A DNA stretch of 64,000 bases, taken from Verrucomicrobiia bacterium (GTDB lineage: Bacteria; Verrucomicrobiota; Verrucomicrobiia; Limisphaerales; UBA1319). The position numbers and the translations under genes were made by a program. The notes under the pieces are model-generated. The model was given only the letters and a program-made list of their open reading frames with translations. It had not been told where the DNA came from and made no database searches. Shown one piece after another: positions 1 through 64,000 of this stretch. Numbering within the stretch: position 1 is the first letter of the stretch; the number at the start of each line of letters is the position of its first letter. The DNA is taken from contig OY760937.1 in NCBI GenBank assembly GCA_963664225.1, forward strand, positions 3,136,001 to 3,200,000, written 5' to 3'.

Positions 1-491
1 TGGAAAATAAGCGGGGCGGCGGGGCGGTCGAAACGCTGGGTGATGGTTTGATAGAATTCGCGGGCGTGGGTGTGACGTCCGGCGTCCCAGAGCATGTCAC
101 CACCTGCTTTAAGGGCCTGGAGGGTATCCCATTCCTGCGCGGGGTAACGCTGACCCACGCTGCGGTAGTGTTCTGCGGCCTCATCGAGGCGGCCCTGGGC
201 GACGCGAACATTTCCAAGGCTTCTGAGGGCCTGCGCACACCAGACGGTTTGCGCGGGATGGTCCTTGAGCACTTTTTGATAGCCCGCCGCGGCCTGTTCC
301 AGGAGGCGGGTCCGTGCTTCGCCGCTGGCCTCCGCGGAAGGCAGGTGATACTGCCTCACGGTGGTATTGAACAATTCCCGTGCGGCGGCTTCGTCCTGTG
401 CTGGGGTGAGCGCCGGACCCCCACAACCCGTGAAAGTCCACACCAGAAAACAGAGGCAGAGGAATGCCAGTATCCGATTATTTCGTAACAT
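1..491 (-). CDS. TPR-like lipoprotein, 3' end beyond window edge
   Basis: Manual translation (not in the ORF track because it has no stop): ATG at 491, MLRNNRILAFLCLCFLVWTFTGCGG (lipobox FTGC), then helical TPR-like segments (AQALRSLGNVRVAQGRLDEAAEHY). Open to position 1 and overlaps the upstream gene's stop. Confidence 0.7.
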   Translation of the reverse strand, partial: MLRNNRILAFLCLCFLVWTFTGCGGPALTPAQDEAAARELFNTTVRQYHLPSAEASGEARTRLLEQAAAGYQKVLKDHPAQTVWCAQALRSLGNVRVAQGRLDEAAEHYRSVGQRYPAQEWDTLQALKAGGDMLWDAGRHTHAREFYQTITQRFDRPAAPLIF

Positions 492-1818
492 TGGCGCCAT
501 AACGTGTGGTTAGGTCGTAAGTGAAGGTGCGTTGTTCGCGGGACTTGAGAGGGATGACAAACTTGACCTTGTTGGCGTCCACTTTTTCATTGGGCGCCTG
601 GGTGTCGATGGACCAGTCCCCGGTGAAGTTGCGCCGGATATCCAGTGTGATGTCGATGTCCTTGGAGTTGCGCACCTCGAATTGCCAGGTTTCCTTGGTG
701 GTCCAGCCGGAAACGTTGCCCTTGTCATCGAACCGGATATCGGATTTTTCCCAGTTCATCAGCACGGGTTTGACGAGCACCTCCTGATCCGCGCCCAATT
801 CGAGGTCCACCTGCTCGTTGATCGGGATGTATTTGACTGAAGTGCCGCCAGTATATGCGTAAAGGCGGTCTTCACCGAGAACACGGAAAGCCTTGACCGC
901 GCCGTCCGGCAGCGGTTCCTTGCCGAGCTTGCTCTTGGTGTCGTTCTTGAACCGGTAAAACCGCACCACCTGGTCGTTCCACTGTTCCTTCTCGAACTTG
1001 TAGTAGCTGGCAATGGGCACTTCATCGGCCTTGAAGGATGGCAGGCGCTTGGACCAGCCGTTGGGAATGGTGTCGCTGCCAACCACCGTGTACATGAAGT
1101 ATTCAGAGAGGCCTTCCTTGACGATATCCTTGGCTTTGAGGCTGTCGAAGGCGAAGGCCAACCTCCGATTTCCACCGCCAAAGCCCGGTTTTACTTTCCC
1201 GCTCTCCGACTTCATTAGGGCTTCTTTCATTTCACGGTTCGCTTCGAAACCAAAATCCTGCGGCCGAAAGTTCTGCGCCAACTGCGAAATATCCTCCACA
1301 AGCCGAACGACGCCCACGATCAGTCGCACCTGGGCATTCTCGTAATCCTCACCGCTGTTGTTGGTCACGCGCACCGCCCCGGACAGGGCCATCATTTTCT
1401 CATCGCGAGTGGCCTCGGCCACATAATCCGCCGACCACGTAATGCCACTGGTGAAGTAACGAATCTCCACCTCCACTTCCCCGGCGAACTCGCTCTGGAT
1501 GCGCCACTCTAGAGTATTGGTTACACGCGGCGGGAAACTCGCGTCGAGGACGTCCACGGCATCGGCGTGGGTGAGCGCTCGAAACTCCACCGACGTGGGA
1601 TCAATCAACGTGTTTGCCCAGGAAAACTCGAGATGGTTCAATCCTTTGCGCAATGTCAGGATGCGCGTCTCCTTGACCAGTGTCAGATCGGCGGAATTGT
1701 AGATGGTCAGTTTGGTGGAATCGCGTCCGGGTAGCGTGACTACGTTGATGCGCGCATGGCCCGTGGCGGCCGTGAGCAGGCCAACCCCCAACAGGATCCA
1801 TGGCAATTTGGTTTTCAT
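478..1818 (-). CDS. DUF4139/DUF4140-family secreted protein
   Basis: Signal peptide MKTKLPWILLGVGLLTAATGHA; LTIYN..LTLVKETR, YFTSGITWSADY, VTNNSGEDY and EPLPDG motifs typical of DUF4139. Confidence 0.75.
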   Translation of the reverse strand: MKTKLPWILLGVGLLTAATGHARINVVTLPGRDSTKLTIYNSADLTLVKETRILTLRKGLNHLEFSWANTLIDPTSVEFRALTHADAVDVLDASFPPRVTNTLEWRIQSEFAGEVEVEIRYFTSGITWSADYVAEATRDEKMMALSGAVRVTNNSGEDYENAQVRLIVGVVRLVEDISQLAQNFRPQDFGFEANREMKEALMKSESGKVKPGFGGGNRRLAFAFDSLKAKDIVKEGLSEYFMYTVVGSDTIPNGWSKRLPSFKADEVPIASYYKFEKEQWNDQVVRFYRFKNDTKSKLGKEPLPDGAVKAFRVLGEDRLYAYTGGTSVKYIPINEQVDLELGADQEVLVKPVLMNWEKSDIRFDDKGNVSGWTTKETWQFEVRNSKDIDITLDIRRNFTGDWSIDTQAPNEKVDANKVKFVIPLKSREQRTFTYDLTTRYGANVTK

Positions 1819-2008
1819 AACAATCAATCATTCCCGATCGCAATGGACCGGCGCATTTCAAGGAATTAGACGGGCTCCCGAAAAATATCCTCCGCAAAAT
1901 ATACCGCGCTGAGGTGGCCACCCCATCACCAGAGTGGAACGGTGACAGAGAGCAAAATACTTTGCCCGCGCAACGCCGGTTGACGCTGCGCGGGCTGAGC
2001 ATGGGTTC

Positions 2009-5000
2009 TTAATGTATCTCCGAAACCGCTGTGGTCCGCAGTGTGACCGGTCCAATCAGGCCGGATTCCTGGAGTTGGTCATCCTTTTTCCAGAGCCTCC
2101 AACTCGTGAAGGTAAGGCGGCCAGTGGGACTGGGCTTCCCATCGTTGACCCACTGTGGCCACCCCTTGAGCGTGCCGTCGCCGTTGCGCTGGCTGTCTTC
2201 GGGTAGTTGCTCGTCGCCGATCAGGCGGTTGATCCAGAGGTTGACAACCTTCACTTCGAGCACATTTTCGCCTGGCTTCAGGGCATTTGTAACCTCCACA
2301 CGGAACGGAGGTTTCCAGAGGATGCCCAAGTCGTGGCCGTTCAATTTGACTTCCGCCATCACGGCAACCTTGCCCAGATCGAGGAAGAGACGGTTGAGGC
2401 TTGAGGGTTGCGAGCTCAGGGTAAAGGTCTTCCGATAACTCGCCGTCCCGGAGTAGTAGCGGATGCCCTCTTCGGAACGCTTGGACCAATCCTCAAGCGG
2501 GTCGAAGGTCGCGCTTTCAGGGCCGCCCCACTTGGGATCAAAGCGCACCTCCCATGGGCCGGTCAATTCCATCGATTGCGGAATAGTCTCCACTTTCACC
2601 TTTTGCACCTGACCGGAGGCGCTCACGAGTTCGTATTCGCCTGGCTCGCGGGCTTCCAATTGGGCGTGCCCCTGCGCGTCGCACCGGACTTGCACAACCG
2701 CGCCCGGTGGCACGGGCCCGGTGACAAAATCCACCATGTCCGGATCCGTGCCGGTCAGGTGGAGGCGTTTGCCGTTGAGCGTGTATTCCACATCGAGTGT
2801 TTTTATCAGGCCAAAAGCCGGATCATCGCCCGCCGCCATGCGCGCAACGAGGAAACTGCTTTCCCCGGCATCCAGGAGGCGCTGCAGCTTTTCCCGCACG
2901 TCGCGAGTCCGCTTCGGATCGCCCAGCACGCCGTAGCGCGCCACCTCCACCCGCGCGCCGACCGCGTTGCGCCCCAGAAGGACCGTGTCTCCATCGCGCC
3001 ATTTCCCGGTAAACGACTGCCCGTCGATGCTGTAATCGACCTCGAGCGTCTTTACCACATTCAGGGCGGGATCGTCTCCATCGGCCATCGCGGTAACGGG
3101 AAAGCTATGGTCGAACGCGTCGGCTTTGACCTGCACTTTTGCCGTCACGTCGCGCGTGCGCTGCGGGTCGTTCAGCACTCCGTAGCGCGCCTGGCGCACG
3201 GTGATCTTCAACGGCGGTTCCTGTCCGGCCGTGAGAAGCGTCTTTCCTGCGCGGCGCACCTGCGCGATGGGGTCGCCGTCTCCTGAGCGTTCGCGGAAAA
3301 TTACGAACACGGAGCCATTCGGCCCCAGCGTCAGCGAAACACGGGTGACTCCGTCTTTCACTTCATGCACTCCGGCGCGTTCCGTAAGCCCCGTTTCTGG
3401 CGACCAAAACTCCGGAACCTTGCCTGACACGCGGAAGGCGCATGTGGCGGTGGTTTCGAACGGCTGGCCGTTGGCCACGAAATAAATCTCCGCGTCGCCG
3501 CTGCTGCGGTGGATGAAGCGCCACGGCTGGCCGCAGACGAAATCGGGTTGCACCCCGCTTTGTTGCAGAACCTTTTCGACCGCCAGTCCCCAGACGATGC
3601 GCCCCTTTCCAAAGGCATGTTCCTTCACCCCCTGGCCGTCGCAATCGCCCCAAAGCTCGGCGCCCAACTTTTGCACTTCCTCGTCGCACTGCGGATGGCC
3701 GCTCAAGCTCGGTGACTTCAGCGGGCGGGGGCCGACCACCGTGGCCCCGGCTTCGACGAGTTCCTTGAGCTTGCGCAGCAACCGCGGCGTCATCGTCCGC
3801 GCGTCTGACAGGGCCAGCAGACGGTAACTCATGCCATCCGGCAACACGATGCGCCCATCGCGCACGGACATTCGCGTCATCACAGCGTCATCGGTGCATT
3901 CATCCCAGTCGTAGCCGTTGCGCGAATGGTTGCCAAAACCCATCGGCGGGGCTTCCGCCTGGAGATGGCAGACATCCGCGACGAACAATCCCTGCCGCAG
4001 TAAAAACTGGCAGCGCGCCAGATACTCGTGCCACGCGCGCGATTGCTCCCACCAGGTCTGCGTGCGCTCGTAATGCTGGCCCCACGGCCCCATCGTCATG
4101 CCCGGACGGTAGTCGGCCCACGGCTGCATGGCGTAGCGATGAAAGACGAAGCGGTTGATGCCCTCGCAGAACGCGCGGTCGCCCAGCGACTTCAACAAGG
4201 CCGGATGCTCGCGCCACCGTTCCTGGTCCCCCGACGTGAAGGCTTCCGCTCCGATGATCGGTTTGCCATAGACGTGACCCGCCGAGGCCATGCCGCGGCA
4301 GGTTTCCATCGAACCGCCGCCCGGGGTCCAGAACTCGCCCATCGGCTCATCGGCCTGGCCGCCATAGGGAATGTAGTCGCAAGGGCTGCCATAGGCTTCG
4401 CAGGTGAAGCGCATTGCGTTCGCGTTGGCCAGCCCGTGGAACCGGCCCGCATAGTTCTCGATCACCAGCTCGGAAACCGTGCGCCGCACGTCCCAGAGAA
4501 ACCGCTCCGACACTTCGAGGCTGCTCACGACACGCCCGGTGAATACCGGCAGGAACGGCGTCAAATCATAGCCGTGCCGCTGCTGGAACTCTTCCCGCAT
4601 CTTTGCGGTCCAGTTCTGCGAACCGTTCTCCCAACTGTCAATGTGTGTGGCCACCAGGCCGCCCGGCGTGCGCTGCGCCGTGATGCCCGTGTCGCCCGCC
4701 AGCCTGGCCATCATGCCGTTGAAATTCGCCTCGATACCTTCCTTGCTGAGCTTGTCGCATTCGAGGCCGCGACCCGTCATCGGCGCAGGCGCGTTTTCAG
4801 CGCCGGTGCTCGTGTGGCCAATGCGCAGAATCGTCCACTCTCCCGCTGGCACATCCCAAACCAGTCGCCCGTTTGCATCCATCCACGCGGCCAGGTTGGT
4901 GATCGCATTCTGGCCGATGATCGATTTCTCCGTCAGTTCACCCTTCCCTGGCTTGCGGCCGCGAAAATTCTGGAACGCAGCCTTGGACTCGATCCCCGGT

Positions 5001-5653
5001 ATGCGGTAGTCATCCATTGCTGGAAACGCCTGCACCGCGATGTCGCGGTAATACTTCGCGGTTGCCACTGGCTGCGCGAGCTCGCCCTCAAAGTGGAGCG
5101 GGCCGGCGACGTTGGTTTCCGTCCACGTCACTTCCTGCATGGATTGCTCGGGTTTGATCCACGGCCCGCCGCTGCCGTTCCAGCCGGCATCGTCGTTCAT
5201 GTTAATTTCCAGATCCAACCGGTTCGCCTCGGCGTGGACATGGCGGAACAAGTCTCGCCATGCCGGCCCCATGAAATCCATCGGTCCAACCGGCGCGCCC
5301 TGGTCTACTTCCATGATCAATCCGCCACCAATCCCAACGCGCTTCATCGCTTCGAGGTCGGCGGTAATACCATTGCTGGTAATGTTGCCGTTGAGCCAGA
5401 ACCAATACACCCACGGGCGCGCGGAATCAGGCGGGCGCGTGAAACCTTTCTCCAGATCGGAAACCGGCTCGGCGGCCAGCACCGTGGCTCCGAGGACCAT
5501 AAGGGCAATGGTGCTGAGCTTGATAATGGATGGGAATTTGCTTTTGCAGCGCTCCCGGATTTTGGTCGCTGCCCGGGTGAAGGAGGATTGGTTTTCGCTC
5601 GCTCTCATTTCGATTGGCACCGTGCCAGACCGGATCGAGGCGTCAAGTGTCAA
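2009..5653 (-). CDS. Glycoside hydrolase family 106 (alpha-L-rhamnosidase-like) with two inserted lectin-like repeats; start uncertain
   Basis: ARPWVYWFWLNGN, ITADLEAMKRVGIGG, GWNGSGGPW, HIDSWE, AEAFT, EGINRFVFH, LDLGKV, NLWINRLIGD and SGLIGPV motifs. Confidence 0.85.
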   Translation of the reverse strand: MTLDASIRSGTVPIEMRASENQSSFTRAATKIRERCKSKFPSIIKLSTIALMVLGATVLAAEPVSDLEKGFTRPPDSARPWVYWFWLNGNITSNGITADLEAMKRVGIGGGLIMEVDQGAPVGPMDFMGPAWRDLFRHVHAEANRLDLEINMNDDAGWNGSGGPWIKPEQSMQEVTWTETNVAGPLHFEGELAQPVATAKYYRDIAVQAFPAMDDYRIPGIESKAAFQNFRGRKPGKGELTEKSIIGQNAITNLAAWMDANGRLVWDVPAGEWTILRIGHTSTGAENAPAPMTGRGLECDKLSKEGIEANFNGMMARLAGDTGITAQRTPGGLVATHIDSWENGSQNWTAKMREEFQQRHGYDLTPFLPVFTGRVVSSLEVSERFLWDVRRTVSELVIENYAGRFHGLANANAMRFTCEAYGSPCDYIPYGGQADEPMGEFWTPGGGSMETCRGMASAGHVYGKPIIGAEAFTSGDQERWREHPALLKSLGDRAFCEGINRFVFHRYAMQPWADYRPGMTMGPWGQHYERTQTWWEQSRAWHEYLARCQFLLRQGLFVADVCHLQAEAPPMGFGNHSRNGYDWDECTDDAVMTRMSVRDGRIVLPDGMSYRLLALSDARTMTPRLLRKLKELVEAGATVVGPRPLKSPSLSGHPQCDEEVQKLGAELWGDCDGQGVKEHAFGKGRIVWGLAVEKVLQQSGVQPDFVCGQPWRFIHRSSGDAEIYFVANGQPFETTATCAFRVSGKVPEFWSPETGLTERAGVHEVKDGVTRVSLTLGPNGSVFVIFRERSGDGDPIAQVRRAGKTLLTAGQEPPLKITVRQARYGVLNDPQRTRDVTAKVQVKADAFDHSFPVTAMADGDDPALNVVKTLEVDYSIDGQSFTGKWRDGDTVLLGRNAVGARVEVARYGVLGDPKRTRDVREKLQRLLDAGESSFLVARMAAGDDPAFGLIKTLDVEYTLNGKRLHLTGTDPDMVDFVTGPVPPGAVVQVRCDAQGHAQLEAREPGEYELVSASGQVQKVKVETIPQSMELTGPWEVRFDPKWGGPESATFDPLEDWSKRSEEGIRYYSGTASYRKTFTLSSQPSSLNRLFLDLGKVAVMAEVKLNGHDLGILWKPPFRVEVTNALKPGENVLEVKVVNLWINRLIGDEQLPEDSQRNGDGTLKGWPQWVNDGKPSPTGRLTFTSWRLWKKDDQLQESGLIGPVTLRTTAVSEIH

Positions 5654-5688
5654 GTTTCGCTGTGGTGCTCCGGTGAACCGGAAGGTGT

Positions 5689-7194
5689 CTACTGGCTTCT
5701 GATACGAAAGTAACCATTCGAATTCAGAATTGGAACCGTCACGAACTGAGCGCTGGTGGTGAACGCCGGTCTCCAGGATGGGGGAATGCCAGCGGTTTGC
5801 TCCACCACATATGCGGACGATTGGGCTGTCCAGTTCAGGTTGAGATTGGTTCCAAAGCGGGCTGCCGAGACCGTCAAGCCGACCGTCACCACCGCTACAT
5901 CGTAACTGACGGCATGAACGCCATCGTCAGCGCTCAGAAGCAGCGTATAGACGCCTGGCGCGCTAAAAGCGGCCGTGGTGTTGGTTTGCGAAGAATTGTC
6001 AAAAGTGACCGTCCCGGGACCGGAATAGGCGCGCCACTGCACCCCGGGTACCGCCGCGCTGAAGGAAACATATCCGCGCAAACTGGCCAGGGCACCTGAG
6101 GATACAACTTGATTCCCACCTGCATGGGAAACAGGACCGCCGGGTGAACGGGGACCCGCTGTAGGACCCGTGGTCTGGATGACTTCAAAATTGGTGATTC
6201 CAATCGTGGAAAGATGATCGAAAGCTCCCGCAGGCCAGCGATTGTCCGGGGTGACGGATATGGAAAAGAAATTGCCGTTATCGGCCACAATCGCGCCGTA
6301 CTTCTTGAAAGCCAGCAGGACCGCCTTCTCTTCTCTGGTCCATTGGGAGGGAATGGAGAAGTTGGATTTGAGCCGCAGCCGCTGGCCCATGGAGGGCACG
6401 TTGGTTTGGGAAGCAGCCGTCGTGGAAGCGTAATGGGTGGCCGGATAGAGGTATTCCTTGCGCGTACGTTTGACGACCAACCGCATCGCATGCTCGACCA
6501 TTCCCCGCTGGCACTCGTCATAACGGACCAGGGCGGGAAACATCGGCAGCCCGGCCGCGTCTCCGGAAGTCCACCCCGCCGGACGCAAATTATTGCTGTT
6601 TAAATCGAACTTCGCCCCATTGGAAGCTTCCCAATTGGAGCCCACCAGCTTCGCCTGCCACATCTCACGGATCAAGCCCGTGCCCGGCTGCACAAGGATC
6701 GCGTGGCGGTCCCCGCCTATGTTTGAAACATCCTGTTGCCACTGCACCAGGGTCTGGCTGCCGGTCCCCAAGGGCCAGGTCTCAATCGGCATGTTGGAGG
6801 GGATTGGGTAGGGGCCGGGATCGGATTCGTCGGGATAATCGACAAAATCGACGGGCACCGGCGATTGATTGTCGGGCACGAGAACAAAATTCATTTCAAA
6901 AAACGGCCTCAATGTCTGACGAGAGGCGGCGAGGTCGTTCGTGATTTGAGATATCATCGCGGCGGAATTGGCCAGGAGGGGTCGCCGGGAGATGTCCTCA
7001 TTCCATGCACTCGTGACTGGAAATATTTGCATGGCGCCCACCACGGCATCCGCCTCCGCCGTGTTGAAAAGTATTGATTGGGTAACCACGGGGACATCCC
7101 CCAGGATGCGTCCCTCCTGATTGATGCGCGTTGCAGCGCATGCTGAGGCGATGACCCATCCGCCGGCCAACGCCAATGCAATGCTGAATCTCAT
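5689..7194 (-). CDS. Secreted uncharacterised protein with PKD/Ig-like domain and short C-terminal beta domain
   Basis: Signal peptide; GDRH, GWTSGDAAGLP and HAMRL conserved-looking core; WRAYSGPGTVTF...PGVYTLLLSADDG PKD-like motif; ends GYFRIR. Confidence 0.7.
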   Translation of the reverse strand: MRFSIALALAGGWVIASACAATRINQEGRILGDVPVVTQSILFNTAEADAVVGAMQIFPVTSAWNEDISRRPLLANSAAMISQITNDLAASRQTLRPFFEMNFVLVPDNQSPVPVDFVDYPDESDPGPYPIPSNMPIETWPLGTGSQTLVQWQQDVSNIGGDRHAILVQPGTGLIREMWQAKLVGSNWEASNGAKFDLNSNNLRPAGWTSGDAAGLPMFPALVRYDECQRGMVEHAMRLVVKRTRKEYLYPATHYASTTAASQTNVPSMGQRLRLKSNFSIPSQWTREEKAVLLAFKKYGAIVADNGNFFSISVTPDNRWPAGAFDHLSTIGITNFEVIQTTGPTAGPRSPGGPVSHAGGNQVVSSGALASLRGYVSFSAAVPGVQWRAYSGPGTVTFDNSSQTNTTAAFSAPGVYTLLLSADDGVHAVSYDVAVVTVGLTVSAARFGTNLNLNWTAQSSAYVVEQTAGIPPSWRPAFTTSAQFVTVPILNSNGYFRIRSQ

Positions 7195-7577
7195 GGGCAG
7201 AACAGGAGCAAAATATGAGCCAATGTGGCTTGCGACAAGACTCTTGATGCTTCCGGAGCCACTCGCACGACAACCGATACAGAATTTTGCGTTCTTGCCG
7301 CGCTATGCAGGGTAATTCAAACGGATAATCCGGGTTGCGCTTGTTTTCGGCCAGTCGTGCGGCGGCGACCGGGCTCAATTTCGGCTCAACCTGCACGTCC
7401 AATTGTACAAACTGGACAGACAGATGCCCACCGGGAGTTAATGCAAGGACATGTGACATGATGCGCGGACCAGACTATCACCATTCCCCAATGCAGCATC
7501 TGTTTCAAAAAGCTGGCGAGCTTGCCTGTGCGTTTTTCCTTATTTAGCGTTTTTTTATCTAAACGGATCCTTCCTTC

Positions 7578-7901
7578 TCAATGGCTGCCACCAGCCAGGT
7601 TGATCATCACGATGCCCACGATTACCAAGGCGATTCCCGCGCATTTAAGCAGTGAGTACGATTCGTGAAAAATCAGGATGCCGATCACGGCGATGATGGC
7701 GGTCCCCAAGCCGGACCAAATTGCATAGGCCACGCTGATATCCCATTGCTTGAGCGCCAGCGCCAGCGCCCCGAGGCTCCCAATATAGAGGACAAACATG
7801 GCCACCGTGGGCACGGGACGGGTCATCCCGAGCGAAAGTTTCATGCAGGTGGTGCCACAAATCTCCAACAAGATGGCCGTTAACAATAAAACCCATTTCA
7901 T
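7578..7901 (-). CDS. SMR/DMT small multidrug efflux transporter
   Basis: 107 aa, 4 TM; AILLEICGT (conserved Glu) and SVAYAIWSGLG motifs. Confidence 0.9.
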   Translation of the reverse strand: MKWVLLLTAILLEICGTTCMKLSLGMTRPVPTVAMFVLYIGSLGALALALKQWDISVAYAIWSGLGTAIIAVIGILIFHESYSLLKCAGIALVIVGIVMINLAGGSH

Positions 7902-8111
7902 ATCGCACAGTTTAAACCGCAATTCTCTGATTGCCAACATCACGCAGGGCGCATAGTCTGCCCGTCAAGCTCGACATTAGAGCGGTGTCGGTGTCAGAAA
8001 GACAGAATGTCAGTGATCTAACAAAAGTTGACAATAAATTGGCATCCCGCGGTCCTGCAGGTGCAGAATCCAACGCGCTGTCTCGGAGCCTCAAATCACA
8101 ATCCAAGTATC

Positions 8112-8435
8112 ATGAACGAGTCCAAACTCTTTGTGGGCAATCTCTCCTACGAAACCCAGGAACACGACCTGCAGGATTACTTCGCCCAGGCCGGCAATGT
8201 GACCACGGTCACACTCATGCTCGACAAATTCTCAGGCAAATCCCGCGGATTCGCCTTTGTCGAATTCGCCTCGGCGGAAGAAGCCGCCAAGGCCGTCGAG
8301 CAATTCAATCAAAAGGAATTCCAGGGCCGTCAGTTGACGGTCAATATCGCCCGTCCCCGCGAAGACCGCCCCCCACGTTCCAGCGGTGGCAATTCGCGGT
8401 ACCGCGACGAGCGCCCGAATTATCGCAACGAGTAA
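8112..8435 (+). CDS. RRM RNA-binding protein
   Basis: RNP2 LFVGNL, RNP1 RGFAFVEF, and LTVNIARPRE. Confidence 0.95.
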   Translation: MNESKLFVGNLSYETQEHDLQDYFAQAGNVTTVTLMLDKFSGKSRGFAFVEFASAEEAAKAVEQFNQKEFQGRQLTVNIARPREDRPPRSSGGNSRYRDERPNYRNE

Positions 8436-8486
8436 TTCATCCAAAATTCAAAACGAATACCGCGCTATGGGCGCGCGCAAACGCGC

Positions 8487-8861
8487 TCATAGCGGTATTT
8501 GATCTGGTTTTCGCATCGTCCTGGCCCGCCCCGCAATGGCCCGCCAGCCATCCCATACGTGCATCAATGCCCAGACGGGATGTCTCAATAGCATCCGCGG
8601 CCCGGCATAGCGCATGACTTGTTTGATTTCCTCTCGTTGTCTGGGGCCGTAGCAATGCACAGGGCAGCGGGCACAGGTCGGCTTCTCCGCGCCAAAACGG
8701 CAGCGCGCCAGTCGTTCAGCCGCATACGCCGCCAATGAGCCGCACGCGGCGCAGAGTTCGCCCTGCGTTCCATGCTGATCGTGGCAATAAAGATCGAACA
8801 AGGCCGCCACAGTCCTGCGCTCGCGAATCAGGCGGGAGGCCTGGGATAATTCCGTACTCAT
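8487..8861 (-). CDS. YgbA family (nitrous oxide-stimulated promoter family) Cys-rich protein
   Basis: RERRTV...YCHDQH...LCAAC...RLARCRFG.EKPTCARCPVHCY...MRYAGPRMLLRHP pattern. Confidence 0.85.
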   Translation of the reverse strand: MSTELSQASRLIRERRTVAALFDLYCHDQHGTQGELCAACGSLAAYAAERLARCRFGAEKPTCARCPVHCYGPRQREEIKQVMRYAGPRMLLRHPVWALMHVWDGWRAIAGRARTMRKPDQIPL

Positions 8862-8955
8862 ACCGCCCGTAACCTGCCCCCGGCCGTCTCAAGTCGCCTT
8901 GACCCAGATCAAGCTTTTGCTCTTCGAGGATTCATCCGCTTTTATTGCGGAACGG

Positions 8956-9708
8956 CTATTTGATCGGTGAAAAAACCTCCGGTGCCATGAAGACCGATTC
9001 CACTTTGGTCGTCAAAGGGCCGTTGGTTTCGGAGGCGCTTTTGGCCGCAATCCAATCAGGATCCTTGCGGAAATCCGCGAAAGCCTCGGCCCCGGCTTCC
9101 TTGCTCTTATGCGCCAGGATGTAGATCAGGGTGTTCTCGGGTTTGGTTTCCAACGCGGTCCAATAGCCCACGCTGGTCATGCCGTGTTTGGCGAAGAGGG
9201 CCACGGTATGATCGCGGAACCGGGCTTGGAGCGCGTCGAGTTTGCCCGGCGCGGCGGTGTAGGTCCGCAGTTCAAAGGTGCGGGGAGCGGCTGCGCTCGA
9301 AGGTTTGACCAGCGGCGAGAAGTCCGTGGTTTTCAGAAAATAGGATTCCACCTTGGTGATCAGCCGGCTTTTCGACTCGGTGGCTTTAACGACCTCCTGC
9401 CATTCGGGATCCTTGCCAAATTCGGTCCATGCCTTGGAATGCGCCTCGCGATTCGGACTGGCAATGATGTAGATGATCTTGTTGTCGGGATTCTCCAGTG
9501 GCGTCCAATAACCGATGTTCGTGAAACCGTGTTTTGCAAACAACGCGCAGGTGTGGTCACGGAAGCGGGACTCCAGATCGCCCAACCGGCCCGGAGCCGC
9601 ATAGTAAATCCTCATCTCGTAACAACGGGTATCGGCGTCAGCAGCTGTTAGCCAGCAAGCGGAGGCCGCCAGGACCACAATAGTCAACAGGGTCAGTAAT
9701 GTTTTCAT
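8956..9708 (-). CDS. Tandem NIPSNAP-domain exported protein
   Basis: Two repeats of YE(M/L)RxY.AAPG.L..L..RFRDHT..LF.KHG..GYW; signal peptide. Confidence 0.9.
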   Translation of the reverse strand: MKTLLTLLTIVVLAASACWLTAADADTRCYEMRIYYAAPGRLGDLESRFRDHTCALFAKHGFTNIGYWTPLENPDNKIIYIIASPNREAHSKAWTEFGKDPEWQEVVKATESKSRLITKVESYFLKTTDFSPLVKPSSAAAPRTFELRTYTAAPGKLDALQARFRDHTVALFAKHGMTSVGYWTALETKPENTLIYILAHKSKEAGAEAFADFRKDPDWIAAKSASETNGPLTTKVESVFMAPEVFSPIK

Positions 9709-9858
9709 GATGCGTCACCTATGATCGGCCCGAGGCGCAAAGGCAAATATTTTCTAAGACGATTTGCGTTTATTGAGCTGCCGAACATGGGCTCAAACCG
9801 ATCACCATGACTCCAGATCTGTTATTGAGCCGCCCAGGCGCTCGGAGTAGAATGAGGC

Positions 9859-10428
9859 ATGACCCAAAACGCTGAAATTGAGGCCATTTACCATTCCCGG
9901 ATTCTGAAGGTGGCGGCGGATTCTGTGGCAAACGGGGTGGAGCGTGGAATGCCTCTGGAGGTGGAACCGGCGGATTATCCTCCGCCCCTTCAGCTTCCCC
10001 GGGCGGTCTTTGTAACCCTGATGATCGGGGACCGTTTGCGTGGCTGCATCGGCACTCTGGAGTCCCTCCGTCCGTTGATTTCCAATACGGCCGAATACGC
10101 TTATGCGGCCGCCTTTCGCGATTCGCGTTTCGATCCCGTCACGCGCCAGGAATACCCCCGGCTCCAATATCATGTTTCCATCCTGAGTCCCCCGGTACCC
10201 CTGCCGTGCGATTCCGAGGAGGAATTGATTGCAAAAGTCCGGCCCGGGATCGACGGTTTGATACTCGAGGACGGTCCCTGCCGGGCCACTTTTCTGCCTT
10301 CCGTGTGGGAGGATCTGCGCGATCCGGCGGAGTTCATCCGTCGGCTGAAAATCAAGGCGGGCATGCCTGAACGCGGTTGGTCGGACACGATGACCGTGCG
10401 GATTTATACCGCGCAAAGCATCGGTTGA
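9859..10428 (+). CDS. AmmeMemoRadiSam system protein A (AMMECR1 domain)
   Basis: FVTL....LRGCIG, AAFRDSRF and ATFLPSVWE motifs. Confidence 0.9.
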   Translation: MTQNAEIEAIYHSRILKVAADSVANGVERGMPLEVEPADYPPPLQLPRAVFVTLMIGDRLRGCIGTLESLRPLISNTAEYAYAAAFRDSRFDPVTRQEYPRLQYHVSILSPPVPLPCDSEEELIAKVRPGIDGLILEDGPCRATFLPSVWEDLRDPAEFIRRLKIKAGMPERGWSDTMTVRIYTAQSIG

Positions 10429-10471
10429 CACCGTCCGGCAGCCGCAAATCCCTGTTGTTTCTGACCCACGC

Positions 10472-11341
10472 CTATTGATTGTCTGGCTTGTCAGGCTTCT
10501 TGCGATTGTGGTTCGGGAGCGGGGGCGGGGCGCTGAGTTTGCGGTAAATCCAGGTTTCAATGGGCCGCAGCGGTTGCAGCCAGCGATAAAACGGCGAATA
10601 CACCAGCCGCAGACGCATCACCGAGAGGAACATGACGAGCGAGGTTTTGCCCAGAACGACTTTGGAACCGATCTGATCAGTCCATTCGGTGGGCACCTCG
10701 AGAATGGAATATCCGGCGCGTTTTAGGACGTATAAAAGGTTGATATCGAAGGCCATATCCGCAATTCGCAATGCCGGGTGAACGCGTTCCACCGCCTCGC
10801 GCTTCATGACTTTGGCCCCGCATTGTGTGTCCCTCAGATTCATCCAGAAAAAACCCTGCACGATCATGTGGAATATGCGGCTGGCAAACTGACGCTTGCC
10901 CGACTGGCTTTGGTGAAGAATTGCCCCGGGTAGCCAGCGCGAACCGATGACACAATCCGCGCGGTCGCACTTTTTGACGAGATCCAGAAATGCGGCTGGA
11001 GCTGTCGCACCGTCCGCATCCACATAGCCGATGAGATCGGCCGTGGGCCACAGCTTCAACCCTTCGATAAGGGCGCCGCCCTTGCCGATAGGCGCGGGGA
11101 AATTCAAGGCCCGGATTTCCGGGAACTCCGCCGAGGCGTCTTCAACAACGCTCAATGTGCCGTCGTTGCAACCATTTAAAACGACGACCAATTCGAATTT
11201 CCCGGGGTAATTTGCGCGGAAATAGGTGGCGTAGTCCCTCAATACCGGGGCAATCCGGCGTTCTTCATTGTACGCCGGGATCAGGAGCAGGACACTGGGA
11301 ACTACTTGGGTCACAAGGTATTGTTTAGCAAATATTTTCAA
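10472..11341 (-). CDS. GT2 glycosyltransferase (polyprenyl-phosphate hexosyltransferase-like)
   Basis: IPAYNEE, GKGGA, YVDADG, IGSR and DTQCGAK motifs. Confidence 0.9.
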   Translation of the reverse strand: MKIFAKQYLVTQVVPSVLLLIPAYNEERRIAPVLRDYATYFRANYPGKFELVVVLNGCNDGTLSVVEDASAEFPEIRALNFPAPIGKGGALIEGLKLWPTADLIGYVDADGATAPAAFLDLVKKCDRADCVIGSRWLPGAILHQSQSGKRQFASRIFHMIVQGFFWMNLRDTQCGAKVMKREAVERVHPALRIADMAFDINLLYVLKRAGYSILEVPTEWTDQIGSKVVLGKTSLVMFLSVMRLRLVYSPFYRWLQPLRPIETWIYRKLSAPPPLPNHNRKKPDKPDNQ

Positions 11342-11517
11342 AAAAGCAATCGGCGCGATGCCTTCTTTTCAGAAAAATCGAATATTCCGGTCAACCCGAC
11401 TTTAACTCCTTGTAACCAACCGCCGCGCTATGCCGTCTTAATCACCGTAATGAACGAGATTTGCAAGCCGGTAACGGAATCCGGTTTCAGGACTCGAACG
11501 ACTACAAAGACAAGTTT

Positions 11518-11925
11518 ATGAAGATGATGAAATACAGTGTGATCGCGGCGCTCGCCCTTGGCGGGTTGGTAATGACAACCCCCATGACCTTCGCTCAGGA
11601 TTCGGCCACAACACCGACCGCCACGCAGAACGGAAGAGGCCAACGCGGCCAGGGTCAGACCATTCAAGCTTTGACCAAGGAACTCTCCCTGACGGATGCT
11701 CAAGTCAAGGATGCCAAGCCCCTTTTTGAAAAACGCGCCACCGCCATGAAGGAACTGCGCGCCAAGAACCTAGACAGGACGGAAATGCGTCCGGCGATGC
11801 AGAAGATCCAGAAGGATTTCACCGACGGCATGAACAAGATCCTCACTGCCGACCAGAAGACCAAATGGGAAGCAGCGCGCAAAGCCGCCCAGGAAAAGGC
11901 CCGCAATCGCGCTCCGCAGCAATAA
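11518..11925 (+). CDS. Exported basic helical protein, Spy/CpxP-like
   Basis: Signal peptide; LSLTDAQ and ILTADQ (LTxxQ) motifs. Confidence 0.6.
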   Translation: MKMMKYSVIAALALGGLVMTTPMTFAQDSATTPTATQNGRGQRGQGQTIQALTKELSLTDAQVKDAKPLFEKRATAMKELRAKNLDRTEMRPAMQKIQKDFTDGMNKILTADQKTKWEAARKAAQEKARNRAPQQ

Positions 11926-11984
11926 GACACCGCTCCCATTCAATTCACCGGATCCATTTCACAATGGATGCGGATCTGAAATAT

Positions 11985-12018
11985 AAAAAAGTTGGATCGT
12001 CTGATCCAACTTCTTTCT
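11985..12018. terminator. Intrinsic terminator between convergent genes
   Basis: AAAAAAGTTGGATC-GTCT-GATCCAACTTCTTTCT hairpin with A/T tails on both sides. Confidence 0.75.
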
Positions 12019-12117
12019 GTACACATAAAAACCTGTGCGAGACCGCAGAAGCGATCCCAACCAGGTAATTATTTGCGGGATTCCCCGGTCAGGGGCCGAA
12101 AACCGCGATCAGCCGGA

Positions 12118-12546
12118 TCAATGGCAGCCGCAGCCGCCGCCACCACCAGAACTGCAACACCCTTCTTCCTGCATATCCTCTTCCACAGGCAGGCGTCCCA
12201 ATTCGAGAGTCTTGCTCACATGTTGAACGACGAGTTTTTTCAAGTCGTGGAGGGATTCCTGGGCGTCCAGGAAACCAGTGGCCACCGGATTCTTGAGTAG
12301 GGCGTCGCGCTGTTTTTCAAAATCCTCGATTTCGTCGGGCGTCAGTTGGCCGCCTTCCTGTTGCTTGCCGCGCAGGGCGGTGCCCAATTCAGAAACGGCC
12401 TGGTATTGCTTCCGGGATTCCTCGTGATCCATGAATGCCTGGATGCGATTCTGCAGGTCTTTATACTCGGGATGATCCAAAATGAGCTGGCAAAGTTCTT
12501 TTGTTTTAAGAACCACTGCGCCGTTGGATGCCATTAATTGCGTCAT
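12118..12546 (-). CDS. YlbF/YmcA (Com_YlbF) family regulator
   Basis: ELCQLILDHPEY...LLKNPVATGFLDAQ pattern; Cys/His-rich tail CCSSGGGGGCGCH. Confidence 0.75.
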   Translation of the reverse strand: MTQLMASNGAVVLKTKELCQLILDHPEYKDLQNRIQAFMDHEESRKQYQAVSELGTALRGKQQEGGQLTPDEIEDFEKQRDALLKNPVATGFLDAQESLHDLKKLVVQHVSKTLELGRLPVEEDMQEEGCCSSGGGGGCGCH

Positions 12547-12692
12547 ACGATATATCTATTGCGGACAGGGGCGAGGGCATCATTGCCCAAACCGCCAGCC
12601 AGAGGATAATACATCACACTTAAAGCCAAAGCGCAACTCCGGGCAAATCGATGTCGCGCGGTGTGCCGACCGCACGGAAACCTGACGGTCCA

Positions 12693-13280
12693 TCAGGCCG
12701 CGGGCCATGTGGAGGAGGCGCTCTGCGGACTGGCGTTGAGCTGGCGCACCCCATCCACCACATAAAGGGCGCCGGATGCCGCCGTGGTCAGCGCGGTGGC
12801 CAGGGCCAGGTAATAAATGCTCGCGGAATTCCATTTGAGCAGCGTCCAGCTCACCACCACCATCAGGAGAACCGTTGAGATCTTTCCAAGAATGCGCGGT
12901 CGGACCCGCATTTTGCCGCAGGTGTAGTGAATAACGAGGGAGCCGAGCAACAAAATGGCGTCCCGGCTGAACACGATCGCCGTCAGCCACAGCGGCAACT
13001 GGTCGAACCGGGGGCGATTGTTGAAACTCAGCAGGATCAGCGCCGAGATCAGGAGGAGTTTGTCCGCCAGCGGATCCAGCACCGCGCCCAATTCGCTGAA
13101 TTGATTGTAATGCCGCGCGATGTAGCCATCGATGCCGTCGCTGATGGCCGCCAGGGCAAAGGCGAGCACCGCGATCAGCCGACAGACTTCATTGCCCGTC
13201 TGTACATAGTACACCGCCTGCACAATAAACACAGGTATGAGCAGTATCCGCCCGATGGTGACTTTGTTGGCTGTGGTCAT
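12693..13280 (-). CDS. pgsA: CDP-alcohol phosphatidyltransferase (PgsA-like)
   Basis: ANKVTIGRI and SDGIDGYIAR...G..LDPLADK signature. Confidence 0.85.
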   Translation of the reverse strand: MTTANKVTIGRILLIPVFIVQAVYYVQTGNEVCRLIAVLAFALAAISDGIDGYIARHYNQFSELGAVLDPLADKLLLISALILLSFNNRPRFDQLPLWLTAIVFSRDAILLLGSLVIHYTCGKMRVRPRILGKISTVLLMVVVSWTLLKWNSASIYYLALATALTTAASGALYVVDGVRQLNASPQSASSTWPAA

Positions 13281-13498
13281 GCAACTTGGATGGTTCCTCT
13301 CCCGCCAATGAACCATGGAACCACTGTCGTCGCGCTAAACATAAGTCAATAGTCAATATTTAGCAAGGCGGGCCCGCCTTCGACCGCGCGCGCGAGAAAT
13401 ATTTCGGGAGGCTTGACACGCTGGCTGCGGCTTGTTTGTGTGGGGCCATGTACGCCCGTTTTTCAGTTCGCACAACCGTGCCTTGAGAGGAAAACACC

Positions 13499-14932
13499 AT
13501 GCCAAATTTAACCCGTCGCACTTTTCTAAGTTCCATCGGTTTGACCGGCGCCTCCCTGTGCCTGGGAACCTCGTGGGCCACCGCCAGGGTTCCTGGCGCC
13601 AATGACACCGTTCAGATTGGTGTCGCCGGACTCAACGGACGCGGCGGGGACCATATCAACGCGTTCCTGGAAATGAAGAACGTCCGCATCGCCTACCTGA
13701 TCGATCCCGACAAGCGCACCTGGGCGGCCAAGGTCAAAATGATCCAGGACAAGGCGGGATACACCCCAAAAACAGTGCAGGACGTCCGGCAGGCGCTCGA
13801 GGACAAAAGCCTGGACGCGGTATCCATTGCCACGCCTAACCACTGGCATTCGCTGATCGCCATTTGGGCCTGCCAGGCGGGCAAGGACGTGTATGTGGAA
13901 AAACCGTGCAGCCATAATGTGCGCGAAGGCCGCATTCTCGTGGAAACGGCGCGCAGGTATGACCGCATTGTGCAACACGGCACCCAGAGCCGCACCGGGA
14001 CACTTGGCGTTCAGGCCCGTGAACTCGCCAAATCCGGTCAGTATGGCAAGCTGCTTGTTTCCCGCGGACTGTGTTACAAACCGCGCGTGAGCATCGGCTT
14101 CAAGCCCGAGAAAACTCCCCCGCCGGAACTGGACTTCAATATCTGGCTCGGGCCCGCGCCCGAACAGCCGTTTCACGAAAACCTGGTTCACTACAACTGG
14201 CACTGGTTCTGGGACACCGGAAACGGCGACATCGGTAACAACGGCGTTCATCAAATGGACATTGCGCGCTGGGGCATTCCCGGGGCCACACTGCCCAGGA
14301 GTGTCATCAGCCTGGGGGGCCGTTTCGGCTATACCGATCAGGGCCAGACCGCGAACACGCAGATTGCCATCTACGATTTCGGCGCCACGCAGTTGGTATT
14401 CGAGGTGCGCGGGCTTAACACGGATGGTTTCAGGGGACAGAAAATCGAAAATTTCTTCCACTATGAAAAAGGGACGCTGACCGGCGGGAAATACACTCCC
14501 AACGAAGGCGGCGAGGCCATCAAACTGCCCACTGGTCAATTCAAACTCGGGCCGGGCGATAATCACTTCGCCAATTTCATCGCCGCAGTCCGCAGCCACA
14601 AAAAGTCTGATCTGAACGCTGAAATTCTCGAGGGCCACTACAGCAGCGCCCTCTGTCATCTGGCCAACATTTCCTATCGCTTGGGCGAGACGGTTCCTTT
14701 CAATTCCAAGACCAAGGCCTTTGGCGACAACAAGGAGGCCTACGATACGCTCGCCCGCATGGAGCAGCATCTGGCGGGTGAAAACGGCCTGAAGCTCGAC
14801 GGCCTGCAATACCGCCTGGGACGCAAACTGATCATCGACGCCAAGTCGGAAAAGATCGTCAACGATCCCGAGGCGTCGAGGATGCTCACCCGAGAGTATC
14901 GCAAACCGTTCGTCGTGCCGGACAAAGTGTGA
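13499..14932 (+). CDS. Tat-exported Gfo/Idh/MocA oxidoreductase
   Basis: TRRTFL twin-arginine signal; ATPNHWH, GKDVYVEKP and HQMD motifs. Confidence 0.9.
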   Translation: MPNLTRRTFLSSIGLTGASLCLGTSWATARVPGANDTVQIGVAGLNGRGGDHINAFLEMKNVRIAYLIDPDKRTWAAKVKMIQDKAGYTPKTVQDVRQALEDKSLDAVSIATPNHWHSLIAIWACQAGKDVYVEKPCSHNVREGRILVETARRYDRIVQHGTQSRTGTLGVQARELAKSGQYGKLLVSRGLCYKPRVSIGFKPEKTPPPELDFNIWLGPAPEQPFHENLVHYNWHWFWDTGNGDIGNNGVHQMDIARWGIPGATLPRSVISLGGRFGYTDQGQTANTQIAIYDFGATQLVFEVRGLNTDGFRGQKIENFFHYEKGTLTGGKYTPNEGGEAIKLPTGQFKLGPGDNHFANFIAAVRSHKKSDLNAEILEGHYSSALCHLANISYRLGETVPFNSKTKAFGDNKEAYDTLARMEQHLAGENGLKLDGLQYRLGRKLIIDAKSEKIVNDPEASRMLTREYRKPFVVPDKV

Positions 14933-14966
14933 GGTGCTAGTGACGAACGGGACACCGGGCGTTGGG

Positions 14967-17408
14967 ATGTCACGAATTGCGGTTCTCTGGAGCCGCAAAA
15001 TCGGATTTCCCCTGGTTCCGGTCGCGTTGCTTTACACAGCGGGCATTCTTTTGGGCCGTCTGGCTCCAGCGCCGTCCCTGATGTGGCTGTTTGGCGGTTG
15101 CCTGCTGGCGCTGGCCGCCTGGTTCATTTCGCACAAGCAGCAGAGTCGGTGGCAATGTTCATTGGCCGTGCTTTTGGTTCTGGCAGGCTGGACGAATCTG
15201 GTCTGTCGCACGCAACCGCTATCCCCGAACGATCTACGGTTTTTACTTAAAGGCGAACCCGAGCTGATCGCATTGCGCGGAGTTCTGACGGAAACTCCGT
15301 CCGAGCGGATTCAGGAGCGACGGGGCCGGGAATATTCGCGTGCGCTTGCCTTGGTGGACGTCACTCAAATCGAACGCAACGCCAATGGAAATTGGGAACC
15401 GGCCTTTGGACGGGTGATCGTCAGCACCACGGGGACACTTCCGCCCAGCTATTACGGTGGACACGGAGTGGAAATTGCCGGCGTGATTGAATCGCCCAAA
15501 TCCGCCGCCGCAGAGGGATTGTTCGATTACCGGGAATATCTCTATTGGCAGGGGGTCCACTTCTCAGTGCGCGCATCCACAAACGATTGGAAGTTGATCG
15601 CACCCGATCCCGGCGAACCCTCAGTATCCGATCGTTTTGCCCAATGGGCGCATGGCGTTCTCGCGCGCGGTTTGCCTGTGGAGGACGAATCGCTGCGCCT
15701 CATCTGGGCCCTGGCGCTGGGATGGAAAACCGGCCTCACGAACGAGGTGTCCGAGTCTTTCATGCGGACCGGAACGATGCACATCTTCGCGATCAGCGGC
15801 CTGCACATGGTCTTGATCGCGGGCATCCTGGTGAGCCTGCTGCGCGTGGCGCGGATTCCCAGAGGGGTTTGTGGCTGGCTGGTAATCCCGGCCATCTGGT
15901 TCTACACGGGTGTCACCGGCTGGCAATCCTCGGCCATCCGCTCCACGGTGATGATGACCGTGGTCATTGCCGGCTGGGCTTTGCACCGTCCAGGCAATTT
16001 GCTCAACTCCCTTTCAGCGGCAGGTTTTATTCTGTTGCTGTGGGATCCGCGCCAGCTCTTTCAGGCGAGCTTCCAACTCTCCTTTTTCGTGGTGCTCATG
16101 CTGGGCCTGCTCTCACCCGTCTTCGCGGAATTGCGGGAACAAATCCACCAGACCGACCCAATGCTTCCGGATAAGCTGCGGCCCGGGTGGAAACGAATCC
16201 TGGAAACTCCTTGGCGTTGGCTCACTGCGAGCTTCAGCACCTCGTTTGCGGCGTGGGTGGGATCGCTGCCAATCATCGCCTGGTATTTTCACATGATCAC
16301 CCCGGTGAGCCTGCTGGCCAATCTGGTCATCATCCCCCTGAGCAGCTTCGCGTTGATGTGCCACATGGGCAGCCTTGTCTGCGGTCCATGGTGCGACTGG
16401 GCCTGCGTGCTCTTCAACCATGGCGGCTGGTTTTTTATGACGGTCATGGTGAAATTGAGCGATTGGATGGCCCAATGGCCCACTGCATTCCTCTATGTTC
16501 GCCCGCCGGGAACGGTCTATTTCCTGATCTATTACGGAGTGCTGTTTGGATTTTTAGTCCTGTCTGGCCCTCCCAAGACCTGGCGGCGATGGGCCGTCGC
16601 AACCGCCATTTTTGTGGGCCTTCTTGTGCTTCTTCCATTGTCGAACCTGCGTATCCATCCGCGCCTGACCGTGCTCGCGGTTCAGAATGGCGATGCCATT
16701 TTTCTCGATGCGCCATTCTGGGAGAAGGATTTTCTGATCGATGCCGGAAATGAGGAAACAGGAGAGTTTCTCGTCAAACCCTTCCTGGGCGCCCAAGGTG
16801 TAAACGGGCTCCCATACTGCGTTCTGACGCATGGCGATATTGCCCATGTGGGCGGATTTCCTGTCATTCATGAGACTTTTAAACCGCGCCGGTATCGGAC
16901 AGGTGCGCTTCCGTTCCGGTCCCCGGTTTACCGGCGGGAATTAAAGGATTGGAAGGATAAGATACAGAGCGCATCCCGGGGCGCGCGCATTGGCATCTGG
17001 ACCGTGTTGCATCCTGACGCCGGAGATTCCTTTTCATTGGCCGACGATAAGGCGCTGGTGCTGCGCGGCACAGTCGAGGGAGTTCGCGTCCTCCTGCTTT
17101 CGGACTTGGGCAAGTTGGGCCAGCGCGCGTTGCTGGAACGCGAACCGGATCTGCGCGCGGATATCGTGGTGGCTGGCTGGCCTTCGAATGGCGAGCCGCT
17201 TCAGGACGATCTGCTGGCGGCCATCCAACCCCGTCTCATTCTCCTGAGCACCGCAGGCACACGTTCCTCGAACGCATTAAAGAAACAGATGCTCGCTCGA
17301 CTATCGCGCTTGGGCGCAGAAGTCAAAACCACCGAAACCTCCGGTTCCATGACTCTCGAATTCGCCCGCGCGCAATGGACACTCAAGGAATATGGAAAAG
17401 TCGAATGA
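14967..17408 (+). CDS. comEC: ComEC/Rec2 competence protein
   Basis: GTMHIFAISGLH, SAIRS, SFQLSF and LLANL motifs; C-terminal MBL-like domain. Confidence 0.9.
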   Translation: MSRIAVLWSRKIGFPLVPVALLYTAGILLGRLAPAPSLMWLFGGCLLALAAWFISHKQQSRWQCSLAVLLVLAGWTNLVCRTQPLSPNDLRFLLKGEPELIALRGVLTETPSERIQERRGREYSRALALVDVTQIERNANGNWEPAFGRVIVSTTGTLPPSYYGGHGVEIAGVIESPKSAAAEGLFDYREYLYWQGVHFSVRASTNDWKLIAPDPGEPSVSDRFAQWAHGVLARGLPVEDESLRLIWALALGWKTGLTNEVSESFMRTGTMHIFAISGLHMVLIAGILVSLLRVARIPRGVCGWLVIPAIWFYTGVTGWQSSAIRSTVMMTVVIAGWALHRPGNLLNSLSAAGFILLLWDPRQLFQASFQLSFFVVLMLGLLSPVFAELREQIHQTDPMLPDKLRPGWKRILETPWRWLTASFSTSFAAWVGSLPIIAWYFHMITPVSLLANLVIIPLSSFALMCHMGSLVCGPWCDWACVLFNHGGWFFMTVMVKLSDWMAQWPTAFLYVRPPGTVYFLIYYGVLFGFLVLSGPPKTWRRWAVATAIFVGLLVLLPLSNLRIHPRLTVLAVQNGDAIFLDAPFWEKDFLIDAGNEETGEFLVKPFLGAQGVNGLPYCVLTHGDIAHVGGFPVIHETFKPRRYRTGALPFRSPVYRRELKDWKDKIQSASRGARIGIWTVLHPDAGDSFSLADDKALVLRGTVEGVRVLLLSDLGKLGQRALLEREPDLRADIVVAGWPSNGEPLQDDLLAAIQPRLILLSTAGTRSSNALKKQMLARLSRLGAEVKTTETSGSMTLEFARAQWTLKEYGKVE

Positions 17409-17476
17409 TGCCGTCAACCTCCGGTTCATTGAAACCGGCGTTGCTTTTATTAAGGAACCAGACTCAGCCTGCGCGT

Positions 17477-18046
17477 TCAGCGCGAAAGCGTGAGGAAGTT
17501 CTTCAGAATGGTCCGGCCCTGGTCGGTCAAAATGCTTTCAGGATGAAACTGCACGCCCCAAATCGGATACTCCCGGTGGCGCACGCCCATGATTTCGCCT
17601 TCCTCAGTGTCAGCCGTAATTTCCAGGCACGTCGGCAGGCTGTCGCGTTCGATCACCAGGGAATGATAACGCGTGGCATTGAAAGGATTGGGCATGCCCG
17701 CAAAGAGGTCCTTGCCATTGTGCCGGATAGGCGAAGTCTTGCCGTGCATCATCCGGTAATTGACGTTCACCGTTCCGCCAAACGTGTGACCGATGCATTG
17801 GTGGCCCAGACAAACACCGAACACCGGCAAATGCGGCCCGAAGGTCTTGATGATCTCGTTGGAGATGCCCGCCTCGCGCGGCGAACAGGGGCCGGGCGAG
17901 ACGAGTATGCGTTCCGGGTTCAGCGCCCGGATTTCCTCCAGCTTCACCTGGTCGTTGCGCAGCACCTTGACATCCACCTGCAATTCCCCGAGGTATTGCA
18001 CTAGGTTGTAGGTGAATGAATCGTAATTATCTATGACCAAAACCAT
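17477..18046 (-). CDS. pabA: Anthranilate/aminodeoxychorismate synthase component II (glutamine amidotransferase)
   Basis: [27 protein letters not shown] and QFHPES motifs. pabA and trpG cannot be distinguished. Confidence 0.9.
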
Positions 18047-18261
18047 AAGATCGTCTCGGCCAAGTTAATGGATAAACCCCGTGTTGCGCCAGTGATTTGT
18101 TGATCCACGAGCCGGAAAGCCGGAAATGCATTGCGGACCAATTCAGTTTCAGAGTTCGGCCCGTGTCCATTTGCGAATCGGGTGTTTGAGATTATGTTGT
18201 GGTTCAATAACGCCGCAACGAATGCGTCATTTCGGTGCGCGTTAAACACGGACAAGGAATT

Positions 18262-18735
18262 ATGCCCAAAAAAGTGGAAGTAAATTTGAAACCGGGAGAC
18301 AAGGCGCCCGATTTCGATGCCCCGGCCAGCAACGGCGGTCGCATCTCGCTGGCCAGCCAGGCCGGAAAAAATGTGATTTTGTATTTCTATCCCAAGGATG
18401 ACACCCCCGGATGCACCAAAGAAGCCTGCGCCTTCCGCGATCATTTCGCCGACTTCCAGAAAAAAGGGGCCGTGATTCTGGGTGTGAGCGTGGACCCGGT
18501 CGTGTCCCACGATAAATTCATCGCCAAATACAAACTGTCGTTCCCCTTGCTCTCCGATGAGGACAAAAAGATCGTCCATGCCTACGGGGTGTGGGGCGAA
18601 AAAGTGTTCATGGGGCGCAAATACCAGGGCACGCATCGGGTCACTTTCTTGATCGGACCGAATGGAGTCATCAAGAACATCTGGACGGAGGTCAAACCGG
18701 GCGAACACGCCGAGGAAGTTCTCGCGGCACTTTGA
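18262..18735 (+). CDS. bcp: Peroxiredoxin Bcp/PrxQ
   Basis: YFYPKDDTPGCTKEAC motif. Confidence 0.92.
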   Translation: MPKKVEVNLKPGDKAPDFDAPASNGGRISLASQAGKNVILYFYPKDDTPGCTKEACAFRDHFADFQKKGAVILGVSVDPVVSHDKFIAKYKLSFPLLSDEDKKIVHAYGVWGEKVFMGRKYQGTHRVTFLIGPNGVIKNIWTEVKPGEHAEEVLAAL

Positions 18736-18806
18736 CAAAACACAGTTTTGGTATTACAATGAGGGCTGTGGCTTTTGAGAACAATTAAGGAAACAATAAA
18801 AATATT

Positions 18807-19286
18807 ATGGCACTGAATGTTGGGGCCAAAGCGCCCGATTTTTCCCTGAAATCCAAACAGGCCTCCGGTCTGGTGGACGTGAAACTGAGCAATAACTTTG
18901 GCAAAAAGAACACGGTCGTCCTGTTCTTCCCCCTGGCGTTCACCGGCGTTTGTACGGCGGAAATGTGCGAACTGACCAACAGCCTTTCCCAGTATTCCTC
19001 CCTGAATGCCGATGTCATTGCCATCAGCGTGGACAGTCCTTTCTCGCAGGAAGTCTGGGCGCAGAAGGAAAAGATCAGCATCACGCTGGCCAGCGACCTG
19101 AACAAACAGACCGCCAAGGCCTTCGGCGTCCTTCTGGATGACCTGGGCGGGCTGGGATCGGTGAGCGCGCGCGCCGCGTTTGTGGTCGATAAGAATGGAG
19201 TCGTTCAATACGCCGAGCAGACCCCCACCGTGAAAGACCTTCCGAATTTCAGCAAGGTCAAAGAGGCCCTGGCCAAACTGAAGTAA
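18807..19286 (+). CDS. Peroxiredoxin, AhpE-like
   Basis: FFPLAFTGVCTAEMC, ISVDSPF and RAAFVVDK motifs. Confidence 0.88.
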   Translation: MALNVGAKAPDFSLKSKQASGLVDVKLSNNFGKKNTVVLFFPLAFTGVCTAEMCELTNSLSQYSSLNADVIAISVDSPFSQEVWAQKEKISITLASDLNKQTAKAFGVLLDDLGGLGSVSARAAFVVDKNGVVQYAEQTPTVKDLPNFSKVKEALAKLK

Positions 19287-19316
19287 GCGCAGTCGGTAAT
19301 TTCTTTGGATTGGCAG

Positions 19317-19357
19317 GCAGCCGGACCCTCCTTAGCGGGGCGTCCGGCTGTTTTTTT
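19317..19357 (+). terminator. Intrinsic terminator
   Basis: CAGCCGGAC...GTCCGGCTG hairpin followed by a T run. Confidence 0.75.
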
Positions 19358-19370
19358 AAGAAACCTGTTC

Positions 19371-20264
19371 TCAGCCAGGCACCACGACCCGGATCTTCTT
19401 CGAGTGCATCTGAAGCGTTGCAGGCAGCCGACCCACGAGTTCCCCGTCCAGTTCAAAACCCACTTTTTCGTCGCATTGCAGCGTCAGCGTTTGCGTTTGC
19501 AGGTGCGTGACACCTCGTGTGGGACGCCTGAACGTCGCGAGAGCCACCGGCGCGCAAAAAGCCAGAAAGGCCGTGTTGATTTTGGGAAACAGGGCGACAT
19601 CCATTTTGTGATCGCAAAGGTCCGCCTCGGGAAAGAGCCGGAACGGACCCCCGTAATACCGGCCATTGCCAATCACCACGGCATCAGCCACCCCTTTCCC
19701 CTCTGGAGTGCCCCAGTCAATCCTGGGATGCCGCTCCAACAACGCGATGCAGGCCGCCACGCCATAGGCGATAAACGCGCTCCTCTTTTTCCATTTCCAG
19801 CTCACCAATTCCACCGCTCGCGCGTCGGGTCCGGCGCCGGCCAATTGAATAAAATAACGGCTCTCCATTCCCAGCGGGGAGGAGAATCGAGCCTCGCCCA
19901 GATCGATGGATCGCTCCGTGCCTCCGCGGATGATTTCCCAGGCGCGCTCCAAACGAGTCGGCAGCTTGATCTCCAGTCCGAATACATTTGCGGTACCGAT
20001 CGGGAGAACGCCGAGGCGGGAGCGTTCGAACCCCCCGGGAGCGTCGCCGATGCCGTTGACCACCTCGTTCACCGTGCCATCACCGCCGGCAGCCACAATC
20101 GTGTCGAAGCCCTCAATCACAGCCTCCGCCGCCAGGAGACGCCCCGCCCCCGCCGCAGGAGTGGGTTTAAGGGTGCATTCGCCGCGCAGGCCCTCCAGAT
20201 ACTGGCGCAGGCGTTCGGCTTTTGCCCCGCGGGCCGTTGGATTATAGATGATGCAGGCGCGCAT
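19371..20264 (-). CDS. Diacylglycerol/lipid kinase family (YegS/DagK-like)
   Basis: NPTAR, AGGDGTVNEV, PIGTAN, GNGRYYGG and ELDGE motifs. Confidence 0.9.
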   Translation of the reverse strand: MRACIIYNPTARGAKAERLRQYLEGLRGECTLKPTPAAGAGRLLAAEAVIEGFDTIVAAGGDGTVNEVVNGIGDAPGGFERSRLGVLPIGTANVFGLEIKLPTRLERAWEIIRGGTERSIDLGEARFSSPLGMESRYFIQLAGAGPDARAVELVSWKWKKRSAFIAYGVAACIALLERHPRIDWGTPEGKGVADAVVIGNGRYYGGPFRLFPEADLCDHKMDVALFPKINTAFLAFCAPVALATFRRPTRGVTHLQTQTLTLQCDEKVGFELDGELVGRLPATLQMHSKKIRVVVPG

Positions 20265-20410
20265 GAGGGACTCTTTGACCATTTCAACGGGTTCGCACGA
20301 AACCTTTGTATGCGAAGCGCGTTTTCAAGAAAAGGCCGAATTCCAGCCACGCAATGTGACGGTCCTTGAATGGTGAATTTCTGGTGAAATGAAATTCCCA
20401 GAAACAACGA

Positions 20411-22381
20411 TCAGGCGCCCGCTCCGCGGCCGGGGTGTGAAGAGGGAGGTGAATCTTTGGGCGCCTCCGGCTCCTCCTCAAATACCTCCGGATACAATCT
20501 GTGTGCGCACTCGGGGCACAGACCATGGGTGAATGTCGCGGCAGAGTGCTGCTCGACATAGAGTTCCACCGTGTTCCAGTAGCCGCCGTCGTCGCGAATT
20601 TTCTTGCAGGAGGCGCAAATAGGCAGCAGGCCGGAAAGGGTCTTCACCTTGGCGATTGCCTCCTGCAATTCCACTATCAGATGCTCCCGTTCCACCTCGA
20701 TCTCTTTGCGCTGGGTGATATCCTCCTTGATGGCAAGGTAGTGGGTCACCTTTCCTTCAGCGTTGCGAATCGGCGACAGGGAGGCCATTTCCCAGAAGTA
20801 GTCTCCGTTCTTTTTGCGATTGTGGAATTCACCCCTCCACTCGCGTCCATCCTCCAGTGTCCGCCACAGCTCCAGGTAAAACTCCGGCGGATTTACGCCC
20901 GACTTGAGCACCCGCGGATTCTCTCCGTAAACTTCTGCCGCGCTATAGCCGGTCACCTCGGTGAATTTCGGGTTCACATATTCGATGCCCCCCTTAGTGT
21001 CCGTGATCACGATCGAGCACGGGCTTTGCTCCACGGCGCGCGAGAACTGCCGCAGACGCTCCTCCGTCGCCCGGCGTTCCGCGATTTCAATGGTCAACGA
21101 CTCGTTGACGGCATCCAATTCGGCGGTGCGGTTGCGCACTTTTTGCTCGAGTTCCTCCTGCGATTTCTGCATGTGGCGAACCATGGAGTTGAACGTCACG
21201 GCCAGATGACCGACCTCGTCTTTTTCATGAACAGTGGCGCGGGCGTTCAAATTGCCCCTGTCCACCTCATGGGCGGCGCGGTCGAGATCCCGCAGTGGGT
21301 GGGAGAGGCGGCGGGCGACAAACAGCGTCGTAGCCATGGCCGCCAACAGCATGACCAGCCAAAGCGCCGCGACTTCCCAAGCCGCCTTTCGGGCTTCCGC
21401 ATTCAACTCGCTCTTGTCCTGTTGCACCACAAGGCTCCAGTGCTGGCCGGGCGAAACCTCCACCGTCCGATAAGCCGCAAGCACCGCACGGCCCTGATAA
21501 TCCGTCGTCTCCTCTATCCCTTCCAGACCCCTGGCTGCCTGGCGAGCCATCTCGCTGCGATTGAGGTTGCTGGCGGTTCCCGCAGCGCCCTGGGATGTTC
21601 GATCGATGTTGAGAATCACCCCTTGGGAGTCCATTAACAGCGACTTGCCGGTCGATCCCTGCAACAACATGCGATGCCTCAATGGCGCGAGCAGGTTATC
21701 AAGCCGGGTTTCCAATACGAGCACCGCAGCCGGCCTTCCCGCCTCCATTATCGCGCGGGATAAATGCACCACGGAATTGGCCGAAAGCGGTTCTCTGTGA
21801 AGCTCCAGAACAGGAACACCCGGCAGACCTCGCGCATTCAAGAAACAGCCCGCTTGCGATAGATTGGAACCCAGCCGCGTGGGATCCGTGGACGCAATCA
21901 CCAGACCGGTCGCCGCATCCACGATCTGGAGACTCTGGTAGATGGTTCCCGGACCGACCCAGGGTTTGATCTGCGCCAGCAGCGCCGCGTTGATGGAATG
22001 GTTTCTCAGGCTCAGAATGCGCGCGGACGTCAAATTGGCCGTTCCGGCGGCTTTCAACTGGGTTTTCCAGGCCGCCACCGCAGCCTTTATGCCGGGGTTT
22101 TCGGCCAGACCCAGACTATCGGCCTCACGCTCCTGACGCCATCCTTCAAGCCATGTTTTCTGAATGTCCGCAATGGCCGCCAGCCGTTGGTCGGCCTCAG
22201 CGCGGTGCATGCGCAATTCGCCAACAATGGAGCTGTGCGGCAGCCCGAAGAGGTAAATGACGTTGATCGCGGCCAGGAAAATGAGAAAGACCGTGCCAAA
22301 ACCCAGCAACATTTTGGAACGTATGCCAAGCCCGGCTGGCTCATCTAATTTGGTCGAACCATCCTGATCTCCCGAATTCAT
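20411..22381 (-). CDS. Membrane sensor: Cache-like, HAMP, PAS/PAC and small C-terminal Cys/His domain
   Basis: Two TM segments; HAMP (PLRDL...DEVGHLA..FN.M); PAS (VEQSP.SIVITD..G.IEYVNP...W.GE..NRKKNG); C-terminal LPICASCKKIRDD.GYW...HGLCPEC. Confidence 0.85.
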   Translation of the reverse strand: MNSGDQDGSTKLDEPAGLGIRSKMLLGFGTVFLIFLAAINVIYLFGLPHSSIVGELRMHRAEADQRLAAIADIQKTWLEGWRQEREADSLGLAENPGIKAAVAAWKTQLKAAGTANLTSARILSLRNHSINAALLAQIKPWVGPGTIYQSLQIVDAATGLVIASTDPTRLGSNLSQAGCFLNARGLPGVPVLELHREPLSANSVVHLSRAIMEAGRPAAVLVLETRLDNLLAPLRHRMLLQGSTGKSLLMDSQGVILNIDRTSQGAAGTASNLNRSEMARQAARGLEGIEETTDYQGRAVLAAYRTVEVSPGQHWSLVVQQDKSELNAEARKAAWEVAALWLVMLLAAMATTLFVARRLSHPLRDLDRAAHEVDRGNLNARATVHEKDEVGHLAVTFNSMVRHMQKSQEELEQKVRNRTAELDAVNESLTIEIAERRATEERLRQFSRAVEQSPCSIVITDTKGGIEYVNPKFTEVTGYSAAEVYGENPRVLKSGVNPPEFYLELWRTLEDGREWRGEFHNRKKNGDYFWEMASLSPIRNAEGKVTHYLAIKEDITQRKEIEVEREHLIVELQEAIAKVKTLSGLLPICASCKKIRDDGGYWNTVELYVEQHSAATFTHGLCPECAHRLYPEVFEEEPEAPKDSPPSSHPGRGAGA

Positions 22382-22594
22382 TATATGACAGCGGCTTTCA
22401 TTGATTTTTCGTGCTGCAACTTGGACTGGCGCGCTCCACTCGTCAAGCGTCCCGGGGATAACGTTGACAATTATTTGCGCGCGGGGTTGAAACCGGCCAA
22501 TTCCCCTTCTCACGCTATTGGTAAAGCACCTGTTGGCATCCTCTTGCCGCACCCGGCCTTTGAGGCTATACTAAGCCCATCTTGTGAGGCGCTT

Positions 22595-23644
22595 ATGAAA
22601 CGAAGAGTCTTTATCAAAGTGGTTGGCGGTGTCGCGGGCGGTCTGGCCGTGGGCGGTCAGTCTTTTTTATCCGCTGCGGACGCGGTGGAAACAAAAGTGG
22701 AGGGGCTGCCCAGACGCCCCCTTGGGCAGACCGGCCGGAAAATATCCGTGGTCGGATTTCCCGGGCTGGCCCTCATGCATTACGACCAACAGCGCTGCAC
22801 CGAGGGAATCCATAGCGCCTTCGAACGCGGGCTGAACTATTTCGATGTCGCTCCCGCCTATAACAATGGCGATTGCGAAATCAAAATGGGCATCGGCCTC
22901 CAGGGGCTGGACCGTGACCAATATTTTCTGGCGTGCAAGACCAACCGCCGGGACAAGGAAGGCGCGCGCAAGGAATTGGAACGCTCGCTGACCCGCCTCA
23001 AGACCGATCATTTCGACCTCTATCAGCTCCATCATCTGCGACAACCCGCCGAAGTCCGCGAAGTGCTCGGACCGGACGGTGCTCTTGCCACCATTCAGAA
23101 GGCCCGGGACGAGGGGAAAATCCGCCATGTCGGATTCTCCGCGCACACGACCAAGGCGGCCTTGCAGGTTATGAAGGAGTTCCGCTTTGACACCGTCATG
23201 TTTCCCGTGAGCTTTGCCGAATATTACACCGTCGGCTTTGCAAAAGAGGTCCTGGAATTTGCGGAAAAACAGGGTGTGGGCGTCATCGCCATCAAGCCGT
23301 TGAGCATGGGCCAATGGCCGCAGGGCATGCAAAAAACGCGCGAATGGTGGTACCGCACCACGGAGAGCCAGCGGGAAGTGGATCTGGCCATGCGCTTTGC
23401 ACTCTCCCAGCCAGGCGTCGTCACGGGAATTCCGCCCTCATTCCTGGACCTTTTGGACAAGGCCATTGAAGCGGGCAAAAACTTCAAACCGATCACAACC
23501 GAAGAATTGGCAGAATTAAAGGAAATCGCCAAATCCTGCGAATCCTACTTCAAGACCGAGGATGCCAAAGTAGTGGCCATGGGTGGATCGCCGCACGAAC
23601 GGACCACAGGCGAATGCCCGCACGATTACGGCCATTTCGCCTGA
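22595..23644 (+). CDS. Tat-exported aldo/keto reductase
   Basis: MKRRVFI twin-arginine signal; NYFDVAPAY, LERSLTRLKTDHFDLYQLH and GFSAH motifs. Confidence 0.88.
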   Translation: MKRRVFIKVVGGVAGGLAVGGQSFLSAADAVETKVEGLPRRPLGQTGRKISVVGFPGLALMHYDQQRCTEGIHSAFERGLNYFDVAPAYNNGDCEIKMGIGLQGLDRDQYFLACKTNRRDKEGARKELERSLTRLKTDHFDLYQLHHLRQPAEVREVLGPDGALATIQKARDEGKIRHVGFSAHTTKAALQVMKEFRFDTVMFPVSFAEYYTVGFAKEVLEFAEKQGVGVIAIKPLSMGQWPQGMQKTREWWYRTTESQREVDLAMRFALSQPGVVTGIPPSFLDLLDKAIEAGKNFKPITTEELAELKEIAKSCESYFKTEDAKVVAMGGSPHERTTGECPHDYGHFA

Positions 23645-23684
23645 TCGCATCGCGCTGCATATCTCAGGTTTCAGACTGGTCCGC

Positions 23685-25031
23685 TTAACGCGGGAACATT
23701 CCCGGAGGCGGCACGCCGCCCATGCGCCCCATCATTTTCTGGAATTTTCCGAATTTCTTCATCATCTGCTGCATCTGATTGAAGCGGTTGAGCAGGTTGT
23801 TCAATTCGGAAACCTGAACGCCGCTGCCCTTGGCGATGCGAATGCGGCGTTTGGCGTTGAGAATGCTCGGATTGCGCCGTTCCTTCAGCGTCATGGCGCA
23901 GATCATGGCCTCCATGTGCTGAAATTCCTTCTCGCTCTTGCTGAAATCCACGCCTTTGGCCATCTGACCCGCGCCCGGCAGCATGTTGACGATGTTTTCG
24001 AGCGGCCCAAGTTTCTTCATCTGGCGTAACTGCTCCAGGAAGTCCTCCAGCGAGAAAACCCCTTTGCGCATCTTCTCCTCGAGCTTGCGCGCTTCGTCGG
24101 CATCCACCGCCTCGGCGGCTTTCTCGACCAGGCTCACCACATCGCCCATGCCCAGAATTCGGGAGGCCATGCGTTCAGGATGAAACACTTCCAAGTCCTC
24201 GAGTTTCTCGCCCAAACCGGCCAGTTTGATCGGTTTTCCGACCACGGCCTTCATGCTCAGGGCCGCGCCGCCCCGGGCATCGCCGTCGAGTTTGGTCAGC
24301 ACGGCGCCGGTGATGTTGAGGGCTTTGTCGAAATGGGTCGCCACGTTCACGGCCTCCTGACCGGTGGCGGCGTCGAGGACGAGCAGGATTTCCTGCGGGT
24401 GGATCATATCCCGCAACCGAACTAGTTCTTGCACAAGTGGTTCGTCGATCTGCAGACGACCGGCGGTGTCAAAAATGAGCGTATTGCATTTGTTGGCCCT
24501 GGCATATTCCAAGGCCTCGCGGGCAATCTTCAGAACATCGGTTTCGCCCTTTTTGACGAAGACCGGCAGGGACAATTGTTCGCCCAGGGTGGCCAACTGG
24601 TCCATGGCGGCTGGGCGATAGACGTCCGCAGCCACCAGTAAAGGCGTGCGGCCCTGCTTGTTAAGCAGACGCGCGAGCTTGCCCGAGGTGGTAGTTTTGC
24701 CCGAACCGTGCAAACCGACCAGCATGATGCAGGAGGGCTCGGCGGTCAGGTTCAGGGCGGCATTCGAGGAACCGAGGAGCTCCACCAGCTCATCATGGAT
24801 GATTTTGATGATCTGCTGGCCGGGATGAATGGTCTGGATGACCTGCTGGCCGATGGCCTTTTCCTTGATCTTTTCGACGAAATCGCGGGCCACCTTGAAA
24901 TTCACATCGGCGTCCAGCAGCGCCATGCGGACATCACGCAGGGAATCACTTACGTTGGATTCGGAGATTTTCCCGAGCCCGCGCAGGTTGCGGAATACGT
25001 TCTGGAGCTTGCCGCTTAACGAGTCAAACAT
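23685..25031 (-). CDS. ffh: Signal recognition particle protein
   Basis: GLHGSGKTTT, DTAGR, TKLDGDARGGAA and RILGMGD motifs; Met-rich M domain. Confidence 0.98.
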   Translation of the reverse strand: MFDSLSGKLQNVFRNLRGLGKISESNVSDSLRDVRMALLDADVNFKVARDFVEKIKEKAIGQQVIQTIHPGQQIIKIIHDELVELLGSSNAALNLTAEPSCIMLVGLHGSGKTTTSGKLARLLNKQGRTPLLVAADVYRPAAMDQLATLGEQLSLPVFVKKGETDVLKIAREALEYARANKCNTLIFDTAGRLQIDEPLVQELVRLRDMIHPQEILLVLDAATGQEAVNVATHFDKALNITGAVLTKLDGDARGGAALSMKAVVGKPIKLAGLGEKLEDLEVFHPERMASRILGMGDVVSLVEKAAEAVDADEARKLEEKMRKGVFSLEDFLEQLRQMKKLGPLENIVNMLPGAGQMAKGVDFSKSEKEFQHMEAMICAMTLKERRNPSILNAKRRIRIAKGSGVQVSELNNLLNRFNQMQQMMKKFGKFQKMMGRMGGVPPPGMFPR

Positions 25032-25118
25032 GGGTCAAAACTAAATTAAGCGCCGTGGGTTGACAAGAGCGCGTGCGTTTGGCTTAATGGCCGGACCGTT
25101 TTTTCGGTAACGGGCCGT

Positions 25119-25204
25119 GGTAGAATACCCAAGTGGCCAACGGGGGCAGACTGTAAATCTGCTGGCTCACGCCTTCGAAGGTTCGAATCCTTCTTCTACC
25201 ACCA
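25119..25204 (+). tRNA. tRNA-Tyr(GTA)
   Basis: Acceptor stem GGTAGAA/TTCTACC, anticodon arm GCAGA-CTGTAAA-TCTGC, long variable arm, GGTTCGAATCC T-arm, encoded CCA. Confidence 0.96.
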
Positions 25205-25240
25205 TTTTCTTCGTCATCCGCAGGGAGTGAAATTTTGCGT

Positions 25241-25284
25241 TCAACCGGTTGACCATGGGTTGACTGCTGGTCAACCGGGTTGAA
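25241..25284. terminator. Hairpin between tRNA-Tyr and the convergent LRR gene
   Basis: TCAACCGGTTGACCA...TGGTCAACCGGGTTGA inverted repeat. Confidence 0.55.
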
Positions 25285-25318
25285 TTGGGTGGATTTCTGG
25301 AGCTGCCAGTACCCGGCC

Positions 25319-28300
25319 TCAAGGTACCGGTACCAAAACCACCCGATAGAACCCCTGATCGACCGGTTTGTTGATGAGAACCCGCTTTTGGGTCGTGGTG
25401 GCGGTTATGTTGGTTTCGGTCTGCCAGACACCACCGAATGCGGTCACGCTCTGGATTTCGTATTTCCTTCCCGCCACCGTCTGGAAAAAGAGGGGGTGTT
25501 GGTCCGAGCCTATGGCGGTTTTGTCCTCGTCCACCAGGTCATTGGGGCGAGACACACGCTCAAAGGCGAGTTTCGAATTCGGACTGGTCGGATCGGTGCC
25601 CGCCTGCATCTCGGCCAGATTGCGCATGCCGTCCTGATCCGCATCGTCGGTTTCGGCACTGGCATCGGGATATTTGTCCAGCAAACCCACTGTCAGCGCC
25701 CATTCCTGATAGGTGGGTTGTTCGACCCATAGCACCGTCGGACGACCGGCAAATGTCGATTCCCAGCCAGTGGTCCCAGCCCGATAATACACCGTGACAT
25801 TGGTGGCATTTTGAAAAAGGAAGGCAGGAGCGGGCGTGGGCGCATTGCCCGCGAAATAAACGGCCGTCAGGTTTGAACAATTGGCAAAGACCGATGAGCC
25901 GATACTAATGACGCCGGCTGGAATCGCGATGCCCTTCAGACTGCTGCAGGCATTGAAAACGGAATCCCTGATATTGGTGATGCCGCTGCCGAACACCACA
26001 TTGGTAAGATTGGTGCAACCAGAGAAGGCGCTGCTGTCGATTGTGTAAATATTGTCGGACATTTTAATGTCAGACAGTGTAGAGCAGCCTTTGAAGGCGT
26101 TTGCTCCTATTACGCCCACCTTAATGTCTTGAATGATATCCGGGATCACCACGCTGCCATTGCTTCCCGTATATTGAGTGATCGTGACATTCGATCCGAT
26201 GAGAGAAAAATTGAAACCGATCAGATAGGTTGACTTTCCCGCCAGGAATCTGCCCCAGCCCGTGGTTCCAAGATAATAATATATTTTGACACTCCCGGAA
26301 CCAAACGCGTTACTGGCGACGAATGAAGGGGCGTTGCCTTCAAATACTACAGAAGTCACACGGCTTCCAAACAATACGCCGGACTCAATGTCTGTAACGC
26401 TGCCGGGGATGGTGATGTTGACCAAACGGCCGCAGCCAAAAAACGCATATGATCCAATGCGCGTGAGACCGTCGGGGATTGTGACATTGGTCAGGCTGCT
26501 GCAATTGTAAAACGTATTGGACTCGATGTTGATGATTCCATTCGGAATCGTCACGTTCCACAGGGCGACGCAATTGGAGAAGCACTGACTTCCCATGCTC
26601 GTGGCGCTTTCTGGAAGTGCGATATTCGTCATCGATGTACAGTCTGCAAAGGCCGCCGAACCAATGGTGGAAACGGTTTTAGGCAGGGTGACATCGGTCA
26701 GAGCTCTGCAACTCCGAAACGCCGCATCCCCTATGCGGGTGACGCCGTCGGGTATCGAAATATTCGACAGATTGGTGCAACCATAGAATACTTCAGAAGC
26801 GATGGCGGCCACACCGGGTGGAACCGTAATATTGGCCAAGGCAGTGCATCCATTGAAGGCATCATAACCGATATTCGTCACACTGCCGGGGATCGTCATA
26901 TTGGTCAGGGCCGTGCACCGGGAAAAGGCGTAGTTTCCAATGCTTGTAACGGTGTTCGGAATGGTGATGTTTGTTATACTGGTGACGGCTGGAGAACCAT
27001 AGGAGTATGAGAAAGCGTAATCCGCAATGCACGTTACCGGCAGACCGTTAATGCTGGCCGGTATGACGACATTCCCACCCGCCCCCATGTAGCCGATGAT
27101 AGTGTAAGCGGATCCAATTTGCTGATAGGATAAATCAAGGGCCTCGGTTTTGTCCCACAGAGCCGTCGGGCGGTCTGCATATTTCGTTCCCCAGCCCGTC
27201 GTTCCAGAGCGGTAATAGATCGTTGCCATATTCGCATCTAGAAATGGGGCATTCGCCGTGATCACACTTGGAGCATTACCCTCAAAATAAACTCCTGTCA
27301 GATTCGAGCAGGCCTCAAACGCGTAGCTTTCGATTTTGGTGACGCTGGCAGGAATCGTGATACTCGTCAGCCCAACGCATCCAAAAAAGGCAGAATCCAT
27401 TATAACCTTGGTCCTATTGGGAAGAATGATGTTGGTCAGGCCCGTGCAATTATAAAACGCATTTCTGCTGATGTTGGTAATGGTTTGAGAAATAGAAATA
27501 TTCGTAAGGCCGACGCAATCTGAGAACGCAAAACCACCGAGCTGGTTGACTTTATTCGTAATACTGTAACTGCCGGTCTTTCCTGCCGGGCAAGCGATCA
27601 GTGTTGTCAGGCTTTTGTCGAGCAACGCTCCATCGACCGTTCTAAAAACGGAGTTCGTAGGGACTGCAAAATCTGTCAGACCGGCGCAGCCCGCGAAAGC
27701 GGATTCCCGGATGGCGGTGACGGTCGAGGGAATCATGTAACTTCCAGTTTTGCCACCCGGAAACTGCAGAAGCGTGCTCTGGCTTTTATTGAACAGCACG
27801 CCGTCGATGCTGGAATAGTTTGTGTTGGCTGGGTCCACTGTAATGTTTGTCAGGCTGCTGCAACGAGCGAATACACTCTCCCCGTAAACACTCACAAAAT
27901 AAATACTCGGAAAACTTAGAACAACACTCTCTGGAATTACGATATTAGTCAGGCTGGTGCAGCGATAAAATGCAGATTGATCGATAAAGGTGACGCTGTC
28001 GGGGAGGTTGATGTGTGCCAGTTTCGTACAGCCATAAAACGCCGACGGCCCGATGTTGGTAACCCCTTCAGGCAAGGTGACGCCTGTCAGTTCAAGGCAG
28101 TCTTTGACGGCTGAGTTGTCGATGGACTTGACAGTGGCGGGGACCACGTATTCGCCTTCTTTGCCTGGTGGGTAGGCAAGCAGGATCGATTGATTATTGG
28201 TGAATAAGACTCCATCGATGCTCGAATAGGCTGGATTGAGGGGATCCACCGAGATCGTCGTGAGGTTGTTACAGCCACTGAAGACCCAATGTCCAATCTG

Positions 28301-28942
28301 GGCCAAGCTGGCAGGGAGCGCGATATTCGTCAGACTGGTGCAAGACCAAAAAGCAAGAGTGCCAATGCTGGTGACCTTGTCGGGTATATTAATATCCGCC
28401 AGATTGTTGCAGTCAAAGAAGGCCGTTTGTCCAATGCTGAGCACACTGTCAGGGAGCGTGATGCTTTTAAGCTTGTAGCAGCCTATGAACATCGTATCAG
28501 CAATATTGGTGATATTGTCGGGCAAGGTGACATTGGTCAGACCTGAACAACCGCCAAACGTGCCTGTTCCAAAACTAGTGATACTGTTGGGAATAACGAC
28601 ATTGGTTAACCCCCTGCATGCCTGGAATGCATAACTGCCCAAGGTTGTGACACTGTCGGGGAACGTTAATCCCGTTATGTTCGTGCCATTATAAAACGCC
28701 ATATCCCCAATGCTGGTCACCGGTTTGCCCTCAATGACATCCGGGATGTTCACGTTGCCGCCGGGGCCGGTGTATCCGGTGATGATGGCCGAAGTGTCGT
28801 TGGTCGTGTAGGTGAAGTCGCCAAACGTGTCGGCTCTAGCCAAGGTGAGCAGGCCGGATAAAACAAGGAGTATGGGGATGGCAAGCCACTGCGCAACGGT
28901 CATGGTTTGGAGAACACTTCCGTTGCTCATCGTTTTTCTCAT
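25319..28942 (-). CDS. BspA-type leucine-rich repeat (LRR_5) surface protein, paralogue A
   Basis: Many CxxLTxIxIPxSVTxIGxxAF repeats; signal peptide; C-terminal DADQDG...GTDP Ca-binding-like motif and GFYRV end. Confidence 0.92.
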   Translation of the reverse strand: MRKTMSNGSVLQTMTVAQWLAIPILLVLSGLLTLARADTFGDFTYTTNDTSAIITGYTGPGGNVNIPDVIEGKPVTSIGDMAFYNGTNITGLTFPDSVTTLGSYAFQACRGLTNVVIPNSITSFGTGTFGGCSGLTNVTLPDNITNIADTMFIGCYKLKSITLPDSVLSIGQTAFFDCNNLADINIPDKVTSIGTLAFWSCTSLTNIALPASLAQIGHWVFSGCNNLTTISVDPLNPAYSSIDGVLFTNNQSILLAYPPGKEGEYVVPATVKSIDNSAVKDCLELTGVTLPEGVTNIGPSAFYGCTKLAHINLPDSVTFIDQSAFYRCTSLTNIVIPESVVLSFPSIYFVSVYGESVFARCSSLTNITVDPANTNYSSIDGVLFNKSQSTLLQFPGGKTGSYMIPSTVTAIRESAFAGCAGLTDFAVPTNSVFRTVDGALLDKSLTTLIACPAGKTGSYSITNKVNQLGGFAFSDCVGLTNISISQTITNISRNAFYNCTGLTNIILPNRTKVIMDSAFFGCVGLTSITIPASVTKIESYAFEACSNLTGVYFEGNAPSVITANAPFLDANMATIYYRSGTTGWGTKYADRPTALWDKTEALDLSYQQIGSAYTIIGYMGAGGNVVIPASINGLPVTCIADYAFSYSYGSPAVTSITNITIPNTVTSIGNYAFSRCTALTNMTIPGSVTNIGYDAFNGCTALANITVPPGVAAIASEVFYGCTNLSNISIPDGVTRIGDAAFRSCRALTDVTLPKTVSTIGSAAFADCTSMTNIALPESATSMGSQCFSNCVALWNVTIPNGIINIESNTFYNCSSLTNVTIPDGLTRIGSYAFFGCGRLVNITIPGSVTDIESGVLFGSRVTSVVFEGNAPSFVASNAFGSGSVKIYYYLGTTGWGRFLAGKSTYLIGFNFSLIGSNVTITQYTGSNGSVVIPDIIQDIKVGVIGANAFKGCSTLSDIKMSDNIYTIDSSAFSGCTNLTNVVFGSGITNIRDSVFNACSSLKGIAIPAGVISIGSSVFANCSNLTAVYFAGNAPTPAPAFLFQNATNVTVYYRAGTTGWESTFAGRPTVLWVEQPTYQEWALTVGLLDKYPDASAETDDADQDGMRNLAEMQAGTDPTSPNSKLAFERVSRPNDLVDEDKTAIGSDQHPLFFQTVAGRKYEIQSVTAFGGVWQTETNITATTTQKRVLINKPVDQGFYRVVLVPVP

Positions 28943-29099
28943 ACTGCCGTTCTATCACTTGCTGAGGCACTTGCAATAACTGTTTTGCTCTGCCTGGGGA
29001 TGCAGGACAAAGTCAGGCGAGTTTTTAAATGGTTCTCGCCCCGTTCGTGCCAATACAGGTTTTAGGGCGAAATAGGAGAAATGCGTCACTTGGTTGCCA

Positions 29100-29365
29100 T
29101 AAGAACGCCGCCCCGCTGGGGCTGGGGTCTCGTGGTTTTTCGATTTCTATAAACATGGCACTCCTACGGAGTTTCTGATTGTGGCCCACCGGGCGATGAC
29201 TCCCGCGGTACAAAGGAACGCCGCAGGGCCGGACATTTGGATACGGATCGCCCGGTGTGTGTTTTTGATTCAACCCTTGCAGGGTAGGGGATTCCAGGGG
29301 GCGATTACCCCGGGTAGGCCACGTCGGCCAACCCGGGGCTGAGTGATTGCAACCCGTTCCGGGTT
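29100..29365. repeat. Cluster of REP-like palindromes
   Basis: GCCCCGCTGGGGC, ACTCCTACGGAGT, ACCCTTGCAGGGT, CCCCGGGTAGGCC...GGCCAACCCGGGG and AACCCGTTCCGGGTT hairpins in the non-coding gap between the LRR genes. Confidence 0.65.
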
Positions 29366-29581
29366 TCGCTGGAGTTTGGCAGGGAACGCCGGGGTTGGTT
29401 TCACACTCAGTTCCCAACGCTCCGCTTCGAAACGATAGTCTGGCGCAGATTGACGCTGCGGCGTGGCCCCGTTGGATGAAAGTGACCGCTGCGATGGGCA
29501 AAATGGTCAGGAATAGTGGATCATATAATGGTTGCTCCCATTCAGGGATACCTTGAGCCATGGCGAAAACAATTCCCGGCC

Positions 29582-32500
29582 TTATGGCACCAAAGGCGCC
29601 AAAACGATTCGATAGAACCCTTGATCGACCGGTTTATCGATGAGAACCCGCTTTTGGGTCGTGGTGGCGGTAACGTTGGTTTCGGTCTGCCAGACGCCAC
29701 CGAATGCGGTCACGCTCTGGATTTCGTATTTCCTTCCCGGCACCGTCTGGAAGAAGAGGGGGTGTTGATCCGAGCCTATGGCGGATTTGTCCTCGTCCGC
29801 GAGGTCGTTGGGGCGAGCCACGCTTTCAAAGGCGAGTTTCGAATTCGGATTGGTCGGATCGGTGCCGGCCTGCATCTCGGCCAGATTGCGCATGCCGTCC
29901 TGATCCGCATCGTCGGTTTCGGCGCTGGCGTCAGGAAACTTGTCCAGCAACCCCACCGTCTGCGCCCATTGCTGATACGTGGGCTGCTCAACCCACAACG
30001 CCGTCGGGCGACCGGCAAATGTGGAGCCCCAGCCGGTGGTGCCCGCGCGGTAATACACCGTTACATTGGTGGCTAAAGAAAACAGATACTTGGGTACGGG
30101 TGTCGGAGCGTTCCCCTGAAAATAAACTCCTGTCAGGCGTGTGGCTTTAAAGAATGCATCATCTCCAAGGCTGGTGACGCTGCCCGGGACTGTAACATTC
30201 GTCACCCCCCAGCAGCTATCGAACGCGCTAATGCCAATTGCGCTGACCGTGCCGGGAATCACATAGTCACCCATCCTGCCTGCCGGACATTGAATGAGGG
30301 TTGACTGGCTTTTGTCGAACAGTATGCCATCGTTGCTGGAATAGTTCGTATTCTGGGTGTCCACTTCAATGGCTGTCAGTTTGGTGCAGCCAACGAAAGC
30401 TTTTTCATCGATGCTGGAGACCCCGGTTGAAATCGTGAGATTCGTCAGCGCGGTGCAGTCTGCAAACGCATAGGTGCCAATTTTCATGACACTGTTCGGT
30501 ATCTCGACGCTGGTCAGGTTGCTGCAAGATGCGAAGGCGGAACCCAATATATTGGTAACACCGCTGCCCATTACCAAGCTGGTCAGATTGCGGCACATGA
30601 AAAACGCGCTGTCTCCGATGCTATGGACACCATTGGGTATTATGATGCCGGTCAGGACTCCGCAGTTCATGAACGCGGTCCCCCCTATGGCCACCACTTG
30701 CTTGCCCCCAATGGCATCCGGGATGGTCACGCTGCCACCCGGACCGATGTATTTGGTGATGGTGGCCGACGTGGCGTTGGTCGTGTAGGTAAAGTCGGAA
30801 ATTGGGGATTGTTCGACCCATAGGGCAGTCGGGCGGCCTGCATATTTCGTTCCCCAGCCCGTCGTTCCAGAGCGGTAATAGATCGTTGCCAAATCAGCAT
30901 CTAGAAATGGGGAATACGCCATGATCACATTAGGAGCGTTTCCCTCAAAATAAACTCCTGTCAGATTCGAGCAGGCCTCAAACGCGTAGCTTTCGATTTT
31001 GCCAACACTGGCCGGAATCGTGATACTCGTCAGCCCAACGCATCCATGGAAGGCGGAATCCATTATAACGTTGGCCCGATTGGGAATAATGATACTTGTA
31101 AGGCCCGTACAATTATAAAACGCATTACTGCTGATGGTGGTAATGGTTTGAGGAATCGAGATATTTGTCAGGCCGGAACAATCGGAGAATGCATAGCCAC
31201 CGAGCTTGTTGACTTCGTTCGTAATACTGTAGCTGCCAGTCTTGCCTGCCGGGCAAGCGATCAGTGTTGTCTGGTTTTTGTTGAACAAGACTCCATCGAG
31301 CGTGCTAAAAATGGAGTTCGTAGGGACTGAAAACCCGGTCAGACCGGCGCAGCCCGCGAAGGCGGATTCCCGAATGGCGGTGACGGTCAAGGGAATCATA
31401 TAACTACCAGTTTTTCCGCCTGGAAATTGCAGGAGTGTGGACTGGCTCTTATTGAACAGCACGCCGTCGAGGCTGGAATAGTTTGTGTTGGCTGGGGCCA
31501 CTGTAATGTTTGTCAGGCTGCTGCAACGTGCGAAAACATTCGCCCCGTAACTGCTCAAAAAACTGATTACAGCACTCCCTGGAATTACGATATTAGTCAG
31601 GCTGGTGCAGCGATAAAATGCAGATTGATCGATAAAGGTGACACTGTCGGGGAGGTTGATGTGTGCCAGTTTCGTACAGCCATAAAATGCCGACGGCCCG
31701 ATGTTGGTAATCCCTTCAGGCAAGGTGACGCCTGTCAGTTCAAGGCAGTCTCTGACGGCTGCGTTGTCGATGGACTTGACAGTGGCCGGAACCACGTATT
31801 CGCCCTCTTTGCCTGGTGGGTAGGCAAGCAGGATCGATTGATTATTGGTGAATAAGACTCCATCAATGCTCGAATAGGCTGGATTGAGAGTATCCACCGA
31901 GATCGTCGTGAGGTTGTTGCAGCCACCGAATATTGAGTATCCAATCTGGACCACGCTGGATGGGAGCGCGATGTTCGTCAAACTGGTGCAGTAAAGAAAC
32001 GCGGTCTTTCCGATATTTGTGACGCTATTTGGGATGTTAACACCCGTCAGGTTTGAGCAGTTTCGAAATGTGTCATATCCAATGCTTGTCACGCTATCCG
32101 GGAGCGTGATGTTGCCAAGGCCGCTGCAATCAGAGAACATCGAATCCATGATGTTTGTGATCCCGTTGGAAAGCGTGACATTCGTCAGCCCATAGCAATA
32201 ACCAAACGCGCCTGATCCAAGACTCGTGACGCTGTTGGGGATTACGACCTCCGTCAAACGCCCGCAATCGAAAAACACATACGCACCAATGTTGGTAACG
32301 CTATTGGGAATCGTGATCCCTGTCAGATTGGTACAATTTCTAAACGCGTTATTCCCGATAATCGTCACTGGTTTACCTCCAATCGCATCCGGGATGGTCA
32401 CGTTGCCGCCGGGGCCGGTGTATCCGGTGATGGTGGCGGAAACGTCGTTGGTGGTGTAGGTGAAATCGGTAATTGGGGATTGTTCGACCCACAACGCGGT

Positions 32501-35344
32501 CGGGCGTCCCGCATATTTCGTTCCCCAGCCGGTGGTGCCCGCGCGGTAATAGACGGTGACGTTGGGGGCGGTATCAAACAGACCCTGTGCGACGTTTGTC
32601 GGCGCATTGCCGTTAAAGTAAACCCCTGTCAGACGGGTGCAGCCATAGAACGCAAACCCATCGATCAGGGTGGCGCTGTTGGAGATCGTGACACTCGTCA
32701 AATTGGAACAACCCGCAAAGGCCCCGCCAATTATGTTGGTCACGCTTCCAGGGATGATGACGCTTGTCAGATTGGTGCGGTCGGCGAACGCCAAATCTCC
32801 AATGGCCGCGACCGGGAGTCCGAGAATTGTAAGTGGGATGGTCAAGGCACCCCCGGAACCTACGTAGCCGGTGATCGTGGTGGTGGTTGCATTTTGCTTA
32901 AAGGCGAAACCACGAACACCAGGATCAGAAATTGGCGCGGTAGGCACGCCGCCATAGCTGGAGCCCCAGCCGGTGATTCCCGCGTTGTAATATACCGTTT
33001 TTTCCCTGATATTAATATTCAAATAGTTTGGAGGCCCTGGAAACCTGGGCGGATTCCCTTCAAAATAAAGGTCCGTCAGGTTCGAGCAACCACTGAAGGA
33101 ATTGCCATCCAGCCAGAGGACACTATTGGGGAGTTTAATGCTGCTCAAACTGGTGCAACTGCCGAACGCATACTTATCCAGCTTCGTGACGCTTGAGGGT
33201 ATTGCTACATTCGTTAATGAAGCACAGCCGGAGAATGCCCCCTGCCCAATGGTTGTGATTCCGTAGGGGATGGCAAGATCGGCCAGGCGTGAACAGTTGG
33301 CGAATACATTGCTTTGGAGCGTTGTTACATGGCCTGAAATCAGCACGTTGGTCAGATTGGTGCAACCGTAAAACGACGTGGTTCCGAGTGCCGTGACGCT
33401 TCCCGGCATTTTAACGCTTTCCAATCTGGTGGAACCGAGAAATGCTGATCCCCAGATTTGCGCGACGCTGTCCGGGATTATGTAATTGGCTGTGTTGGCC
33501 GCTGGAAATTGATAGAGGACAGTCTGGTCCTTATTAAACAGAACGCCATCGATGCTGCTGTAGGCTGTGTTAAGAGGATCCACTGAAATGGTGATTAAAC
33601 TCGAACATCCACTGAACGTATTAATGCCGAGGTTGATAACGCTGGCCGGAATGTCAACATTCGTCAGGCTGGAGCAGTCGGCAAACATGGAAAAGCCGAG
33701 GTTCCGGATGCCATTGGGAATGGAGACACTCAGCAAGCTGGAGCACCCGACAAACTCATACGAGCCAATGTTCGTAACGCTATTGGGGATGTAAATATTC
33801 GTCAGACCCGCGCACCCGGCAAAGGCTCCGTTCATAATAGCGGAAATACCGTCGGGTATCGAATAATCTCCAGCCACGCCAAGCGGGTACTGAACCAAGT
33901 TCTGGCTCTTGTCGAACAATACGCCGTCCTTGCTGAAGTAAACGGGATTTGAATTATCCACGGTGATAGACATCAGATCGGTGCATTTATAGAACACATA
34001 ACCGTCAATGTTCGTGACGCTGGCTGGGATATTTAAATAGGTCAGACCAGTGCAATCACTAAATGCATTACGCAAAATGCCAACAACGCCATTGGGGATC
34101 GTTGCATTGGTCAGACCCCTGCATGCTTCAAATGCAGATTCACCAATCGTGATAACGCTGGTGGGCATCGTAATCCCTGTCAGGTTCGTGGAATACCTAA
34201 ACGCCGAATTCCCTATGCTGGTCACAGGTTTGCCCTCAATGATGTCCGGGATGATCACATTGCCGCCGGGGCCGGTGTATCCGGTGATGGTGGCCGACGT
34301 GGCGTTGGTCGTGTAGGTGAAATCAGTAATAGGGGATTGCTCGACCCACAACGCGGTCGGCCTTCCTCCGTAGGTGGATCCCCAACCTTTGGCACCCGCA
34401 CGATAATACACCGTCACCTGGTCAGACCCCAAAAACACACTGCTATTATAGGACAAGGGATATGAATTGCCTTCGAAATAAACCGCCTGCAAAGCGGCAC
34501 AGTGTGAGAACGCAGAATCTCCGATCTTGATGACGCTTTTAGGAATGGTGAGGCGCGTCAGATTGGCACAACCCGAGAAGGCAGCAGTTAGAATATTTGT
34601 AACGCTCGAGGAAATCGTTACGTTCGTGAGACTGGCGCAACCGTAGAAAGATGAACTGTTGAGGATGGTGACGCCTTCTGGAACTGTAAAGTTGCCAGCC
34701 TTGCCCGCCGGACAACAAATGAGCAAAGTGTGGCTCTTGTTGAACAATACACCATCAACACTGGAATAGGCCGTGTTGAGGGAGTCCACAGTAATTGCCG
34801 ATAGACTGGAACAGTTCATGAATGCGGTATTTCCAATGCTCGTGACGGCTTTGGGAATCGTTACATTCGTAAGGCTATTACACGAGAAAAATGCCTGCAT
34901 TCCGATATTCGTGACACCATTGGGAATTCTTACATGCGCCAGGTTGGAACAGCAAAAGAAAGCGTAATTCCCAATATAGTTCAGGCTGCCAGGCAGCGTA
35001 ACTTCCGTCAAGCCACTGCAAGAGTAAAACGCTTCAATTCCGATCACCGAAACACTGTCGGGAATTGTGACATTCGTCACACCAATACAACCAAAAAATG
35101 CCCCAGCCCCTATACTGGTGACTTTCTTGCCGAGAATGGAGTCTGGAATGATAATGTTGCCGCCTGGGCCGTTGTATTTGGTTATACCGGCGGTTGAACC
35201 ATTGGCAAAATAAGTGAAATCGCCAAAGGTGTCGGCTCGCCCCAAGGTGAGCAGGCCGGATAAAACAAGGAGGATGGGGATGGCAAGCCACTGCGTGACG
35301 GTCATGGTTTGGAGAACACTTCCGTTGCTCATCGTTTTTCTCAT
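29582..35344 (-). CDS. BspA-type leucine-rich repeat (LRR_5) surface protein, paralogue B
   Basis: Same architecture as paralogue A with more modules; near-identical N- and C-termini. Confidence 0.92.
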   Translation of the reverse strand: MRKTMSNGSVLQTMTVTQWLAIPILLVLSGLLTLGRADTFGDFTYFANGSTAGITKYNGPGGNIIIPDSILGKKVTSIGAGAFFGCIGVTNVTIPDSVSVIGIEAFYSCSGLTEVTLPGSLNYIGNYAFFCCSNLAHVRIPNGVTNIGMQAFFSCNSLTNVTIPKAVTSIGNTAFMNCSSLSAITVDSLNTAYSSVDGVLFNKSHTLLICCPAGKAGNFTVPEGVTILNSSSFYGCASLTNVTISSSVTNILTAAFSGCANLTRLTIPKSVIKIGDSAFSHCAALQAVYFEGNSYPLSYNSSVFLGSDQVTVYYRAGAKGWGSTYGGRPTALWVEQSPITDFTYTTNATSATITGYTGPGGNVIIPDIIEGKPVTSIGNSAFRYSTNLTGITMPTSVITIGESAFEACRGLTNATIPNGVVGILRNAFSDCTGLTYLNIPASVTNIDGYVFYKCTDLMSITVDNSNPVYFSKDGVLFDKSQNLVQYPLGVAGDYSIPDGISAIMNGAFAGCAGLTNIYIPNSVTNIGSYEFVGCSSLLSVSIPNGIRNLGFSMFADCSSLTNVDIPASVINLGINTFSGCSSLITISVDPLNTAYSSIDGVLFNKDQTVLYQFPAANTANYIIPDSVAQIWGSAFLGSTRLESVKMPGSVTALGTTSFYGCTNLTNVLISGHVTTLQSNVFANCSRLADLAIPYGITTIGQGAFSGCASLTNVAIPSSVTKLDKYAFGSCTSLSSIKLPNSVLWLDGNSFSGCSNLTDLYFEGNPPRFPGPPNYLNINIREKTVYYNAGITGWGSSYGGVPTAPISDPGVRGFAFKQNATTTTITGYVGSGGALTIPLTILGLPVAAIGDLAFADRTNLTSVIIPGSVTNIIGGAFAGCSNLTSVTISNSATLIDGFAFYGCTRLTGVYFNGNAPTNVAQGLFDTAPNVTVYYRAGTTGWGTKYAGRPTALWVEQSPITDFTYTTNDVSATITGYTGPGGNVTIPDAIGGKPVTIIGNNAFRNCTNLTGITIPNSVTNIGAYVFFDCGRLTEVVIPNSVTSLGSGAFGYCYGLTNVTLSNGITNIMDSMFSDCSGLGNITLPDSVTSIGYDTFRNCSNLTGVNIPNSVTNIGKTAFLYCTSLTNIALPSSVVQIGYSIFGGCNNLTTISVDTLNPAYSSIDGVLFTNNQSILLAYPPGKEGEYVVPATVKSIDNAAVRDCLELTGVTLPEGITNIGPSAFYGCTKLAHINLPDSVTFIDQSAFYRCTSLTNIVIPGSAVISFLSSYGANVFARCSSLTNITVAPANTNYSSLDGVLFNKSQSTLLQFPGGKTGSYMIPLTVTAIRESAFAGCAGLTGFSVPTNSIFSTLDGVLFNKNQTTLIACPAGKTGSYSITNEVNKLGGYAFSDCSGLTNISIPQTITTISSNAFYNCTGLTSIIIPNRANVIMDSAFHGCVGLTSITIPASVGKIESYAFEACSNLTGVYFEGNAPNVIMAYSPFLDADLATIYYRSGTTGWGTKYAGRPTALWVEQSPISDFTYTTNATSATITKYIGPGGSVTIPDAIGGKQVVAIGGTAFMNCGVLTGIIIPNGVHSIGDSAFFMCRNLTSLVMGSGVTNILGSAFASCSNLTSVEIPNSVMKIGTYAFADCTALTNLTISTGVSSIDEKAFVGCTKLTAIEVDTQNTNYSSNDGILFDKSQSTLIQCPAGRMGDYVIPGTVSAIGISAFDSCWGVTNVTVPGSVTSLGDDAFFKATRLTGVYFQGNAPTPVPKYLFSLATNVTVYYRAGTTGWGSTFAGRPTALWVEQPTYQQWAQTVGLLDKFPDASAETDDADQDGMRNLAEMQAGTDPTNPNSKLAFESVARPNDLADEDKSAIGSDQHPLFFQTVPGRKYEIQSVTAFGGVWQTETNVTATTTQKRVLIDKPVDQGFYRIVLAPLVP

Positions 35345-36078
35345 GCAAGCGTTGTATCACGCAATGAGACGCTTGCAATAACTGTTTTGCCCTGCCTGAG
35401 GTGCAGGAAAAAATTCTTCGGCAAGCGAGAAAGTCCTTATGAAGGGCATGTGAGTCTATACGAAACAAATATAGCAAGAGTTTCGGGATTGGCCGGGCGC
35501 CGATTGAGGGTCCGGCAAAAGTCAGATCTGAAAGGACGACCGCCCTCATGGAATGACGACCGCCCTCCCCATGAACCCAAAGTGGGGTGTCTTTCGTTAC
35601 AAGTTACATGGAAAGAAGTGGGTGAAGAAACATCAACATGGATAGGCAGGATGAGCAGGATATTTGACCACTGATATCACGGACGAGAAAGGAAATGGAT
35701 AATTGAGAATTTTAAAAAAAGACAAACATCCAATGGATGGGGATAGGCAGGGGAAAATCCGCAGATGAAACTGAGAAACGCAGATTAGGAGAACGAGAAG
35801 AGGGTGGATTTTGAAACCGCGAATGAACGTCAATAATTGGGGATCGGGAAAAAGGAATTGAACCACGAAATATGCGAAATGGAAAAAAGGATTGACGCAC
35901 GCCCTCATCCCGACCTTCTCCCCCAGGAGAAGGAGTAGTGTTGCGAGCCCTGGATTTATTGAACGGTTTGGAGGATGCCGCCGCGTGGGGTTGGTATAGG
36001 AGGAAAATATTAGTTGGTATGGAAAAAAGGATTGACGCACGCCCTCATCCCGACCTTCTCCCCCAGGAGCAACGGTAT

Positions 36079-36987
36079 TTAATTTGAGAGTGCAAAATCT
36101 GCGTTTTTGAGGATTTGGTTCATCAGGACAATGAGTTTGCGCATGACGGCGGTGAGCGCGACTTTGGCGGGCTTGCCCGCCAATCGGAGTCGTTCGTAGA
36201 ACTCCTTGAGTTGGCGATTGCAGCGCGCAGCCACCAGGGCGGCCATGTAGAGGGCACGTCTAACGGCGGCTCTTCCGCCACCGATGGAGCGGCGGCCTTG
36301 CCACTGGCCGCTTTCTCGAGGATGTGGAGCCAGTCCGGCCAAGGCGGCGGCCTGCCCCCGATTGAGCGTGCCCAACTCGGGCAGCTCAGCCAAAACCCCC
36401 AAGGCGGTAATCGCGCCCACCCCGGTGATGGCTTCGAGTTTTTTTGCGCGTTCATCCAGTTCTGTGGTTTTCTGGCGCAGCGCTTTGAGTTGGGTCTCGA
36501 TATGCTCCAGATCCCGTTCCAATCGACGCAGCAGGCTCTGGGCCTGGCGGCGCAACTTGGGCAGCGTGAGGCGTTCGATCTGATGGCGCTGGCTAATAAG
36601 CAGATCAAGGATCTGAGTGCGGCGGCGAACCAGTTCGGTCAACTGCTCCTCCACCTCGGAACGCGCGGGCGTGGGTTTGGGGGCGAAGGCCTGCCCATAG
36701 GCGGAGAGGACGGCGGCATCTATACGGTCGGTTTTGGCCCGTTGTCCCTGGGCGCGGGCGGGATTGATGATGCTGACAGGAATGCTGGCATGATGGAGGG
36801 CGTCAGCCACCTCACGCTCGTAGCCGCCGGTGGCTTCACAGATGACGTGAGCGCCGGGATGCTGCGCCAGGAGTTTGACGAGCTGGCGATGACCGGCGGC
36901 GGTATTGGGCAGATGGTGGGAACGACCGGCCAGTTGGAGATCAAGACTCAGCTTGGCAATATCCAAACCAGCGTAGATAGTGGTCAT
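36079..36987 (-). CDS. IS110 DEDD recombinase/transposase
   Basis: AGLDIAK, CEATGGYE, KTDRIDA, GVGAITA, GLAPHPRESG and ALYMAA motifs; alternative start at 37002. Confidence 0.93.
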   Translation of the reverse strand: MTTIYAGLDIAKLSLDLQLAGRSHHLPNTAAGHRQLVKLLAQHPGAHVICEATGGYEREVADALHHASIPVSIINPARAQGQRAKTDRIDAAVLSAYGQAFAPKPTPARSEVEEQLTELVRRRTQILDLLISQRHQIERLTLPKLRRQAQSLLRRLERDLEHIETQLKALRQKTTELDERAKKLEAITGVGAITALGVLAELPELGTLNRGQAAALAGLAPHPRESGQWQGRRSIGGGRAAVRRALYMAALVAARCNRQLKEFYERLRLAGKPAKVALTAVMRKLIVLMNQILKNADFALSN

Positions 36988-36988
36988 A

Positions 36989-37170
36989 GTGTTCTGGCTC
37001 ATTCTTGTAAATACGAGCAGGCCTTGGTGGGCCGCTCAAGCAACGGTTCGAGTTTAGGACACAGGCACGAACGGCTCTGGCTCCTCGCGCATTTGGTTAA
37101 AAACCAATGCAAGAAGGAAACGAGCTCGTCCGCGCCACTGTCCTGCCGCCTGCAGGCGGCAGGACAGTTC
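36989..37170 (-). ncRNA. Predicted bridge RNA of IS110 no.1
   Basis: 5' hairpin, target-binding loop and donor-binding loop with guide segments matching the element's own junctions (see findings). Confidence 0.8.
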
Positions 37171-37624
37171 CATCTATTCCGTCTTTTCAAACAAAACAAG
37201 AATAGATGGAAAATCAGATACAAGAAGGAGGAGTATTGGGAGATGTCGGTGTGTTTGGATGGTTTGGGAGGTGCCGCCGCGTGGGTTTGGTATAGGAGGA
37301 AAATATCAGTTGGTATGGAAAAAAGGAATGACGCACGCCATCATCACGGCTAAGCGCTGGCATCCCTGCCAGGATGCTTGAAGGGAATTGTTTGAATGGG
37401 AGAAGGGAAGAATGTGGGTTTTACGAATTAGAGCAGGCCATCGGATTATCGAGAGGGCTAGAAATATTCAAGCTTCCCTCCATTTGAATGGTGCGCCGTC
37501 TAAAGACGGGACTCCATACCCCGGAACGCCGCGCGCCGAGAATGACGTCACCCATGGCATTACACTTTTGGCTGCAGGATCGTTGGTTTCCAGACCAGGG
37601 GATTAGAGTGGGTTTGAGACGGTG

Positions 37625-37670
37625 AGCGGATTGGAAATCCGCGATACGGCAGGTTTGAAACCTGCGCTAC
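37625..37670. repeat. REP-like double hairpin
   Basis: GCGGATTGGAAATCCGC and GCAGGTTTGAAACCTGCGCTAC (GTAG end on the minus strand). Confidence 0.7.
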
Positions 37671-37816
37671 GGGTTGCGGTGTGGACGCGCGGGGGATTGA
37701 TTAAGTGTATGGCATGCCGTTGCGCTTTTTGGCCGAAAAGGTTCGTTAAACAGGTTCCAACAAAAAAGGGGCTGCCGTTGTGGTGGCAGCCCCATGCGTC
37801 ATGTTTCAGAAGAGGA

Positions 37817-39193
37817 TCAGATCTCCACGGTCTGGCCGGGAGTCGGCTCGAGAATCTTGATCCGCGGATGACGGGCGTGAATCTCCTGCTTGAACCATGC
37901 GATGGATTCGTCCTGGCCGTGGCCGAGGACAATGGTGCGCGGGTTCACCTGCGCGACAAAATCCATCATGTCATTGCGGTTGGCATGGGCGGTAAGATCG
38001 AAAATATCCATTTCGCATTTGCGGGTGAGTTCACCGGCTGATTTGCTAAAGAGGAAGGTATCGCCCGGTTTGGTGATTTTGAGGTGACCGCCGGGGGTGT
38101 CGGGATCCGCGTAGCCCACGAAGAAAATGGCGTGCTTTTCATCGCTCATGATCCGCACCGCCAGGTCGTGCGCGGCGGTGTTCTCGCTCATCATTCCCGA
38201 GGTCACCACAAAGATGCGGCCGCCGGTAAGGCGCATTTTCTGGGCCTGACCGGATTCGAGCACCTGCAGATCGAGGGCTTCATTGAGCATCAACGCGCTG
38301 TGCTGGCGGCAGGTGCGGTGGGCCTCCAGGTCGTAGATTTCCGTAAAGACGCGTCCCAGGCCGCCAATATAGATGGGTTGGCGCTTGAGTTTGCCCTCCC
38401 GCATCATCAATGCCAGCATGGCCAATACTTCCTGTGTCCGCCCCAGGGCGAATGAAGGAATCAGCACGCTGCCCTTGCGCTTGAGAACCTTTTGAATGGA
38501 CTCGGCGAGGCGCTGGACCTCGTTATCCCGGGAAAATCCGGGCGGCAACGCGCGGCTGCCCCGGGTGGTTTCCATGAGGAGGACATCCGCCTGAACTTCC
38601 TGGCACCGGGCGCCGCGGAGCAGGGTCTGGTCATGGAAACAGATATCGCCGGTGTAGAAAAACGTCTCTTTGCTGCCGCGAACCATGACTCCGGCGGAGC
38701 CGAGGGTGTGGCCGGCGTCGAAGAATTCGAGCGTGGGCGAGGTGAGGCCGGCGCGGGATTTGTGAAACGCGGCCCATTCGATTTCGCGATTGTAGCGGAA
38801 CCCCTGGAACCGGGCCGAGAGTTCGTCCACCTCGTCATGGTCATAGAGCGGATAATCGGGGATGCCCAGCTCGGTGCGCTGGCGGGTCATGACATTGACC
38901 GAGTTATGCAAAATCCGTTCGACCACGTAATAGCTCAAGTCGGTCATCAGGACGTGCGCGCGGGGAAACTGACGCATGGCCAGCGGCAGGGAGCCGACAT
39001 GATCGTGGTGGCAATGGGATATGGCGATGGCGTCCACATCCTCTTTTTTGATCTGACCGTAGAGCGGCAGGCTGTCTGTGCCTTCGCGTTTGGGGTGGGT
39101 TCCGGCATCCAGGAGCAGTCGATTGTCCTGAATATTCAACAACCACGCGCTGGCGCCAATCTCCTTTGCGGGGTTTAAATTCGTAATTCGCAT
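37817..39193 (-). CDS. MBL-fold beta-CASP ribonuclease (YSH1/CPSF-like)
   Basis: EIGAS, SHCHHDHVGSL, AGHTLGS, YTGD, FALGRTQE, TAHA and GHG motifs. Confidence 0.9.
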   Translation of the reverse strand: MRITNLNPAKEIGASAWLLNIQDNRLLLDAGTHPKREGTDSLPLYGQIKKEDVDAIAISHCHHDHVGSLPLAMRQFPRAHVLMTDLSYYVVERILHNSVNVMTRQRTELGIPDYPLYDHDEVDELSARFQGFRYNREIEWAAFHKSRAGLTSPTLEFFDAGHTLGSAGVMVRGSKETFFYTGDICFHDQTLLRGARCQEVQADVLLMETTRGSRALPPGFSRDNEVQRLAESIQKVLKRKGSVLIPSFALGRTQEVLAMLALMMREGKLKRQPIYIGGLGRVFTEIYDLEAHRTCRQHSALMLNEALDLQVLESGQAQKMRLTGGRIFVVTSGMMSENTAAHDLAVRIMSDEKHAIFFVGYADPDTPGGHLKITKPGDTFLFSKSAGELTRKCEMDIFDLTAHANRNDMMDFVAQVNPRTIVLGHGQDESIAWFKQEIHARHPRIKILEPTPGQTVEI

Positions 39194-39373
39194 TTTTAAT
39201 TCATACCAAGGGCGCAGCGGAAAGTTTCATCACAACAGAGGAATGAAGCGGATCGACCGGGCTCTTGGTTACAAGATTCCAATAAAACAACGGCCTACTC
39301 TAAGCGCATAAGCGCCTCTGCGCAATGGAAAACAAAATCGCAAACGGTTCGGGTCGCCTGAAATGCCGCGCCA

Positions 39374-40231
39374 GGGCGCAGGACACGATTCAGGATTGTG
39401 GAAGACTGCCATGGCAGTGCGCTGTTTTAAATCGGTTTTGCGGCAACGGCAGAACCGGCTTGCGGGGATCGCGGCGAAATTGAAACCGCCCGATTCAATA
39501 ACACCGTAAGCCGGTCAGGAGACCGGCGCTCGTGTGTCTGGCAGGTATTGGATCTATTGGGATGAAAGGAGCCCAACGGGGGCGGTGACGCCAACCGTAG
39601 CGGTAGGCCAGGTTCGATCCGCGAGGGTCGGACGCGAAAGGGCCGAGAGCAAAGGCGCGACCGTAGGAACACGAACGGGCAGTGAGGCCGGGTGCGTGGG
39701 TTAGCTGGCGAGTAACGGCGAAACCCAAAGGTCATCCAAACGCATCAGGTAGAGCCCGGCGGCGCGCGCCGACAGAGTCAATACCGACCCAGAGAGATCT
39801 GTCCCGTGAGAGCGGGACAGAAGTCAGCAGAGGCCATAGTAGTGATGAGGCCCGGTGAAAGCCGGGAGGAGCGAAGGGCCGAAGGAACAAACGGAGCCAA
39901 CCAAGGCGTTGGACATGAGGACGAGTGATGGAATGAAGCAACAGGACGCAACAATTACGGTTACCATCCTGGCACTGGCAAACGGCGGGCCCAACGCTGG
40001 AAGCGCCCAACCCGTCGAAGTATTCCGGGGTCACATGTCTGCACGACTGGGAAGGAAGAACTCTGAATGTTCCAACCGCCGGATGCGAGAAAACCGCACG
40101 TCCGGTGGTGTGGGAGGGTGCCGGGGCGAAATCCCTGGCACCCGACCCGATCGAAGTCACCTGGCGCCCTATATAGTTATAGGACGTTTCAAGGCCTTTT
40201 TCCATTTCCTGAAGAATTTTGTCACGCACCC
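39374..40231. mobile_element. Putative MITE-like cassette hosting the group II intron (no target duplication seen)
   Basis: Left end GGGCGCAGGACACGATTCAGG; right end GAAGAATTTTGTCACGCACCC. The last 66 bp are colinear with 45020-45085. Confidence 0.5.
39532..40151 (+). ncRNA. ORF-less group II intron, class IIC-like
   Basis: 5' GTGTG; AAGTCAGCAGAGGCCATAGTAG D2-D3 signature; D5 ACCGCCGGATGCG..CGCACGTCCGGTGGT with CGC triad (40075-40109); D6 ending CCCGACCCGAT; no RT ORF. Confidence 0.9.
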
Positions 40232-40250
40232 TTCGCCATTTTGGCATGCG

Positions 40251-40279
40251 TTGACACCTGGGGGGTGGGCTGTTAGCGT
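40251..40279 (+). promoter_or_regulatory. sigma70-type promoter of ileS
   Basis: TTGACA-17 bp-TAGCGT with extended -10 TG. Confidence 0.7.
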
Positions 40280-40294
40280 AATTGTCTTATAAAA

Positions 40295-43120
40295 ATGGCA
40301 ATGGACTATAAAAATTCGTTGAATTTGCCCAAGACGGACTTCCCCATGAAGGCCGATCTGGTGTCCCGGGAACCCCAGCGTCTGGAAAAGTGGGAGTCGG
40401 GCCAACTGTATGAAAAAATCCTGGCCCGGCGGGCGGCGGCCTCGCGGTTTATTTTGCATGACGGGCCGCCGTTCGCCAATGGGGATGTGCACATCGGCAC
40501 GGCGCTGAACAAGATTCTCAAGGATTTCATCATCAAGTACCACACGTTGCGCGGGCAGAACGCCCCCTATGTGCCGGGCTGGGATTGCCATGGGCTGCCC
40601 ATCGAATTCAAAGTGGTGCAGGAGCTTCGCAAAAAGGCCGGGGAAGCCGCCGCGGGGGCCGATGCCGCCACGATTCGCAAGGAATGCGCGGCGTATGCGC
40701 GCAAGTATATCGATTTGCAGCGGACGCAATTCAAGCGCCTGGGTGTGCTCGGGGATTGGGAGCATCCCTACCTGACGTTGGACCCCGCGTATGAAGCCGC
40801 GGAGCTGGGAATGTTCGCGGATATCGTGGACAAGGGCTTCGTTTACCGGGGCAAGAAACCGGTGTATTGGAGCATCCCGTGCCGCACCGCGCTGGCCGAG
40901 GCCGAGGTGGAATACCAGGACCATGTGAGCCAGAGCGTGTTTGTGAAATTCCCGGTGATCGGCCGGCCCAACACCTTTGTGGTGATCTGGACGACGACGC
41001 CGTGGACGCTGCCCGCGAACCTGGCCATCGCCTTTAATTCGACCCTGAGCTACACGATCGTGCATACCGGCGATGCGAGCTACATCGTCGCTGTGTCGCT
41101 TTTAAGTTCCGTGGCGGAGAAATGCGGCTGGGAGAATTACCAGATCATGCGCAGCCTCACCGGCGAGGAACTGGCGACCTATGTCTGCCAGCATCCGTTC
41201 TGCAACCGGCCCGCGCCGTTGCTGGCGGGAGACGCCTTCGTGGAGAGCACCACCGGTTCGGGCTTTGTGCATATCGCCCCGGGCCACGGTCTGGAGGATT
41301 ATCAACTGGGCCGTCAGAATGGCTTGCCCATCTACTCCCCGGTGGACGACAACGGCTGCCTGTGTTACACGCAAGACCTGCCCGTGGAGCAGCAGATGCC
41401 CGCGTCGCTGATCGGCAAAAGCATTCTGGAGAAGAATCACAAGAGCGATGCCAACGAGGCCGTTCTGGAGATCCTGCGCGAGGGCCAGATGCTTCTGCGC
41501 CAGGAGCCTTACACGCACAGCTACCCGCATTGCTGGCGGAGCAAGACCCCGGTGATCTTCCGCGCCATGGACCAATGGTTCATCCGCATCGACCATCAGG
41601 ATTTCCGCAACCAGGCCTTGAAGGCCATCGACCAGGTGAAATGGATTCCCGACTGGGGCAAGAGCCGCATCGAGGGGGCCGTGAAATCCCGCCCGGACTG
41701 GTGCATCTCGCGCCAGCGCTGCTGGGGCGTGCCAATCCCGGCCTTTTACGACGCCGAGCGCACTCCCATCCTGGACGCGCGCATCGTGCGCAACGCCGCC
41801 GCGTTATTCGAGAAATCCGGCTCCAATGTGTGGTTCGAGAAAACCGCGGAGGAATTATGGGCGCTGCTCCGGCCCGCGGATTGGAACGGTCCCGAGGCCA
41901 CCGCGAAATCGACCGACACGCTGGACGTGTGGATCGATTCCGGTTCCTCCTCGCGCAGCGTTTTGCAGAAGCGGCCTGAGCTGGCCCATCACCTGGCGGG
42001 TGTGGACGACTGGCAGGCGGATATCTACCTCGAGGGCAGCGACCAGCATCGCGGATGGTTCCAGTCCTCGCTGTTGCTCTCCCTCGCCGGGAATGGCGCG
42101 CCTCCCTATAAGACGGTGCTCACGCACGGGTTCATGGTGGATGCGGATCGCGAGAAAATTTCCAAGAGCAAGCAGGGCCAGGGCGGTTACGAGAAACCGC
42201 AGACCTCGGAGGCCTATGTCAAAAAATATGGCGCGGACGTGGTCCGGCTCTGGGTGGCCTCGCAGGATTATCGCAACGACATCATCGTGAGCGAGGAGCG
42301 CATCAGCAAGGTGGGCGAGACCTACCGCGTGATCCGGAACTCCCTGCGCTTCCAGCTCTCGAATCTCTTTGATTTCGATCCCGCGAAGCATCTGGTCGCG
42401 CCGGAGAAGATGACCGCGCTGGACCGCTGGATTCTGGACGCCTTTGCCGTGCTGGAGACGGAAATTGCCGCCGCCTACGAGGCGAGCGAGTTCCATGTGG
42501 TCTATCAGAAGATCAGCCAGTTCGTGGCGGTGGAGCTTTCCTCCGTCTATCACGATGTGGTGAAAGACCGCCTCTACACCGACGCGGCGAATTCGAACCG
42601 CCGGCGTTCCACGCAAACCGCCCTTTACTTGCTGGCGCGGGGCCTTTGCCAGGCGCTCTCGCCCATCCTGACCTTCACTGCGGACGAGGCCTGGGAATAT
42701 CTCCCCGGCGTTCAGCCAGGCGAATCGGTCCATGCCACGGATTGGACATTATTGGCGACCCGGCGTACTGAAGAGGAGCAGGAGACCTGGAAAAAGCTGA
42801 TGCACCTGCGGGACCTCGCGCTGCCGGAGCTGGAGAAGGCGCGCCAGGCCAAGCTCATCGGCAAATCGCTTGAGGCCAAAATAACGCTGACCGGACGGGC
42901 GGCCGAATTGCCCGCAGCGGATGCCGCAAAGGAAACGCTGCGCGAGTTGCTCAACGTGTCGCAACTGGAATTGATCCTGGACGAGGCGGACGTGGTCGTT
43001 TCCGTGGCGCGCTCCGGGGGTCAGAAGTGCGAGCGCTGCTGGCGCTGGGAATTGACGGTGGGCAGCCACACAGACCACCCGACCATCTGCGGGCGCTGTG
43101 TCGAGGCCGTGACGGCGTAA
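40295..43120 (+). CDS. ileS: Isoleucyl-tRNA synthetase (type 1)
   Basis: LHDGPPFANG, PGWDCHGLP, WTTTPWTLP, DWCISRQR, EGSDQHRGWF and KISKS motifs; C-terminal CERCW...CGRC zinc finger. Confidence 0.97.
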   Translation: MAMDYKNSLNLPKTDFPMKADLVSREPQRLEKWESGQLYEKILARRAAASRFILHDGPPFANGDVHIGTALNKILKDFIIKYHTLRGQNAPYVPGWDCHGLPIEFKVVQELRKKAGEAAAGADAATIRKECAAYARKYIDLQRTQFKRLGVLGDWEHPYLTLDPAYEAAELGMFADIVDKGFVYRGKKPVYWSIPCRTALAEAEVEYQDHVSQSVFVKFPVIGRPNTFVVIWTTTPWTLPANLAIAFNSTLSYTIVHTGDASYIVAVSLLSSVAEKCGWENYQIMRSLTGEELATYVCQHPFCNRPAPLLAGDAFVESTTGSGFVHIAPGHGLEDYQLGRQNGLPIYSPVDDNGCLCYTQDLPVEQQMPASLIGKSILEKNHKSDANEAVLEILREGQMLLRQEPYTHSYPHCWRSKTPVIFRAMDQWFIRIDHQDFRNQALKAIDQVKWIPDWGKSRIEGAVKSRPDWCISRQRCWGVPIPAFYDAERTPILDARIVRNAAALFEKSGSNVWFEKTAEELWALLRPADWNGPEATAKSTDTLDVWIDSGSSSRSVLQKRPELAHHLAGVDDWQADIYLEGSDQHRGWFQSSLLLSLAGNGAPPYKTVLTHGFMVDADREKISKSKQGQGGYEKPQTSEAYVKKYGADVVRLWVASQDYRNDIIVSEERISKVGETYRVIRNSLRFQLSNLFDFDPAKHLVAPEKMTALDRWILDAFAVLETEIAAAYEASEFHVVYQKISQFVAVELSSVYHDVVKDRLYTDAANSNRRRSTQTALYLLARGLCQALSPILTFTADEAWEYLPGVQPGESVHATDWTLLATRRTEEEQETWKKLMHLRDLALPELEKARQAKLIGKSLEAKITLTGRAAELPAADAAKETLRELLNVSQLELILDEADVVVSVARSGGQKCERCWRWELTVGSHTDHPTICGRCVEAVTA

Positions 43121-43149
43121 GGCCGCATTAACCATTTCCGTGTGTGAGA

Positions 43150-43191
43150 CCGGGGGACAGGTCCAGGAAAACCTGCTCCCCGGTTTTTTTT
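43150..43191 (+). terminator. Intrinsic terminator of ileS
   Basis: CCGGGGGACAGGT...ACCTGCTCCCCGG hairpin followed by a T run. Confidence 0.8.
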
Positions 43192-43299
43192 ATTTGAACC
43201 CGATCCCCGGTATGGGTCGCAGACGGGTCAGTGCGCGGGTGCGGGACAAAATTCTTCTGGGAGGATCTTTATGGAACCCCTGATACGGTTTCCACAGGT

Positions 43300-43570
43300 A
43301 ATCATCCGTTGGCGAGGAGAGCCCCGGGAAGCTCCCCGTAGCCAACGGTGAATAACTGTGCCGCCGCCAAAAAATCGAGCGGTGAAAAACTTTTGTCGCC
43401 GGGGTATAATGCTTCTGGCGGCATCGCCCCGGATGGATCACGGTCATACACCCCTTGTCTTAAGAAGACTGAGGAGAGTTTACCGGCCCGTCCGACGGCG
43501 CCTGTCAAAAAGTCTGAGAGAACTATTGCCCGCGAGGCTTCCTGTATCAGGTTGACTGACGACAGCGCTC
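43300..43570 (+). ncRNA. Predicted bridge RNA of IS110 no.2
   Basis: 5' hairpin (CCGTTGGC/GCCAACGG), then two internal loops with junction-matching guides. Confidence 0.78.
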
Positions 43571-43593
43571 CGATGCCCCGTAACGGAGGATCT

Positions 43594-44844
43594 ATGAAAT
43601 CATGGTTGGAGATATCCTGTTTTGCCGGATTGGATTGGGCCCGGGATCATCACGATGTGGTCATCGTCGATCGAGAGGGCAAGATCGTGGAACAGTTCCG
43701 CTTCGAGCATTCCCAGGAAGGCTGGGAGCAATGGCGGAAAAAGACGGCGCCCTTCGCCCCTTTGGCGGTGGCCATTGAGACGAGCTTCGGCACGGCTGTG
43801 GACCAGCTCCTGAGGGGGGAGGCAACGGTCTATCCGGTCAATCCCAAGAGCGCCCAGCGGTATCGGGATCGCAAGGTGCCCAGCGGCAGCAAGACCGATT
43901 TTCTGGATGCCTGGTCTCTGGCCGATGCCTTGCGGATCGACGGGCACGGTTGGAAAGCGCTGGTCCCAACGGACGCGCTGACCAGCCAGTTGCAGATGCT
44001 CTGCCGGGATGAGGTTCATCTCATCGGTCAGCGCACGCTGTTCGTAAATCAATTGCAACAAGCTCTCTTGGAATACTATCCGGCGGCCCTGGAGGCCTTT
44101 GAGGATTGGACCATGGCCTCGGCGTGGGATTTCATCATTGAGTTTCCAACGCCTCGTGCGCTGGTCAAAGCCGGCAAGCGACGGTGGGAAAAGTTCCTGC
44201 ACGTTCATAAGCTCTGGCGGCCGGAAACCGCTGAAAAACGGATGGGCATTTTTGCACGGGCCGATCAGTTTTGCGGCTCGGCGGCCCTGACGGCGGCCAA
44301 GGGCACCCTGGCGGTGAGCCTGGCCAAAATGTTACGCACGTTGCAGCAGCAACTGGATGTTTATCACGCGCAAATCCAGGCCTTGTTTGCACAGCACCCC
44401 GACCATGACTTGTTCGGTTCGCTGCCCGGAGCGGGCTCGTTTTTGGCTCCACGGCTGCTGGGAGAAATCGGCGGCGGGTCGGGCCGGTTTGAAAGCGCAC
44501 AGCATCTGCAGGGCATTGCGGGCACGGCTCCTGTGAGTTATCAATCGGGACAAATCGACAAGGTCCGCATCCGCCACCACTGCGACAAGTTCCTCCGCCA
44601 TGCCGTGCATCTGTGGAGCGATTGCAGTCGCAAGAAATGTCTTTGGGCACAGGTTTACTACCAGAAAAAACGGGAAGAGGGCAAAAGCCATGCCTGCGCC
44701 TTGCGATGTCTGGGCCAGCGGTGGCTCAAAATCATCTGGAAAATGCTCCAAACCCACGCGCCCTACGATCCGGAAATACATGCCAAAAACCAGCAGCTGC
44801 ATGGTTCGTGGGTGCTGAGTCTGCAGACCAAAACCGCCAGGTAA
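43594..44844 (+). CDS. IS110 DEDD recombinase/transposase (long type)
   Basis: FAGLDWA, AIETS, KTDFLDA, SLPGAG and GTAPVSYQSG motifs; RBS GGAGGA before ATG 43594. Confidence 0.93.
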   Translation: MKSWLEISCFAGLDWARDHHDVVIVDREGKIVEQFRFEHSQEGWEQWRKKTAPFAPLAVAIETSFGTAVDQLLRGEATVYPVNPKSAQRYRDRKVPSGSKTDFLDAWSLADALRIDGHGWKALVPTDALTSQLQMLCRDEVHLIGQRTLFVNQLQQALLEYYPAALEAFEDWTMASAWDFIIEFPTPRALVKAGKRRWEKFLHVHKLWRPETAEKRMGIFARADQFCGSAALTAAKGTLAVSLAKMLRTLQQQLDVYHAQIQALFAQHPDHDLFGSLPGAGSFLAPRLLGEIGGGSGRFESAQHLQGIAGTAPVSYQSGQIDKVRIRHHCDKFLRHAVHLWSDCSRKKCLWAQVYYQKKREEGKSHACALRCLGQRWLKIIWKMLQTHAPYDPEIHAKNQQLHGSWVLSLQTKTAR

Positions 44845-45142
44845 TATTGGTGAATAACTTTTATGAAAAACCATTTTACAACACAGAGAACAACTCTCCT
44901 CGGTCCTCTCCCCGTTCGTGCCTCACGGGGCGAGGAGGTGGAATGCGCGATTCGCAAGGTTTTGGCTTTTGGACGCATGGAAGCAGAAAAGATCGCTGAT
45001 GGCGCACAGCGGACTAACAGCCCTATATACTTCCATGTCGTTTTAAAGCCTTTTTCGGCATGCTGAAGAATTTTGTCGCGCGCCCTCAGTGCGCGCATTT
45101 AGAAAACACGGCTTGCACTTCAAATGAAGTCTGTTTCTATAG

Positions 45143-45700
45143 TTACTTCTCGTTTAAGTCTTTAATCATTTTCGCAAAATCTGTATTACAAAGTCTTTTC
45201 ATCGCAGGGTAACCTCCTTTAAAGAAAGGACAGAGCATGACTGTTAGCTCTTTATCAGTAAACAGGCCTTCTCTATCCGTGATGAATACCACCGCTGACA
45301 CCCATGCACAAAATGCACCACATCCCGGAGCAATTATTGAAATAGCCGTATTTACATCCGAATACTGATTATACTCGCACTTGAACAGTATAAGAGGCAA
45401 AGCGGTTTCGATTAAACACAGCCCCGCGATTATTCTCGTTGCAAATCGAAGCCAGGCGGTTGGATTAATATCCGGAGTGAAGGAGCAGGAGCCATCTTTG
45501 AAATAAAAACTGCAAATAATAAAGCACGCCATTGAAGGGACAAATAATATGCATAATATTTCATCGCTTAAATGACATACATTGGTTATTTGCAATATAT
45601 ACAATACTTGATTTAACAAAAAGCATACCACAGACACCAACGCAAGCATTCTGCGGAAATGTTTCAATATCATAAAGTTTGTTTGCTCCAAAAAGGTCAC
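45143..45700 (-). CDS. AT-rich hypothetical membrane protein
   Basis: 185-aa ORF with about 4 hydrophobic segments, visibly AT-richer than its neighbours; no family recognised. Confidence 0.6.
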   Translation of the reverse strand: MTFLEQTNFMILKHFRRMLALVSVVCFLLNQVLYILQITNVCHLSDEILCILFVPSMACFIICSFYFKDGSCSFTPDINPTAWLRFATRIIAGLCLIETALPLILFKCEYNQYSDVNTAISIIAPGCGAFCAWVSAVVFITDREGLFTDKELTVMLCPFFKGGYPAMKRLCNTDFAKMIKDLNEK

Positions 45701-45837
45701 CTATAAGATGCTTCGTCCTTGTTAAAGTGATGCGTTGGCTCTTGAGGAGTCACGGCCTTATTCCTTGGTTTCCATTCATTTCGCTATGTTCCCGAGGACC
45801 ACAGTTCTCGTCATGTTTCCCCCGAATGGCCACGTCC

Positions 45838-45896
45838 CTCCGGCCCATGACATGGCAAATCACTCCCGGATACCCGACTCTCAACTTGGGTGGCAT
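45838..45896 (-). pseudogene. N-terminal remnant of a REP-associated tyrosine (HUH) transposase-like gene
   Basis: Manual translation MPPKLRVGYPGVICHVMGR resembles the MPRxxRxxYPGAxYHVxxRG start of RAYT/TnpA(Y1) proteins; similarity then stops. Confidence 0.55.
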
Positions 45897-46066
45897 GGCC
45901 ATATCCTGCCGGATTCACCCAAAAAATCAACAATGAGAGCGCCGAACCAAATCTGCCCCCGGTTTCTTTTGACTCAATGCTGGACGCGCCTTTTTTCGTC
46001 AAAAAGGGAGGGTGCGCTTGGCGCTTGCGGGACGGAGCGTCTCACGTCAACATGTGTGAATCGGAT

Positions 46067-47977
46067 ATGTTGACTATTTCGGATGTTACAAAGGCTTTTG
46101 GCGGGCGGACGTTGTTTGCAAATGCGACGGTGCAGGTGGATCGCGGGGACCGGATTGGACTGGTCGGGGCGAACGGCGCGGGCAAATCGACGCTGTTTTC
46201 GCTGATCCTGCGCGCGCAAACGCCTGATGAGGGCAAAATCATCCTGGAGCGGCGCGCCAATATCGGCTGGCTGCCCCAGGAGAGCGAGCCTGCGGGCCAG
46301 GAGACTGTGCTGCAATTGGCGATCGGCACCGGGGCGTCGATCATCGGATCGGACCAGGGGGAGGAAGAGGATGCCGAGGACGAAGGGCTGGCCTATCACG
46401 AGGAGATGGCGGCCGCGGAATTGGAGCCCAAGGCGAAAAAGATCCTGCGCGGATTGGGTTTTCGCGAGAAGGACTTTGACCGTCCGGCACGGGAGATGAG
46501 CGGCGGCTGGGTGATGCGGGCGCGGCTGGCGAATCTGCTGGTGCGCGGGCCCGATCTGCTGCTGCTGGACGAGCCGACCAACCATCTGGACCTCGACGCG
46601 CTGTTGTGGTTCCAAAGTTATTTGATCAATTACCCGGGGGCGATTCTGCTCATTTCCCACGATCGCGAGTTTCTCAACCAGATTGTCGGGTCGATCGTCG
46701 AAATTCATCAGGGCAAGCTCATGCGCTACCAGGGCAATTACGAAAGCTACCTGGAGCAACGCCAGGCGCGGCTGGAGCAAATGGAGGCGGCTTACAAAAA
46801 CCAGCAGCGCGAGATCAACCGGCTCATGGATTTTGTGAACCGGTTCCGCGCCAAGAACACCAAGGCCGCCCAGGCCCAGAGCAAGCTCAAGCAGATCGAG
46901 CGGATGGAAAAGCTCGCCGCGCCGGACGCCGATGAGCGCGAGTTCGAATTCCGGTTTCCGCAGCCGGAGCGCAGCGGGTTGAAGGCCATCAAGCTGGAGC
47001 ATGTGACCTTCTCCTACGGGACCACGCCGGTCTATACGGATTTGAATTTCGTGGCGGAACGCGGCGAACGGACCGTGCTGGTGGGGCCGAACGGCGCGGG
47101 CAAGTCCACCCTGCTCAAACTCCTGGCCGGTGTGCTGCCGGTTAATTCCGGTCTGCGCGAGCCGGGGTTCCGCGTGAAGGTCGGCTACTATTCGCAATAC
47201 CGCATCGAGATGCTGCATGCGGACCGGACCATTCTCGAGGAGGCCATGGACACGCCGCAGCGTGTGACGGAGACCTTTGTGCGCACGGTTCTGGGGTCGT
47301 TTGGTTTCTGCGGCGACGATGTGTTCAAGGAGGTGAAGGTGTTGAGCGGCGGGGAAAAAAGCCGGCTCGCGCTCGTCAAGTTCCTGCTCGATCCGCCCAA
47401 CCTCCTGCTGATGGACGAACCGACCACGCATTTGGACATGGACGGTGTGGAGGCGCTGATTTTTGCGCTCGCGAAATTTGAAGGCACGCTGATTTTCATC
47501 AGCCATGATGTCTTCTTCATTCGCGAGCTGGCCGATCATGTGGTGCATGTGAAGGATGGTGTCCTGCGGCATTTCACCGGCGGTTATGCCTACTACCTGG
47601 ACCGCATGGCGATGGAGGCGGCGGCGGCCGAACAGGCCCTGGCGGCACGGCAAAGCGTGCGCAAACCCGTGGTCGAAACCCCCACGGTTTCGTCGCGCGA
47701 GCAGCGTCGTCTGCTGGCACAACAGCAGGACGCGCGGGCGAAGGTCCGGCGCGAGCAGCGCAAGCATGTCCAGGAGCTCGAGAAGGAAATTCACCGGCTC
47801 GAAGATCTCACGGTGAAGCTGACCGCGGAGCTTGAAGACCCGGCGACCTACGAGAAAAAGGACGGACGTGCCGCCGCGGTCAATCGTGAGCTGGCGGGCA
47901 TCAGCGATCGAATGCCCCACCTCATGAAGGATTGGGAGGCGGCTGCCGAAAAGCTCCAAGTCATGGAAGCGGATTGA
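46067..47977 (+). CDS. ABC-F family ATPase
   Basis: Two ABC domains (GANGAGKST/MSGGW/LLLDEPTNHLD; GPNGAGKST/LSGGEK/MDEPTTHLD), no TM segments, C-terminal coiled coil. Confidence 0.95.
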   Translation: MLTISDVTKAFGGRTLFANATVQVDRGDRIGLVGANGAGKSTLFSLILRAQTPDEGKIILERRANIGWLPQESEPAGQETVLQLAIGTGASIIGSDQGEEEDAEDEGLAYHEEMAAAELEPKAKKILRGLGFREKDFDRPAREMSGGWVMRARLANLLVRGPDLLLLDEPTNHLDLDALLWFQSYLINYPGAILLISHDREFLNQIVGSIVEIHQGKLMRYQGNYESYLEQRQARLEQMEAAYKNQQREINRLMDFVNRFRAKNTKAAQAQSKLKQIERMEKLAAPDADEREFEFRFPQPERSGLKAIKLEHVTFSYGTTPVYTDLNFVAERGERTVLVGPNGAGKSTLLKLLAGVLPVNSGLREPGFRVKVGYYSQYRIEMLHADRTILEEAMDTPQRVTETFVRTVLGSFGFCGDDVFKEVKVLSGGEKSRLALVKFLLDPPNLLLMDEPTTHLDMDGVEALIFALAKFEGTLIFISHDVFFIRELADHVVHVKDGVLRHFTGGYAYYLDRMAMEAAAAEQALAARQSVRKPVVETPTVSSREQRRLLAQQQDARAKVRREQRKHVQELEKEIHRLEDLTVKLTAELEDPATYEKKDGRAAAVNRELAGISDRMPHLMKDWEAAAEKLQVMEAD

Positions 47978-48070
47978 GAGTCCGCAGGTAAGGTGTTTAA
48001 TTCACATGGATGTGCAGGATGCACAGGATTGAGGAAAAACAGGACGTTTGCGTGAGCATCCATTTGTGAC

Positions 48071-48391
48071 GGGTGCATCACAATATTCTTCGGCAAGCGA
48101 AAAAGTCCTTAAAAAGGGCATGCGAGTATATACGAAACAAATATAGCAAGAGTTTCGGGAATGGCCGGGCGCCGATCGAGGGTCCGGCAAAAGTCAGATA
48201 TGAAAGGACGACCGCCCTCATCCCGGCCTTCTCCCCCAGGAGAAGGAGGAGTATTGCGAGCCCTGGGTTTATTGCACGGTTTGGAGGATGCCACCGCGCC
48301 GGACTACATGCCCCACACCGCCGACTGGCGTCCTGGCTGGGTTCATACGGTTTAGGCTTTTTACCAGCTTCCTGAATTTTGTCGTGCGTAC
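48071..48391. mobile_element. 321-bp MITE-like cassette with internal REP
   Basis: TIRs GGGTGCATCACAATATTC / GAATTTTGTCGTGCGTAC; 9-bp direct repeat ATTTGTGAC at 48062-70 and 48392-400. Body similar to 35399-35549 and 35901-35985. Confidence 0.85.
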
Positions 48392-48457
48392 ATTTGTGAC
48401 ACGCACTGCGACACACACTTGCATTTGAATCTCCGCGCGCTAGGCTGTTTTGCAGCC

Positions 48458-48907
48458 ATGAACGAGGGAAAAATCCAGGCGGAGGATCGCCCCATGTTGA
48501 TCGCCATTTTCCAGCAGAACTGGGAAAACGTGCGGCACATCAAGAACGAGCGGCTGACCTTCGCCAATTTTTACGCCGTCATCAACGCGGGCGCGCTGTC
48601 CCTGCTCAACACCGTCAAGGGCCAGGGTCGGGCCGAGATTTTCCTGCTGCTGTTCCTCTGGTTTTTTTCGATGCTGGGCCTGTTGACGAGCCTGCGCCTG
48701 AAGGCCGAACTGGAGGAGTGCCTCGAGAATATCGACGCCCTGCTCATCACCACGGGATTGGAATCGTTCATGGCGATGGGAGTCACAAACAAGGAACGGA
48801 TGCGCTATCCCAAGTTCCGGTGGATGTTCCCCGCCTTCTACTCGTTCACCACAACCGCCTTTACGGCGCTCCTGCTCTACAATTTGTTCGCCGGGCGGCT
48901 GCCATAA
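48458..48907 (+). CDS. Small hypothetical membrane protein
   Basis: 149 aa with about 3 hydrophobic helices and genome-like codon usage. Confidence 0.7.
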   Translation: MNEGKIQAEDRPMLIAIFQQNWENVRHIKNERLTFANFYAVINAGALSLLNTVKGQGRAEIFLLLFLWFFSMLGLLTSLRLKAELEECLENIDALLITTGLESFMAMGVTNKERMRYPKFRWMFPAFYSFTTTAFTALLLYNLFAGRLP

Positions 48908-48942
48908 AAAAAGCGCGCGGAATTTTGGAAAATCCCGCGCGC
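48906..48942. terminator. Terminator between convergent genes
   Basis: AAAAAAAGCGCGCGGAATTTTGGAAAATCCCGCGCGC hairpin with T tail on the minus strand. Confidence 0.7.
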
Positions 48943-48987
48943 CCAGTAATGCAAAGATCGCCGTCAGCGGCCTGCAACTTCTCCGAT

Positions 48988-49866
48988 TTATTTCGCGTTC
49001 AGAAGCGTCTGGTAAAATTCAAAGGCTTCCTTGGGGGTGCGCTTGTCATGGACCACGGCGCGAATGGCCTTGAGCATGGCAATGGGGTTCCCGGCCTGGA
49101 AGACATTGCGTCCCATATCGACACCAGCAGCGCCCTGTTGGATGGCATTGTAGGCCATCACGAGCGCCTCGTTCTCGGGGAGTTTCTTGCCACCCGCCAC
49201 CACGATCGGCACCGGGCAGGAGGCAGCGACTAGGTCAAATCCAGTGTCGCAAAAATAGGTCTTCACGAAGGTCGCGCCGTTTTCAGCGCAAACACGGCTG
49301 GCCAGGGCCAGATAGCGCGAGTCGCGCACGAGTTCCTTGCCCACGGCGGTGACGCCCAGCGTCGGAATGCCGTATTTATTACCGAGGTCGGCCGTCTTGA
49401 CCATGTTCGAGATGGTTTTCGCCTCGAACTTGCTGCCCACAGCCACCATGACCGCCAGGGCCGAGGCGTTGACGCGAATGGCATCCTCGATATCGAGCAC
49501 GCATTCATCGTTGAGGTCGGTGAGCACGGTGGTTCCCGCCGAATAGCGCAGCGACACCGGCTTGGCGCAGGTGGGCGGCACGATGGAGCGCAGCGCGCCC
49601 CGGGTACACATGATGCAATCGGCATGCTCGATCAGCGGCGTGATCGTGAGGTCCATGCGCTCGAGTCCCGAGGTGGGCCCCATGATGTAGCCGTGGTCGA
49701 AGGCGAGCATCACGGTGTGGCCGGAGGCGGGATTAAAAATCCGGCTCAGGCGGTCTTTCATTCCCCAATCGACATGGTCGAGTCCCTTGAGGAAAAATCC
49801 GTGACGTTGAACAGGAATACCGATGCCGTAATCCGCGGCATCCTTGTTGGAATCATTATCTGCCAT
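48988..49866 (-). CDS. lsrF: LsrF-like thiolase / class I aldolase
   Basis: DWGMKDRLSRIF, MLAFDHGYIMGPT, VKTY, VAGGKKLPE and GAAGVDMGRN motifs. Confidence 0.9.
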   Translation of the reverse strand: MADNDSNKDAADYGIGIPVQRHGFFLKGLDHVDWGMKDRLSRIFNPASGHTVMLAFDHGYIMGPTSGLERMDLTITPLIEHADCIMCTRGALRSIVPPTCAKPVSLRYSAGTTVLTDLNDECVLDIEDAIRVNASALAVMVAVGSKFEAKTISNMVKTADLGNKYGIPTLGVTAVGKELVRDSRYLALASRVCAENGATFVKTYFCDTGFDLVAASCPVPIVVAGGKKLPENEALVMAYNAIQQGAAGVDMGRNVFQAGNPIAMLKAIRAVVHDKRTPKEAFEFYQTLLNAK

Positions 49867-49905
49867 AAGTGGTTTATTTTAATTACTAATAATTGGTGCG
49901 ACGCT

Positions 49906-50541
49906 TCAGACTGCTTCGCTGAAGCCTTTAAAAATCAGGGAAACGGAGACGGCGCCTGGATCGGGATGGCCGATCACGCGGTCGCCGAGATTACGTGCGC
50001 GGCCGAATTTGGCGCGCATGGCGCGGGTGGCTTCCGCTCCGGCGGCGGCGGCCAGGGCGGCGTGCTCCAGGGCGGACTTGATGCCCTGGGCGGGATCGGC
50101 TGTTTTCAAAGCATCCAGCGCGGGCAGGAAGGCGTCCATCATGGTTTTATCCCCCACGGCGGCCTTGCTCTGCTTTTGAAGTTTGGCCACGCCCGAGGTC
50201 ATCAGGGCGACAAACCCGGCGCAGTCCAGCGTATCCCTGCCGCCGGTGCCTTCGCTCAGTCCCATGAAAAAGGAGCCCAGCAACGGGCCGGTGGATCCCC
50301 CATCGCAGGACATGACATCCCAGGCCACCTTCGAAAAGAATGCTTTCAGGTCGCCGCCCGGAGCTTCATGCGAGGCCTTGTCCACGGCCTCCATGGTGCG
50401 CAGGATCGTGGTTCCGTGGTCGCCATCGCCCACGGCGGCGTCGAGCCGCGAGAGCATTTCGTGATGCGTGCGGATTTGCGCCACGGCGCCCTGGAGCATG
50501 GAGCAGATTCCGGAGTATCCAATGGTATCGGTATCGGTCAT
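49906..50541 (-). CDS. dhaL: Dihydroxyacetone kinase subunit L (DAK2)
   Basis: LDAAVGDGDHG, GGSTGPL, GDKTMMDA, GRA and DPGA motifs. Confidence 0.92.
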   Translation of the reverse strand: MTDTDTIGYSGICSMLQGAVAQIRTHHEMLSRLDAAVGDGDHGTTILRTMEAVDKASHEAPGGDLKAFFSKVAWDVMSCDGGSTGPLLGSFFMGLSEGTGGRDTLDCAGFVALMTSGVAKLQKQSKAAVGDKTMMDAFLPALDALKTADPAQGIKSALEHAALAAAAGAEATRAMRAKFGRARNLGDRVIGHPDPGAVSVSLIFKGFSEAV

Positions 50542-50563
50542 GATCGGAAAAAAATTGGTGTTA

Positions 50564-50729
50564 AACCCGAAATCCGAAATAGGAACGGCCCATCTGACGC
50601 AATCATTTGGCCATCCATGGTTTGAAACCGGCTGTGGAGTATTGATTTAATACACCTTCGCCGATTGCAAATCATGGCTGTCTCAAAGCATTGCATCATC
50701 TTGACCATTCTTATTTCGGATTACGGGTT
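50564..50729. repeat. 166-bp imperfect palindrome
   Basis: Arms of about 80 bp, AACCCGAAATCCGAAATAGGAACGG... / ...CCATTCTTATTTCGGATTACGGGTT, centred on GTATTGATTTAATAC. Confidence 0.85.
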
Positions 50730-50795
50730 AAGCGGGACGGGGCGGTCCGCCACGAAGGGCAAAGAGCCGTCCCCGTCCCGCAGGTGTTGGGAGTA

Positions 50796-51797
50796 TTATT
50801 TAACCGTCAGCGCGGGTGTGTCGCACGGGGCCTTCCAGTATTTCAATAATTCGTCATCCATCTTCGCGACGAACATCTGGAACCCGGCCATTTCCTGCAC
50901 GGTCAGGATTTCGGCGCATTTGGCGGCGGCAATATGGATGCCCTGGGCATCGAGATGTTTTTTGCAGCCGCGCAGCACAATGTACATTTCCATGAGCGTG
51001 GTCGCGCCGCTGCCATTGATGATGAGCAGCAGACGATCGCCCCGGGCGGCATTGACGGCCATGGCCAGCCGCGAAACCATCATTTCGGCGGTGCGATCCG
51101 CCGTCATGATCTTGCTGGGACCGGTGCCGGCCTCGCCGTGCTGGCCCATGCCGATTTCCATCTCGTCATCGGGCAGGTCGAAAATGGCCTGACCGGTGGA
51201 GGGATGGGTGGCGGTTTTCATGGCGACGGCGAGCGTGGCCATGCTGTTGTTGAAACGTTCCGCAATGGCGTAAACCTCATCCAGACTTTTGCCCGCTTCA
51301 GCCGCCGCGCCGGCAACCTTGAACAAGGGAACGCAGCCGACCAATCCGCGGCGATCCTCGATCGGCGTGTTGGCCCCGGGGGCAATGTCCTCATGGGTGA
51401 GCAGCATCTTAAAGGGAATGCCCTCCTTGGCGGCCATCTCGGCGGCCATGTTCGCGCTCATCACATCGCCCGCGTGGTTGAGCACCACAAAGAGAATGCC
51501 TGCCGGACGGTTGGCCAGGCGCAACGCCTCCAGAACCTTCGGTGGTCCAGGCGCGGCAAAAATATCGCCGACCACGCTGTAATCGAGCATGCCTTCGCCC
51601 ACGAAACCGCTCAGGGCGGGTTCATGACCGGCGCCGCCCAGGGTGACAATGGCCACCTTGTCCCTGGATTTGGGCCGGGCGCGGCAAACGATTTTGTCCG
51701 ACTGAATGCTGATCACATCGCTGTGGGCGATGGCGAATCCCTCGAGCAGCTCGCGGGTGAGTTGCGTGGGATCGTTAATGAATTTTTTCATCGTCAT
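50796..51797 (-). CDS. dhaK: Dihydroxyacetone kinase subunit K (DAK1)
   Basis: MKKFINDP, GGAGHEPA, GD, DRRG and GMGQHGEAG motifs. Confidence 0.92.
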   Translation of the reverse strand: MTMKKFINDPTQLTRELLEGFAIAHSDVISIQSDKIVCRARPKSRDKVAIVTLGGAGHEPALSGFVGEGMLDYSVVGDIFAAPGPPKVLEALRLANRPAGILFVVLNHAGDVMSANMAAEMAAKEGIPFKMLLTHEDIAPGANTPIEDRRGLVGCVPLFKVAGAAAEAGKSLDEVYAIAERFNNSMATLAVAMKTATHPSTGQAIFDLPDDEMEIGMGQHGEAGTGPSKIMTADRTAEMMVSRLAMAVNAARGDRLLLIINGSGATTLMEMYIVLRGCKKHLDAQGIHIAAAKCAEILTVQEMAGFQMFVAKMDDELLKYWKAPCDTPALTVK

Positions 51798-51816
51798 GGC
51801 GGTGTTCTCCCTGGGT

Positions 51817-52137
51817 TTACTTCGTGAACTGCATGTATTCAATCGGTGCGTCGCCGTCCTGAATGAATGCCACGCGCAAGCCGTCCATGGGAACGAACGG
51901 CTCCACAATGACCTTCTTGCCGGCGAGGGCCGCATCCAGATCATCCACGGTATAGGCGACGTGGGCGGTTTTCTTCAGCAGGTAATACATGGGGCTGCCG
52001 GCCTCGAACCGCAGCCACTCGATCTTGTGTTCGCTCTTGTTGGCGTCCGTGACGTAAAGCTTCGCCCCCTCGAGATAAATCTCGTTGGGCTGCTGCTGGG
52101 TGGTTGGGATTCCGATGTGGTGAAATTCCATTTTCAT
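51817..52137 (-). CDS. VOC/glyoxalase-like protein
   Basis: FHHIGIPT, IEWLRF, HVAYTVDDL and VAFI...IEY motifs. Confidence 0.75.
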   Translation of the reverse strand: MKMEFHHIGIPTTQQQPNEIYLEGAKLYVTDANKSEHKIEWLRFEAGSPMYYLLKKTAHVAYTVDDLDAALAGKKVIVEPFVPMDGLRVAFIQDGDAPIEYMQFTK

Positions 52138-52173
52138 ACGGTTATTCCAGTGAATGATGGGTTCGCGGGAGAA

Positions 52174-52860
52174 TTAGAATTTGACGTCGGGATTCGTGAA
52201 CCGGAGTCCGTCGCCATCGTGGAAGCTGCCGTATTCGCTGACGATCGCGCCATTGGGTCCGCCCATCATGAAATGCTTGGCGGTGAGACGATTGAGGGTG
52301 GCGATGTCACCGGGCTGCATTTCGTGGTATTTGGAGACGGTGATGAACTTCTCCTGGCTCTTGGGCAATTTGAATCCGGCAGGCAGAGGGCTGCCTTCTT
52401 CGCCGAGGGTGAAAATGCTGCCGTTGCGGACATGCCAGCTCTCCATCTTGGCCTTGCCCTTGGCGGTGGCCGCATGGGCATGCTCCACGATCATCTGACC
52501 GGGCAGCAGGTAAATCTCATGCGCGAAATAGCCGGCCTCCTGGGAATTAATCCAGAAAATGCCGCCCATGCCCACGTTCGCAAAATCGCCCAGACCAAAA
52601 TCCGTGGCCCACATATTCGTGCGGAGCGATTCGGGCACGGGATAGCCATAAGCGCCCATCATGTCGAAATAGGCCTGCTTGGCCTTCTCCACCTGGAATT
52701 TTCCGTCCTTGTAGAAGTCCTCGTTCTTCATTTTCGCAATTTTCACTTTCTTCACAGTCTTATTATCATTGTCTTTGGCCATGTTATTAATGCACAGCGC
52801 GGATGTCGTAACGACAAATGCGGCGAGCAATAGCAGGCGTCCGAATGTTCCTCGTTTCAT
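52174..52860 (-). CDS. D-lyxose/D-mannose isomerase-like cupin with N-terminal signal peptide
   Basis: TDFGLGDF, GQMIVEHAH...KMES (HxH..K.E), H..MGG and VSEY motifs; RBS AAGGA before ATG 52860. Confidence 0.75.
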   Translation of the reverse strand: MKRGTFGRLLLLAAFVVTTSALCINNMAKDNDNKTVKKVKIAKMKNEDFYKDGKFQVEKAKQAYFDMMGAYGYPVPESLRTNMWATDFGLGDFANVGMGGIFWINSQEAGYFAHEIYLLPGQMIVEHAHAATAKGKAKMESWHVRNGSIFTLGEEGSPLPAGFKLPKSQEKFITVSKYHEMQPGDIATLNRLTAKHFMMGGPNGAIVSEYGSFHDGDGLRFTNPDVKF

Positions 52861-52920
52861 TATATTCCTTTGGTTGTTGTGGTTGTTAAAAAATGGCCGG
52901 TGACCCGGCCTCTCATTGAA

Positions 52921-53853
52921 TCATCGCTGGCAGGGGCCCGGCAAAGGTTTCCCCTCTTTGGAAAGCATTTCCACCGGCATCATGGTGCTGTCGCCCGTGG
53001 GATTCGAATAATGCCAGACGGCTTTTTTCTCGCGGGTGATTTCGACCAATCCGCATCCCGCCCCATCCTGATAGGCCCGGTAACAGCCCATGACCAGGTT
53101 CTCATTGGCCAGCAGGTGCATTCCCGTCAGGTTCTGCAGCTTCAATTCCGGCAGATCGCGACAGGCAAATTCCCACACCTTCCCCCCTTTGGCGTCATAC
53201 TCTGTGACCTGGTCGAGGCTTGTGACAAGGGTGGTGCCTTTGGGCGTGCGCAAGGCGGAGAAGGCCACGCCACCGGCCACTTGCACCTCCCAGACCACAC
53301 GTCCGTCGGGCGTGTATTCCTTCACCTGGCGCAGGCCGGAATGGCAGACGAGATAGTTCCCGTTGTCCAGCTTGCGCGCCATGCGCATGTTATGATGTTC
53401 CCCCAGCTTGGACGGTGTCGTTTGCAGTGTGAAAACGATCTGTCCCGCGGCGTCCAACTCGAGCACGCGACCCGTGGAGTTCTCCCCCACAAGGGTTCTG
53501 CCATTGGCCAGCCTTTGACACGAGAACGCCCCGCCGCCTTTTTGCTCCGCGGGCTTGTATTGAAAAACGGTCTTATGCTCCGGGGTCACTTCGGTCACGG
53601 TCGCCCCGTCGGCGAAGAGCACGTTTCCGTTGGTCAGCATCCAGACGTCATGTGTCAACTGGGCGGGCTGCTGCCAGAGCACCTGGCCCGCCGGATCGAG
53701 GATCAACACCCGGTTATCGCCCGCAGCCAGAATGCGTCCCGAGGGCGAACCGACGATCAGGGGCGTTTCCGCCCGCAAACCGCCCGCACCGATCAGGAGC
53801 GCCAGCAGACCGATGACTGCTGGCGCGTTCGTAAACAGGGATGTGCCGCGCAT
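52921..53853 (-). CDS. Exported beta-propeller protein (PQQ/arylsulfotransferase-like repeats)
   Basis: Signal peptide; repeated LxNGNxL...VxExxxxGxxVW units. Confidence 0.75.
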   Translation of the reverse strand: MRGTSLFTNAPAVIGLLALLIGAGGLRAETPLIVGSPSGRILAAGDNRVLILDPAGQVLWQQPAQLTHDVWMLTNGNVLFADGATVTEVTPEHKTVFQYKPAEQKGGGAFSCQRLANGRTLVGENSTGRVLELDAAGQIVFTLQTTPSKLGEHHNMRMARKLDNGNYLVCHSGLRQVKEYTPDGRVVWEVQVAGGVAFSALRTPKGTTLVTSLDQVTEYDAKGGKVWEFACRDLPELKLQNLTGMHLLANENLVMGCYRAYQDGAGCGLVEITREKKAVWHYSNPTGDSTMMPVEMLSKEGKPLPGPCQR

Positions 53854-53876
53854 GTTGTTTGGGTTTTGAATCCGGG

Positions 53877-56800
53877 TTAATCGGTCACGACGACGCGGAA
53901 CCCGACGTTGTAAACATGCTGCCAGGCCGGATAATCCAGTCGGGCGGAAACGGTGGATTCACGCGGCCTTTCGGACCATGAACCTCCACGCACCACTTTG
54001 GAGACGTCGGAGCCCGCCTTTGATGGCGCCGTATCCTTGTACGGATATGGCCGGTAATCATCCAGCGTCCATTCGGCCACATTGCCGATCATGTTTTGCA
54101 GACCCCACGGATTGGCCTTGTAATGGGAAACCTCGGCGAGCATCAGCACACCGTCGTTGAACCGGGCTTCCTTGGGAACATAGTCCCAGAACTTGTCGGG
54201 GTTGGAGATTGGCTGAGGATCGACCCCGGAGACGGCCAGCTTTGAAATCGAGGCGTCGGAGAGATTCGCAAACGTTGAGAAATCCGAGTTCAGATCCCCA
54301 TAGAACATCGGCGTGGAGGAACCGGTCCGACAGGCCCATTCCCATTGCGCCTCGGTGGGCAGTGTCACCTTCTTGCCGGTGCGCGCGGAGAGCCATTTGC
54401 AGAAGGCCATCGCCTGGTTCCAGTTCACACGAATGACCGGCAGGTTCGGGGCATCCATCAAGTAGCCCGGACGCACCTGATCCTTGTAGTGCTGATCATA
54501 GTATCCGTTGCGATGGTTGGGATCGAACTGCTGATACTGCTGCAGACTGATCTCCGTCGTGGCCATCCAGAAGGGCCTGGCGATTTTCACCGCAGTCATG
54601 GGGAATTCATTGAGCGCGCCATCCACGGCGCCCATCGCGAACTGGCCGGCGGGGATTTTCTTGAGCGCAATCGCCTGGCTGTTGCCCAGGTCCAGGGCCA
54701 TGGCGTTTTCGCCCAGGTCGGCCTGCAATTTTTGGGCGGCGTCGGGACTCAGCGGCCAGCCGTCCACGGATACCGCCGCAGGACGCGCCGCCATCGGCTC
54801 GGGTTTGACAAACTCCACCTTCGCGGTGCTCACTGCGGGAATGGCCTCGATGTCTTCATCGACATTGGAGTACTTCTTTCTGGAATCATAACGCCGTTGC
54901 TCGAAGTTGGAGGGAATTTTCGCAACCTCATGATACGTGCCGTAGGCGGGAACGTTGATGTCGATCCAGGTCAACAGACGGTCCCAGCCCTCGGCGTTCA
55001 ACTTCACATTGTAATGACCCTTGCGCAGCATCTGAATCAAGAGGCTGGTGTTGGCGTGGAATTCCAGAGGCGTTAGAACGTGGTAATCGCCTTCCGGTCC
55101 GTTGCGACGGATGTATGGATGCAGGTTCAGGTAGGAAACCGGCAGATCCGAAATGCCGCCGCTGGTCGGGATGATGCGTGTGTCGGCGAAGTTGGGGCGT
55201 CCTTCCTTGCTGCCGTTATGGCAACCCACGCAATACTGATCCAGCACAGGCTGAACCTCGCGCAGGAAGCTGAAGCCGCGTTTGGGCCCGTGCCATGGCG
55301 TGGGTTCAATCGGCGCTTTGCGGGCGGCAAGGCCCAGCTTTGGCGCGGCGGCGGAGTTCTGGCGCTCATGACAGCCCACGCAGGAAACGACTTCACCGGG
55401 CATTCCCACAAACCAACTGCGCATCAGTTGGAGGGCCTTGCCTTCCTGATCGAGCGGCTGGAGAGCCACCGGCGTGTTGGCCGGGATTTTGAACATGGCC
55501 GAGCCATCGGATTCCACCGGCACGGTGCCGATCATGCGGCGAACGTCCCATCCGCCTTCCATGCCGACAAAATAATGACCGCCCTGGTTGCGATAGGAAT
55601 ACTCGTATTGGAACAGGCGGAGGTTTTTCACGGAACCGCGCGGCACGTCCTTGAGGCCGGGACCGGCGTAAATATCATGCACGTAAACCGTGGCATTCGT
55701 ATCGGCCAGTTTCACCTTGTCTGGAATGACCGGGGGACGGACGGTTTTGCGGAAGGGCAGCGGCTCGAACAAGGCGTAGCCCGGCTGCTCCTTTAGAAGC
55801 AGCATGTTGTCGAAAGTATCCACCAGGTACAGGCCCCATGCAGCCGAGGGAGTCGGCTTGGCGGAAACCAAAAAGTACTTATCGCTCAAGGGATAGGGAT
55901 GCAGGAATTTCGGCCAGGAATCCGCCACCAGCTCGTCCTTGATGACGTCCGGAACCGGTTTGCCGCGACCGGGAATGCGCTGGATCGCGCCGGTGTTTTC
56001 CTGACGGCCTTTGGAGACGTCGAACAACACCATTTCGCCCATGCGCGCCACGCCGTGATGGCCGGAGACGATGCCGACCAGCTTGGTCGAACTGCCCGGC
56101 AGGGGCCGCGCGTAAAAGAGCGAGTTGGGCCAGTAGGAATTGCTGCCGTAAAGCTCCATCTGGCCGGTGCCATCGGGATTCATGGACATCATGATCCGGC
56201 TGAAATAGTGGGCTGAATCGGTGTATTCCCAGCGCAGATACATGATGCGGCCGCTGGGCATCACCACGGGATACCAGTCGTTGTCCTGGTCGAAGCACAA
56301 ACGGCGGATGGTCTTTCCCTCCGCGTCCATCAGGTGAAGATTGGCCACATAATCCGAACCGCCCACGCATGGCACGCCCTGGAAGGTGCTGGTGGAATCG
56401 AACATGATCCGGCCATCGGGCAGATACACGGAATCGTAGCTGTCGATATCGGTTTCATCGGCGGGTGTCACCTGGCGCAGGCCGGTCTTGTCCGCCTTGA
56501 TTTCAAACACCTGCCACTTGTTGTGGGTGCCAATGGAGGAAAACATCAGCTTGTCCGCGTCGAAATTCAGATCGACATCGCCGACATAGTAATTCTTTTC
56601 GGGCTTGTAGAAGGTCTCCAGGGCCGCGCCGCCTTTCTTGTATTCCAAAGTGGCGATTTCGTTTTCCGTCTGGGGATTGATGCTCGAGTTACCCTGCCAA
56701 TTCTGCGGCAGACAGAGGTTGCCCTCGGAGCGTTTGACGAGCAGGACCTTGTCGAAATCCAGCAATGGATTGGCCAGAAGCGCCTGACGCCGAACTTCCT

Positions 56801-57860
56801 TGAAGCTGGAAAGGGCGGCCAGGGACTTGTTTTCCCCATTTTCGAGCCCGGCCTTGATGGTCGGCAGATCTTTTTCAAAGGCCAGCACCGCCTTCAAGGA
56901 TTCGGGTCCGCCGACGTACTTGCCGGGGAACGAGGCGTTGAGGTCTTCAACCGCCAGGCGCAGCGCCGTCAGGTCCAGCCCGGCCAACTCAGCCCGGGCT
57001 TGTTCAAATGTGGTCGCCTGCCCGGCCAGCGAAAGCACGAGCTGGATCCACTCGGGGCTGGTGGGGGCCGTTTTGGCCTGAACCAATGCCGCGAGTTTCT
57101 CACGATCGGCTGTGGCGTCCTTGAGATTCTTCAGCAAAGCCTCCGCCGCCTGCTGCTCGATCTGGGTGTTTTCCGGATGCGCGAACCACTGTTCCGCATT
57201 CACATACTTCGAGAAAAGGCCCGATGGCCCCGGAAAATTATGCGCCACAGACCCAATGGCGCCCACCGTCGAGGCGTCCGTGCTAAAGTAAATGCCGGAA
57301 TCGCCGGTGCGATTGAAGATTTTAACCAGGACCGTGTTGGTGCCTTCGTGCAATTTGGCCTGGATCACGTCCGCGTCCGGGGTGGTTCCGCGTGGAACGT
57401 CATTGGACAAAAGTTTTTCACCGTTCACCCAGCATTCCACGCCGTCGTCGCTGCCCAGCCCGATTTTCAGCGGACGCGCCTCTTTGACGGTAATGGTGCG
57501 GTAAAAGTAGTTGGCCGTGGACGCTCCCGCCTGGAGCGAATGCACCACGCCATCGGGAATCTCGACCGCCTTCCAGACGGGCTTGTCGTTTTTAACCGCC
57601 TTCAGGTCAACGCCTTGCTCGGGAAACAACGCATCGGAAAACGACTGCGCTTTCAATCCCCCCGTTGTGACCCACGGGGATTCGACCAGGTCGGGTCCGG
57701 ACTGCAGCGCCGCGCGCCGGGCCAGCATCGCCGCCGCCCAATCGCCGCTTTCAGCCGCCACGGCCATCCATGCCGATCCGATCAGCAGGCCCGCTGCCGC
57801 CAATGTCCCCAGCCTTCTCCCTGCTCCACAACCCGCGATACCATTAATCAGTGATTTCAT
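53877..57860 (-). CDS. Exported hydrazine synthase alpha-like c-type haem protein with C-terminal FGE/SUMF1 domain
   Basis: Signal peptide; TolB-like propeller (YLPDGRIMF, RWEY, NPDGT); GTVPVESDGSA..PA..MRSW..PGE..SCVGCHE; second CVGCH; FGE motifs LPTEAQWEWACR, GNVAEW, RGGSW and GFRV. Confidence 0.85.
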   Translation of the reverse strand: MKSLINGIAGCGAGRRLGTLAAAGLLIGSAWMAVAAESGDWAAAMLARRAALQSGPDLVESPWVTTGGLKAQSFSDALFPEQGVDLKAVKNDKPVWKAVEIPDGVVHSLQAGASTANYFYRTITVKEARPLKIGLGSDDGVECWVNGEKLLSNDVPRGTTPDADVIQAKLHEGTNTVLVKIFNRTGDSGIYFSTDASTVGAIGSVAHNFPGPSGLFSKYVNAEQWFAHPENTQIEQQAAEALLKNLKDATADREKLAALVQAKTAPTSPEWIQLVLSLAGQATTFEQARAELAGLDLTALRLAVEDLNASFPGKYVGGPESLKAVLAFEKDLPTIKAGLENGENKSLAALSSFKEVRRQALLANPLLDFDKVLLVKRSEGNLCLPQNWQGNSSINPQTENEIATLEYKKGGAALETFYKPEKNYYVGDVDLNFDADKLMFSSIGTHNKWQVFEIKADKTGLRQVTPADETDIDSYDSVYLPDGRIMFDSTSTFQGVPCVGGSDYVANLHLMDAEGKTIRRLCFDQDNDWYPVVMPSGRIMYLRWEYTDSAHYFSRIMMSMNPDGTGQMELYGSNSYWPNSLFYARPLPGSSTKLVGIVSGHHGVARMGEMVLFDVSKGRQENTGAIQRIPGRGKPVPDVIKDELVADSWPKFLHPYPLSDKYFLVSAKPTPSAAWGLYLVDTFDNMLLLKEQPGYALFEPLPFRKTVRPPVIPDKVKLADTNATVYVHDIYAGPGLKDVPRGSVKNLRLFQYEYSYRNQGGHYFVGMEGGWDVRRMIGTVPVESDGSAMFKIPANTPVALQPLDQEGKALQLMRSWFVGMPGEVVSCVGCHERQNSAAAPKLGLAARKAPIEPTPWHGPKRGFSFLREVQPVLDQYCVGCHNGSKEGRPNFADTRIIPTSGGISDLPVSYLNLHPYIRRNGPEGDYHVLTPLEFHANTSLLIQMLRKGHYNVKLNAEGWDRLLTWIDINVPAYGTYHEVAKIPSNFEQRRYDSRKKYSNVDEDIEAIPAVSTAKVEFVKPEPMAARPAAVSVDGWPLSPDAAQKLQADLGENAMALDLGNSQAIALKKIPAGQFAMGAVDGALNEFPMTAVKIARPFWMATTEISLQQYQQFDPNHRNGYYDQHYKDQVRPGYLMDAPNLPVIRVNWNQAMAFCKWLSARTGKKVTLPTEAQWEWACRTGSSTPMFYGDLNSDFSTFANLSDASISKLAVSGVDPQPISNPDKFWDYVPKEARFNDGVLMLAEVSHYKANPWGLQNMIGNVAEWTLDDYRPYPYKDTAPSKAGSDVSKVVRGGSWSERPRESTVSARLDYPAWQHVYNVGFRVVVTD

Positions 57861-58711
57861 GCGTCATCTGTTCCCGTTTTAAGTTGTTTTTGACCGTTGG
57901 AGTCCAACAGCCCATATCCCAGCCGTCCGGAAATTATTCTGGCGTGTTCCATGACCGTCGCGCCCACCCTGGCCAGATCCTCCAGGCGCATGCGTTCCAT
58001 CGGTCCCGTCGTCCAGATCGACGCGATGGGATAGCCATGCCGGTTAAAGACCGGCGCGGCCACGCAGTGAATGCCCGCCATTTGCTCGCCCCGGTCCAGG
58101 GCATAGCCCTGCGCCGCCACTTCATTCAATTCATGGATGTAAGTTTGGACGTCGCCAATGGTGCGTTCATTGAATCGTTTGAAAGAAATTTTCTTGAGGA
58201 CGGCCTCGCTCTCGGCGGAGGGCATCCAGGCGAGGATGGCCTTGCCCGGCGCAGCCACGTGCAGCGGCAGGCGCGCGCCCAGATCGACCGAGAATTTAAA
58301 GGGATGAGACCCCAGCACCTGCCCCAGCACCACCAGTTCGCTTTCGACAATGGTGCCAATAAGGACCGTTTCCCTGAGTTGGTCGCGCAGTTTCTTGAGG
58401 ATATCCACGGAGAGGGACATCAGGTCCTCCTCGGCAAGTGTCCGGCTGCCCATGGCCACCAGCTTGCGGCTCAGGCGCAGGGTCTTGGTTTCCTCGTCGC
58501 GCACCAGGTAGCCATATTCGACGAGGGTCATGGCAATGCGGTAAACACTGGTCTTGGCGCAATGCAGGAGGGCGGCGATTTCGGATTGCTGGAGGCCATC
58601 CGGGTAATCGAGCAAAAGCTCCATGAGCTTGAGGCCGCGCTCGAGATTGGGGACCTTATAACGGGATGCGGGCTCTTTATTGACTGGTTTTATGAGAGAC
58701 AGGGCGCGCAT
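57857..58711 (-). CDS. IclR family transcriptional regulator
   Basis: VPNLERGLKL HTH; LRETV, APGKAILA and GYALDRGE..GIHCVAAPV motifs. Confidence 0.93.
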   Translation of the reverse strand: MRALSLIKPVNKEPASRYKVPNLERGLKLMELLLDYPDGLQQSEIAALLHCAKTSVYRIAMTLVEYGYLVRDEETKTLRLSRKLVAMGSRTLAEEDLMSLSVDILKKLRDQLRETVLIGTIVESELVVLGQVLGSHPFKFSVDLGARLPLHVAAPGKAILAWMPSAESEAVLKKISFKRFNERTIGDVQTYIHELNEVAAQGYALDRGEQMAGIHCVAAPVFNRHGYPIASIWTTGPMERMRLEDLARVGATVMEHARIISGRLGYGLLDSNGQKQLKTGTDDA

Positions 58712-58712
58712 T

Positions 58713-58748
58713 AGTTCACTGGTAAAAAATAGTTTTGCCAGTGAAACT
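58713..58748. promoter_or_regulatory. Inverted repeat, candidate IclR operator
   Basis: TTCACTGG-TAAAA-AATAG-TTTTG-CCAGTGAA in the divergent promoter region; minus-strand TTGACA at 58767-72; extra CCAGTGA half-site near 58780. Confidence 0.55.
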
Positions 58749-58883
58749 GAATTGCCCTACGTTTTCTGTCAAGCGTGTTCCAGTGATTCTGCGCAAAAAT
58801 TGTTTTTTTGCCGCGTGAATCGAATCCTCTCGCGATTCGTCCTCTCATGAGGCACCATGACCGCTCACAACATTCATTGAATT

Positions 58884-60785
58884 ATGCGATTGCCCGCTTT
58901 GCAAAAGCTCCATTGGAGCCTGTTGTTCATCGCCATTTTGGCGATTCAAAAGGTTGACTCGGCGGTTGACTCCTCCGCAAAAACCGGCCCGGCGGACTGG
59001 AACGCGCCGGTGGCGCTGGCTGCGGGACCCGGTGGCGGCGAGCTTTTTGTGGCCTGCGCAAAGGCCAGTCGTGTGAGCGTGCTGGAAACCAGGGGATTCA
59101 CGGAGACGCGCTCAATCGCCCTTCCTGGGAATCCCTCCGGCCTGGCGCTATCCACGGATGGCAAAACGCTTTACGTCACCTGCTCGGGACCGGTGAGCGA
59201 GCTGGTGGTCATCGATGTTTCCGCCAATAAAATCCTGCGCGCCATCAAGGTAGGGCATACGGCGCAAAGCCCGGTGATTGCGCCCGACGGCGCTCTCGTT
59301 TATGTGTGCAACCGCTTTAATAACAGCGTTTCTGTGGTCGATCCCGCTGCGGGAAAGGAGCTTGCGCGCATTCCCGTGGAACGGGAACCGGTGTCGGCAG
59401 CGGTCACGCCGGATGGCAAATACCTCCTGGTCGCCAATCACCTGCATAATGGACGCTCGGACGAGGGAGTGGTGGCGGCCAAGATCAGCATCATCGACAC
59501 GGCCACCCGCAAGGTGACGAAGGAGCTGCAGTTGCCCAACGGCAGCGGTTTGCTGCATGACATCCGGATTTCGCCCGATGGCCATTATGCCTGCGTGGCG
59601 CATGTGCTGGCGCATTATCAGCTTCCCACCACGCAGCTCGAACGCGGCTGGATGAACAGCAATGCGATGACGCTGATCGATTTGTCGAACCTGACTCTCG
59701 TGAATACGGTGCTGCTGGATAATGTGGACAGCGGCGCGGCCAATCCCTGGGCGGTTGGCTGGTTGGCCGACGGCAAGACGTTGTTTGTGACGCACGCGGG
59801 AACGCATGAGCTGAGCCTCATCGATTTCCCGGCGGTGCTGGCCAAGCTGGCGAAACTGCCTGAGGCGCTGGTGAATCAGGATGCCGTGCAGGATGGGGAG
59901 GTTTCGCGAATCCAGTCCGATGTGCCCTCGGATCTGTCCTTCCTGGCGGGCGTGAGAATCCGGGTGCCGCTCAAGGGCAAAGGGGCGCGCTCGGCGGTGG
60001 TTTGCGGGGACCGCATCGTGGTGGCGGATTATTTTACCGATACGCTCGAAAGCATCGATCCCCGGAAGGACCAGGCGACGAGTCTTGTTCAATATCCGCT
60101 GGGAACCGGTCAGGCCATGTCGATCACCCGCAAGGGGGAATCGCTGTTCAACGATGCCACGCTCTGTTTTCAAGGCTGGCAGACGTGCGCCAGTTGCCAC
60201 ACGGACGATGCGCGCACGGACGCGCTGAACTGGGATTTGATCAACGACGGCATTGGCAATCCCAAGAACAGCAAGAGTCTGCTCTACTCGCACGCGACCC
60301 CGCCGGTGATGAGTTTGGGCATCCGCGAAAATGCCGAGGCCGCGGTGCGTTCCGGCATCCGCTATATTCAATTCACCACGCAGCCCGCCGAAGTTCCCGA
60401 GGCCATGGATGCCTGGCTGAAAACGATCAAAGCCACACCCAGCCCGCATCTTGAGAATGGTCATCTCTCCGCAGCGGCCCAGCGCGGGCAAAAAGTGTTC
60501 GAGAGCACTGAGGCCCGATGCGCCACCTGTCATAAGGGGACCTACATGACCGATCTGCAGCATCATGAAGTGGGCACGGCCTGCGCCACGGATAAACCGG
60601 GCGAACCGTTCGATACGCCCACGCTGCTGGAAATCTGGCGCACGGCTCCCTACCTGCATGATGGTTCCGCCGTCACGCTGCGGGAGATTTTGACTACGAA
60701 GAATCCCCAGGACCGCCATGGCCGGACTTCGCACCTGACACCCAAGCAGATCGACGATCTGGTGGAATACCTGCTCTCACTCTGA
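58884..60785 (+). CDS. YVTN beta-propeller fused to di-haem cytochrome c peroxidase/MauG-like domain
   Basis: Propeller repeats (LALSTDGKTLYVT, PDG..YVCN); CASCH and CATCH haem motifs; TPTL...TAPYLHDGS. Confidence 0.88.
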   Translation: MRLPALQKLHWSLLFIAILAIQKVDSAVDSSAKTGPADWNAPVALAAGPGGGELFVACAKASRVSVLETRGFTETRSIALPGNPSGLALSTDGKTLYVTCSGPVSELVVIDVSANKILRAIKVGHTAQSPVIAPDGALVYVCNRFNNSVSVVDPAAGKELARIPVEREPVSAAVTPDGKYLLVANHLHNGRSDEGVVAAKISIIDTATRKVTKELQLPNGSGLLHDIRISPDGHYACVAHVLAHYQLPTTQLERGWMNSNAMTLIDLSNLTLVNTVLLDNVDSGAANPWAVGWLADGKTLFVTHAGTHELSLIDFPAVLAKLAKLPEALVNQDAVQDGEVSRIQSDVPSDLSFLAGVRIRVPLKGKGARSAVVCGDRIVVADYFTDTLESIDPRKDQATSLVQYPLGTGQAMSITRKGESLFNDATLCFQGWQTCASCHTDDARTDALNWDLINDGIGNPKNSKSLLYSHATPPVMSLGIRENAEAAVRSGIRYIQFTTQPAEVPEAMDAWLKTIKATPSPHLENGHLSAAAQRGQKVFESTEARCATCHKGTYMTDLQHHEVGTACATDKPGEPFDTPTLLEIWRTAPYLHDGSAVTLREILTTKNPQDRHGRTSHLTPKQIDDLVEYLLSL

Positions 60786-60818
60786 AGATCCGCCGCGCCC
60801 GGGAGCGGTCCGTTGACC

Positions 60819-61487
60819 ATGCCAAACGCGATTCCAACTCCAGCCCCCACGCTGGTCTGCTTTGCCGTGCCCGAGGAGGCCCGGCCGTTCCAGAGGCTTC
60901 TGGGTTTGGGTCAGGCTCAAAGCCCTGCCGTACGCGTTGCCGTCTCGGGAATGGGTCGTCGGAATGCGCAGGCGATGATCGACGCGGAATTCAAAAAAGA
61001 ACGCCCCGGCCTGGTCCTGACCTGCGGTTACGCCGGGGCCTTGAATCCGGAGCTTGCCTTGGGTCAGATCGTTTTCTACGCGGATTCAAAAGTGCCGAAT
61101 GCCTCGCGCCTCGAAGCCTTGGGCGGGCGCGCCGTCCGGTTTCTGCACTCGGATACAATCGTGGTTACTGCGACCGATAAGGCACGGCTGCGCGCGGAAT
61201 CTGGTGCGGACGCGGTGGAGATGGAGTCCTCGATCATCCGCGCCGCGTGTCGCGATCAGGGCATTCCCAGCGCGACGGTGCGCGTCATTTCAGACACGGC
61301 CCTGGAGGACATGCCGCTGGACTTCAACGCCCTGCTGACCCCGGACCTGAAAATGAATTACCTGCGGTTGAGCGGGATGATTCTGAGTCATCCGCAGCGC
61401 ATTCCCGCGTTGTGGAAGTTCGGCAAGGAAACACGGAAGGCGGCGGAGGCCCTGGGGAATTTTCTGGTGAGGTTTATTGGAGCGTGA
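60819..61487 (+). CDS. Nucleoside phosphorylase family protein (PNP_UDP_1, HpnG-like)
   Basis: FAVPEE, SGMG, GYAGAL, AVEMES and VRVISD motifs. Confidence 0.8.
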   Translation: MPNAIPTPAPTLVCFAVPEEARPFQRLLGLGQAQSPAVRVAVSGMGRRNAQAMIDAEFKKERPGLVLTCGYAGALNPELALGQIVFYADSKVPNASRLEALGGRAVRFLHSDTIVVTATDKARLRAESGADAVEMESSIIRAACRDQGIPSATVRVISDTALEDMPLDFNALLTPDLKMNYLRLSGMILSHPQRIPALWKFGKETRKAAEALGNFLVRFIGA

Positions 61488-61647
61488 CGGAGGCGTTGTG
61501 GGGGAGGCGGGGAAATAACCACAGAGGCAAAGAGGCACGGAGAGACAAAGAACGGGTTATAAACATGGATAGACAGGATGGGCAGATTTTTAACCACGGA
61601 TTAGACGGATGGCACGGATAGGGACTTTAATTTCGAGACGGGATTAT

Positions 61648-63078
61648 TTACTCAGCGTATTCGAACCTCAAATCCAAAGTCACGGCTACTGGCTGTTGGA
61701 GATCCGATTTCTCTATGGCTTCAAAGAATTTGTAGATCAATGCGACCGCTGACGAGTCCGATAATAAATGCGTTTGAATCAACTTTAGGACGTAGGGAAC
61801 GCCGTAAGCCCTAAGTTCTGTGTCTCCCATTCTTTTAATAATCTGCAACTCTCCATTGATACCAGCTTCGATTTCGATTCCGCCGCGACGAAGGTCATCA
61901 ATTAAAAATACCGGGTTGTAGAGTGTCATTACGGCGAATTCCCTAAACAGCAAGGCTTCTATGACTTCAGCCTCCATCGGCCACCAAAAAAGCGGCCTCA
62001 TCCCCAGCAGCAAACTGTAGCGGCCGTTTGTAGGATATGGCAGCCAATCGAATCTAGGTCTGTAGTCTTTTAGAGAACGGTCCGTTATTCTGCGAATAAA
62101 TTGCGTGTTGTATAAGCGATCAACCACTCGTTTCTTTGACAACTTTGAGGTTAGGCGTGAATAAAGCGTATTTCCCTTGAGCCTAATCCCGACGAGGAGC
62201 AACCCTCTGTCAGCTTTGATCGAACCAATGGCTACCCGGACAGTTTGTCGGTAAAGATCGGCAACTTTTGAATGGAGGTAATCAGCCCCCATTTGCACAG
62301 GTGCGACTCCACTATTGAAGACAAGAGGCTTGAGTGCATCCTGAATCCCAACAATTTGGCGCTTGAGCCGCTCGAGCATCTGTGGCGGTAACGGCTGATA
62401 ACTGTGCTGCGTGGTCTGGTCTGAAGCTGTTTTGGGTAACCGCGATTTATTAAGCTTCGGCCCAACTAAATTTATGGTGACGACCAGCTCACTATCACCT
62501 ACAGCGCGGGTCTTGAGTTCCCCAATGCCAGCAACTATTCCTTCCGATAGATCGAAGAGGCTCACATCACCAATACGTAAAAATGTGGTAATTGAGTGGG
62601 CCAAAACAAAGTAATCCCCAAACATCGGGCATCCCCGAATAAAATGAATTTCGCCTCTACCGCCAATTCCAGTTGGTAGATGAGGATTTGCTTCGTGATT
62701 AGCGTGGTTCCGAAGCAACTCGTGTTCGTTTCGGTAAAATATCCACGCAAAAGAGTCTCCCATTACTTTACCCACATCCATAGCTTTGGTAATGAGTTTT
62801 CTATAACCACTGAGAATGTGAAGTCGATAACCAAACCATTTCTGATTCAAACCTGATTTGCGCGATATCAAATCTCTTTCCTCCTCACAAACTTCTTTGT
62901 AGAGCATCTCAAGGAAATATAGAGTGTTTCCGAGAGTTGGTTGAAAAGTGATGACAGCAACAAACACCTCTGCTTTAATGTCCACGCACCTGCGAATCGT
63001 TAACAATTTCAACCAACAATCTTTGAACGATTGTTCAGCCTCATCGAGCGCACCCTCTATTTGTTTCTGAGTTAGCAT
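61648..63078 (-). CDS. Hypothetical protein, possible PD-(D/E)XK nuclease
   Basis: 476-aa AT-richer ORF containing IGD-x15-ELK; located directly downstream of the MmeI-like gene. Confidence 0.65.
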   Translation of the reverse strand: MLTQKQIEGALDEAEQSFKDCWLKLLTIRRCVDIKAEVFVAVITFQPTLGNTLYFLEMLYKEVCEEERDLISRKSGLNQKWFGYRLHILSGYRKLITKAMDVGKVMGDSFAWIFYRNEHELLRNHANHEANPHLPTGIGGRGEIHFIRGCPMFGDYFVLAHSITTFLRIGDVSLFDLSEGIVAGIGELKTRAVGDSELVVTINLVGPKLNKSRLPKTASDQTTQHSYQPLPPQMLERLKRQIVGIQDALKPLVFNSGVAPVQMGADYLHSKVADLYRQTVRVAIGSIKADRGLLLVGIRLKGNTLYSRLTSKLSKKRVVDRLYNTQFIRRITDRSLKDYRPRFDWLPYPTNGRYSLLLGMRPLFWWPMEAEVIEALLFREFAVMTLYNPVFLIDDLRRGGIEIEAGINGELQIIKRMGDTELRAYGVPYVLKLIQTHLLSDSSAVALIYKFFEAIEKSDLQQPVAVTLDLRFEYAE

Positions 63079-63128
63079 ACTGTTGTGCCTCTTGCGCCCA
63101 GCCCACCTACACCAGATGGGTTCACCCA

Positions 63129-64000
63129 CTAATCAGCGTGCAAAGCTTTCTTATTTTGTACTTTCTTTGCGGTGATCAATGGGGCGGTGATTTTCTCGTA
63201 AAGGGCAAAGAGAAATTCAACGCGCTTGCGGTCGTTTTCAAAAGGCTCGGGGCGATAACATTTATCGACGGCCTTGTCCAAAGCAGCGTGGGCCGTCACC
63301 AGTTCCGGGGGCATGGTCAATGGATCGTAGAGATCGGCGAGCGTTGAACCGGGATATTGTGCGCGAGCGTCCAAGACACCTTGAGCCGCCGCTTCGACGG
63401 CCTTTTTCTGTTTTTCGGAAACATCCTGTGGCCATGGAAAGTTGTTATAGACAAGCCCGGCCGAGTAACGATATCGGCTTTCTAGGCGACCTGCCACGTA
63501 CCTCATCCATGCCATGTGCATTTGGGATGTGGTTACCCCGAAGGTATAAAGGCTCGCTTCGGGAATCGTGTAAAGAAGGTTTGAAGCGATAATGTCTTTT
63601 GTAAGGTATCCAATCGGAATATATCTTCGCGTTTCAGAGGAAACCTCAGGAACGGCCAGATAATCTGAATTGGGCTGGCGAAGCTCTGCAAAGATTGCCG
63701 GGGTTTCCGCCTGTTCGCGCGTCTTGGCCTTTGGGCTCTTTAGCCGGAAACTACGAACAGCTTCAACCCTTTCGAGTATACAAGAGTTATGTCGCCAAAC
63801 GCTCGGCGAGGCCCCCAAAAGCCACAGACAATACCTCTCGCCTCCATTGATTAATTCTTCGGAGCCTAACAAGCGGCGCACCAACGGTGTTACTTCAGGG
63901 TGATCGTTAAGGAGTTTTAAGCGCTCTTCCGGAGTTAGCATCAAGTTCCCACCGTCCACAGGTTTACTCCCATAGACCATTGGCTGGGCATTACATAGGG
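63129..64000 (-). CDS. MmeI/YeeA-like type IIL DNA methyltransferase, C-terminal part (5' end beyond window)
   Basis: GSKPVDGGNL, VSSETRRYIPIG, MHMAWMR.VAGRLESRYRYS...YNNFPWP and LADLYDPLTMP motifs. Confidence 0.9.
   Translation of the reverse strand, partial: LCNAQPMVYGSKPVDGGNLMLTPEERLKLLNDHPEVTPLVRRLLGSEELINGGERYCLWLLGASPSVWRHNSCILERVEAVRSFRLKSPKAKTREQAETPAIFAELRQPNSDYLAVPEVSSETRRYIPIGYLTKDIIASNLLYTIPEASLYTFGVTTSQMHMAWMRYVAGRLESRYRYSAGLVYNNFPWPQDVSEKQKKAVEAAAQGVLDARAQYPGSTLADLYDPLTMPPELVTAHAALDKAVDKCYRPEPFENDRKRVEFLFALYEKITAPLITAKKVQNKKALHAD

Follow-up and report, generated by a model that had tools for sequence, protein, structure and literature searches.

BOX elements of Streptococcus pneumoniae are modular repeats of the type boxA-boxB(n)-boxC, for which we know of no established parent transposase. 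Like these, the MITEs described here are small, non-coding mobile elements with fixed ends and a variable, tandem, stem-forming inner module; host, ends and size differ, and in the present case a parent family has been identified.

Each further component of the locus also has a described counterpart. ISKra4 and related families, discussed together with TnGBS and ISLre2 as p-MULT 3 and 4 (Guerillot et al. 2014, PMC3942029), have inverted repeats of 18-39 bp and give rise to repeats of 8-9 bp. That paper reports promoter-upstream insertion in one group, ISKra4, and a −1 frameshift in another, ISMich2; the term MITE does not occur in its main text. IS110 elements (IS621, ISPpu9, ISPpu10, ISPa11) target REPs (Tobes and Pareja 2006, PMC1525189; Durrant et al. 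2024, PMC11208160), and group IIC introns are found downstream of attC sites or of the stem-loops of terminators (Zimmerly and Semper 2015, PMC4424553). The locus examined here very probably consists of independent selfish elements stacked in layers, namely MITEs, hairpin modules, and IS110 elements or introns (Table 1).

The window is a contiguous stretch of 64,000 nucleotides, for which an initial annotation had proposed inverted-repeat ends at seven positions. All seven were recovered (7 matches with ≤3 mismatches against 1.07 expected; 0 of 100 shuffles got to 7). A MITE family that fills intergenic DNA across the genome has these GGGYGCRNGACAAAATTC ends as its inverted repeats; 170 ends are found with ≤2 mismatches, compared with 7 in a Markov-simulated genome, and 75 with ≤1 mismatch, compared with a single transposase gene. 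When paired within 8 kb, they form 48 facing pairs, 13 of which have a perfect 9-bp duplication and 26 one with ≤2 mismatches; the next 9-mers outward served as control and gave no match with ≤3 mismatches in 48 pairs. Flanks are unrelated between copies, and at two paralogous sites that lack the element the 9-mer is present once. Together, the duplications, the abundance of ends and the empty sites bear out the proposal that the cassettes are non-autonomous MITEs. Empty alleles of the three MITEs in the window were found neither in relatives, which are too divergent, nor in the other contigs searched; coding DNA of a same-genus relative is only about 70% identical. MITE_A as a whole was found in none of 30 relatives searched, a set separate from the 80 genomes of the order mentioned below. 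There are at least four subfamilies (A to D), and alignments give subfamily lengths of 320, 204 and 242 bp.

Table 1. Features of the window, with positions counted from its first nucleotide.
Feature	Position	Strand	Remarks
Decayed inverted-repeat-like motif (GGGATGCAGGACAAAGTC), then B-type hairpin remnant	28998..29075		Sequence reading
MITE subfamily A, expanded variant with one end	35399..37340		End search, profile matches, comparison with intact copy
IS110 no. 1 (subtype a)	36068..37224	-	DEDD_Tnp_IS110 plus Transposase_20; NF033542 192 bits
IS110 no. 1 transposase ORF	36079-37002	-	Within IS110 no. 1
Putative bridge-RNA guide segments of IS110 no. 1	37082..37118	-	Analogy with IS621 (PMC11208160)
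Second REP type doublet, GTAG-tagged, GCAGGTTTGAAACCTGC	37625..37665		Two 7-bp stems, z −3.4
MITE with D-type left arm, B-type right arm, intron inside	39374..40231		Left arm with at least 13 full-length relatives in genome
D hairpin GCCGGTCAGGAGACCGGC plus GCTC	39510..39531	+	7-bp stem, −9.3 kcal/mol, z −4.3; directly 5' of intron
IIC-like group II intron without ORF, 621 bp	39532..40152	+	RF02001 84.7 bits, RF00029 44.7 bits
Target duplication TCAGTGCGC, left copy	43228..43236		Exact
MITE subfamily B, about 233 bp, with IS110 no. 2	43237..45085		Genome 3180892-3181085 matches MITE_B 1-155
IS110 no. 2, 1616 bp including one CT core	43282..44897	+	4 identical copies in genome
IS110 no. 2 transposase	43594-44844	+	Within IS110 no. 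2
B hairpin (TCCTC-CCCCG...CGGGG-GAGGA)	44904..44936		−10.1 kcal/mol, z −1.6
Target duplication TCAGTGCGC, right copy	45086..45094		Exact
−35-like TTGCAC	45113..45118	+	Starts 28 nt from MITE tip, reads away from tip
Target duplication ATTTGTGAC, left copy	48062..48070		Exact
Intact MITE subfamily A, 321 bp	48071..48391		Profile match 386 bits, positions 4-320 covered
A hairpin CCTTCTCC-CCCA-GGAGAAGG	48227..48246		Contains IS110 no. 1 target, unoccupied
Target duplication ATTTGTGAC, right copy	48392..48400		Exact
−35-like TTGCAT	48419..48424	+	Starts 28 nt from MITE tip; upstream of ORF beginning near 48459

The two perfect 9-bp duplications claimed for the window are indeed exact; the pair at 39374/40231 has none, as 6 of 9 positions differ. 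Of the cassette sizes proposed earlier (235, 238 and 321 bp), the last stands, and the others become 237 bp (858 bp minus the intron) and about 233 bp (1849 bp minus IS110 no. 2). The region at 35.4-37.3 kb, thought to resemble an expanded 48071 cassette with no clear right end, is a one-ended expanded relative of it. After its left inverted repeat (35399-35416) come an A arm, an additional segment, A hairpin units in tandem and IS110 no. 1, and no right inverted repeat was found; genome positions 3171400-3172072 match MITE_A positions 152-319, 89-191 and 146-189, and the architecture is the same as that of an intact, duplication-flanked copy at genome 1738086-1739958. The weaker end proposed at 28998 is present in decayed form and lies beyond the 3 mismatches allowed in the window search, among whose matches it is absent. 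The sequence before it is paralogous to 35300-35398, within an upstream region whose paralogue is 35300-35420.

A Mutator-like insertion sequence had been suggested as the source of the ends, and the genome does contain one autonomous candidate, a single ISKra4-family element (NF033572 at 246 bits, cut-off 205; sole match in the genome) whose ends agree with those of the MITEs over about 21-25 nt. Judged by its sequence, this Mutator-like (p-MULT 4) element is the parent of the MITEs, which its transposase would move in trans. The overlap of ORF1 and ORF2 holds GTA AAA AAA AAG; the transposase probably requires a −1 frameshift at A_AAA_AAG, a layout like that of the ISMich2 group (PMC3942029). 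Like the ISKra4 group as published (PMC3942029), the present family has a transposase that passes the ISKra4-family model, has ends of about 21-25 bp that begin with G (a terminal C on the other strand), produces a 9-bp duplication, and inserts upstream of sigma-70-like promoters with constant spacing. In contrast to that account, it consists almost entirely of non-autonomous derivatives, and its −35 motif is 27 bp from the tip rather than 13-17 bp. The parent gene is split, and no target duplication flanks this copy; the element could be dead, in which case the MITEs would be fossils.

The spacing to promoters emerges from the flanks. TTG occupies outward positions 28-30 in 38 of the 170 ends, to which the signal is limited; elsewhere the mean count is 3.9 and the highest 11. 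Further outward, there is an excess of A at position 52 and of T at position 56, and the right flank of the ISKra4 parent also has TTGCGA at position 28. A new feature is the preferred spacing of 27 bp between a MITE tip and a downstream −35-like motif, TTGnnn. Insertion would duplicate 9 bp and tend to place this motif 18 bp past the duplication; the promoter then points away from the element.

Also new is the make-up of the MITE interiors, which are modular REP-type hairpin units, often tandemly amplified; one end pair holds up to 18 D units of 85 bp, presumably multiplied by unequal recombination or slippage. As claimed, such hairpins are more frequent inside the pairs, where 96 of 256 module matches (A 37/98, B 17/56, D 42/102) fall within 0.94% of the genome, an enrichment of about 40-fold per base. 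Further pairs, empty sites and hairpin enrichment, the three points on which the initial annotation had staked its reading, were accordingly all found. The hairpins are nevertheless no property of the MITEs as such. Intact pairs do not account for the other 160 matches, of which some form solo arrays without ends (for example genome 157576-158437, 505634-506223 and 1978585-1979272); a RAYT-like ORF (Y1_Tnp, HVHVI motif) has a D hairpin on each side; and among 80 other genomes searched in the order, 10, all of different genera and families, contain the 32-nt A hairpin. MITE interiors are built from modules that also exist outside them, at least one with its own RAYT gene. The matches outside pairs allow either capture of hairpins by MITEs or invasion of MITEs by hairpins; we propose that MITE transposition copied hairpins around the genome because the founder of each subfamily carried one. 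The D family resembles REP/REPIN systems with RAYTs; unlike in these, no RAYT was found beside A or B hairpins, and many of the hairpins form direct tandem arrays rather than inverted doublets.

Three IS110 types occur in the genome. IS110 no. 1, which the initial annotation had placed in a REP, lies within a hairpin stem, with a copy of the CT core at each junction (36068-36069 and 37223-37224, minus strand; ...CCTCCTT CT|TGTATC and CCGTTG|CT CCTGGGGG). In its non-coding end, AGAAGGA (37112-37118) is the reverse complement of TCCTTCT, the left target plus core, and CTCCT (37082-37086) that of AGGAG and pairs with core plus right target. Between the subtypes of type 1, the two RNA segments vary with the targets, TCCTTCT and AGGAG in subtype a versus TTCCCT and GGGAG in subtype b. 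By analogy with known bridge RNAs, these 5-7 nt matches mark putative guides. IS110 no. 2 was placed in a REP by the initial annotation; it is in fact in a MITE arm, 6 nt beside the stem. Its CT copies (43280-43281 and 44896-44897) repeat the doubling of the core seen in type 1, its target derived from four junction pairs is ACCC-CT-C, and the corresponding stretch of MITE_B copies without the insertion reads CCC CT CTC; candidate guides are ACCCCT (43450-43455) and GGAGAG (43473-43478). All 5 copies of type 3 are elsewhere in the genome, in the GTAG-tagged second REP type. Putatively, then, all three types insert at a CT core with guide segments that co-vary with the targets, and would recombine in or beside specific hairpins under the direction of their own non-coding RNA loops. 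As in the published REP/IS110 systems (PMC1525189, PMC11208160), short repeated hairpins are highly specific targets, the core is doubled at the junctions and guide segments in the non-coding end match the target; unlike there, many of the hairpins are carried by DDE-type MITEs, which have inverted repeats and are flanked by 9-bp duplications.

The intron at 39532 was said to be a group IIC intron in a REP within a cassette. It is in a MITE and at a hairpin, yet begins 4 nt past the latter, and it is called IIC-like here by sequence features. By the same features it is an ORF-less copy of an 1880-bp IIC-like parent elsewhere in the genome, which encodes reverse transcriptase plus maturase; three ORF-less copies accompany this parent, and presumably borrow its reverse transcriptase in trans. 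All four begin directly after a hairpin plus RCTC, immediately 3' of which the intron would reverse-splice. The small ribozyme, the parent protein with no endonuclease-domain family among Pfam matches at E ≤0.001, insertion immediately downstream of a stem-loop with only a very short match to the exon, and the ORF-less copies sharing a genome with a related intron-encoded protein are all as described for group IIC introns (PMC4424553). The stem-loops differ from those described there, being REP-type repeats without a terminator T-run, two of them inside MITEs.

How closely these layers depend on each other can be judged from 18 copies of the invaders, IS110 and intron, at 2 to 5 copies per invader: 7 are MITE-borne, 5 lie in a REP unlinked to a MITE and 6 elsewhere. 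Those outside MITEs include all 5 of IS110 type 3, 2 of 4 of IS110 no. 2 (one apparently in coding sequence) and 2 of 4 introns. Exact target sites inside pairs number 16 of 29 for the IS110-1a 17-mers and 34 of 69 for D hairpin plus RCTC; MITEs would thereby about double the landing sites, with the invaders recognising sequence rather than MITE. In the proposed three-tier system, the part that stands is that MITEs carry hairpins and that IS110 and the intron insert there; the invaders are independent of the MITEs, 11 of 18 being outside. It is accordingly improbable that MITEs exist or persist as distributors of landing pads on which the RNA-guided elements depend. The enrichment of modules, the half of exact sites that is MITE-borne and the 7 copies located there would suit such co-adaptation, but occupied sites have no visible bias towards MITE-borne hairpins, and there is no sign of gain for MITE or transposase from being invaded. 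Non-guided elements of the IS1634, IS701, IS3 and rve types are also nested in MITEs, at unrelated positions, which suggests that insertion is simply tolerated. The arrangement reads as stacked parasitism. To call it undescribed was too strong, as publications describe IS110 elements within REPs as well as IIC introns at hairpins (PMC1525189, PMC11208160, PMC4424553); the layering is real and tidy, yet every layer follows an already known habit.

Alternatively, the hairpins could be chiefly host-useful REPs (terminators, insulators or RNA-stabilising stems), with MITEs tolerated or favoured as their delivery just upstream of promoters, and with the insertions of IS110 and intron as chance damage. 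The scattered occurrence of the A hairpin in the order, one variant of which preserves the stem through a change on both sides (CCCTCTCC...GGAGAGGG), and the intergenic position of MITEs at a fixed distance from promoters point this way. The reading is unlikely all the same; stability against shuffles is modest for B and A (z −1.9 for the latter), as many as 18 tandem units are hard to square with the need of one terminator, and promoter-upstream insertion is a published property of the transposase group (PMC3942029), so no host benefit is needed to explain it. Scarcely credible, finally, is that the cassettes are REP or tandem arrays with conserved boundaries, spread by recombination or segmental duplication; solo arrays do exist, but the 9-bp duplications lacking in the control, the unrelated flanks, the single-9-mer empty sites and a transposase gene bounded by the same ends contradict it. 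Some loci are clearly segmental duplications, as seen from the flanks at genome 2134205 and 2138074, which are identical.

The non-coding cassettes of the window belong to a genome-wide family of MITEs. The end consensus that the initial annotation had placed at several sites is present there, with seven window matches at up to three mismatches; 1.07 would be expected, and none of 100 shuffles reached seven. In the genome as a whole, a single contig of 5.78 Mb with 56% G+C, the 18-mer end occurs 38 times exactly, 103 times with at most one mismatch and 170 times with at most two, compared with seven ends at the last threshold in a first-order Markov copy of the genome. Taking as a pair each forward end whose next end is reverse and lies no more than 8 kb away gives 48 pairs. 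The flanking 9-mers are identical in 13 of these and differ at two positions or fewer in 26; the next 9-mers outward, used as a control, always differ at four or more positions (no near-match in 48 pairs). Both perfect 9-bp duplications described earlier for the window can be read in the sequence, namely TCAGTGCGC around the cassette with IS110 no. 2 and ATTTGTGAC around the intact cassette; a comparison of the 9-bp flanks of the pair 39374/40231 gave no duplication.

Positions of the elements and sites discussed (window numbering, or numbering of the whole contig for the genome)
Feature	Window	Genome
MITE cassette, D- and B-type arms, with intron	39374-40231	
MITE_B cassette with IS110 no. 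2	43237-45085	
MITE_A cassette, intact	48071-48391	
Expanded A-type element	35.4-37.3 kb	
IS110 no. 1 (type 1)	36068-37224 (minus)	
IS110 no. 2 (type 2)	43282-44897	
GTAG-tagged REP doublet	37625-37665	
ORF-less intron, 621 bp	39532-40152	
Intron domains D1-D4 and D5-D6	39615-40151	
-35-like motif TTGCAC	45113	
-35-like motif TTGCAT	48419	
2.8 kb missing in soil contig	43186-45990	
Unannotated ORF	45143-45700	
BspA-type genes	25319-28942, 29582-35344 (minus)	
Paralogous regions upstream of BspA-type genes	28900-29000, 35300-35420	
Parent ISKra4-family element, 1755 bp		5219103-5220857
MITE_A in end of IS3-like element		618651-618970
MITE_B with empty paralogue		509367-509564 (paralogue at 115240)
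MITE_A with IS110 type 1		1738086-1739958
Pair filled by 12 D units		1989367-1990539
Pair filled by 10 D units		3241689-3242691
Pair filled by 18 D units		3271680-3273349
Head-to-tail A-type elements		110621-117149
IS110 type 1 and intron, adjacent		1793956-1795879
Parent intron, 1880 bp		2134364-2136243
Local duplication around parent intron		2134205-2142514
D-type arms with identical outward flanks		2134205, 2138074
Second intron type, 19 loci		45798-5612864

Pair sizes fall into four groups: 18 pairs measure up to 260 bp, 11 measure 261-340 bp, five measure 341-1300 bp and 14 are longer. Alignment separates subfamilies A (~320 bp, including the 48071 cassette), B (~204 bp, with the 43237 cassette) and C (~242 bp); a fourth, D, is defined by the left arm of the 39374 cassette. 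The elements are short, non-coding and multi-copy, with inverted-repeat ends, target duplications and sites without the element, which are the characters of MITEs. To find such empty sites, each flank of each of the 48 pairs served as its own query against the genome; two elements inserted into other repeats came to light. The MITE_A in the end of an IS3-like element reads ATCTATTTT / element / ATCTAATTT, and at least 11 other copies of this repeat carry a single ATATATTTT. The MITE_B has CTGGCTTGC on both flanks, and its paralogue has CTGGTTTGC once.

Among 30 relatives (a set separate from the 80 genomes considered below), window 47300-49200 found coding flanks only, at ~70-78% identity and on different contigs, and no empty allele. 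In the best relative, from the same genus, the coding flank is ~70% identical and synteny breaks there. Since the whole MITE_A has no match in the 30 relatives and the flanks are this divergent, relatives are unusable for comparing empty alleles. Among contigs of four public runs, none connects left flank, one 9-mer and right flank of a window MITE (three MITEs considered), and many of the joints that do occur link repeat copies. In a soil metagenome run (X1), a 1368-bp contig with 96-98% identity to the window passes from 43185 straight to 45991; a close relative thus lacks the whole 2.8 kb, comprising the MITE, IS110 no. 2 and an unannotated ORF, which is not a precise empty site. MITE ends themselves occur in six of the 30 relatives, with 14, 11 and 8 matches in three and one each in three more. 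In one of the six, a ~350-bp MITE carrying B-like hairpins lies between target duplications, and in another the 3' end of a homologous transposase gene abuts the end sequence.

The search for an autonomous IS with the same ends, proposed in the initial annotation, gave a candidate: one of the long pairs is a parent element with a 437-aa frame that scores 246.3 bits with the ISKra4-family model NF033572, above its cut-off of 205 (244.9 bits when the whole genome was scanned), the single locus in the genome with such a match. It also matches Pfam UPF0236 at 27.4 bits (cut-off 24.3). The remaining long pairs are MITEs with nested IS1634-, IS701-, IS3-, rve- and IS110-type elements. The left end of the parent, GGGTGCAGGACAAAAATCTTC, and the reverse complement of its right end, GGGTGCAGGACAAAATTCTTCGG, agree at 20 of 21 positions, and both match MITE ends over ~21-25 nt; MITE profiles find no match inside the parent, which has nothing internal in common with the MITEs. 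Upstream of the gene lies a 161-aa frame (DUF6788), overlapping in the -1 frame. The overlap holds GTA AAA AAA AAG, and hence A_AAA_AAG, a classical slippery motif. The parent transposase may be produced by a programmed -1 frameshift; for the ISMich2 group, a conserved -1 frameshift is described (PMC3942029). Mutator-like families have inverted repeats of 18-39 bp with a terminal C and flanking repeats of 8-9 bp (Guerillot et al., PMC3942029). Here, inverted repeats in this size range with the conserved terminal C are found, and repeats of 8 or 9 bp flank the MITEs, not the transposase-bearing copy; its own 9-bp duplication is absent, with seven of nine positions different. The MITEs would be mobilised in trans by this predicted transposase.

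Apparent promoter-proximal insertion is new here and was absent from the initial annotation. Reading away from the element, 38 of 170 ends have TTG at outward positions 28-30, compared with a mean of 3.9 and a maximum of 11 for the other 65 positions; TTG[AC][CA] begins at position 28 in 24 of the 170. The -35-like motif therefore starts 27 bp from the tip, 18 bp past the duplication. Enrichment of A at position 52 and of T at 56 also fits a -10 box after a 17-nt spacer. The window provides two cases (table), and the right flank of the parent has TTGCGA at the same distance. Elements of the ISKra4 group insert 13-17 bp upstream of sigma-A promoters, according to the main text of PMC3942029; the likeness is a fixed short distance upstream of putative promoters, and the difference is its length, 27 bp here. 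A strict orientation of the promoter-facing end was rejected; both kinds of end carry the TTG signal, and so no orientation rule is claimed. The promoters, like the bridge RNAs discussed below, are predictions made from sequence.

The MITE interiors are modular and carry REP-type stem-loops, with a hairpin in each subfamily. The A hairpin, CCTTCTCC-CCCA-GGAGAAGG, has an 8-bp stem (-8.5 kcal/mol, z -1.9); B has a 5+6-bp stem (-10.1 kcal/mol, z -1.6), and D reads GCCGGTC-AGGA-GACCGGC (-9.3 kcal/mol, z -4.3). Across the genome, profiles built on the modules with these hairpins match 98 times (A), 56 times (B) and 102 times (D). As anticipated, modules are much commoner inside pairs: 37 A, 17 B and 42 D lie within the 48 pairs, which make up 0.94% of the genome. 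The other 160 of the 256 matches are outside intact pairs, some beside a single end and some in solo tandem arrays. Tandem growth is also seen within elements; 85-bp D units fill three pairs, and the expanded A-type element in the window, which has one end only, contains 134-bp tandem units. The founders of each MITE subfamily appear to have taken up pre-existing hairpin units, or, in the reverse order, hairpin units may have invaded MITEs.

Nine Y1_Tnp (IS200/RAYT-like) loci are present in the genome. At one (L032, 830-1657), a 275-aa Y1 ORF with an HVHVI motif (Y1_Tnp, 31.8 bits; cut-off 23) has GCCGGTCTCCAGACCGGCTTACCGC, the D hairpin, on both sides, together with further D units. A repeat on both sides of a Y1 gene is the classical RAYT arrangement, and among the three hairpins only D has a single-copy Y1 gene flanked in this way. 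For A and B, a RAYT of their own was rejected after a shared-repeat comparison of flanks, which showed neither hairpin beside any of the nine Y1 loci; the one A-type match near a Y1 gene (genome 2905976) belongs to a MITE_A fragment whose end lies 486 bp away, and other Y1 loci are flanked by other repeats. Three more RAYT-like genes (genome 2207283, 2905976 and 3202520; L026, L029 and L030) each have their own distinct repeat, and several REP-RAYT pairs thus exist side by side in this genome.

The 32-nt A hairpin, with up to two mismatches, was found in ten of the 80 further genomes searched within the order. These ten all belong to different genera and families and hold one to five copies, compared with 26 here; the reversed hairpin gave zero matches in the same search. 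In one variant the stem is kept through a change on both sides. This conservation at 0-2 mismatches in other families (L041, L042, L043 and others), where same-genus coding DNA is ~70% identical, suggests lateral spread of the REP or strong constraint on it.

Both IS110 proteins of the window contain PF01548 (DEDD) and PF02371 (Transposase_20) and match NF033542 at 192.1 and 176.7 bits (cut-off 140). As in the IS110 family, the elements have no terminal inverted repeats and a short CT core at both junctions. Type 1 has five genome copies, all with the junctions ...(CCTT) CT/TGTATC and CCGTTG/CT (CCTGG); CT at both junctions implies that the CT core is duplicated. Three copies (subtype a) have the target ..TCCTT-CT-CCT... 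and lie twice in the A hairpin stem, in the window and in an intact, duplication-flanked MITE_A, and once in a look-alike outside any hairpin. Two copies (subtype b, 90% protein identity) have the target ..(G/C)TCC-CT-CCC... and lie in the B hairpin of a decayed MITE_B and in unique DNA. The 5' non-coding stretches hold TCCTTCT and AGGAG in subtype a versus TTCCCT and GGGAG in subtype b; one stretch follows the left target with the core, the other the complement of the core with the right target. By analogy, such co-variation of candidate guides and targets would fit the IS621 bridge-RNA model, which predicts it (PMC11208160). Rfam gave no match to an IS110 non-coding RNA at gathering score.

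Composite transposition of a MITE together with IS110 no. 1 was considered and rejected. The window copy and that in the intact MITE_A have the same architecture, with the IS 96.5% and the flanks 85-91% identical; the flanks being less alike than the IS, independent insertion of the IS into each of two related MITE variants is more likely. Type 2 has four identical copies with the target ACCC-CT-C and, in all four, the junctions ACCC CT/GATACGG and GAACAA/CT C. Two are at the same position in the MITE_B arm, 6 nt from the hairpin, where unoccupied MITE_B copies read ..CCC-CT-CTC; the other two lie elsewhere, one of them within what seems to be a coding sequence. The window lacks type 3; its five genome copies are all within GTAG-tagged REPs, and a doublet of this REP is present in the window. 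At one genome locus, type 1 of IS110 and an ORF-less intron are 130 bp apart, with no MITE end; the locus resembles a small hot spot in which hairpin-like targets cluster.

The intron of the 39374 cassette matches Rfam group II domains (RF02001, 84.7 bits; RF00029, 44.7 bits), as does its parent. It lacks an ORF and has two further genome copies, identical or nearly so. The parent has a 503-aa ORF with reverse transcriptase and maturase domains (TIGR04416, 404.6 bits); RVT_1 and GIIM are its sole Pfam matches at E <=0.001, with no endonuclease-domain family among them. In all four copies, the intron begins where a stem-loop plus (G/A)CTC ends. Two sites are at the D hairpin in a D-type MITE arm, and two are at another hairpin repeat with 18 copies, none inside pairs. 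Ribozyme domains, the reverse transcriptase plus domain X without endonuclease in the parent, and insertion 3' of a stem-loop, where the match to the exon is very short, make the 621-bp element and its parent putative IIC-like group II introns. Stem-loop insertion, lack of an endonuclease domain and ORF-less copies beside a related protein are described for IIC introns (PMC4424553), and the short copies would be mobilised in trans by the parent protein.

The parent intron sits in a complex local duplication, in which two D-type arms have identical outward flanks and D and A modules alternate over ~8 kb. A second group II intron type, with 19 loci, has a ~60-bp upstream flank of three kinds and unique downstream flanks; at two of the loci, the intron 3' end is followed by an arm and end from the present MITE family.

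How far the MITEs determine where the invaders (the IS110 elements and the IIC-like intron) are found can be read from target sites. The A-stem and D-stem palindromes count on both strands, and strand-specific site counts only are used here. The 17-mer target of IS110 type 1, subtype a, has 29 exact copies, 16 of them inside pairs; the D hairpin followed by RCTC has 69 sites, 34 inside pairs. From these fractions, MITE amplification about doubled the available sites. The invaders recognise their target sequence wherever it is located. Of 18 IS110 and IIC-intron copies, seven are at MITE-borne sites, five in a MITE-unlinked REP type and six elsewhere. With 11 of 18 copies thus outside MITE-borne sites, there was no sign that the layers of the three-tier system proposed in the initial annotation depend on each other. 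Each layer fits behaviour already described: the MITEs behave like promoter-seeking Mutator-like elements (PMC3942029), the IS110 elements like those that target REPs (PMC1525189, PMC11208160) and the intron like IIC introns at hairpins (PMC4424553).

The combination is less familiar. The open-access full text searched held no MITE family of this transposase group with a tandemly amplified REP-unit interior, and no such MITE with a cognate RAYT (present here for one hairpin) multiplying the targets of RNA-guided elements; open-access text on MITEs with REPs, or introns in MITEs, contained nothing like this arrangement. In Thiomargarita, a group I intron carrying a MITE has been described (PMC4853749). 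Possible, and short of probable, is that these are chimeric non-autonomous elements, REP modules that are substrates of HUH/RAYT enzymes within MITEs moved by a Mutator-like DDE transposase. A single-copy transposase would hence carry REPs to positions upstream of promoters and set where IS110 elements and the IIC intron accumulate. Were this so, REPs would have a route of dissemination independent of RAYTs, and one parasite would shape the target landscape of RNA-guided ones in a hierarchy. How REPs multiply is still debated, and direct RAYT-driven movement has been hard to show; here, MITEs of cut-and-paste type, with clean 9-bp duplications, demonstrably carry whole REP units along when they are copied, which offers an alternative, testable route. 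The genome has natural matched sets of identical targets for IS110 elements and the intron, some within MITEs and some not, and the two IS110 subtypes, in which guide and target differ together, are useful for the target rules of bridge recombinases.

For annotation, the family accounts for the majority of the non-coding intergenic repeats in this genome and for many of the insertions nested there. At one locus, two A-type elements lie head to tail with one duplication in common, in the order TCTTGTTCA, 6.2-kb expanded element, TCTTCTTCA, 320-bp element, TCTTCTTCA; this suggests a second insertion at the same site or unequal exchange. In the window, two large BspA-type leucine-rich-repeat genes have paralogous upstream regions, both of which run directly into a MITE-end-like motif, so that the end probably predated duplication of gene and promoter, or else the same site was hit in both copies.

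Follow-up and report, generated by a model that had tools for sequence, protein, structure and literature searches.

The 64,000-nucleotide stretch of DNA analysed here (the window) carries an insertion sequence of the IS110 group on its minus strand, and the question raised by this locus is whether the long non-coding end of the element encodes a bridge RNA that spells out both the element's own joined ends and the genomic repeat in which it sits. The model for such an arrangement is IS621 of Escherichia coli, which comprises a recombinase and a 177-nt bridge RNA, described in the available text of PMC11208160 and PMC11208158 as a 5' stem-loop followed by a target loop and a donor loop, each built as guide, stem-loop and guide. 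Our analysis identifies 36068-37224 as one of the five copies that this IS110-group element has in a Verrucomicrobium; the element very probably moves as IS621 does.

The element, its copies and their recombinase

A CT core was present at both ends of all five copies, long terminal inverted repeats were absent, and the non-coding left end measures 237 nt versus 11 nt for the right end (Table 1). Elsewhere in the genome, full-length copies measure 1175 bp. The target and circle junction reconstructed in an earlier note on this DNA, CCTCCTT-CT-CCTGG and ACCGTTG-CT-TGTAT, were both confirmed, the flank CCTGG adjoining ACCGTTG-CT (36076-36068, minus strand) and the CT core at 37224-37223 being followed by TGTAT. 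The same note had proposed targeting of a REP sequence, and this stands in part: the element does sit in a dispersed hairpin repeat, but the repeat is not a classical enterobacterial REP. It is roughly 100 bp long, and a genome holds about 30 copies of it; 30 occurrences of CCTTCTCCTGGGGGAGAAGG were counted in the genome, where 2e-5 would be expected, and 35 of TCCTTCTCCTGG.

Table 1. Coordinates of the element, its recombinase gene, the parts of the predicted left-end RNA and the flanking repeat within the window
Feature	Position	Strand	Remarks
Whole IS110-group element	36068..37224	minus	1157 bp including the CT core at each end; five copies with the same ends and different flanks
Left CT core dinucleotide	37223..37224	minus	
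Right CT core dinucleotide	36068..36069	minus	
Right donor CTTGTAT	37218..37224	minus	Core, then the left end's first five bases
Left donor ACCGTTG plus core CT	36068..36076	minus	Directly 3' of the stop codon (36079-36081)
Recombinase gene	36079..36987	minus	302 aa when read from the second ATG; encodes DEDD RuvC-like and Tnp domains
First hairpin (CCATCTATTC ... GGAATAGATGG)	37170..37209	minus	Fold; putatively part of the RNA; 5' arm has candidate -10 hexamer TATTCT at 37199-37204
5' stem-loop, 30-nt perfect palindrome	37138..37167	minus	Fold; 14/14 pairs with compensatory change in alignment A3
Target-binding loop, outer stem, 5' strand	37122..37136	minus	Bulged A at 37126; fold and alignments
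Left target guide UUUCCUUCU	37112..37120	minus	Final seven bases identical to left target plus core (top strand)
Target-binding loop, inner stem-loop	37089..37110	minus	Bulged A in 3' strand; alignments
Right target guide CGAGGAG	37081..37087	minus	Complement of CTCCTCG; target CTCCTGG, 6/7
Target-loop handshake dinucleotide CC	37079..37080	minus	First C complementary to donor position 7 (G)
Target-binding loop, outer stem, 3' strand	37064..37077	minus	Fold and alignments
Left donor guide ACCGUUGCU	37039..37047	minus	9/9 identical to right end plus core
Donor-binding loop, inner stem-loop	37014..37038	minus	One bulged base; 6/8 pairs compensatory in A3
Right donor guide AUUUACAAG	37004..37012	minus	Discontiguous pairing with CTTGTAT, UU left out
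Donor-loop handshake dinucleotide AA	37002..37003	minus	Complementary to target positions 7 and 6 (TT)
Left part of interrupted dispersed repeat	37225..37271	minus	Left target CCTCCTT at 37225-37231
Right part of interrupted repeat	36029..36067	minus	Right target CCTGG at 36063-36067, then the rest of the hairpin
Unoccupied target copy (TCCTTCTCCTGG)	35923..35934	minus	In a neighbouring member of the repeat family

The recombinase matched PF01548 (2.8e-15) and PF02371 (1.4e-19) over their cut-offs, and its catalytic residues D, E, D, D and S align with those of IS621 in the intact copy, all five being kept in the window copy. Alignment over residues 5-301 gave E-values of 7.6e-39 with IS621 (8wt6) and 5.6e-39 with the ISCro4 recombinase (PDB 9t56), the latter being the best match in the structural database and having the same order of domains. 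ISCro4 is the IS622 system that has been engineered for use in human cells. The window copy has lost six residues (VRHFAR) in frame, the corresponding 18 bp having been deleted between 8-bp direct repeats at about 36754-36761; the lost residues lie between the NP and KTD motifs in a segment that is otherwise invariant in length. Its RNA region and element ends are intact. Because of the loss in this length-invariant segment, the window copy, if it is mobilised at all, is probably mobilised by the enzyme of an intact copy.

The copies fall into two variants, c1 (the window copy) to c3 on the one hand and c4 and c5 on the other, with c4/c5 showing 92% identity to c1. It could be argued that in this genome the family has become a fossil, possessing the architecture of a bridge-RNA system but no copy that still moves, as damage is seen in two of the three copies of the first variant (the deletion in c1 and a nonsense codon in c3), c3 also carries a converted patch, and about 30 perfect targets are still unoccupied; however, c4 and c5 are the same at all 1175 positions at two different loci, open frames of 308 aa are retained in c2, c4 and c5, c1 is a single base away from c2 once the deletion is set aside, and a near-identical intact form of the element is present among the contigs of a peat metagenome run. 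We therefore consider a fossil family very unlikely.

A predicted guide RNA in the left end

The left end folded with z-scores of -9.66 and -6.78 in two folds, and none of 200 shuffled sequences folded as well. Folding and family alignments together describe a 5' hairpin and two stem-loops with the guides in the loop segments. The parts that had been read from the letters alone were all recovered: the perfect hairpin proved to be the palindrome listed in Table 1, the left target guide TCCTTCT lies at 37118-37112, a hairpin (37110-37089) separates it from the right target guide AGGAG (37085-37081), the target loop is closed by a stem of 14 pairs with one bulged A (37136-37122 with 37077-37064), and the left donor guide ACCGTTGCT (37047-37039, 9/9 against the right end) is followed by the hairpin that separates the two donor guides (37038-37014). 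The right donor guide had been given as TACAAG, which is present at 37009-37004, but its extent was refined to the 9-nt AUUUACAAG (37012-37004), whose discontiguous pairing takes in all seven bases of CTTGTAT. When the 236-nt left end was shuffled 200,000 times, the four motifs never occurred together; multiplying their individual frequencies gives 1.6e-7.

That the guides occupy internal loops holds for the family consensus and only partly for the single sequence, where the minimum-energy fold pairs six bases of the left target guide with six of the right (UUCCUU with GAGGAG), partly closing the target loop by 6 bp; given this guide-to-guide pairing, the target loop would be open only in the family consensus or with protein bound. 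In the alignment of 10 sequences (A1), 96.5% of cells were paired and 20 of the 48 pairs showed compensatory change, as against 32-41% paired in a control in which the partners were slid. The corresponding values for the alignment of 27 sequences (A3), which was fitted to the structure model, were 93.3% and 44 of 48 pairs. As read from these alignments, the covariation of the stems shows selection on RNA pairing and not on the DNA sequence. The first position of the target-loop handshake was complementary to the donor in 23 of 24 elements and that of the donor-loop handshake to the target in 12 of 16, compensatory cases being included among the handshake positions.

A scan of 35500-37700 against Rfam at E-values up to 10 returned 14 matches, none near a gathering score and none to a transposon RNA; these were set aside as chance-level matches, among them microRNA models on the palindrome and a togavirus frameshift hairpin at 35532-35567.

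Guides and insertion sites

The target guides of the window copy match its own site at 7 of 9 positions on the left and 6 of 7 on the right. Copies c1-c3 share the guides UUUCCUUCU and CGAGGAG, and two of the three lie at CCTCCTT-CT-CCTGG, while the c2 site matches at only 6/9 (left) and 6/7 (right). Copies c4 and c5 carry CCAUUCCCU and UCGGGAG and lie at ..TTCC-CT-CCC.. and ..CTCC-CT-CCC.., respectively. Insertion sites thus change along with the guide differences between the two variants, and of the 19 differences that separate their left ends, 10 fall within the 16 target-guide bases (Fisher p = 5e-9). The earlier note had held that other copies at unrelated targets would speak against its reading; the outcome was favourable to it, as c4 and c5, at different targets, have correspondingly different guides. 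At these two sites the contiguous match to the guides is limited to 9 and 8 bases, and the genome has no copy of the 12-mer that would fit the c4/c5 guides perfectly. Half-match recombination, as outlined in the available part of bioRxiv 10.64898/2026.08.31.748434, was considered for the c2, c4 and c5 sites and set aside, the flanks being unlike the donor by eye.

A second insertion sequence in the same genome, also with five copies, has a right guide that matches the flank at 8/8 positions in three copies and a left guide that matches at 8/9 in four. The comparison of guides with flanks was made over 27 elements, including orthologues from other Verrucomicrobia. Among the 24 with a right boundary, the right target guide matched its own flank at 100 of 120 non-core positions (mean 4.17/5 for cognate and 1.70 for non-cognate pairs), and among the 16 with a left boundary, the left target guide matched at 68 of 112. 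None of 20,000 permutations reached the observed right or left value, although these counts overstate independence because the elements are related and A3 was fitted to the model. In one element (L026), the left guide matched at 5/9, two of these positions being the CT core itself. Only the first 6-7 bases of the left donor guide are kept in the orthologues, where there is no pairing with the core (ACCGTTGAT, GTT or ACC versus ACCGTTGCT).

These comparisons bear on the proposal that the left end is a leader controlling expression of the recombinase, or a set of binding repeats acting at the DNA level, in which case the matches to the ends would be subterminal repeats and the match to the target incidental. 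Such a view can draw on the donor guides, which repeat the element's own ends once directly and once inverted, in the manner of subterminal repeats, on the RNA region abutting the start codon, and on the contigs of the public runs, which gave no left-end transcript (contigs cannot show absence); yet the target is outside the element and the loop bases nonetheless track it within the genome, permutation in 24 and 16 elements did not reproduce the guide-flank match, and the stem covariation indicates selection on RNA pairing. A leader or binding-repeat function in place of a guide RNA is accordingly regarded as highly improbable.

With the left end read as a bridge RNA, the two variants may record a natural retargeting event, in which substitutions gathered in the target loop and the c4/c5 variant moved recently, despite the lack of a perfect site, to places that match over only 8-9 contiguous bases about the core; we put this forward tentatively, as a possibility about which doubt outweighs belief. 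If it were true, natural bridge systems would explore new targets through short matches centred on the core, and drift of the guides, rather than acquisition of new elements, would be a main evolutionary route. The genome in any case offers a natural experiment, with two guide variants and a second related insertion sequence each reading a different target, two of the three reading a host repeat.

Relation to known systems and proposed mechanism

Likeness to IS621 extends from the protein to the details of the RNA. Both have DEDD RuvC-like and Tnp domains with the five catalytic residues aligned, a CT core, a long left end and a short right end, and both insert into a palindromic repeat. The order of the RNA parts, which the earlier note had likened to IS621, agrees with the description in the available text of PMC11208160 and PMC11208158. 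In both, the left guides copy the top strand and the right guides its complement, the core being included in each; the right donor CTTGTAT is read by a 9-nt guide in which two bases are skipped (available text of PMC11208160 and PMC11208158); and the stems contain a bulged A, with a handshake position adjoining each right guide. The statement in that note that the IS621 donor also contains CTTGTAT proved correct (bases dC8, dT9, dT10, dG11, dT12, dA13 and dT14 in the accessible portion of PMC11208158), as did its claim of a different target: TCCTT-CT-CCT here versus ATCAGGCCTAC, the wild-type target of IS621 given in the consulted part of PMC11208160. Further differences are the distant protein (E about 1e-39; 308 aa versus 326 aa in IS621), a left donor ending in TG rather than AT, target-loop segments of 11 nt on each side as against 13 and 15, a guide match of 7/9 on the left and 5-6/7 on the right as against 4 for the right guide of IS621, a Verrucomicrobium host, and a right end without a clear -35 box. 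Since the RNA spells out the element's own ends and its target repeat as in IS621, the element is a new example of a known system and not a new kind, and knowledge of the mechanism is unchanged by it.

Host and target likewise differ from those of ISCro4 (bioRxiv 10.1101/2025.05.14.653916). ISPpu9 (PMC12288879) and ISPpu10 (bioRxiv 10.64898/2026.03.19.712850) of Pseudomonas putida also have several copies in palindromic intergenic repeats, although in another phylum and another repeat family, and the likeness is one of description in the accessible parts of these sources, not of sequence. That the element belongs instead to the IS1111 group and uses a right-end seekRNA, the left-end structure being without a targeting role, can be dismissed as next to inconceivable, for although that group shares the recombinase family and RNA-guided target choice, and has members with a CT-like core and an RNA guide, its seekRNA lies in the right end and its subterminal inverted repeats measure 7-17 bp (in the available text of PMC11208160), whereas here such repeats were not seen at the ends, all four guides lie in the long left end, and the right end runs for only 11 nt after the stop codon, leaving no room for a right-end RNA.

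On the model of IS621, the element would leave as a circle whose joined ends form the donor site ACCGTTG-CT-TGTAT, and the left end would yield an RNA of roughly 180-200 nt consisting of a 5' stem-loop, a target-binding loop and a donor-binding loop. The donor loop would pair with both strands of the joined ends and the target loop likewise with the two strands of TCCTT-CT-CCT, which is located in the 5' arm of the dispersed repeat's hairpin, and a tetramer of the DEDD/serine recombinase would exchange strands just 3' of the CT core. Transcription, RNA binding, circle formation and chemistry are inferred by analogy with the IS621 literature, as are the presumed RNA dependence and programmability of this recombinase.

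The element adds an anatomically complete bridge-RNA system from the Verrucomicrobia, and a literature search for IS110, bridge RNA and Verrucomicrobia together found no paper. Its practical points are a compact recombinase (308 aa), a donor side nearly that of IS621 and a different target; it can help in deciding which orthologues to take into recombination assays, and shows the extent to which guides and natural sites may disagree.

In the integrated state, the element strand showed no sigma-70-like promoter; across the joined ends no promoter match reached 8/12, and no intrinsic terminator was found. The best candidate across the joined ends, TTGCTT-17-TATTCT, is weak (7/12) and takes its TTG from the right end; TAnnnT occurs at a spacer of 16-18 in 9 of 14 related elements. 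A smaller possibility is that the left donor (GTTG, then CT and T) supplies the -35 TTG of a circle promoter, which would tie expression of the RNA directly to the recombination site.

The four public runs examined were available as contigs only, which show presence and not absence. From metatranscriptome run X20, the only RNA run among them, came two contigs (36065-36165 and 36376-36711), which cover parts of the recombinase gene and none of the left end; the second is from a relative, as 32 of its letters differ. Among the joints listed for these contigs, which cannot show absence, none was at the exact ends of the element, whether as circle junction or as precise empty site. In the peat run, the loose ends seen at 36069 and at 37223 were assigned to other members of the repeat family and not to an excised site of this locus, and low-depth joints from 35994 to 37233 and from 36050 to 37254 fall within the repeated flanks and do not represent precise excision. 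Contigs of 1180-1187 nt with the same protein exist in other collections, and these could be circles or collapsed repeats.

Two guide variants and their insertion sites

The host genome, a single contig of 5.78 Mb, carries five copies of the element, of which c1-c3 form variant 1 while c4 and c5, identical to each other in sequence and both 92% identical to c1, form variant 2. Comparing the left end of variant 1 with that of variant 2 gives 19 differences over 235 positions, ten of them within the 16 bases of the target guides, the RNA loop segments matching the insertion site (Fisher p = 5e-9). These guides read UUUCCUUCU + CGAGGAG in variant 1 and CCAUUCCCU + UCGGGAG in variant 2. The insertion sites shift along with the guides, from TCCTT-CT-CCT to TTCC-CT-CCC, and the donor guides, which match the element's own joined ends, are unchanged in all five copies. 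The flanks of other copies had been put forward in the earlier note as a check, and the sites do change in step with the guides, although the matches are imperfect (6/9 + 6/7 at c2; 9 and 8 contiguous bases at c4 and c5); the ideal 12-mer for the variant 2 guides was not found in the host genome. The main value of the element, which is of moderate interest, lies in this natural two-variant test and in its own candidacy as an orthologue.

Features of the window and copies of the elements in the host genome (window positions, except where the host contig, G000:C1, is named)
Feature	Position	Strand	Description
IS110-group element, copy c1	36068-37224	minus	1157 bp, CT at either end; target CCTCCTT-CT-CCTGG; 18-bp deletion
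Left end		minus	first part of element; non-coding, 237 nt
Recombinase gene	36987-36079	minus	counted from second ATG
Right end		minus	11 nt past stop codon
Copy c2	elsewhere in genome		target TTCCTTC-CT-CCTCC; intact
Copy c3	G000:C1:1738417-1739591 (L003)		target CCTCCTT-CT-CCTGG; nonsense codon
Copy c4	elsewhere in genome		target GAGTTCC-CT-CCCTG; intact
Copy c5	elsewhere in genome		target CAGCTCC-CT-CCCCG; intact
Second IS, example	G000:C1:3487116-3488314		1199 bp
Empty repeat member	35923-35934		adjoining c1
Empty repeat member	48236-48247		within window
Repeat members	35905-36060, 37225-37400, 48236-48247		consensus ...CAATACTCCTCCTTCTCCTGGGGGAGAAGGCCGGGATGAGGGCG...
Leucine-rich-type open frame	29582-35344	minus	1920 aa
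Third, different IS110-family recombinase gene	43348-44844	plus	498-aa open frame; 4 copies in genome
PF01548 match at third gene	43624-44082		

The sequence TCCTTCTCCTGG is present 35 times in the host genome, in 29 cases with the exact hairpin CCTTCTCC-TGGG-GGAGAAGG within a dispersed repeat conserved over ~90-100 bp; the insertion point falls within the 5' arm of this hairpin, and members of the repeat family are interrupted by c1 and c3. Since the target lies within the hairpin of a dispersed repeat, the 'REP target' named in the earlier note stands if the term is taken to mean a dispersed repeat that bears a palindrome. The ~100-bp repeat numbers about 30 copies per genome, with some arranged in tandem on either side of the IS, and an open frame with many leucine-rich-type repeats and a signal-like start lies just downstream of the repeat cluster.

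A related IS (~70% DNA identity), with five near-identical copies in the host genome (L006-L010), has the same ends, CT-TGTATG ... CACCGTTG-CT. Its left guide, UUCCAAUCU, stands opposite flanks TTCCAAC-CT, TTCCAGT-CT or ATCCTGT-CT, and its right guide, complementary to CTGCCGTA, stands opposite flank CT-GCCGTA (8/8 in three copies). These guides read another repeat, ...TTCCAA(C/T)-CT-GCCGTA..., which looks like a hairpin-bearing dispersed repeat.

RNA structure and guide pairing among relatives

Further elements came from nine loci in named Verrucomicrobia assemblies and from matches (E up to 1e-40) in 45 of the 401 genomes of the class, host included. In 23 of 26 further loci (L034-L059), a covariance model built from ten of the elements placed the RNA upstream of the recombinase gene; the three misses comprised one locus cut short of its left end and two more. 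In the host genome the model matched all ten expected places and nowhere else, apart from six weak reverse-strand matches on the palindrome. In the alignment of ten sequences (A1), 96.5% of cells were paired (shuffled, 87.6%; partners slid, 32-41%) and 20 of 48 pairs had changed on both sides, with 0/500 shuffles as high. The corresponding values for the 27-sequence alignment (A3), which was fitted to the covariance model and is thereby biased in favour of structure, were 93.3% (66.8%; 37-41%) and 44 of 48, again with 0/500 shuffles as high. Compensatory pairs in A3 include the donor-loop stems, which are invariant among close relatives.

All four left-end motifs occurred jointly in 0/200,000 shuffles of the left end. 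The fold that the earlier note had called for proved strong relative to shuffles (z = -9.66 over 239 nt, -6.78 over 176 nt), but in the single-sequence fold the left target guide pairs with the right target guide (UUCCUU with GAGGAG). The two guides are partly complementary because both contain the core, and this complementarity is extended by the pyrimidine-rich, near-palindromic target.

Only donor-side sequence was used to place the element boundaries (upstream, CTTGT...; downstream, left-donor heptamer + CT); three of 27 elements have no right boundary because the contig ends there, and 11 no acceptable left boundary (seven with none found, four with candidates not beginning CTTGT). Right target guides matched 100/120 non-core positions in 24 elements (11 at 5/5; cognate mean 4.17/5, non-cognate 1.70) and left target guides 68/112 in 16 elements (cognate mean 4.25/7, non-cognate 2.30), with 0/20,000 permutations as high in each case, although these counts overstate independence since the elements are kin. 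The low left-guide scores of loci L056, L036 and L050 look like one-base alignment register errors; that of L026 is a truly poor match (5/9, the CT core making up two). The first handshake base was complementary to donor position 7 in 23/24 elements and to target position 7 in 12/16, including cases with a change on both sides.

Comparison with IS621 and candidate promoter

In PMC11208158, IS621 (the E. coli bridge-RNA element) is described with target guides of 9 nt (left) and 4 nt (right), an 8-nt left donor guide, handshake bases immediately 3' of each right guide, a flipped-out A in stems, and a right donor guide (A157-U158 / C162-G165) in which two U are flipped out and G161 stands opposite dT12. 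Pairing between the element's AUUUACAAG and CTTGTAT is split in the same way; most relatives carry AUUUGCAAG, placing G opposite T, to be compared with G161 opposite dT12. As in IS621, a bulged A occurs in the target-loop stems, both outer and inner, and the donor-loop hairpin has one bulged base. A notable difference is the 9/9 match of the left donor guide, a peculiarity of this element: relatives retain only ACCGTT(G), without core pairing. At the sequence level the element carries every feature defining an IS621-type bridge element, which supports the reading in the earlier note, and the features of the IS1111 group are absent from it. Such an element is to be expected, since bridge RNAs have been predicted for 85.7% of the IS110 elements catalogued (PMC11208160); our literature search found no paper combining IS110, bridge RNA and Verrucomicrobia.

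The promoter search found nothing convincing. The best candidate, TTGCTT-17-TATTCT, whose TTG is contributed by the right end, would place the RNA start about 20-30 nt ahead of the palindromic stem-loop, and TAnnnT stands at this spacing in 9/14 related elements, of which many are close kin. As the IS621 -35 box sits further upstream in the right end (PMC11208160), the position of the candidate TTG would, if real, be a difference from IS621. Neither transcript nor circle junction was seen in the contigs of public runs, which show presence, not absence.

No match of the bridge-RNA covariance model was found at the third IS110-family gene, which may therefore have another guide-RNA type or belong to the IS1111 group.

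Recombinase and state of the copies

Every coordinate that the earlier note assigned to the element and its motifs was correct when checked against the sequence. The gene start was placed at the second ATG; the first is missing in both variant-2 copies. The c1 recombinase matched PF01548 (2.8e-15) and PF02371 (1.4e-19), and residues 5-301 of an intact copy's protein matched the recombinases of ISCro4 (9t56, 5.6e-39) and IS621 (8wt6, 7.6e-39), with four acidic residues and a serine aligned; the IS621 catalytic residues are named D11, E60, D102, D105 and S241 in PMC11208158.

Relative to intact c2, c1 differs by one base and by its deletion, which lies between 8-bp direct repeats (CGCCCGCG) and takes out VRHFAR. 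A pattern search gave 12 other distinct sequences, all 12 with 14 residues between the NP and K(T/S)D motifs, against 8 in c1, and the IS621 and ISCro4 recombinases align gap-free over the shortened segment, which sits between the third catalytic residue and the equivalent of N84, a residue described as contacting DNA in the IS621 recombinase (PMC11208158). Given this six-residue loss in a segment of otherwise constant spacing, the c1 recombinase is probably impaired; the RNA region of this copy is intact, as are both ends. Copy c3 has TAG at codon 270 and is a mosaic, with a 36-bp patch in which 7/7 clustered differences from c2 equal the variant 2 sequence, a sign of putative conversion between copies.

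An intact element occurs outside the host genome, since a 1120-nt contig from a peat metagenome run, near-identical over 36065-37166 with five other letters, keeps the 18 bases missing from c1 (at 36754). In other collections the same recombinase (P0005, P0007, P0008) lies on contigs measuring 1024-1187 nt. Their length is close to that of the element, and they may be either assembled circles or collapsed repeats.

Follow-up and report, generated by a model that had tools for sequence, protein, structure and literature searches.

An ORF-less intron upstream of ileS

The window, by which we mean the whole 64,000-nucleotide stretch of DNA analyzed here, belongs to a 5.78-Mb genome assembled in one contig (C1). 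It contains a divergent intergenic region upstream of ileS, as the original prediction had described. This region, between ileS and a gene for a beta-CASP RNA hydrolase, holds a single REP unit that is interrupted by a 620-nt intron (Table 1). The ends of the intron, GTGTG...CGAT, were read directly from the sequence. The 5' end GTGTG at 39532 and the 3' end CCCGAT at 40151 agree with the group II end motifs (5' GUGYG and 3' AY, here GAT).

Table 1. Features at and around the intron, in window coordinates
Feature	Position	Strand	Remarks
beta-CASP / metallo-beta-lactamase-fold RNA hydrolase gene	37817..39193	-	Divergent neighbor
REP unit, 5' part	39440..39531	+	Hairpin 39510-39527; IBS1 = GCTC 39528-39531
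ORF-less group IIC intron	39532..40151	+	620 nt; supported by Rfam, fold, copies and parent
Domain I (approximate)	39532..39791	+	MFE fold; holds EBS1 and EBS3
EBS1 GAGT	39710..39713	+	Loop GC-GAGT-AA (39708-39715); covariation
EBS3 candidate	G39752	+	Intron nt 221; partner is the first 3'-exon base, C40152
Domains II and III (approximate)	39792..39879	+	Both small; MFE fold
Domain IV	39880..40066	+	About 185 nt, without RT ORF; about 56% like the pre-ORF DIV segment of the parent
Domain IV stem-loop conserved in the family	39943..39970	+	Compensatory changes
Domain V	40068..40101	+	34 nt; triad position CGC
Domain VI	40103..40149	+	Bulged G40144/A40145; fold and direct reading
3' exon	40152..40165	+	Remainder of REP unit (CGAAGTCACC...); IBS3 = C40152
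TTGACA box	40251..40256	+	Upstream of ileS, downstream of intron; kept in a same-genus genome (G001)
ileS	40295..43120	+	Neighbor, outside the element

The original prediction of a 620-nt ORF-less intron called for an Rfam scan, which returned two matches above the gathering cutoffs of 32 bits for RF02001 and 40 bits for RF00029. RF02001 (group-II-D1D4-3) matches 39615-39783 with 84.7 bits (E 1.8e-15), and RF00029 (D5/D6) matches 40074-40151 with 44.7 bits (E 1.5e-5). The minimum free energy (MFE) fold of the 620 nt has a six-domain layout at -264.5 kcal/mol, with a stability z score of -6.98, and 0 of 20 shuffles were equally stable. In this fold, D5 and D6 are intact and domain IV (DIV) stays under 200 nt, both as expected. 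These results confirm that 39532-40151 is a complete group II ribozyme that leaves no space for a reverse transcriptase (RT). The D5 triad CGC aligns to the consensus AGC in the Rfam alignment; CGC at the catalytic triad is a hallmark of group IIC (class C) introns. In D6, the modeled bulge places A40145, the seventh base from the 3' end, as the candidate branch point.

One detail of the original prediction did not hold. A short frame reading QRWKRPTRR had been proposed as a maturase remnant, and the frame is present, without likeness to the parental RT described below. When the 620 nt were searched by tblastn with that RT, the lowest E was 0.041, for a match in D5/D6, and no match fell at QRWKRPTRR (frame 1), so we rejected a maturase remnant.

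A simple promoter scan upstream of ileS found no full site. Because the conserved TTGACA box lies downstream of the intron, the intron is probably not part of the ileS leader. The ileS gene of G001 has a different upstream neighbor, so an orthologous empty site is not available for comparison.

Sister copies and an RT-encoding parent

The 620-nt intron has seven DNA matches in its own genome. Three are full-length ORF-less copies: the window copy, a copy at C1:1236926-1237545(-) that is identical to it across all 620 nt, and a copy at C1:1795259-1795878(+) that differs from it at 2 nt (nt 101 and 490). Two more correspond to the two ends of a longer intron (1879 nt; C1:2134364-2136242(+)), hereafter the parent, and the remaining two are 5'-truncated fragments that retain D5-D6 only (C1:5031161 and C1:3429273). 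The original prediction had proposed that sister copies and an RT-encoding parent be sought, and held that a lone decayed copy without sister insertions would count against it. Instead, there are three near-identical copies at unlinked sites, each beside a hairpin, and one parent with an intact class C RT/maturase. When the 1-kb flanks of the four copies (parent included) are compared, only a 122-nt REP stretch is shared, and it precedes the window copy and the parent. Since the flanks are otherwise unlike, the four represent separate insertions and not segmental duplications. The sequence features expected of a non-autonomous element are present: no RT ORF, a cognate RT elsewhere, and near-identical copies at unrelated sites.

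We also considered the orientation of the four copies relative to replication. The GC skew of this genome is not classical; dnaA is located at 2.99 Mb, and the prevailing direction of ORFs changes near 3.0-3.25 and 1.25 Mb. On this basis, the window copy fits the presumed lagging-strand template, neither the parent nor one of the sisters does, and the remaining copy is borderline. There is no consistent replication-strand bias over these four copies, which are too few to say more.

The parent differs from the window intron at 3 positions over nt 1-349 (D1-D3), and its D5-D6 is identical. Its open 416-aa frame (intron nt 536-1786) has a YADD motif and only the RVT_1 and GIIM domains of Pfam, the endonuclease domain being absent, and it scores 404 bits on the NCBIfam group II RT/maturase model. 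The closest solved structures are IIC RTs (6ar1, 7uim, 5hhl and 5hhj): the best match is the GsI-IIC RT (E 2.8e-144), followed by the Eubacterium rectale IIC RT and two IIC RT fragments, with IIB/IIA RTs far behind. Maturase-domain matches number 24 in the genome: 19 belong to one other intron family, 4 to a second, and the last is the parent. These comparisons support the predicted class, in that the intron RNA is of group IIC type and the genome's only closely matching RT fits IIC RTs; class assignment by RT applies to the parent only, as the window copy has no RT.

The target is a REP hairpin

The intron begins 4 nt after a hairpin, GCCGGT/CAGGAG/ACCGGC (39510-39527), just as predicted. The hairpin can be extended to a 7-bp stem (GCCGGTC-AGGA-GACCGGC), and GCTC separates it from the intron. 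The 3' exon starts with CGAAG at 40152, and the joined exons GCTC|CGAAG recreate what is read where this repeat carries no intron. The prediction that this junction has no U-tract is borne out, with no T-run >1 around the window site. A simple terminator scan did not call the window hairpin, and the gene upstream of it is on the opposite strand. The arrangement of classical terminator homing, an intrinsic terminator with a T-tract, is therefore not what we find at the window site.

The prediction that the hairpin belongs to a REP, and not to a terminator, holds up across the genome. The 39440-39531 segment shows about 80% likeness to the 85-bp REP/BIME-type unit of this genome. There are 63 exact copies of the 18-nt hairpin (105 at ≤2 mismatches), most of them in head-to-tail arrays of the 85-bp unit, for example, one of 12 copies with 94% identity. 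A RAYT gene at C1:3015629-3016456, encoding 275 aa, scores 98.9 bits (cutoff, 80) on NF047646, the "REP-associated tyrosine transposase" model. It is flanked by GGTAA-GCCGGTCTGGAGACCGGC-NCTCCG about 50 nt before its start and again about 50 nt past its stop. Because a hairpin on both flanks of the RAYT gene is the arrangement that defines a REP with its RAYT, the window hairpin is a genuine REP; its placement outside genes was checked at the window copy. The arrays of this hairpin contain no cassettes, and the RAYT flanking together with the cassette-free 85-bp arrays argues against attC for the window hairpin family.

All four copies in this genome follow the same rule, a GC hairpin plus RCTC and then the intron, with no T-tract, which is in keeping with the predicted REP targeting. 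The window copy and the parent share the 5' flank GCCGGTC-AGGA-GACCGGC GCTC| and the 3' exon CGAAG. The two sister copies have CCGGC-TGAA(A)-GCCGG(G) ACTC| and CATAC. The sisters' hairpin family has 32 near copies, and because only one of these hairpins lies near a Y1 transposase gene, we call that family REP-like only. Counting a cognate site as hairpin plus RCTC plus C, 83 are unoccupied (65 in the window family and 18 in the sister family) and 4 are occupied (2 in each), for a total of 87.

Pairing between intron and exons

The loop GAGT had been predicted to serve as EBS1 for the exon end GCTC. As RNA, GAGU pairs perfectly with ACUC, and it pairs with GCUC as well, with one of the pairs being G.U. 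To evaluate this pairing in relatives, we used the parent RT as a query, which gave 77 loci from public genomes. The covariation set comprises 31 insertions, i.e., 27 full-length relatives with both ends mapped and the loop aligned, plus the 4 copies from this genome. EBS1 and IBS1 are paired at 112 of 124 positions. The 18 distinct combinations have 65 of 72 positions paired, compared to 44.5 +/- 3.3 for shuffled partners, and 0 of 10000 shuffles reach 65. The loop words vary with the last four bases of the exon (GAGU, GAGC, UAGC, UGGG, GACC, UGGA, and others), and it is this sequence covariation that confirms the assignment of EBS1 to 39710-39713.

Domain I columns were also compared with the opening base of the 3' exon. 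Of the 15 columns listed, intron nt 221 alone was paired in 22 of 22 family members, including A-T twice, C-G once, and G.T once. By this criterion, G39752 is likely EBS3. Short pairings of this kind, 4 bp for EBS1/IBS1 and 1 bp for EBS3/IBS3, are a class C trait. At the window site, the position expected for IBS2 is taken up by the hairpin.

GC hairpins as a lineage habit

Among the 31 family sites, 26 have a hairpin (counted at a score of 5 or more) that ends 0-7 nt before the intron, compared to 200 of 2000 random genome positions. T-runs were assessed within -8..+10 of the site, and none of the 31 has a run >3. For comparison, RF02001 identified 7 introns of more distant class C relatives, in Bacillota, at 136-149 bits, with a match in 6 of the 7 loci scanned, and gave 23 matches of 58-136 bits on 20 further relatives' loci. 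Three of four Bacillaceae-type relatives have a stem-loop with a T-run of 5-7, and the fourth has a 2-T run only. The longest T-runs among the 54 mapped 5' flanks are of 7.

We placed these flanks on a quick maximum-likelihood RT tree of 48 distinct rows, which is unrooted and whose rows were chosen by likeness to the parent. The other 29 of the 77 RTs were left out, 6 being identical to another row and 23 having no mapped flank. A single branch with 100% SH-aLRT support separates 23 rows, including the parent and none with a T-tract, from 25 rows, 23 of which have T-tracts (terminator-like stem-loops). Most of the 23 introns without T-tracts are at GC hairpins. Their hosts are Verrucomicrobiota, Acidobacteriota, Lentisphaerota, and Coprothermobacterota. 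Acidobacteriota hosts are also found on the T-tract side, so host terminator style alone is insufficient to explain the split. With both habits present in one phylum, the target determinant should be in the intron or the RT, where it can be mapped.

In two Bryobacterales-type genomes, the intron flanks are themselves high-copy repeats, with 50 and 62 exact matches to the pattern versus 0 for the pattern reversed. Some of these flank repeats occur in close inverted pairs. Judging from flanks and tree, GC-hairpin targeting is a habit of the lineage and not a local accident.

Domain IV and other RT-less relatives

Outside nt 350-530, the window type and the parent are 99-100% alike. In contrast, over nt 350 to about 530, within DIV, they are 56% alike with gaps (110 of 197 columns). 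We rejected the idea that the window intron is a plain ORF deletion of the present parent, since with this level of DIV likeness it did not arise in one step from the parent now in the genome. A swap of DIV needs two crossovers at the base of the domain, or gene conversion of the ribozyme parts.

A source for the window DIV was sought in several ways. The stretch has no other match in its own genome, and intron nt 359-536 have no match in 61 related genomes beyond the window's own genome. A degenerate DIV pattern found 6 loci in genome contigs, all of the parent type, and a 19-nt DIV word found one locus in metagenome contigs, a 24-nt match only with no intron. The pre-ORF DIV segment of the parent is recognizably similar in 21 family loci; the window DIV has two weak matches. 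A stem-loop at 39943-39970 is shared more broadly: 4 of its 8 pairs have changes on both sides among 17 sequences. The retention of this stem-loop by compensatory changes suggests that the window DIV is a diverged homolog under structural selection, perhaps for RT binding, and the stem-loop may be the RT-binding site.

Assembled sequencing runs add to this picture of variable DIVs. At 39884, contigs from run X4 diverge into a third DIV sequence. In run X6, from sludge DNA, a window type of 97% likeness occurs alongside the parent type, and one contig extends from the end of D3 through the whole window-type DIV into D5, with 6 differences. Contigs from X16, a metatranscriptome, cover 39650-40044 and have the same six DIV differences as X6, the contig concerned having 7 in all. 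In one 151-nt X16 contig (depth 3), the EBS1 loop reads GTGC in place of GAGT. This loop would be predicted to pair with GCAC, a variant that follows 20 REP hairpins in the window's own genome, and we offer this as a lead only. The contigs of 4 runs contain neither an exon joint nor an empty allele, which is uninformative because contigs cannot show RNA ends.

Other relatives have also lost the RT. In a Terriglobia metagenome-assembled genome, Rfam recognizes a complete ribozyme in a copy of 677 nt whose ORF has an internal deletion; this copy lies after CCCAGCAC-TGAA-GTGCTGGG, and its IBS1 GCTA matches an EBS1 of UAGC. In a genome of the same family, a 529-nt copy has neither the ORF nor part of D1-D3. 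Judging by the Rfam layout, one Acidobacteriota locus may contain two units of about 625 nt, with another intron directly after each. Given these three cases, RT-less IIC forms recur.

How would the intron move?

From the anatomy of the element, its copies and parent, its target rule, the identity of the REP, and the EBS/IBS covariation, we infer that the intron splices and reverse-splices into REPs with the parent RT as its helper. The element would be a class C derivative that has kept the six ribozyme domains around a short RT-less DIV. It would recognize a GC-rich hairpin, the four bases RCTC (IBS1) through EBS1 GAGU, and C (IBS3) through a G at EBS3. In this genome, REP-type repeats, not terminators, would supply these features. 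The parent would supply the RT/maturase in trans, both for help in splicing and for cDNA synthesis. The parent's ribozyme is almost identical to that of the window intron, and it sits in the same kind of REP. We consider it likely that the element is a non-autonomous IIC derivative targeted by REP hairpin, IBS1, and IBS3, with the parent RT the most likely helper in trans. Several observations sit less easily with this reading: the contigs contain no joined exons, DIV is not that of the parent, only 4 of the 87 cognate sites are occupied, the choice of strand relative to replication is inconsistent, and other group II RT genes of the genome might act as helpers.

Could the intron instead have spread at the DNA level, as a passenger in REP/BIME units moved by the REP transposase or by recombination, without retrohoming? 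Its targets are mobile, amplifiable repeats that form tandem arrays, and the genome has a RAYT gene. However, the three ORF-less copies are in two different hairpin families, the shared sequence stops exactly at the first and last base of the intron, and the flanks have nothing in common beyond the REP. The intron is also in none of the tandem arrays, and EBS1 fits both target variants, as retrohoming predicts. We therefore regard DNA-level spread as very unlikely. The element might also be an inert relic that spread in the past, perhaps in another genome, and neither splices nor moves now, its near-identity to the parent being due to gene conversion. Low target occupancy is consistent with this, the sequence data (contigs only) contain no spliced or empty form, a DIV swap requires recombination anyway, and the 5'-truncated D5-D6 fragments attest to decay in the family. 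Yet two of the copies show no difference over 620 nt and the third is 2 nt off, the ribozyme landmarks are all intact, the parent ORF is open with its catalytic motif, and other samples, an RNA library among them, contain an ORF-less form that is 97% alike. An inert relic is thus unlikely.

The identity of the helper is a narrower question. The genome has 23 further RT/maturase genes in two other families, and the cognate RT is single-copy, so that the RT of the 19-copy or 4-copy group II family might serve, or splicing might proceed without protein. Group II RTs bind their own intron RNA, and here the cognate ribozyme shows 99% identity and the DIV stem-loop specific to the family has been kept; a different helper would be most surprising of all.

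It is tempting to go further and propose that a cross-phylum class C sub-lineage moved from terminators to REP/REPIN-type hairpins, and that RT-less ribozymes with exchangeable DIVs live off its full-length RT. This is possible, and we raise it tentatively, as something short of an expectation. REP/REPIN-type hairpins are the same single-strand DNA structures used by RAYT transposases. If the proposal proves true, such genomes would contain three nested layers of parasites, i.e., REP, intron, and mini-intron. Likewise, the three DIVs on one near-identical ribozyme (window, parent, and X4) would mark DIV as a recombination-prone cargo slot.

Relation to known introns

The element is a variation on known biology and does not represent a new kind. 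It is a non-autonomous class C intron, real and intact in appearance, that lies in a REP and comes from a sub-lineage found at GC hairpins without T-tracts. It shares its RT class, its Rfam D1 model, and the lack of an endonuclease domain with B.h.I1 of Bacillus halodurans and GsI-IIC of Geobacillus stearothermophilus. Introns of that type likewise use short EBS1/IBS1 and EBS3/IBS3 pairings plus a DNA hairpin target, according to passages in PMC3898094 and PMC4424553. The former describes this recognition as short IBS1/IBS3 plus a hairpin, by a mechanism given there as unknown, and the latter places IIC insertions at terminator motifs and a smaller fraction at attC. Unlike the terminator-homing IIC introns, the window's lineage inserts at a distance of 0-7 nt from GC hairpins, downstream of them, and the window copy is RT-less.

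IIC introns are usually located after palindromic sequences, as stated in part of PMC3001079, and the IIC-attC intron S.ma.I2 of Serratia marcescens, described there, also represents an IIC sub-lineage with a non-terminator palindrome as its target. In contrast to IIC-attC, the window target is a REP, found on both flanks of a RAYT gene and in cassette-free tandem arrays of 85 bp. Among the best 25 records listed of plasmid-borne class C RTs, full-length identity does not exceed about 52%, and the one plasmid locus examined (Klebsiella) has no integron context.

Bacterial ORF-less introns are rare and usually accompanied by a related RT in the same genome, according to a passage in PMC4424553. 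Known cases beside a related RT intron include TeI3c with the TeI4c RT in Thermosynechococcus elongatus and the dnaN introns of Trichodesmium (excerpts of PMC3898094, PMC12584367, and PMC4424553). TeI3c is ORF-less and mobilized by the RT of another intron, and it is a IIB intron (both from PMC3898094); the window intron is of class C and would home to a structure plus 5 bases. Also unlike TeI3c and the dnaN introns, the window intron has had its DIV swapped, not simply deleted. The Trichodesmium dnaN introns are not known to be of class C.

REPs are landing sites for other elements as well, including REP-targeting insertion sequences and a group II intron of Pseudomonas putida KT2440. Tobes and Pareja (2006; PMC1525189, table) list 2 of 9 copies of the KT2440 intron as REP associated. 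Here, all 4 copies are in REP-type hairpins at a fixed offset, and relatives in two genomes are in high-copy repeats. Beyond that table, we found no description of REP homing by IIC introns, nor, in the papers examined on ORF-less and group IIC introns, of a REP-homing or DIV-swapped RT-less IIC intron, in a search that covered subscription journals incompletely.

Implications

Among group II introns, those of type IIC are the least understood where target choice is concerned. The lineage described here offers a natural comparison for this problem. The 620-nt RT-less form, its helper gene, and 83 empty targets make up a compact system in which trans-mobilization can be tested. REPs can serve retroelements as safe landing pads, and in environmental genomes, ORF-less IIC introns may be more numerous than RT-based surveys estimate.

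Orientation and neighborhood of the target repeats

Across the whole genome (G000:C1, one contig), REP orientation tracks the replichores. The main hairpin family lies on the + strand at 1.87-2.6 Mb and nearly always on the - strand at 3.0-4.9 Mb and 0.1-0.5 Mb. dnaA sits at 2.99 Mb and ORF orientation flips near 3.0-3.25 Mb and 1.25 Mb, which together indicate very unequal replichore arms. The window REP (39510-39527) is among the few oriented opposite to the prevailing direction. In addition to the 85-bp arrays there is a 9-unit array with a 76-bp period, whose units carry the REP hairpin with one loop base altered. Within the window, IS110-family transposase genes flank the beta-CASP/ileS pair on both sides.

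Features associated with the intron, its relatives, and their repeats
Feature	Location	Strand	Remark
IS110-family transposase gene	window 36079-37002	-	
IS110-family transposase gene	window 43348-44844	+	
Variant hairpin array	G000:C1:1978640-1979265		
D5-D6-only fragment of related intron	G000:C1:5031161-5031249	-	92% alike
D5-D6-only fragment of related intron	G000:C1:3429273-3429331	-	85% alike
Putative short RT-less IIC units, L080	796-1420, 3309-3932 (approximate)		Rfam matches
Putative further introns directly 3' of these, L080	1421 onward, 3933 onward (approximate)		Rfam matches
Inverted repeat pairs, G062 (examples)	C1:625013/625091, 3394195/3394258, 4665164/4665227		

Fragments and relatives of the intron

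Two loci in the same genome retain D5-D6 only, with no intron-like sequence upstream of either; such fragments would match the remains expected from 5'-truncated cDNA insertions. In L080, a locus from an Acidobacteriota MAG, the Rfam matches suggest short RT-less IIC units, each immediately followed by another intron whose D1 begins 83 nt further on. This layout would be that of introns inserted directly 3' of another intron's end. In the Bryobacteraceae genome G062, the repeat targeted by a related intron often occurs in close inverted pairs, 60-80 nt apart, resembling REPIN doublets.

Variation in domain IV and EBS1

Contigs from X4, a sequencing run of a closely related sample, carry a third domain IV, additional to the window and parent types, which diverges from the same D1-D3 at window 39884 onward. 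In the metatranscriptome X16, an intron copy 95-97% like the window's has GTGC rather than GAGT as its EBS1 loop (differences at window 39711 and 39713). The predicted partner of GTGC is GCAC, a variant that lies 3' of 20 REP hairpins in G000. This loop change, seen on a single short, low-depth contig, may represent a natural retargeting of the intron.

Follow-up and report, generated by a model that had tools for sequence, protein, structure and literature searches.

An insertion sequence of the IS110 group, 1,614 bp in length, occupies positions 43282..44895 of the 64-kb stretch of DNA that was analysed (the window). It is very probably a recently active element that uses a bridge RNA encoded in its left end, as IS621 does. 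The element is composed of a 312-nucleotide left end, an open reading frame (ORF), and a 49-nucleotide right end plus a core dinucleotide, and all of its features described here are on the plus strand. The long left end and short right end are a trait of the IS110 group.

Four full copies of the element were identified in the genome, which is a single contig of 5.78 Mb. Each is 1,614 bp in length with identical ends, beginning with GATACGG and ending with AGAGAACAACT, so that the boundaries proposed in an earlier note on this DNA (43282 and 44895) are the same in all four. The copies differ pairwise at 0–9 sites (99.4–100% identity). Between the window copy and each of the other three there are 8–9 differences, all of them outside the two guide loops described below. 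The ORFs of all four copies are free of stops, and their guide loops are identical. A truncated fifth copy is also present in the genome.

The window copy is flanked on the left by the left target (LT) GGAACCC (43273..43279; ACCC is common to all four insertion sites) and the core dinucleotide CT (43280..43281). The first bases of the left end, GATAC (43282-86), adjoin this core. At the other end, the right junction AGAACAA (44887-93) is followed by a second CT (44894-95) and the right target (RT) CTCCTC (44896..44901). The target GGAACCC-CT-CTCCTC and the donor junction AGAACAA-CT-GATAC named in the earlier note are thus located where it placed them. The repetition of CT at both ends leaves a boundary ambiguity of two nucleotides, as is usual for a CT core.

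A CT core is present at both junctions of all four copies. The flanks are GGAACCC-CT and CT-CTCCTC for the window copy, TGAACCC-CT and CT-CTCTTG for the second copy, CGCACCC-CT and CT-CGCCTT for the third listed copy, and ATCACCC-CT and CT-CACCCC for the fourth. These differ but have ACCC-CT-C in common. An unoccupied copy of the target repeat was identified at genome position 797,217. Its sequence, ttgttgaACCCCTCTCCTCattcctctccccg, reads GAACCC-CT-CTCCTC, or LT-CT-RT with a single CT. With one CT in the uninterrupted site and a CT at both junctions of the four copies, there is no target duplication, and the element is without terminal inverted repeats.

The intergenic target repeat contains two of the four copies, the window copy and one other. 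A preference for REP hairpins, as proposed earlier for this element, does not agree with this count, nor with the low copy number of the repeat (an exact 20-mer is found twice in the genome). Of the two copies outside the repeat, one is inserted within a 737-aa open frame and one lies near the start of a 170-aa frame. The window copy lies directly after the terminator-like hairpin and T-run (43150-43190) of an ileS-like gene, a 941-aa ORF at 40295-43120, which is the upstream neighbor of the element.

Assembly contigs of four public sequencing runs (X1, X2, X4, and X5) break at 43276-79 and at 44894-96; pieces ending at the element’s ends are expected for a repeat. No contig of these runs connects 44895 with 43282 or passes over the element, and in this respect the contigs are uninformative on circles or excision. 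Among the sequencing runs listed for this stretch, none is of RNA. In run X5, from a related strain, a loose end is found at 43279 with at least one flank that is absent from this genome (two reads, low agreement).

The ORF (43594..44844) is 416 aa in length, is preceded by a GGAGGA ribosome-binding site, and encodes an IS110 DEDD/Tnp recombinase. Residues 11-163 match the DEDD RuvC-like domain (Pfam PF01548, E 4e-30), and residues 273-356 match the C-terminal Tnp domain, which contains Ser318 (PF02371, E 6.5e-14). The protein also scores 176.7 bits against NF033542, ‘IS110 family RNA-guided transposase’, for which the cut-off is 140. Residues D14, E62, D102, D105, S318, and G319 are invariant among 19 sequences. 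S318-G319 are aligned with the ESG residues of ISCro4 and are the counterpart of S241-G242 in IS621, and the catalytic residues of IS621 include D11, E60, D102, and D105 (PMC11208158).

The AlphaFold model of the 416-aa protein has a pLDDT of 83.7. Its best structural match is IS621 (8wt9_D) with an E value of 2.4e-14, a TM score of 0.58 by query and 0.75 by target, and 18% identity. By sequence, IS621 and ISCro4 are the sole relatives among solved chains (E about 2e-6). IS621 is divided into a RuvC domain (1-122), a two-helix coiled coil (123-188), and a Tnp domain (189-326) (PMC11208158). In the model of the 416-aa protein, long helices at 128-161 and 230-267 flank four short helices at 163-221. 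Because the short helices are bracketed by the two long coiled-coil helices, the extra length relative to IS621 is modeled as a helical insert of about 60 aa at the coiled-coil tip. The overall length is not unusual, since recombinases of the IS110 family range from about 300 to 460 aa (PMC11208160).

A second IS110 element of the window (IS110 no.1) is located at 36079-37002 on the minus strand and is single-copy in the genome. The earlier note described the present recombinase as longer than, and unlike, that of no.1, and the two proteins are indeed 416 and 307 aa in length and can hardly be aligned (26% identity over 106 aa).

Protein relatives of 416-450 aa with 65-70% identity number in the thousands, and of 8,000 scored candidates at least 4,240 have E values of 1e-20 or lower. 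A scan with one genome per species gave 80 loci, about 53 of which are in genomes with Verrucomicrobiota-type labels. Together with the window these make 81 sources, and left ends were located by end motifs in 55 of them, giving 43 distinct left ends. Ends called by motif were independently confirmed in genomes with multiple copies. Two left-end types longer than 360 nucleotides were excluded and the remaining 41 were aligned. Seven near-duplicates were then dropped, and the resulting 34 left ends are referred to as alignment A2. The term ‘Verrucomicrobi’ is not mentioned in any of the papers on IS110 and bridge RNA that were covered.

The 312-nucleotide left end is predicted to form a bridge RNA that contains two internal loops. 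RNAalifold on A2 gives compensatory change at 25 of 42 pairs, and the consensus is composed of a long 5’ hairpin (P1) followed by two stem-loops of the same build, each with an internal loop. P1 extends over 43293..43360, and its outer stem pairs 43293-304 with 43349-60 (columns 12-23/82-93). At two pairs of this stem, compensatory changes are present in 6 of 34 and 14 of 34 sequences. P1 contains an GAGGAGAG at 43314-21 and an GTGAATAAC at 43348-56. The same GTGAATAAC 9-mer occurs in the right end (44850..44858), where it is followed by ATGAAAAAC and is conserved in the right ends of relatives. It has three matches in the window, two of them inside the element, where 0.30 are expected.

The first stem-loop, predicted to bind the target, extends over 43426..43499 with an outer stem of 43426-35 with 43489-99. 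Its internal loop is closed by CGGT (43441-44) with ACCG (43482-85) and by a distal hairpin, GTCTT/AAGAC (43457-69). Within the loop are the left target guide ACACCCCT (43448-55), which includes ACCCCT (43450-55), the right target guide GAGGAGAG (43471-78), and the bases UU (43479-80). The second stem-loop, predicted to bind the donor, extends over 43503..43564 with outer stems of 43503-06 with 43561-64 and 43511-14 with 43554-57. It contains the left donor guide AGAGAACTATT (43517-27), a distal hairpin (43528-38), the right donor guide GTATCAG (43544-50), and the bases GU (43551-52). The left donor guide includes AGAACTATT (43519-27), which matches AGAACAACT at 7 of 9 positions. The leader strings, the hairpin, and the four guides of the earlier note are all found where it placed them, and the stems that it had closing each loop are recovered around both internal loops by RNAalifold.

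Between P1 and the target-binding stem-loop is a linker, for which an extra 5’ domain (43355-43425) had been proposed. No consensus helix is placed within 43355-43425 by RNAalifold on the 34 left ends. Folding of each sequence separately, which was required for its detection, reveals one conserved hairpin, P2, at about 43394..43423, whose loop contains TATAAT (43405-10). The z score for P2 is below −1.5 in 22 of the 34 relatives, with differing inner sequences; on fixed alignment columns the signal is weak (67.8% paired vs. 62.6% shuffled). The linker is A-rich before P2, and its best conserved bases, TTTGC (columns 125-129), form the P2 stem. The proposed domain is thus retained as a single hairpin, and the remainder of it is A-rich linker. 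Moreover, the bridge RNA of IS621 also has a 5’ stem-loop before its two loops (PMC11208160), so that part only of this region counts as ‘extra’. A long-range helix noticed by eye (TGCCGCC/GGCGGCA, 43359-65 with 43417-23) was dropped because it is broken in several relatives. The left end has no match in Rfam at E values up to 1, and Rfam 15 may hold no bridge RNA family.

The published geometry has a left target guide that reads in the same sense as LT and the core, and a right target guide that is reverse-complementary to the core plus RT (PMC11208160). The guides of 28 distinct target loops were compared with their own flanks and with 2,000 shuffled pairings. For the left guide, the longest run identical to LT plus core has a mean of 6.39 with the element’s own flanks, while the shuffled mean is 3.18 (sd 0.24, maximum 4.21). 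For the right guide, the contiguous complement from the core has a mean of 6.43 and a shuffled mean of 2.62 (sd 0.24, maximum 3.50). The target guide columns therefore covary with each element’s own flanks far beyond shuffles, which is the outcome of the check on homologues that the earlier note had suggested. Three outliers were kept in the comparison: L062 with a left run of 3, L015 with a right score of 0, which is due to a mis-called right end, and L021 with a right score of 2.

The right guide pairs with the core plus five nucleotides in 17 of the 28 loops and with the core plus six in 4 of the 28, the window included. The longer right-target guide ascribed to this element is therefore a property of the window site and not of the lineage, with the 8-nucleotide match being found at the window site only. 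At the sites of the three sister copies, the left guide matches over 6-7 nucleotides and the right guide has contiguous matches of 5, 3, and 3 nucleotides. With three of the sites matching the right guide over only 3-5 nucleotides, pairing alone is insufficient to explain the choice of site. A similar tolerance is seen in the ‘half-match’ insertions that a preprint reports for IS621 (10.64898/2026.08.31.748434).

The GAGGAGAG sequence occurs three times in the 64-kb window, where 1.01 are expected, and every occurrence is in the element or its junction. The first of these, in P1 (43314-21), was considered as a guide and rejected, since it is kept in relatives that have other targets. The guide and non-guide copies of GAGGAGAG could not be distinguished from a single sequence.

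The donor guides match the conserved element ends. GTATCAG is the complement of CT plus GATAC in 30 of 30 left ends, and the four relatives whose element starts with AATAC all carry GTATTAG. On the other side, the left donor (LD) is AGAGAAC-AA plus the core CT (44885..44895). AGAGAAC is identical in the left donor guide and the right end of the element in 28 of 28 cases, and at the four positions that follow, guide and end agree in 16, 14, 19, and 1 of 28. The left donor guide of the window copy, AGAGAACTATT, matches at 9 of 11 positions.

In the handshake described for IS621, each core complement is followed by two bases that pair with the partner DNA at its positions 6-7 (PMC11208158). These bases, which the earlier note did not mention, were counted in 30 distinct combinations out of 44 rows, with L015 dropped and with 5,000 shuffles. 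The base after the AG of the target loop forms a Watson-Crick pair with donor position 7 in 28 of the 30 and a G-U pair in the other two, and all four pair types are present. The shuffled mean is 10.7, and none of the 5,000 shuffles is as high. For the base after the AG of the donor loop and target position 7, the counts are 21 Watson-Crick and two G-U pairs, with a shuffled mean of 11.5 and one shuffle in 5,000 as high. In the window copy, UU (43479-80) would pair with donor AA, and GU (43551-52) with target CC. This covariation is the strongest sign of the IS621 mechanism.

When the element ends are joined, a putative promoter is formed from TTTACA (44875..44880) as the −35 half and TACGGT (43284..43289) as the −10 half, separated by 17 bp. 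The predicted joint reads AGAGAACAA-CT-GATACGG. The motif of this putative junction-formed promoter, which had been noted earlier, is conserved. The pattern TAC[CG][GA]T is found in 32 of 32 distinct junctions (L015 dropped) and keeps T1, A2, and T6 of the −10 consensus. A −35-like hexamer (TTGACA, 4/6 or better) is located 16-18 bp upstream of the −10 in 28 of the 32. The window’s TACGGT itself matches TATAAT at 3 of 6 positions. A start about 7 nucleotides past this −10 would fall at the foot of P1.

The proposed course of transposition is as follows. The element would excise as a circle, and the joining of the right end to the left end would set TTTACA 17 bp from TACGGT, with transcription beginning near 43295. 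The transcript would then contain, in order, P1, the linker with P2, the target-binding loop, the donor-binding loop, and the recombinase message. Since ACACCCCT reads in the same direction as the left target and core, its pairing partner would be the bottom strand. In the donor loop, AGAGAAC and the bases that follow it, together with GTATCAG, would act likewise on the joined element ends, and each AG is followed by two bases that would serve as handshake guides to the partner DNA. The DEDD/Ser recombinase, bound to this RNA, would exchange strands at the CT core and leave no duplication.

One alternative concerns the origin of the RNA. A shorter bridge RNA may be made from its own promoter, GTGAAA (43382-87) and TATAAT (43405-10) with a 17-bp spacer, with a start near 43417, immediately ahead of the stem of the target loop. 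In that case, neither read-through nor a junction would be needed for integrated copies to express guide RNA and recombinase, and P1 and the GTGAATAAC repeats would be DNA sites. This promoter is the sole sigma-70-like site in 43100-45000 (10/12, with 0.7 expected). Its columns score 8/12 or better in 14 of the 34 relatives, and its positions are partly conserved (T116 in 22, G117 in 24, A139 in 23, and T143 in 20 of 34). Such a promoter would be of interest since the excision of IS621 depends on read-through transcription for its start (PMC13626964), and read-through into the window copy should be weak given its position directly after the ileS terminator-like hairpin. However, P2 is a conserved hairpin and the −10 of this promoter sits in its loop, for which reason the shorter RNA is considered rather unlikely. 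The TTTGC bases belong to both the promoter spacer and the P2 stem, 14 of the 34 relatives are without the site at the corresponding columns, and the covarying outer stem of P1 is in line with an RNA that starts from the junction promoter.

Two other readings bear on the bridge RNA mechanism as a whole. The guide matches may be coincidental, with the recombinase alone recognizing the target, and the poor right-guide match at three of the four insertion sites and the non-guide GAGGAGAG in P1 are in keeping with this. Coincidence is nevertheless extremely improbable given that the guide columns of relatives follow their own flanks far beyond shuffles, all four pair types are seen in the covariation of the handshake bases, and in 4 of 4 cases a changed right donor is accompanied by a changed right donor guide. 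Alternatively, the copies may be inactive relics, a reading consistent with the truncated fifth copy and with the zero circle junctions among the contigs of the four runs. Against this are the 99.4–100% identity, stop-free frames, and identical loops of the four copies, as well as the X5 flank that is absent from this genome (the loose end at 43279, two reads of low agreement), and relics are considered very unlikely.

Among known systems, the element is most fully compared with IS621 of Escherichia coli, as described in PMC11208160 and PMC11208158. Both have a CT core, an RNA in the left end with a 5’ stem-loop, then a target loop, then a donor loop, left guides in the top-strand sense, and right guides complementary to the top strand. 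The 7 + 2 + 5 nucleotide geometry, the handshake bases adjoining the core complement, and the protein fold and catalytic residues are also shared. IS621 also has a sigma-70 promoter split over the right and left ends, to which the putative junction promoter here would correspond. The two differ in protein sequence (18% identity, sequence E 2.4e-6) and in length, with 416 aa here vs. 326 aa, the extra being the helical insert between the two coiled-coil helices. The left end here is 312 nucleotides, with the predicted transcript running for about 270 nucleotides up to where the donor stem closes, whereas the IS621 RNA is 177 nucleotides. The additional hairpin P2, the much longer P1, and the GTGAATAAC 9-mer in both ends are further differences.

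ISCro4 (PDB 9t56) is the second-best structural match and the best sequence match among solved chains, but it is 341 aa in length and has 18% identity. ISPpu9 and ISPpu10 of Pseudomonas putida are described (PMC12288879; 10.64898/2026.03.19.712850) as REP-targeting IS110 elements. They are similar in that insertion is in a repeated intergenic sequence with a hairpin beside the pairing site, and they differ in that here only two of the four copies are in the repeat, which is low-copy. Elements of the IS1111 group have the same recombinase family, but their bridge RNA is in a long right end and they carry long subterminal inverted repeats (PMC11208160). The present element, with a right end of 49 nucleotides and its loops in the 312-nucleotide left end, does not fit this group.

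A broader and decidedly speculative possibility, which we regard as improbable, is that a lineage of recombinases of roughly 416-450 aa, most of whose members in this analysis come from Verrucomicrobiota metagenome genomes, uses an enlarged bridge RNA of four hairpins. The helical insert of the coiled-coil tip would bind both P1, with its GTGAATAAC motif, and P2. The latter would also serve as an internal promoter region, from which integrated copies could produce guide RNA and enzyme independently of read-through. If true, this would be an answer to the start of excision different from that of IS621.

For this genome, the element accounts for four insertions, and one of these is probably a gene disruption. 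By itself the element opens no new question, and it represents a distant lineage added to a known system rather than a new system. The full bridge-RNA logic, with two loops, strand-specific guides, a CT core, and handshake bases, holds at 18% identity to IS621. The abundance of the lineage offers many natural guide/target pairs for the mining of bridge recombinases.

The element has inserted at other places in the same genome. A truncated left-end fragment of 88% identity (locus L005) lies at G000:C1:5568848-5569005 of the single contig and spans the long 5' hairpin P1, the linker, and the start of the hairpin P2. It follows the sequence AAATCCC|CT and is succeeded first by an unrelated stretch of approximately 800 bp and then by the right-hand portion of the target repeat. 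This fragment is a fifth, decayed insertion of the element.

A further copy of the target repeat, outside the window at G000:C1:445656-445793, has no element and reads GAAC-AA-CT-CTCCTC, whereas other copies read GAAC-CC-CT. The AA is the same as positions 6-7 (the handshake positions) of the right end of the element. These two bases could be the footprint of an aberrant recombination, or they could be two substitutions that arose by chance.

Within the leader of the window copy, the sequence GAGGAGAG at 43314-43321, inside P1, is identical to the right target guide of this copy. It is also kept in relatives whose targets differ, and the identity with the guide is probably a coincidence. Further along, at window positions 43567-43587, folding of this one sequence predicts a CTCCG/CGGAG pairing that would mask the ribosome-binding site from which the recombinase is translated.

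One clade of relatives (L028-L033 and L078-L087) has right ends of 231-266 nucleotides, compared with the usual length of approximately 50-70 nucleotides, and some of its members also have left ends of 405-545 nucleotides. The customary end motifs are retained. In a single metagenome genome, another repeated element has received several insertions of a relative (L022, L024, L026, and L027). These insertions occupy two different sites, both with CT-CTGCG on the right.

The other IS110 element of the window, IS110 no.1, lies on the minus strand within the region 35880-37350, contains a 307-amino-acid ORF at 36079-37002, and is present in the genome as one copy only. It is flanked on either side by a direct repeat of approximately 85 bp (ggcgtgcgtca.tcctttttt..ccataccaact.atattttcctcctatacc..), with an additional partial copy of this repeat downstream.

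The minus-strand copy of IS110 no.2 at G000:C1 ~968199-969822 is located within a stop-free frame of 737 amino acids once the element is removed in silico, with 681 nucleotides of the frame on the left side and 1,530 nucleotides on the right. Here the insertion has probably interrupted a gene.
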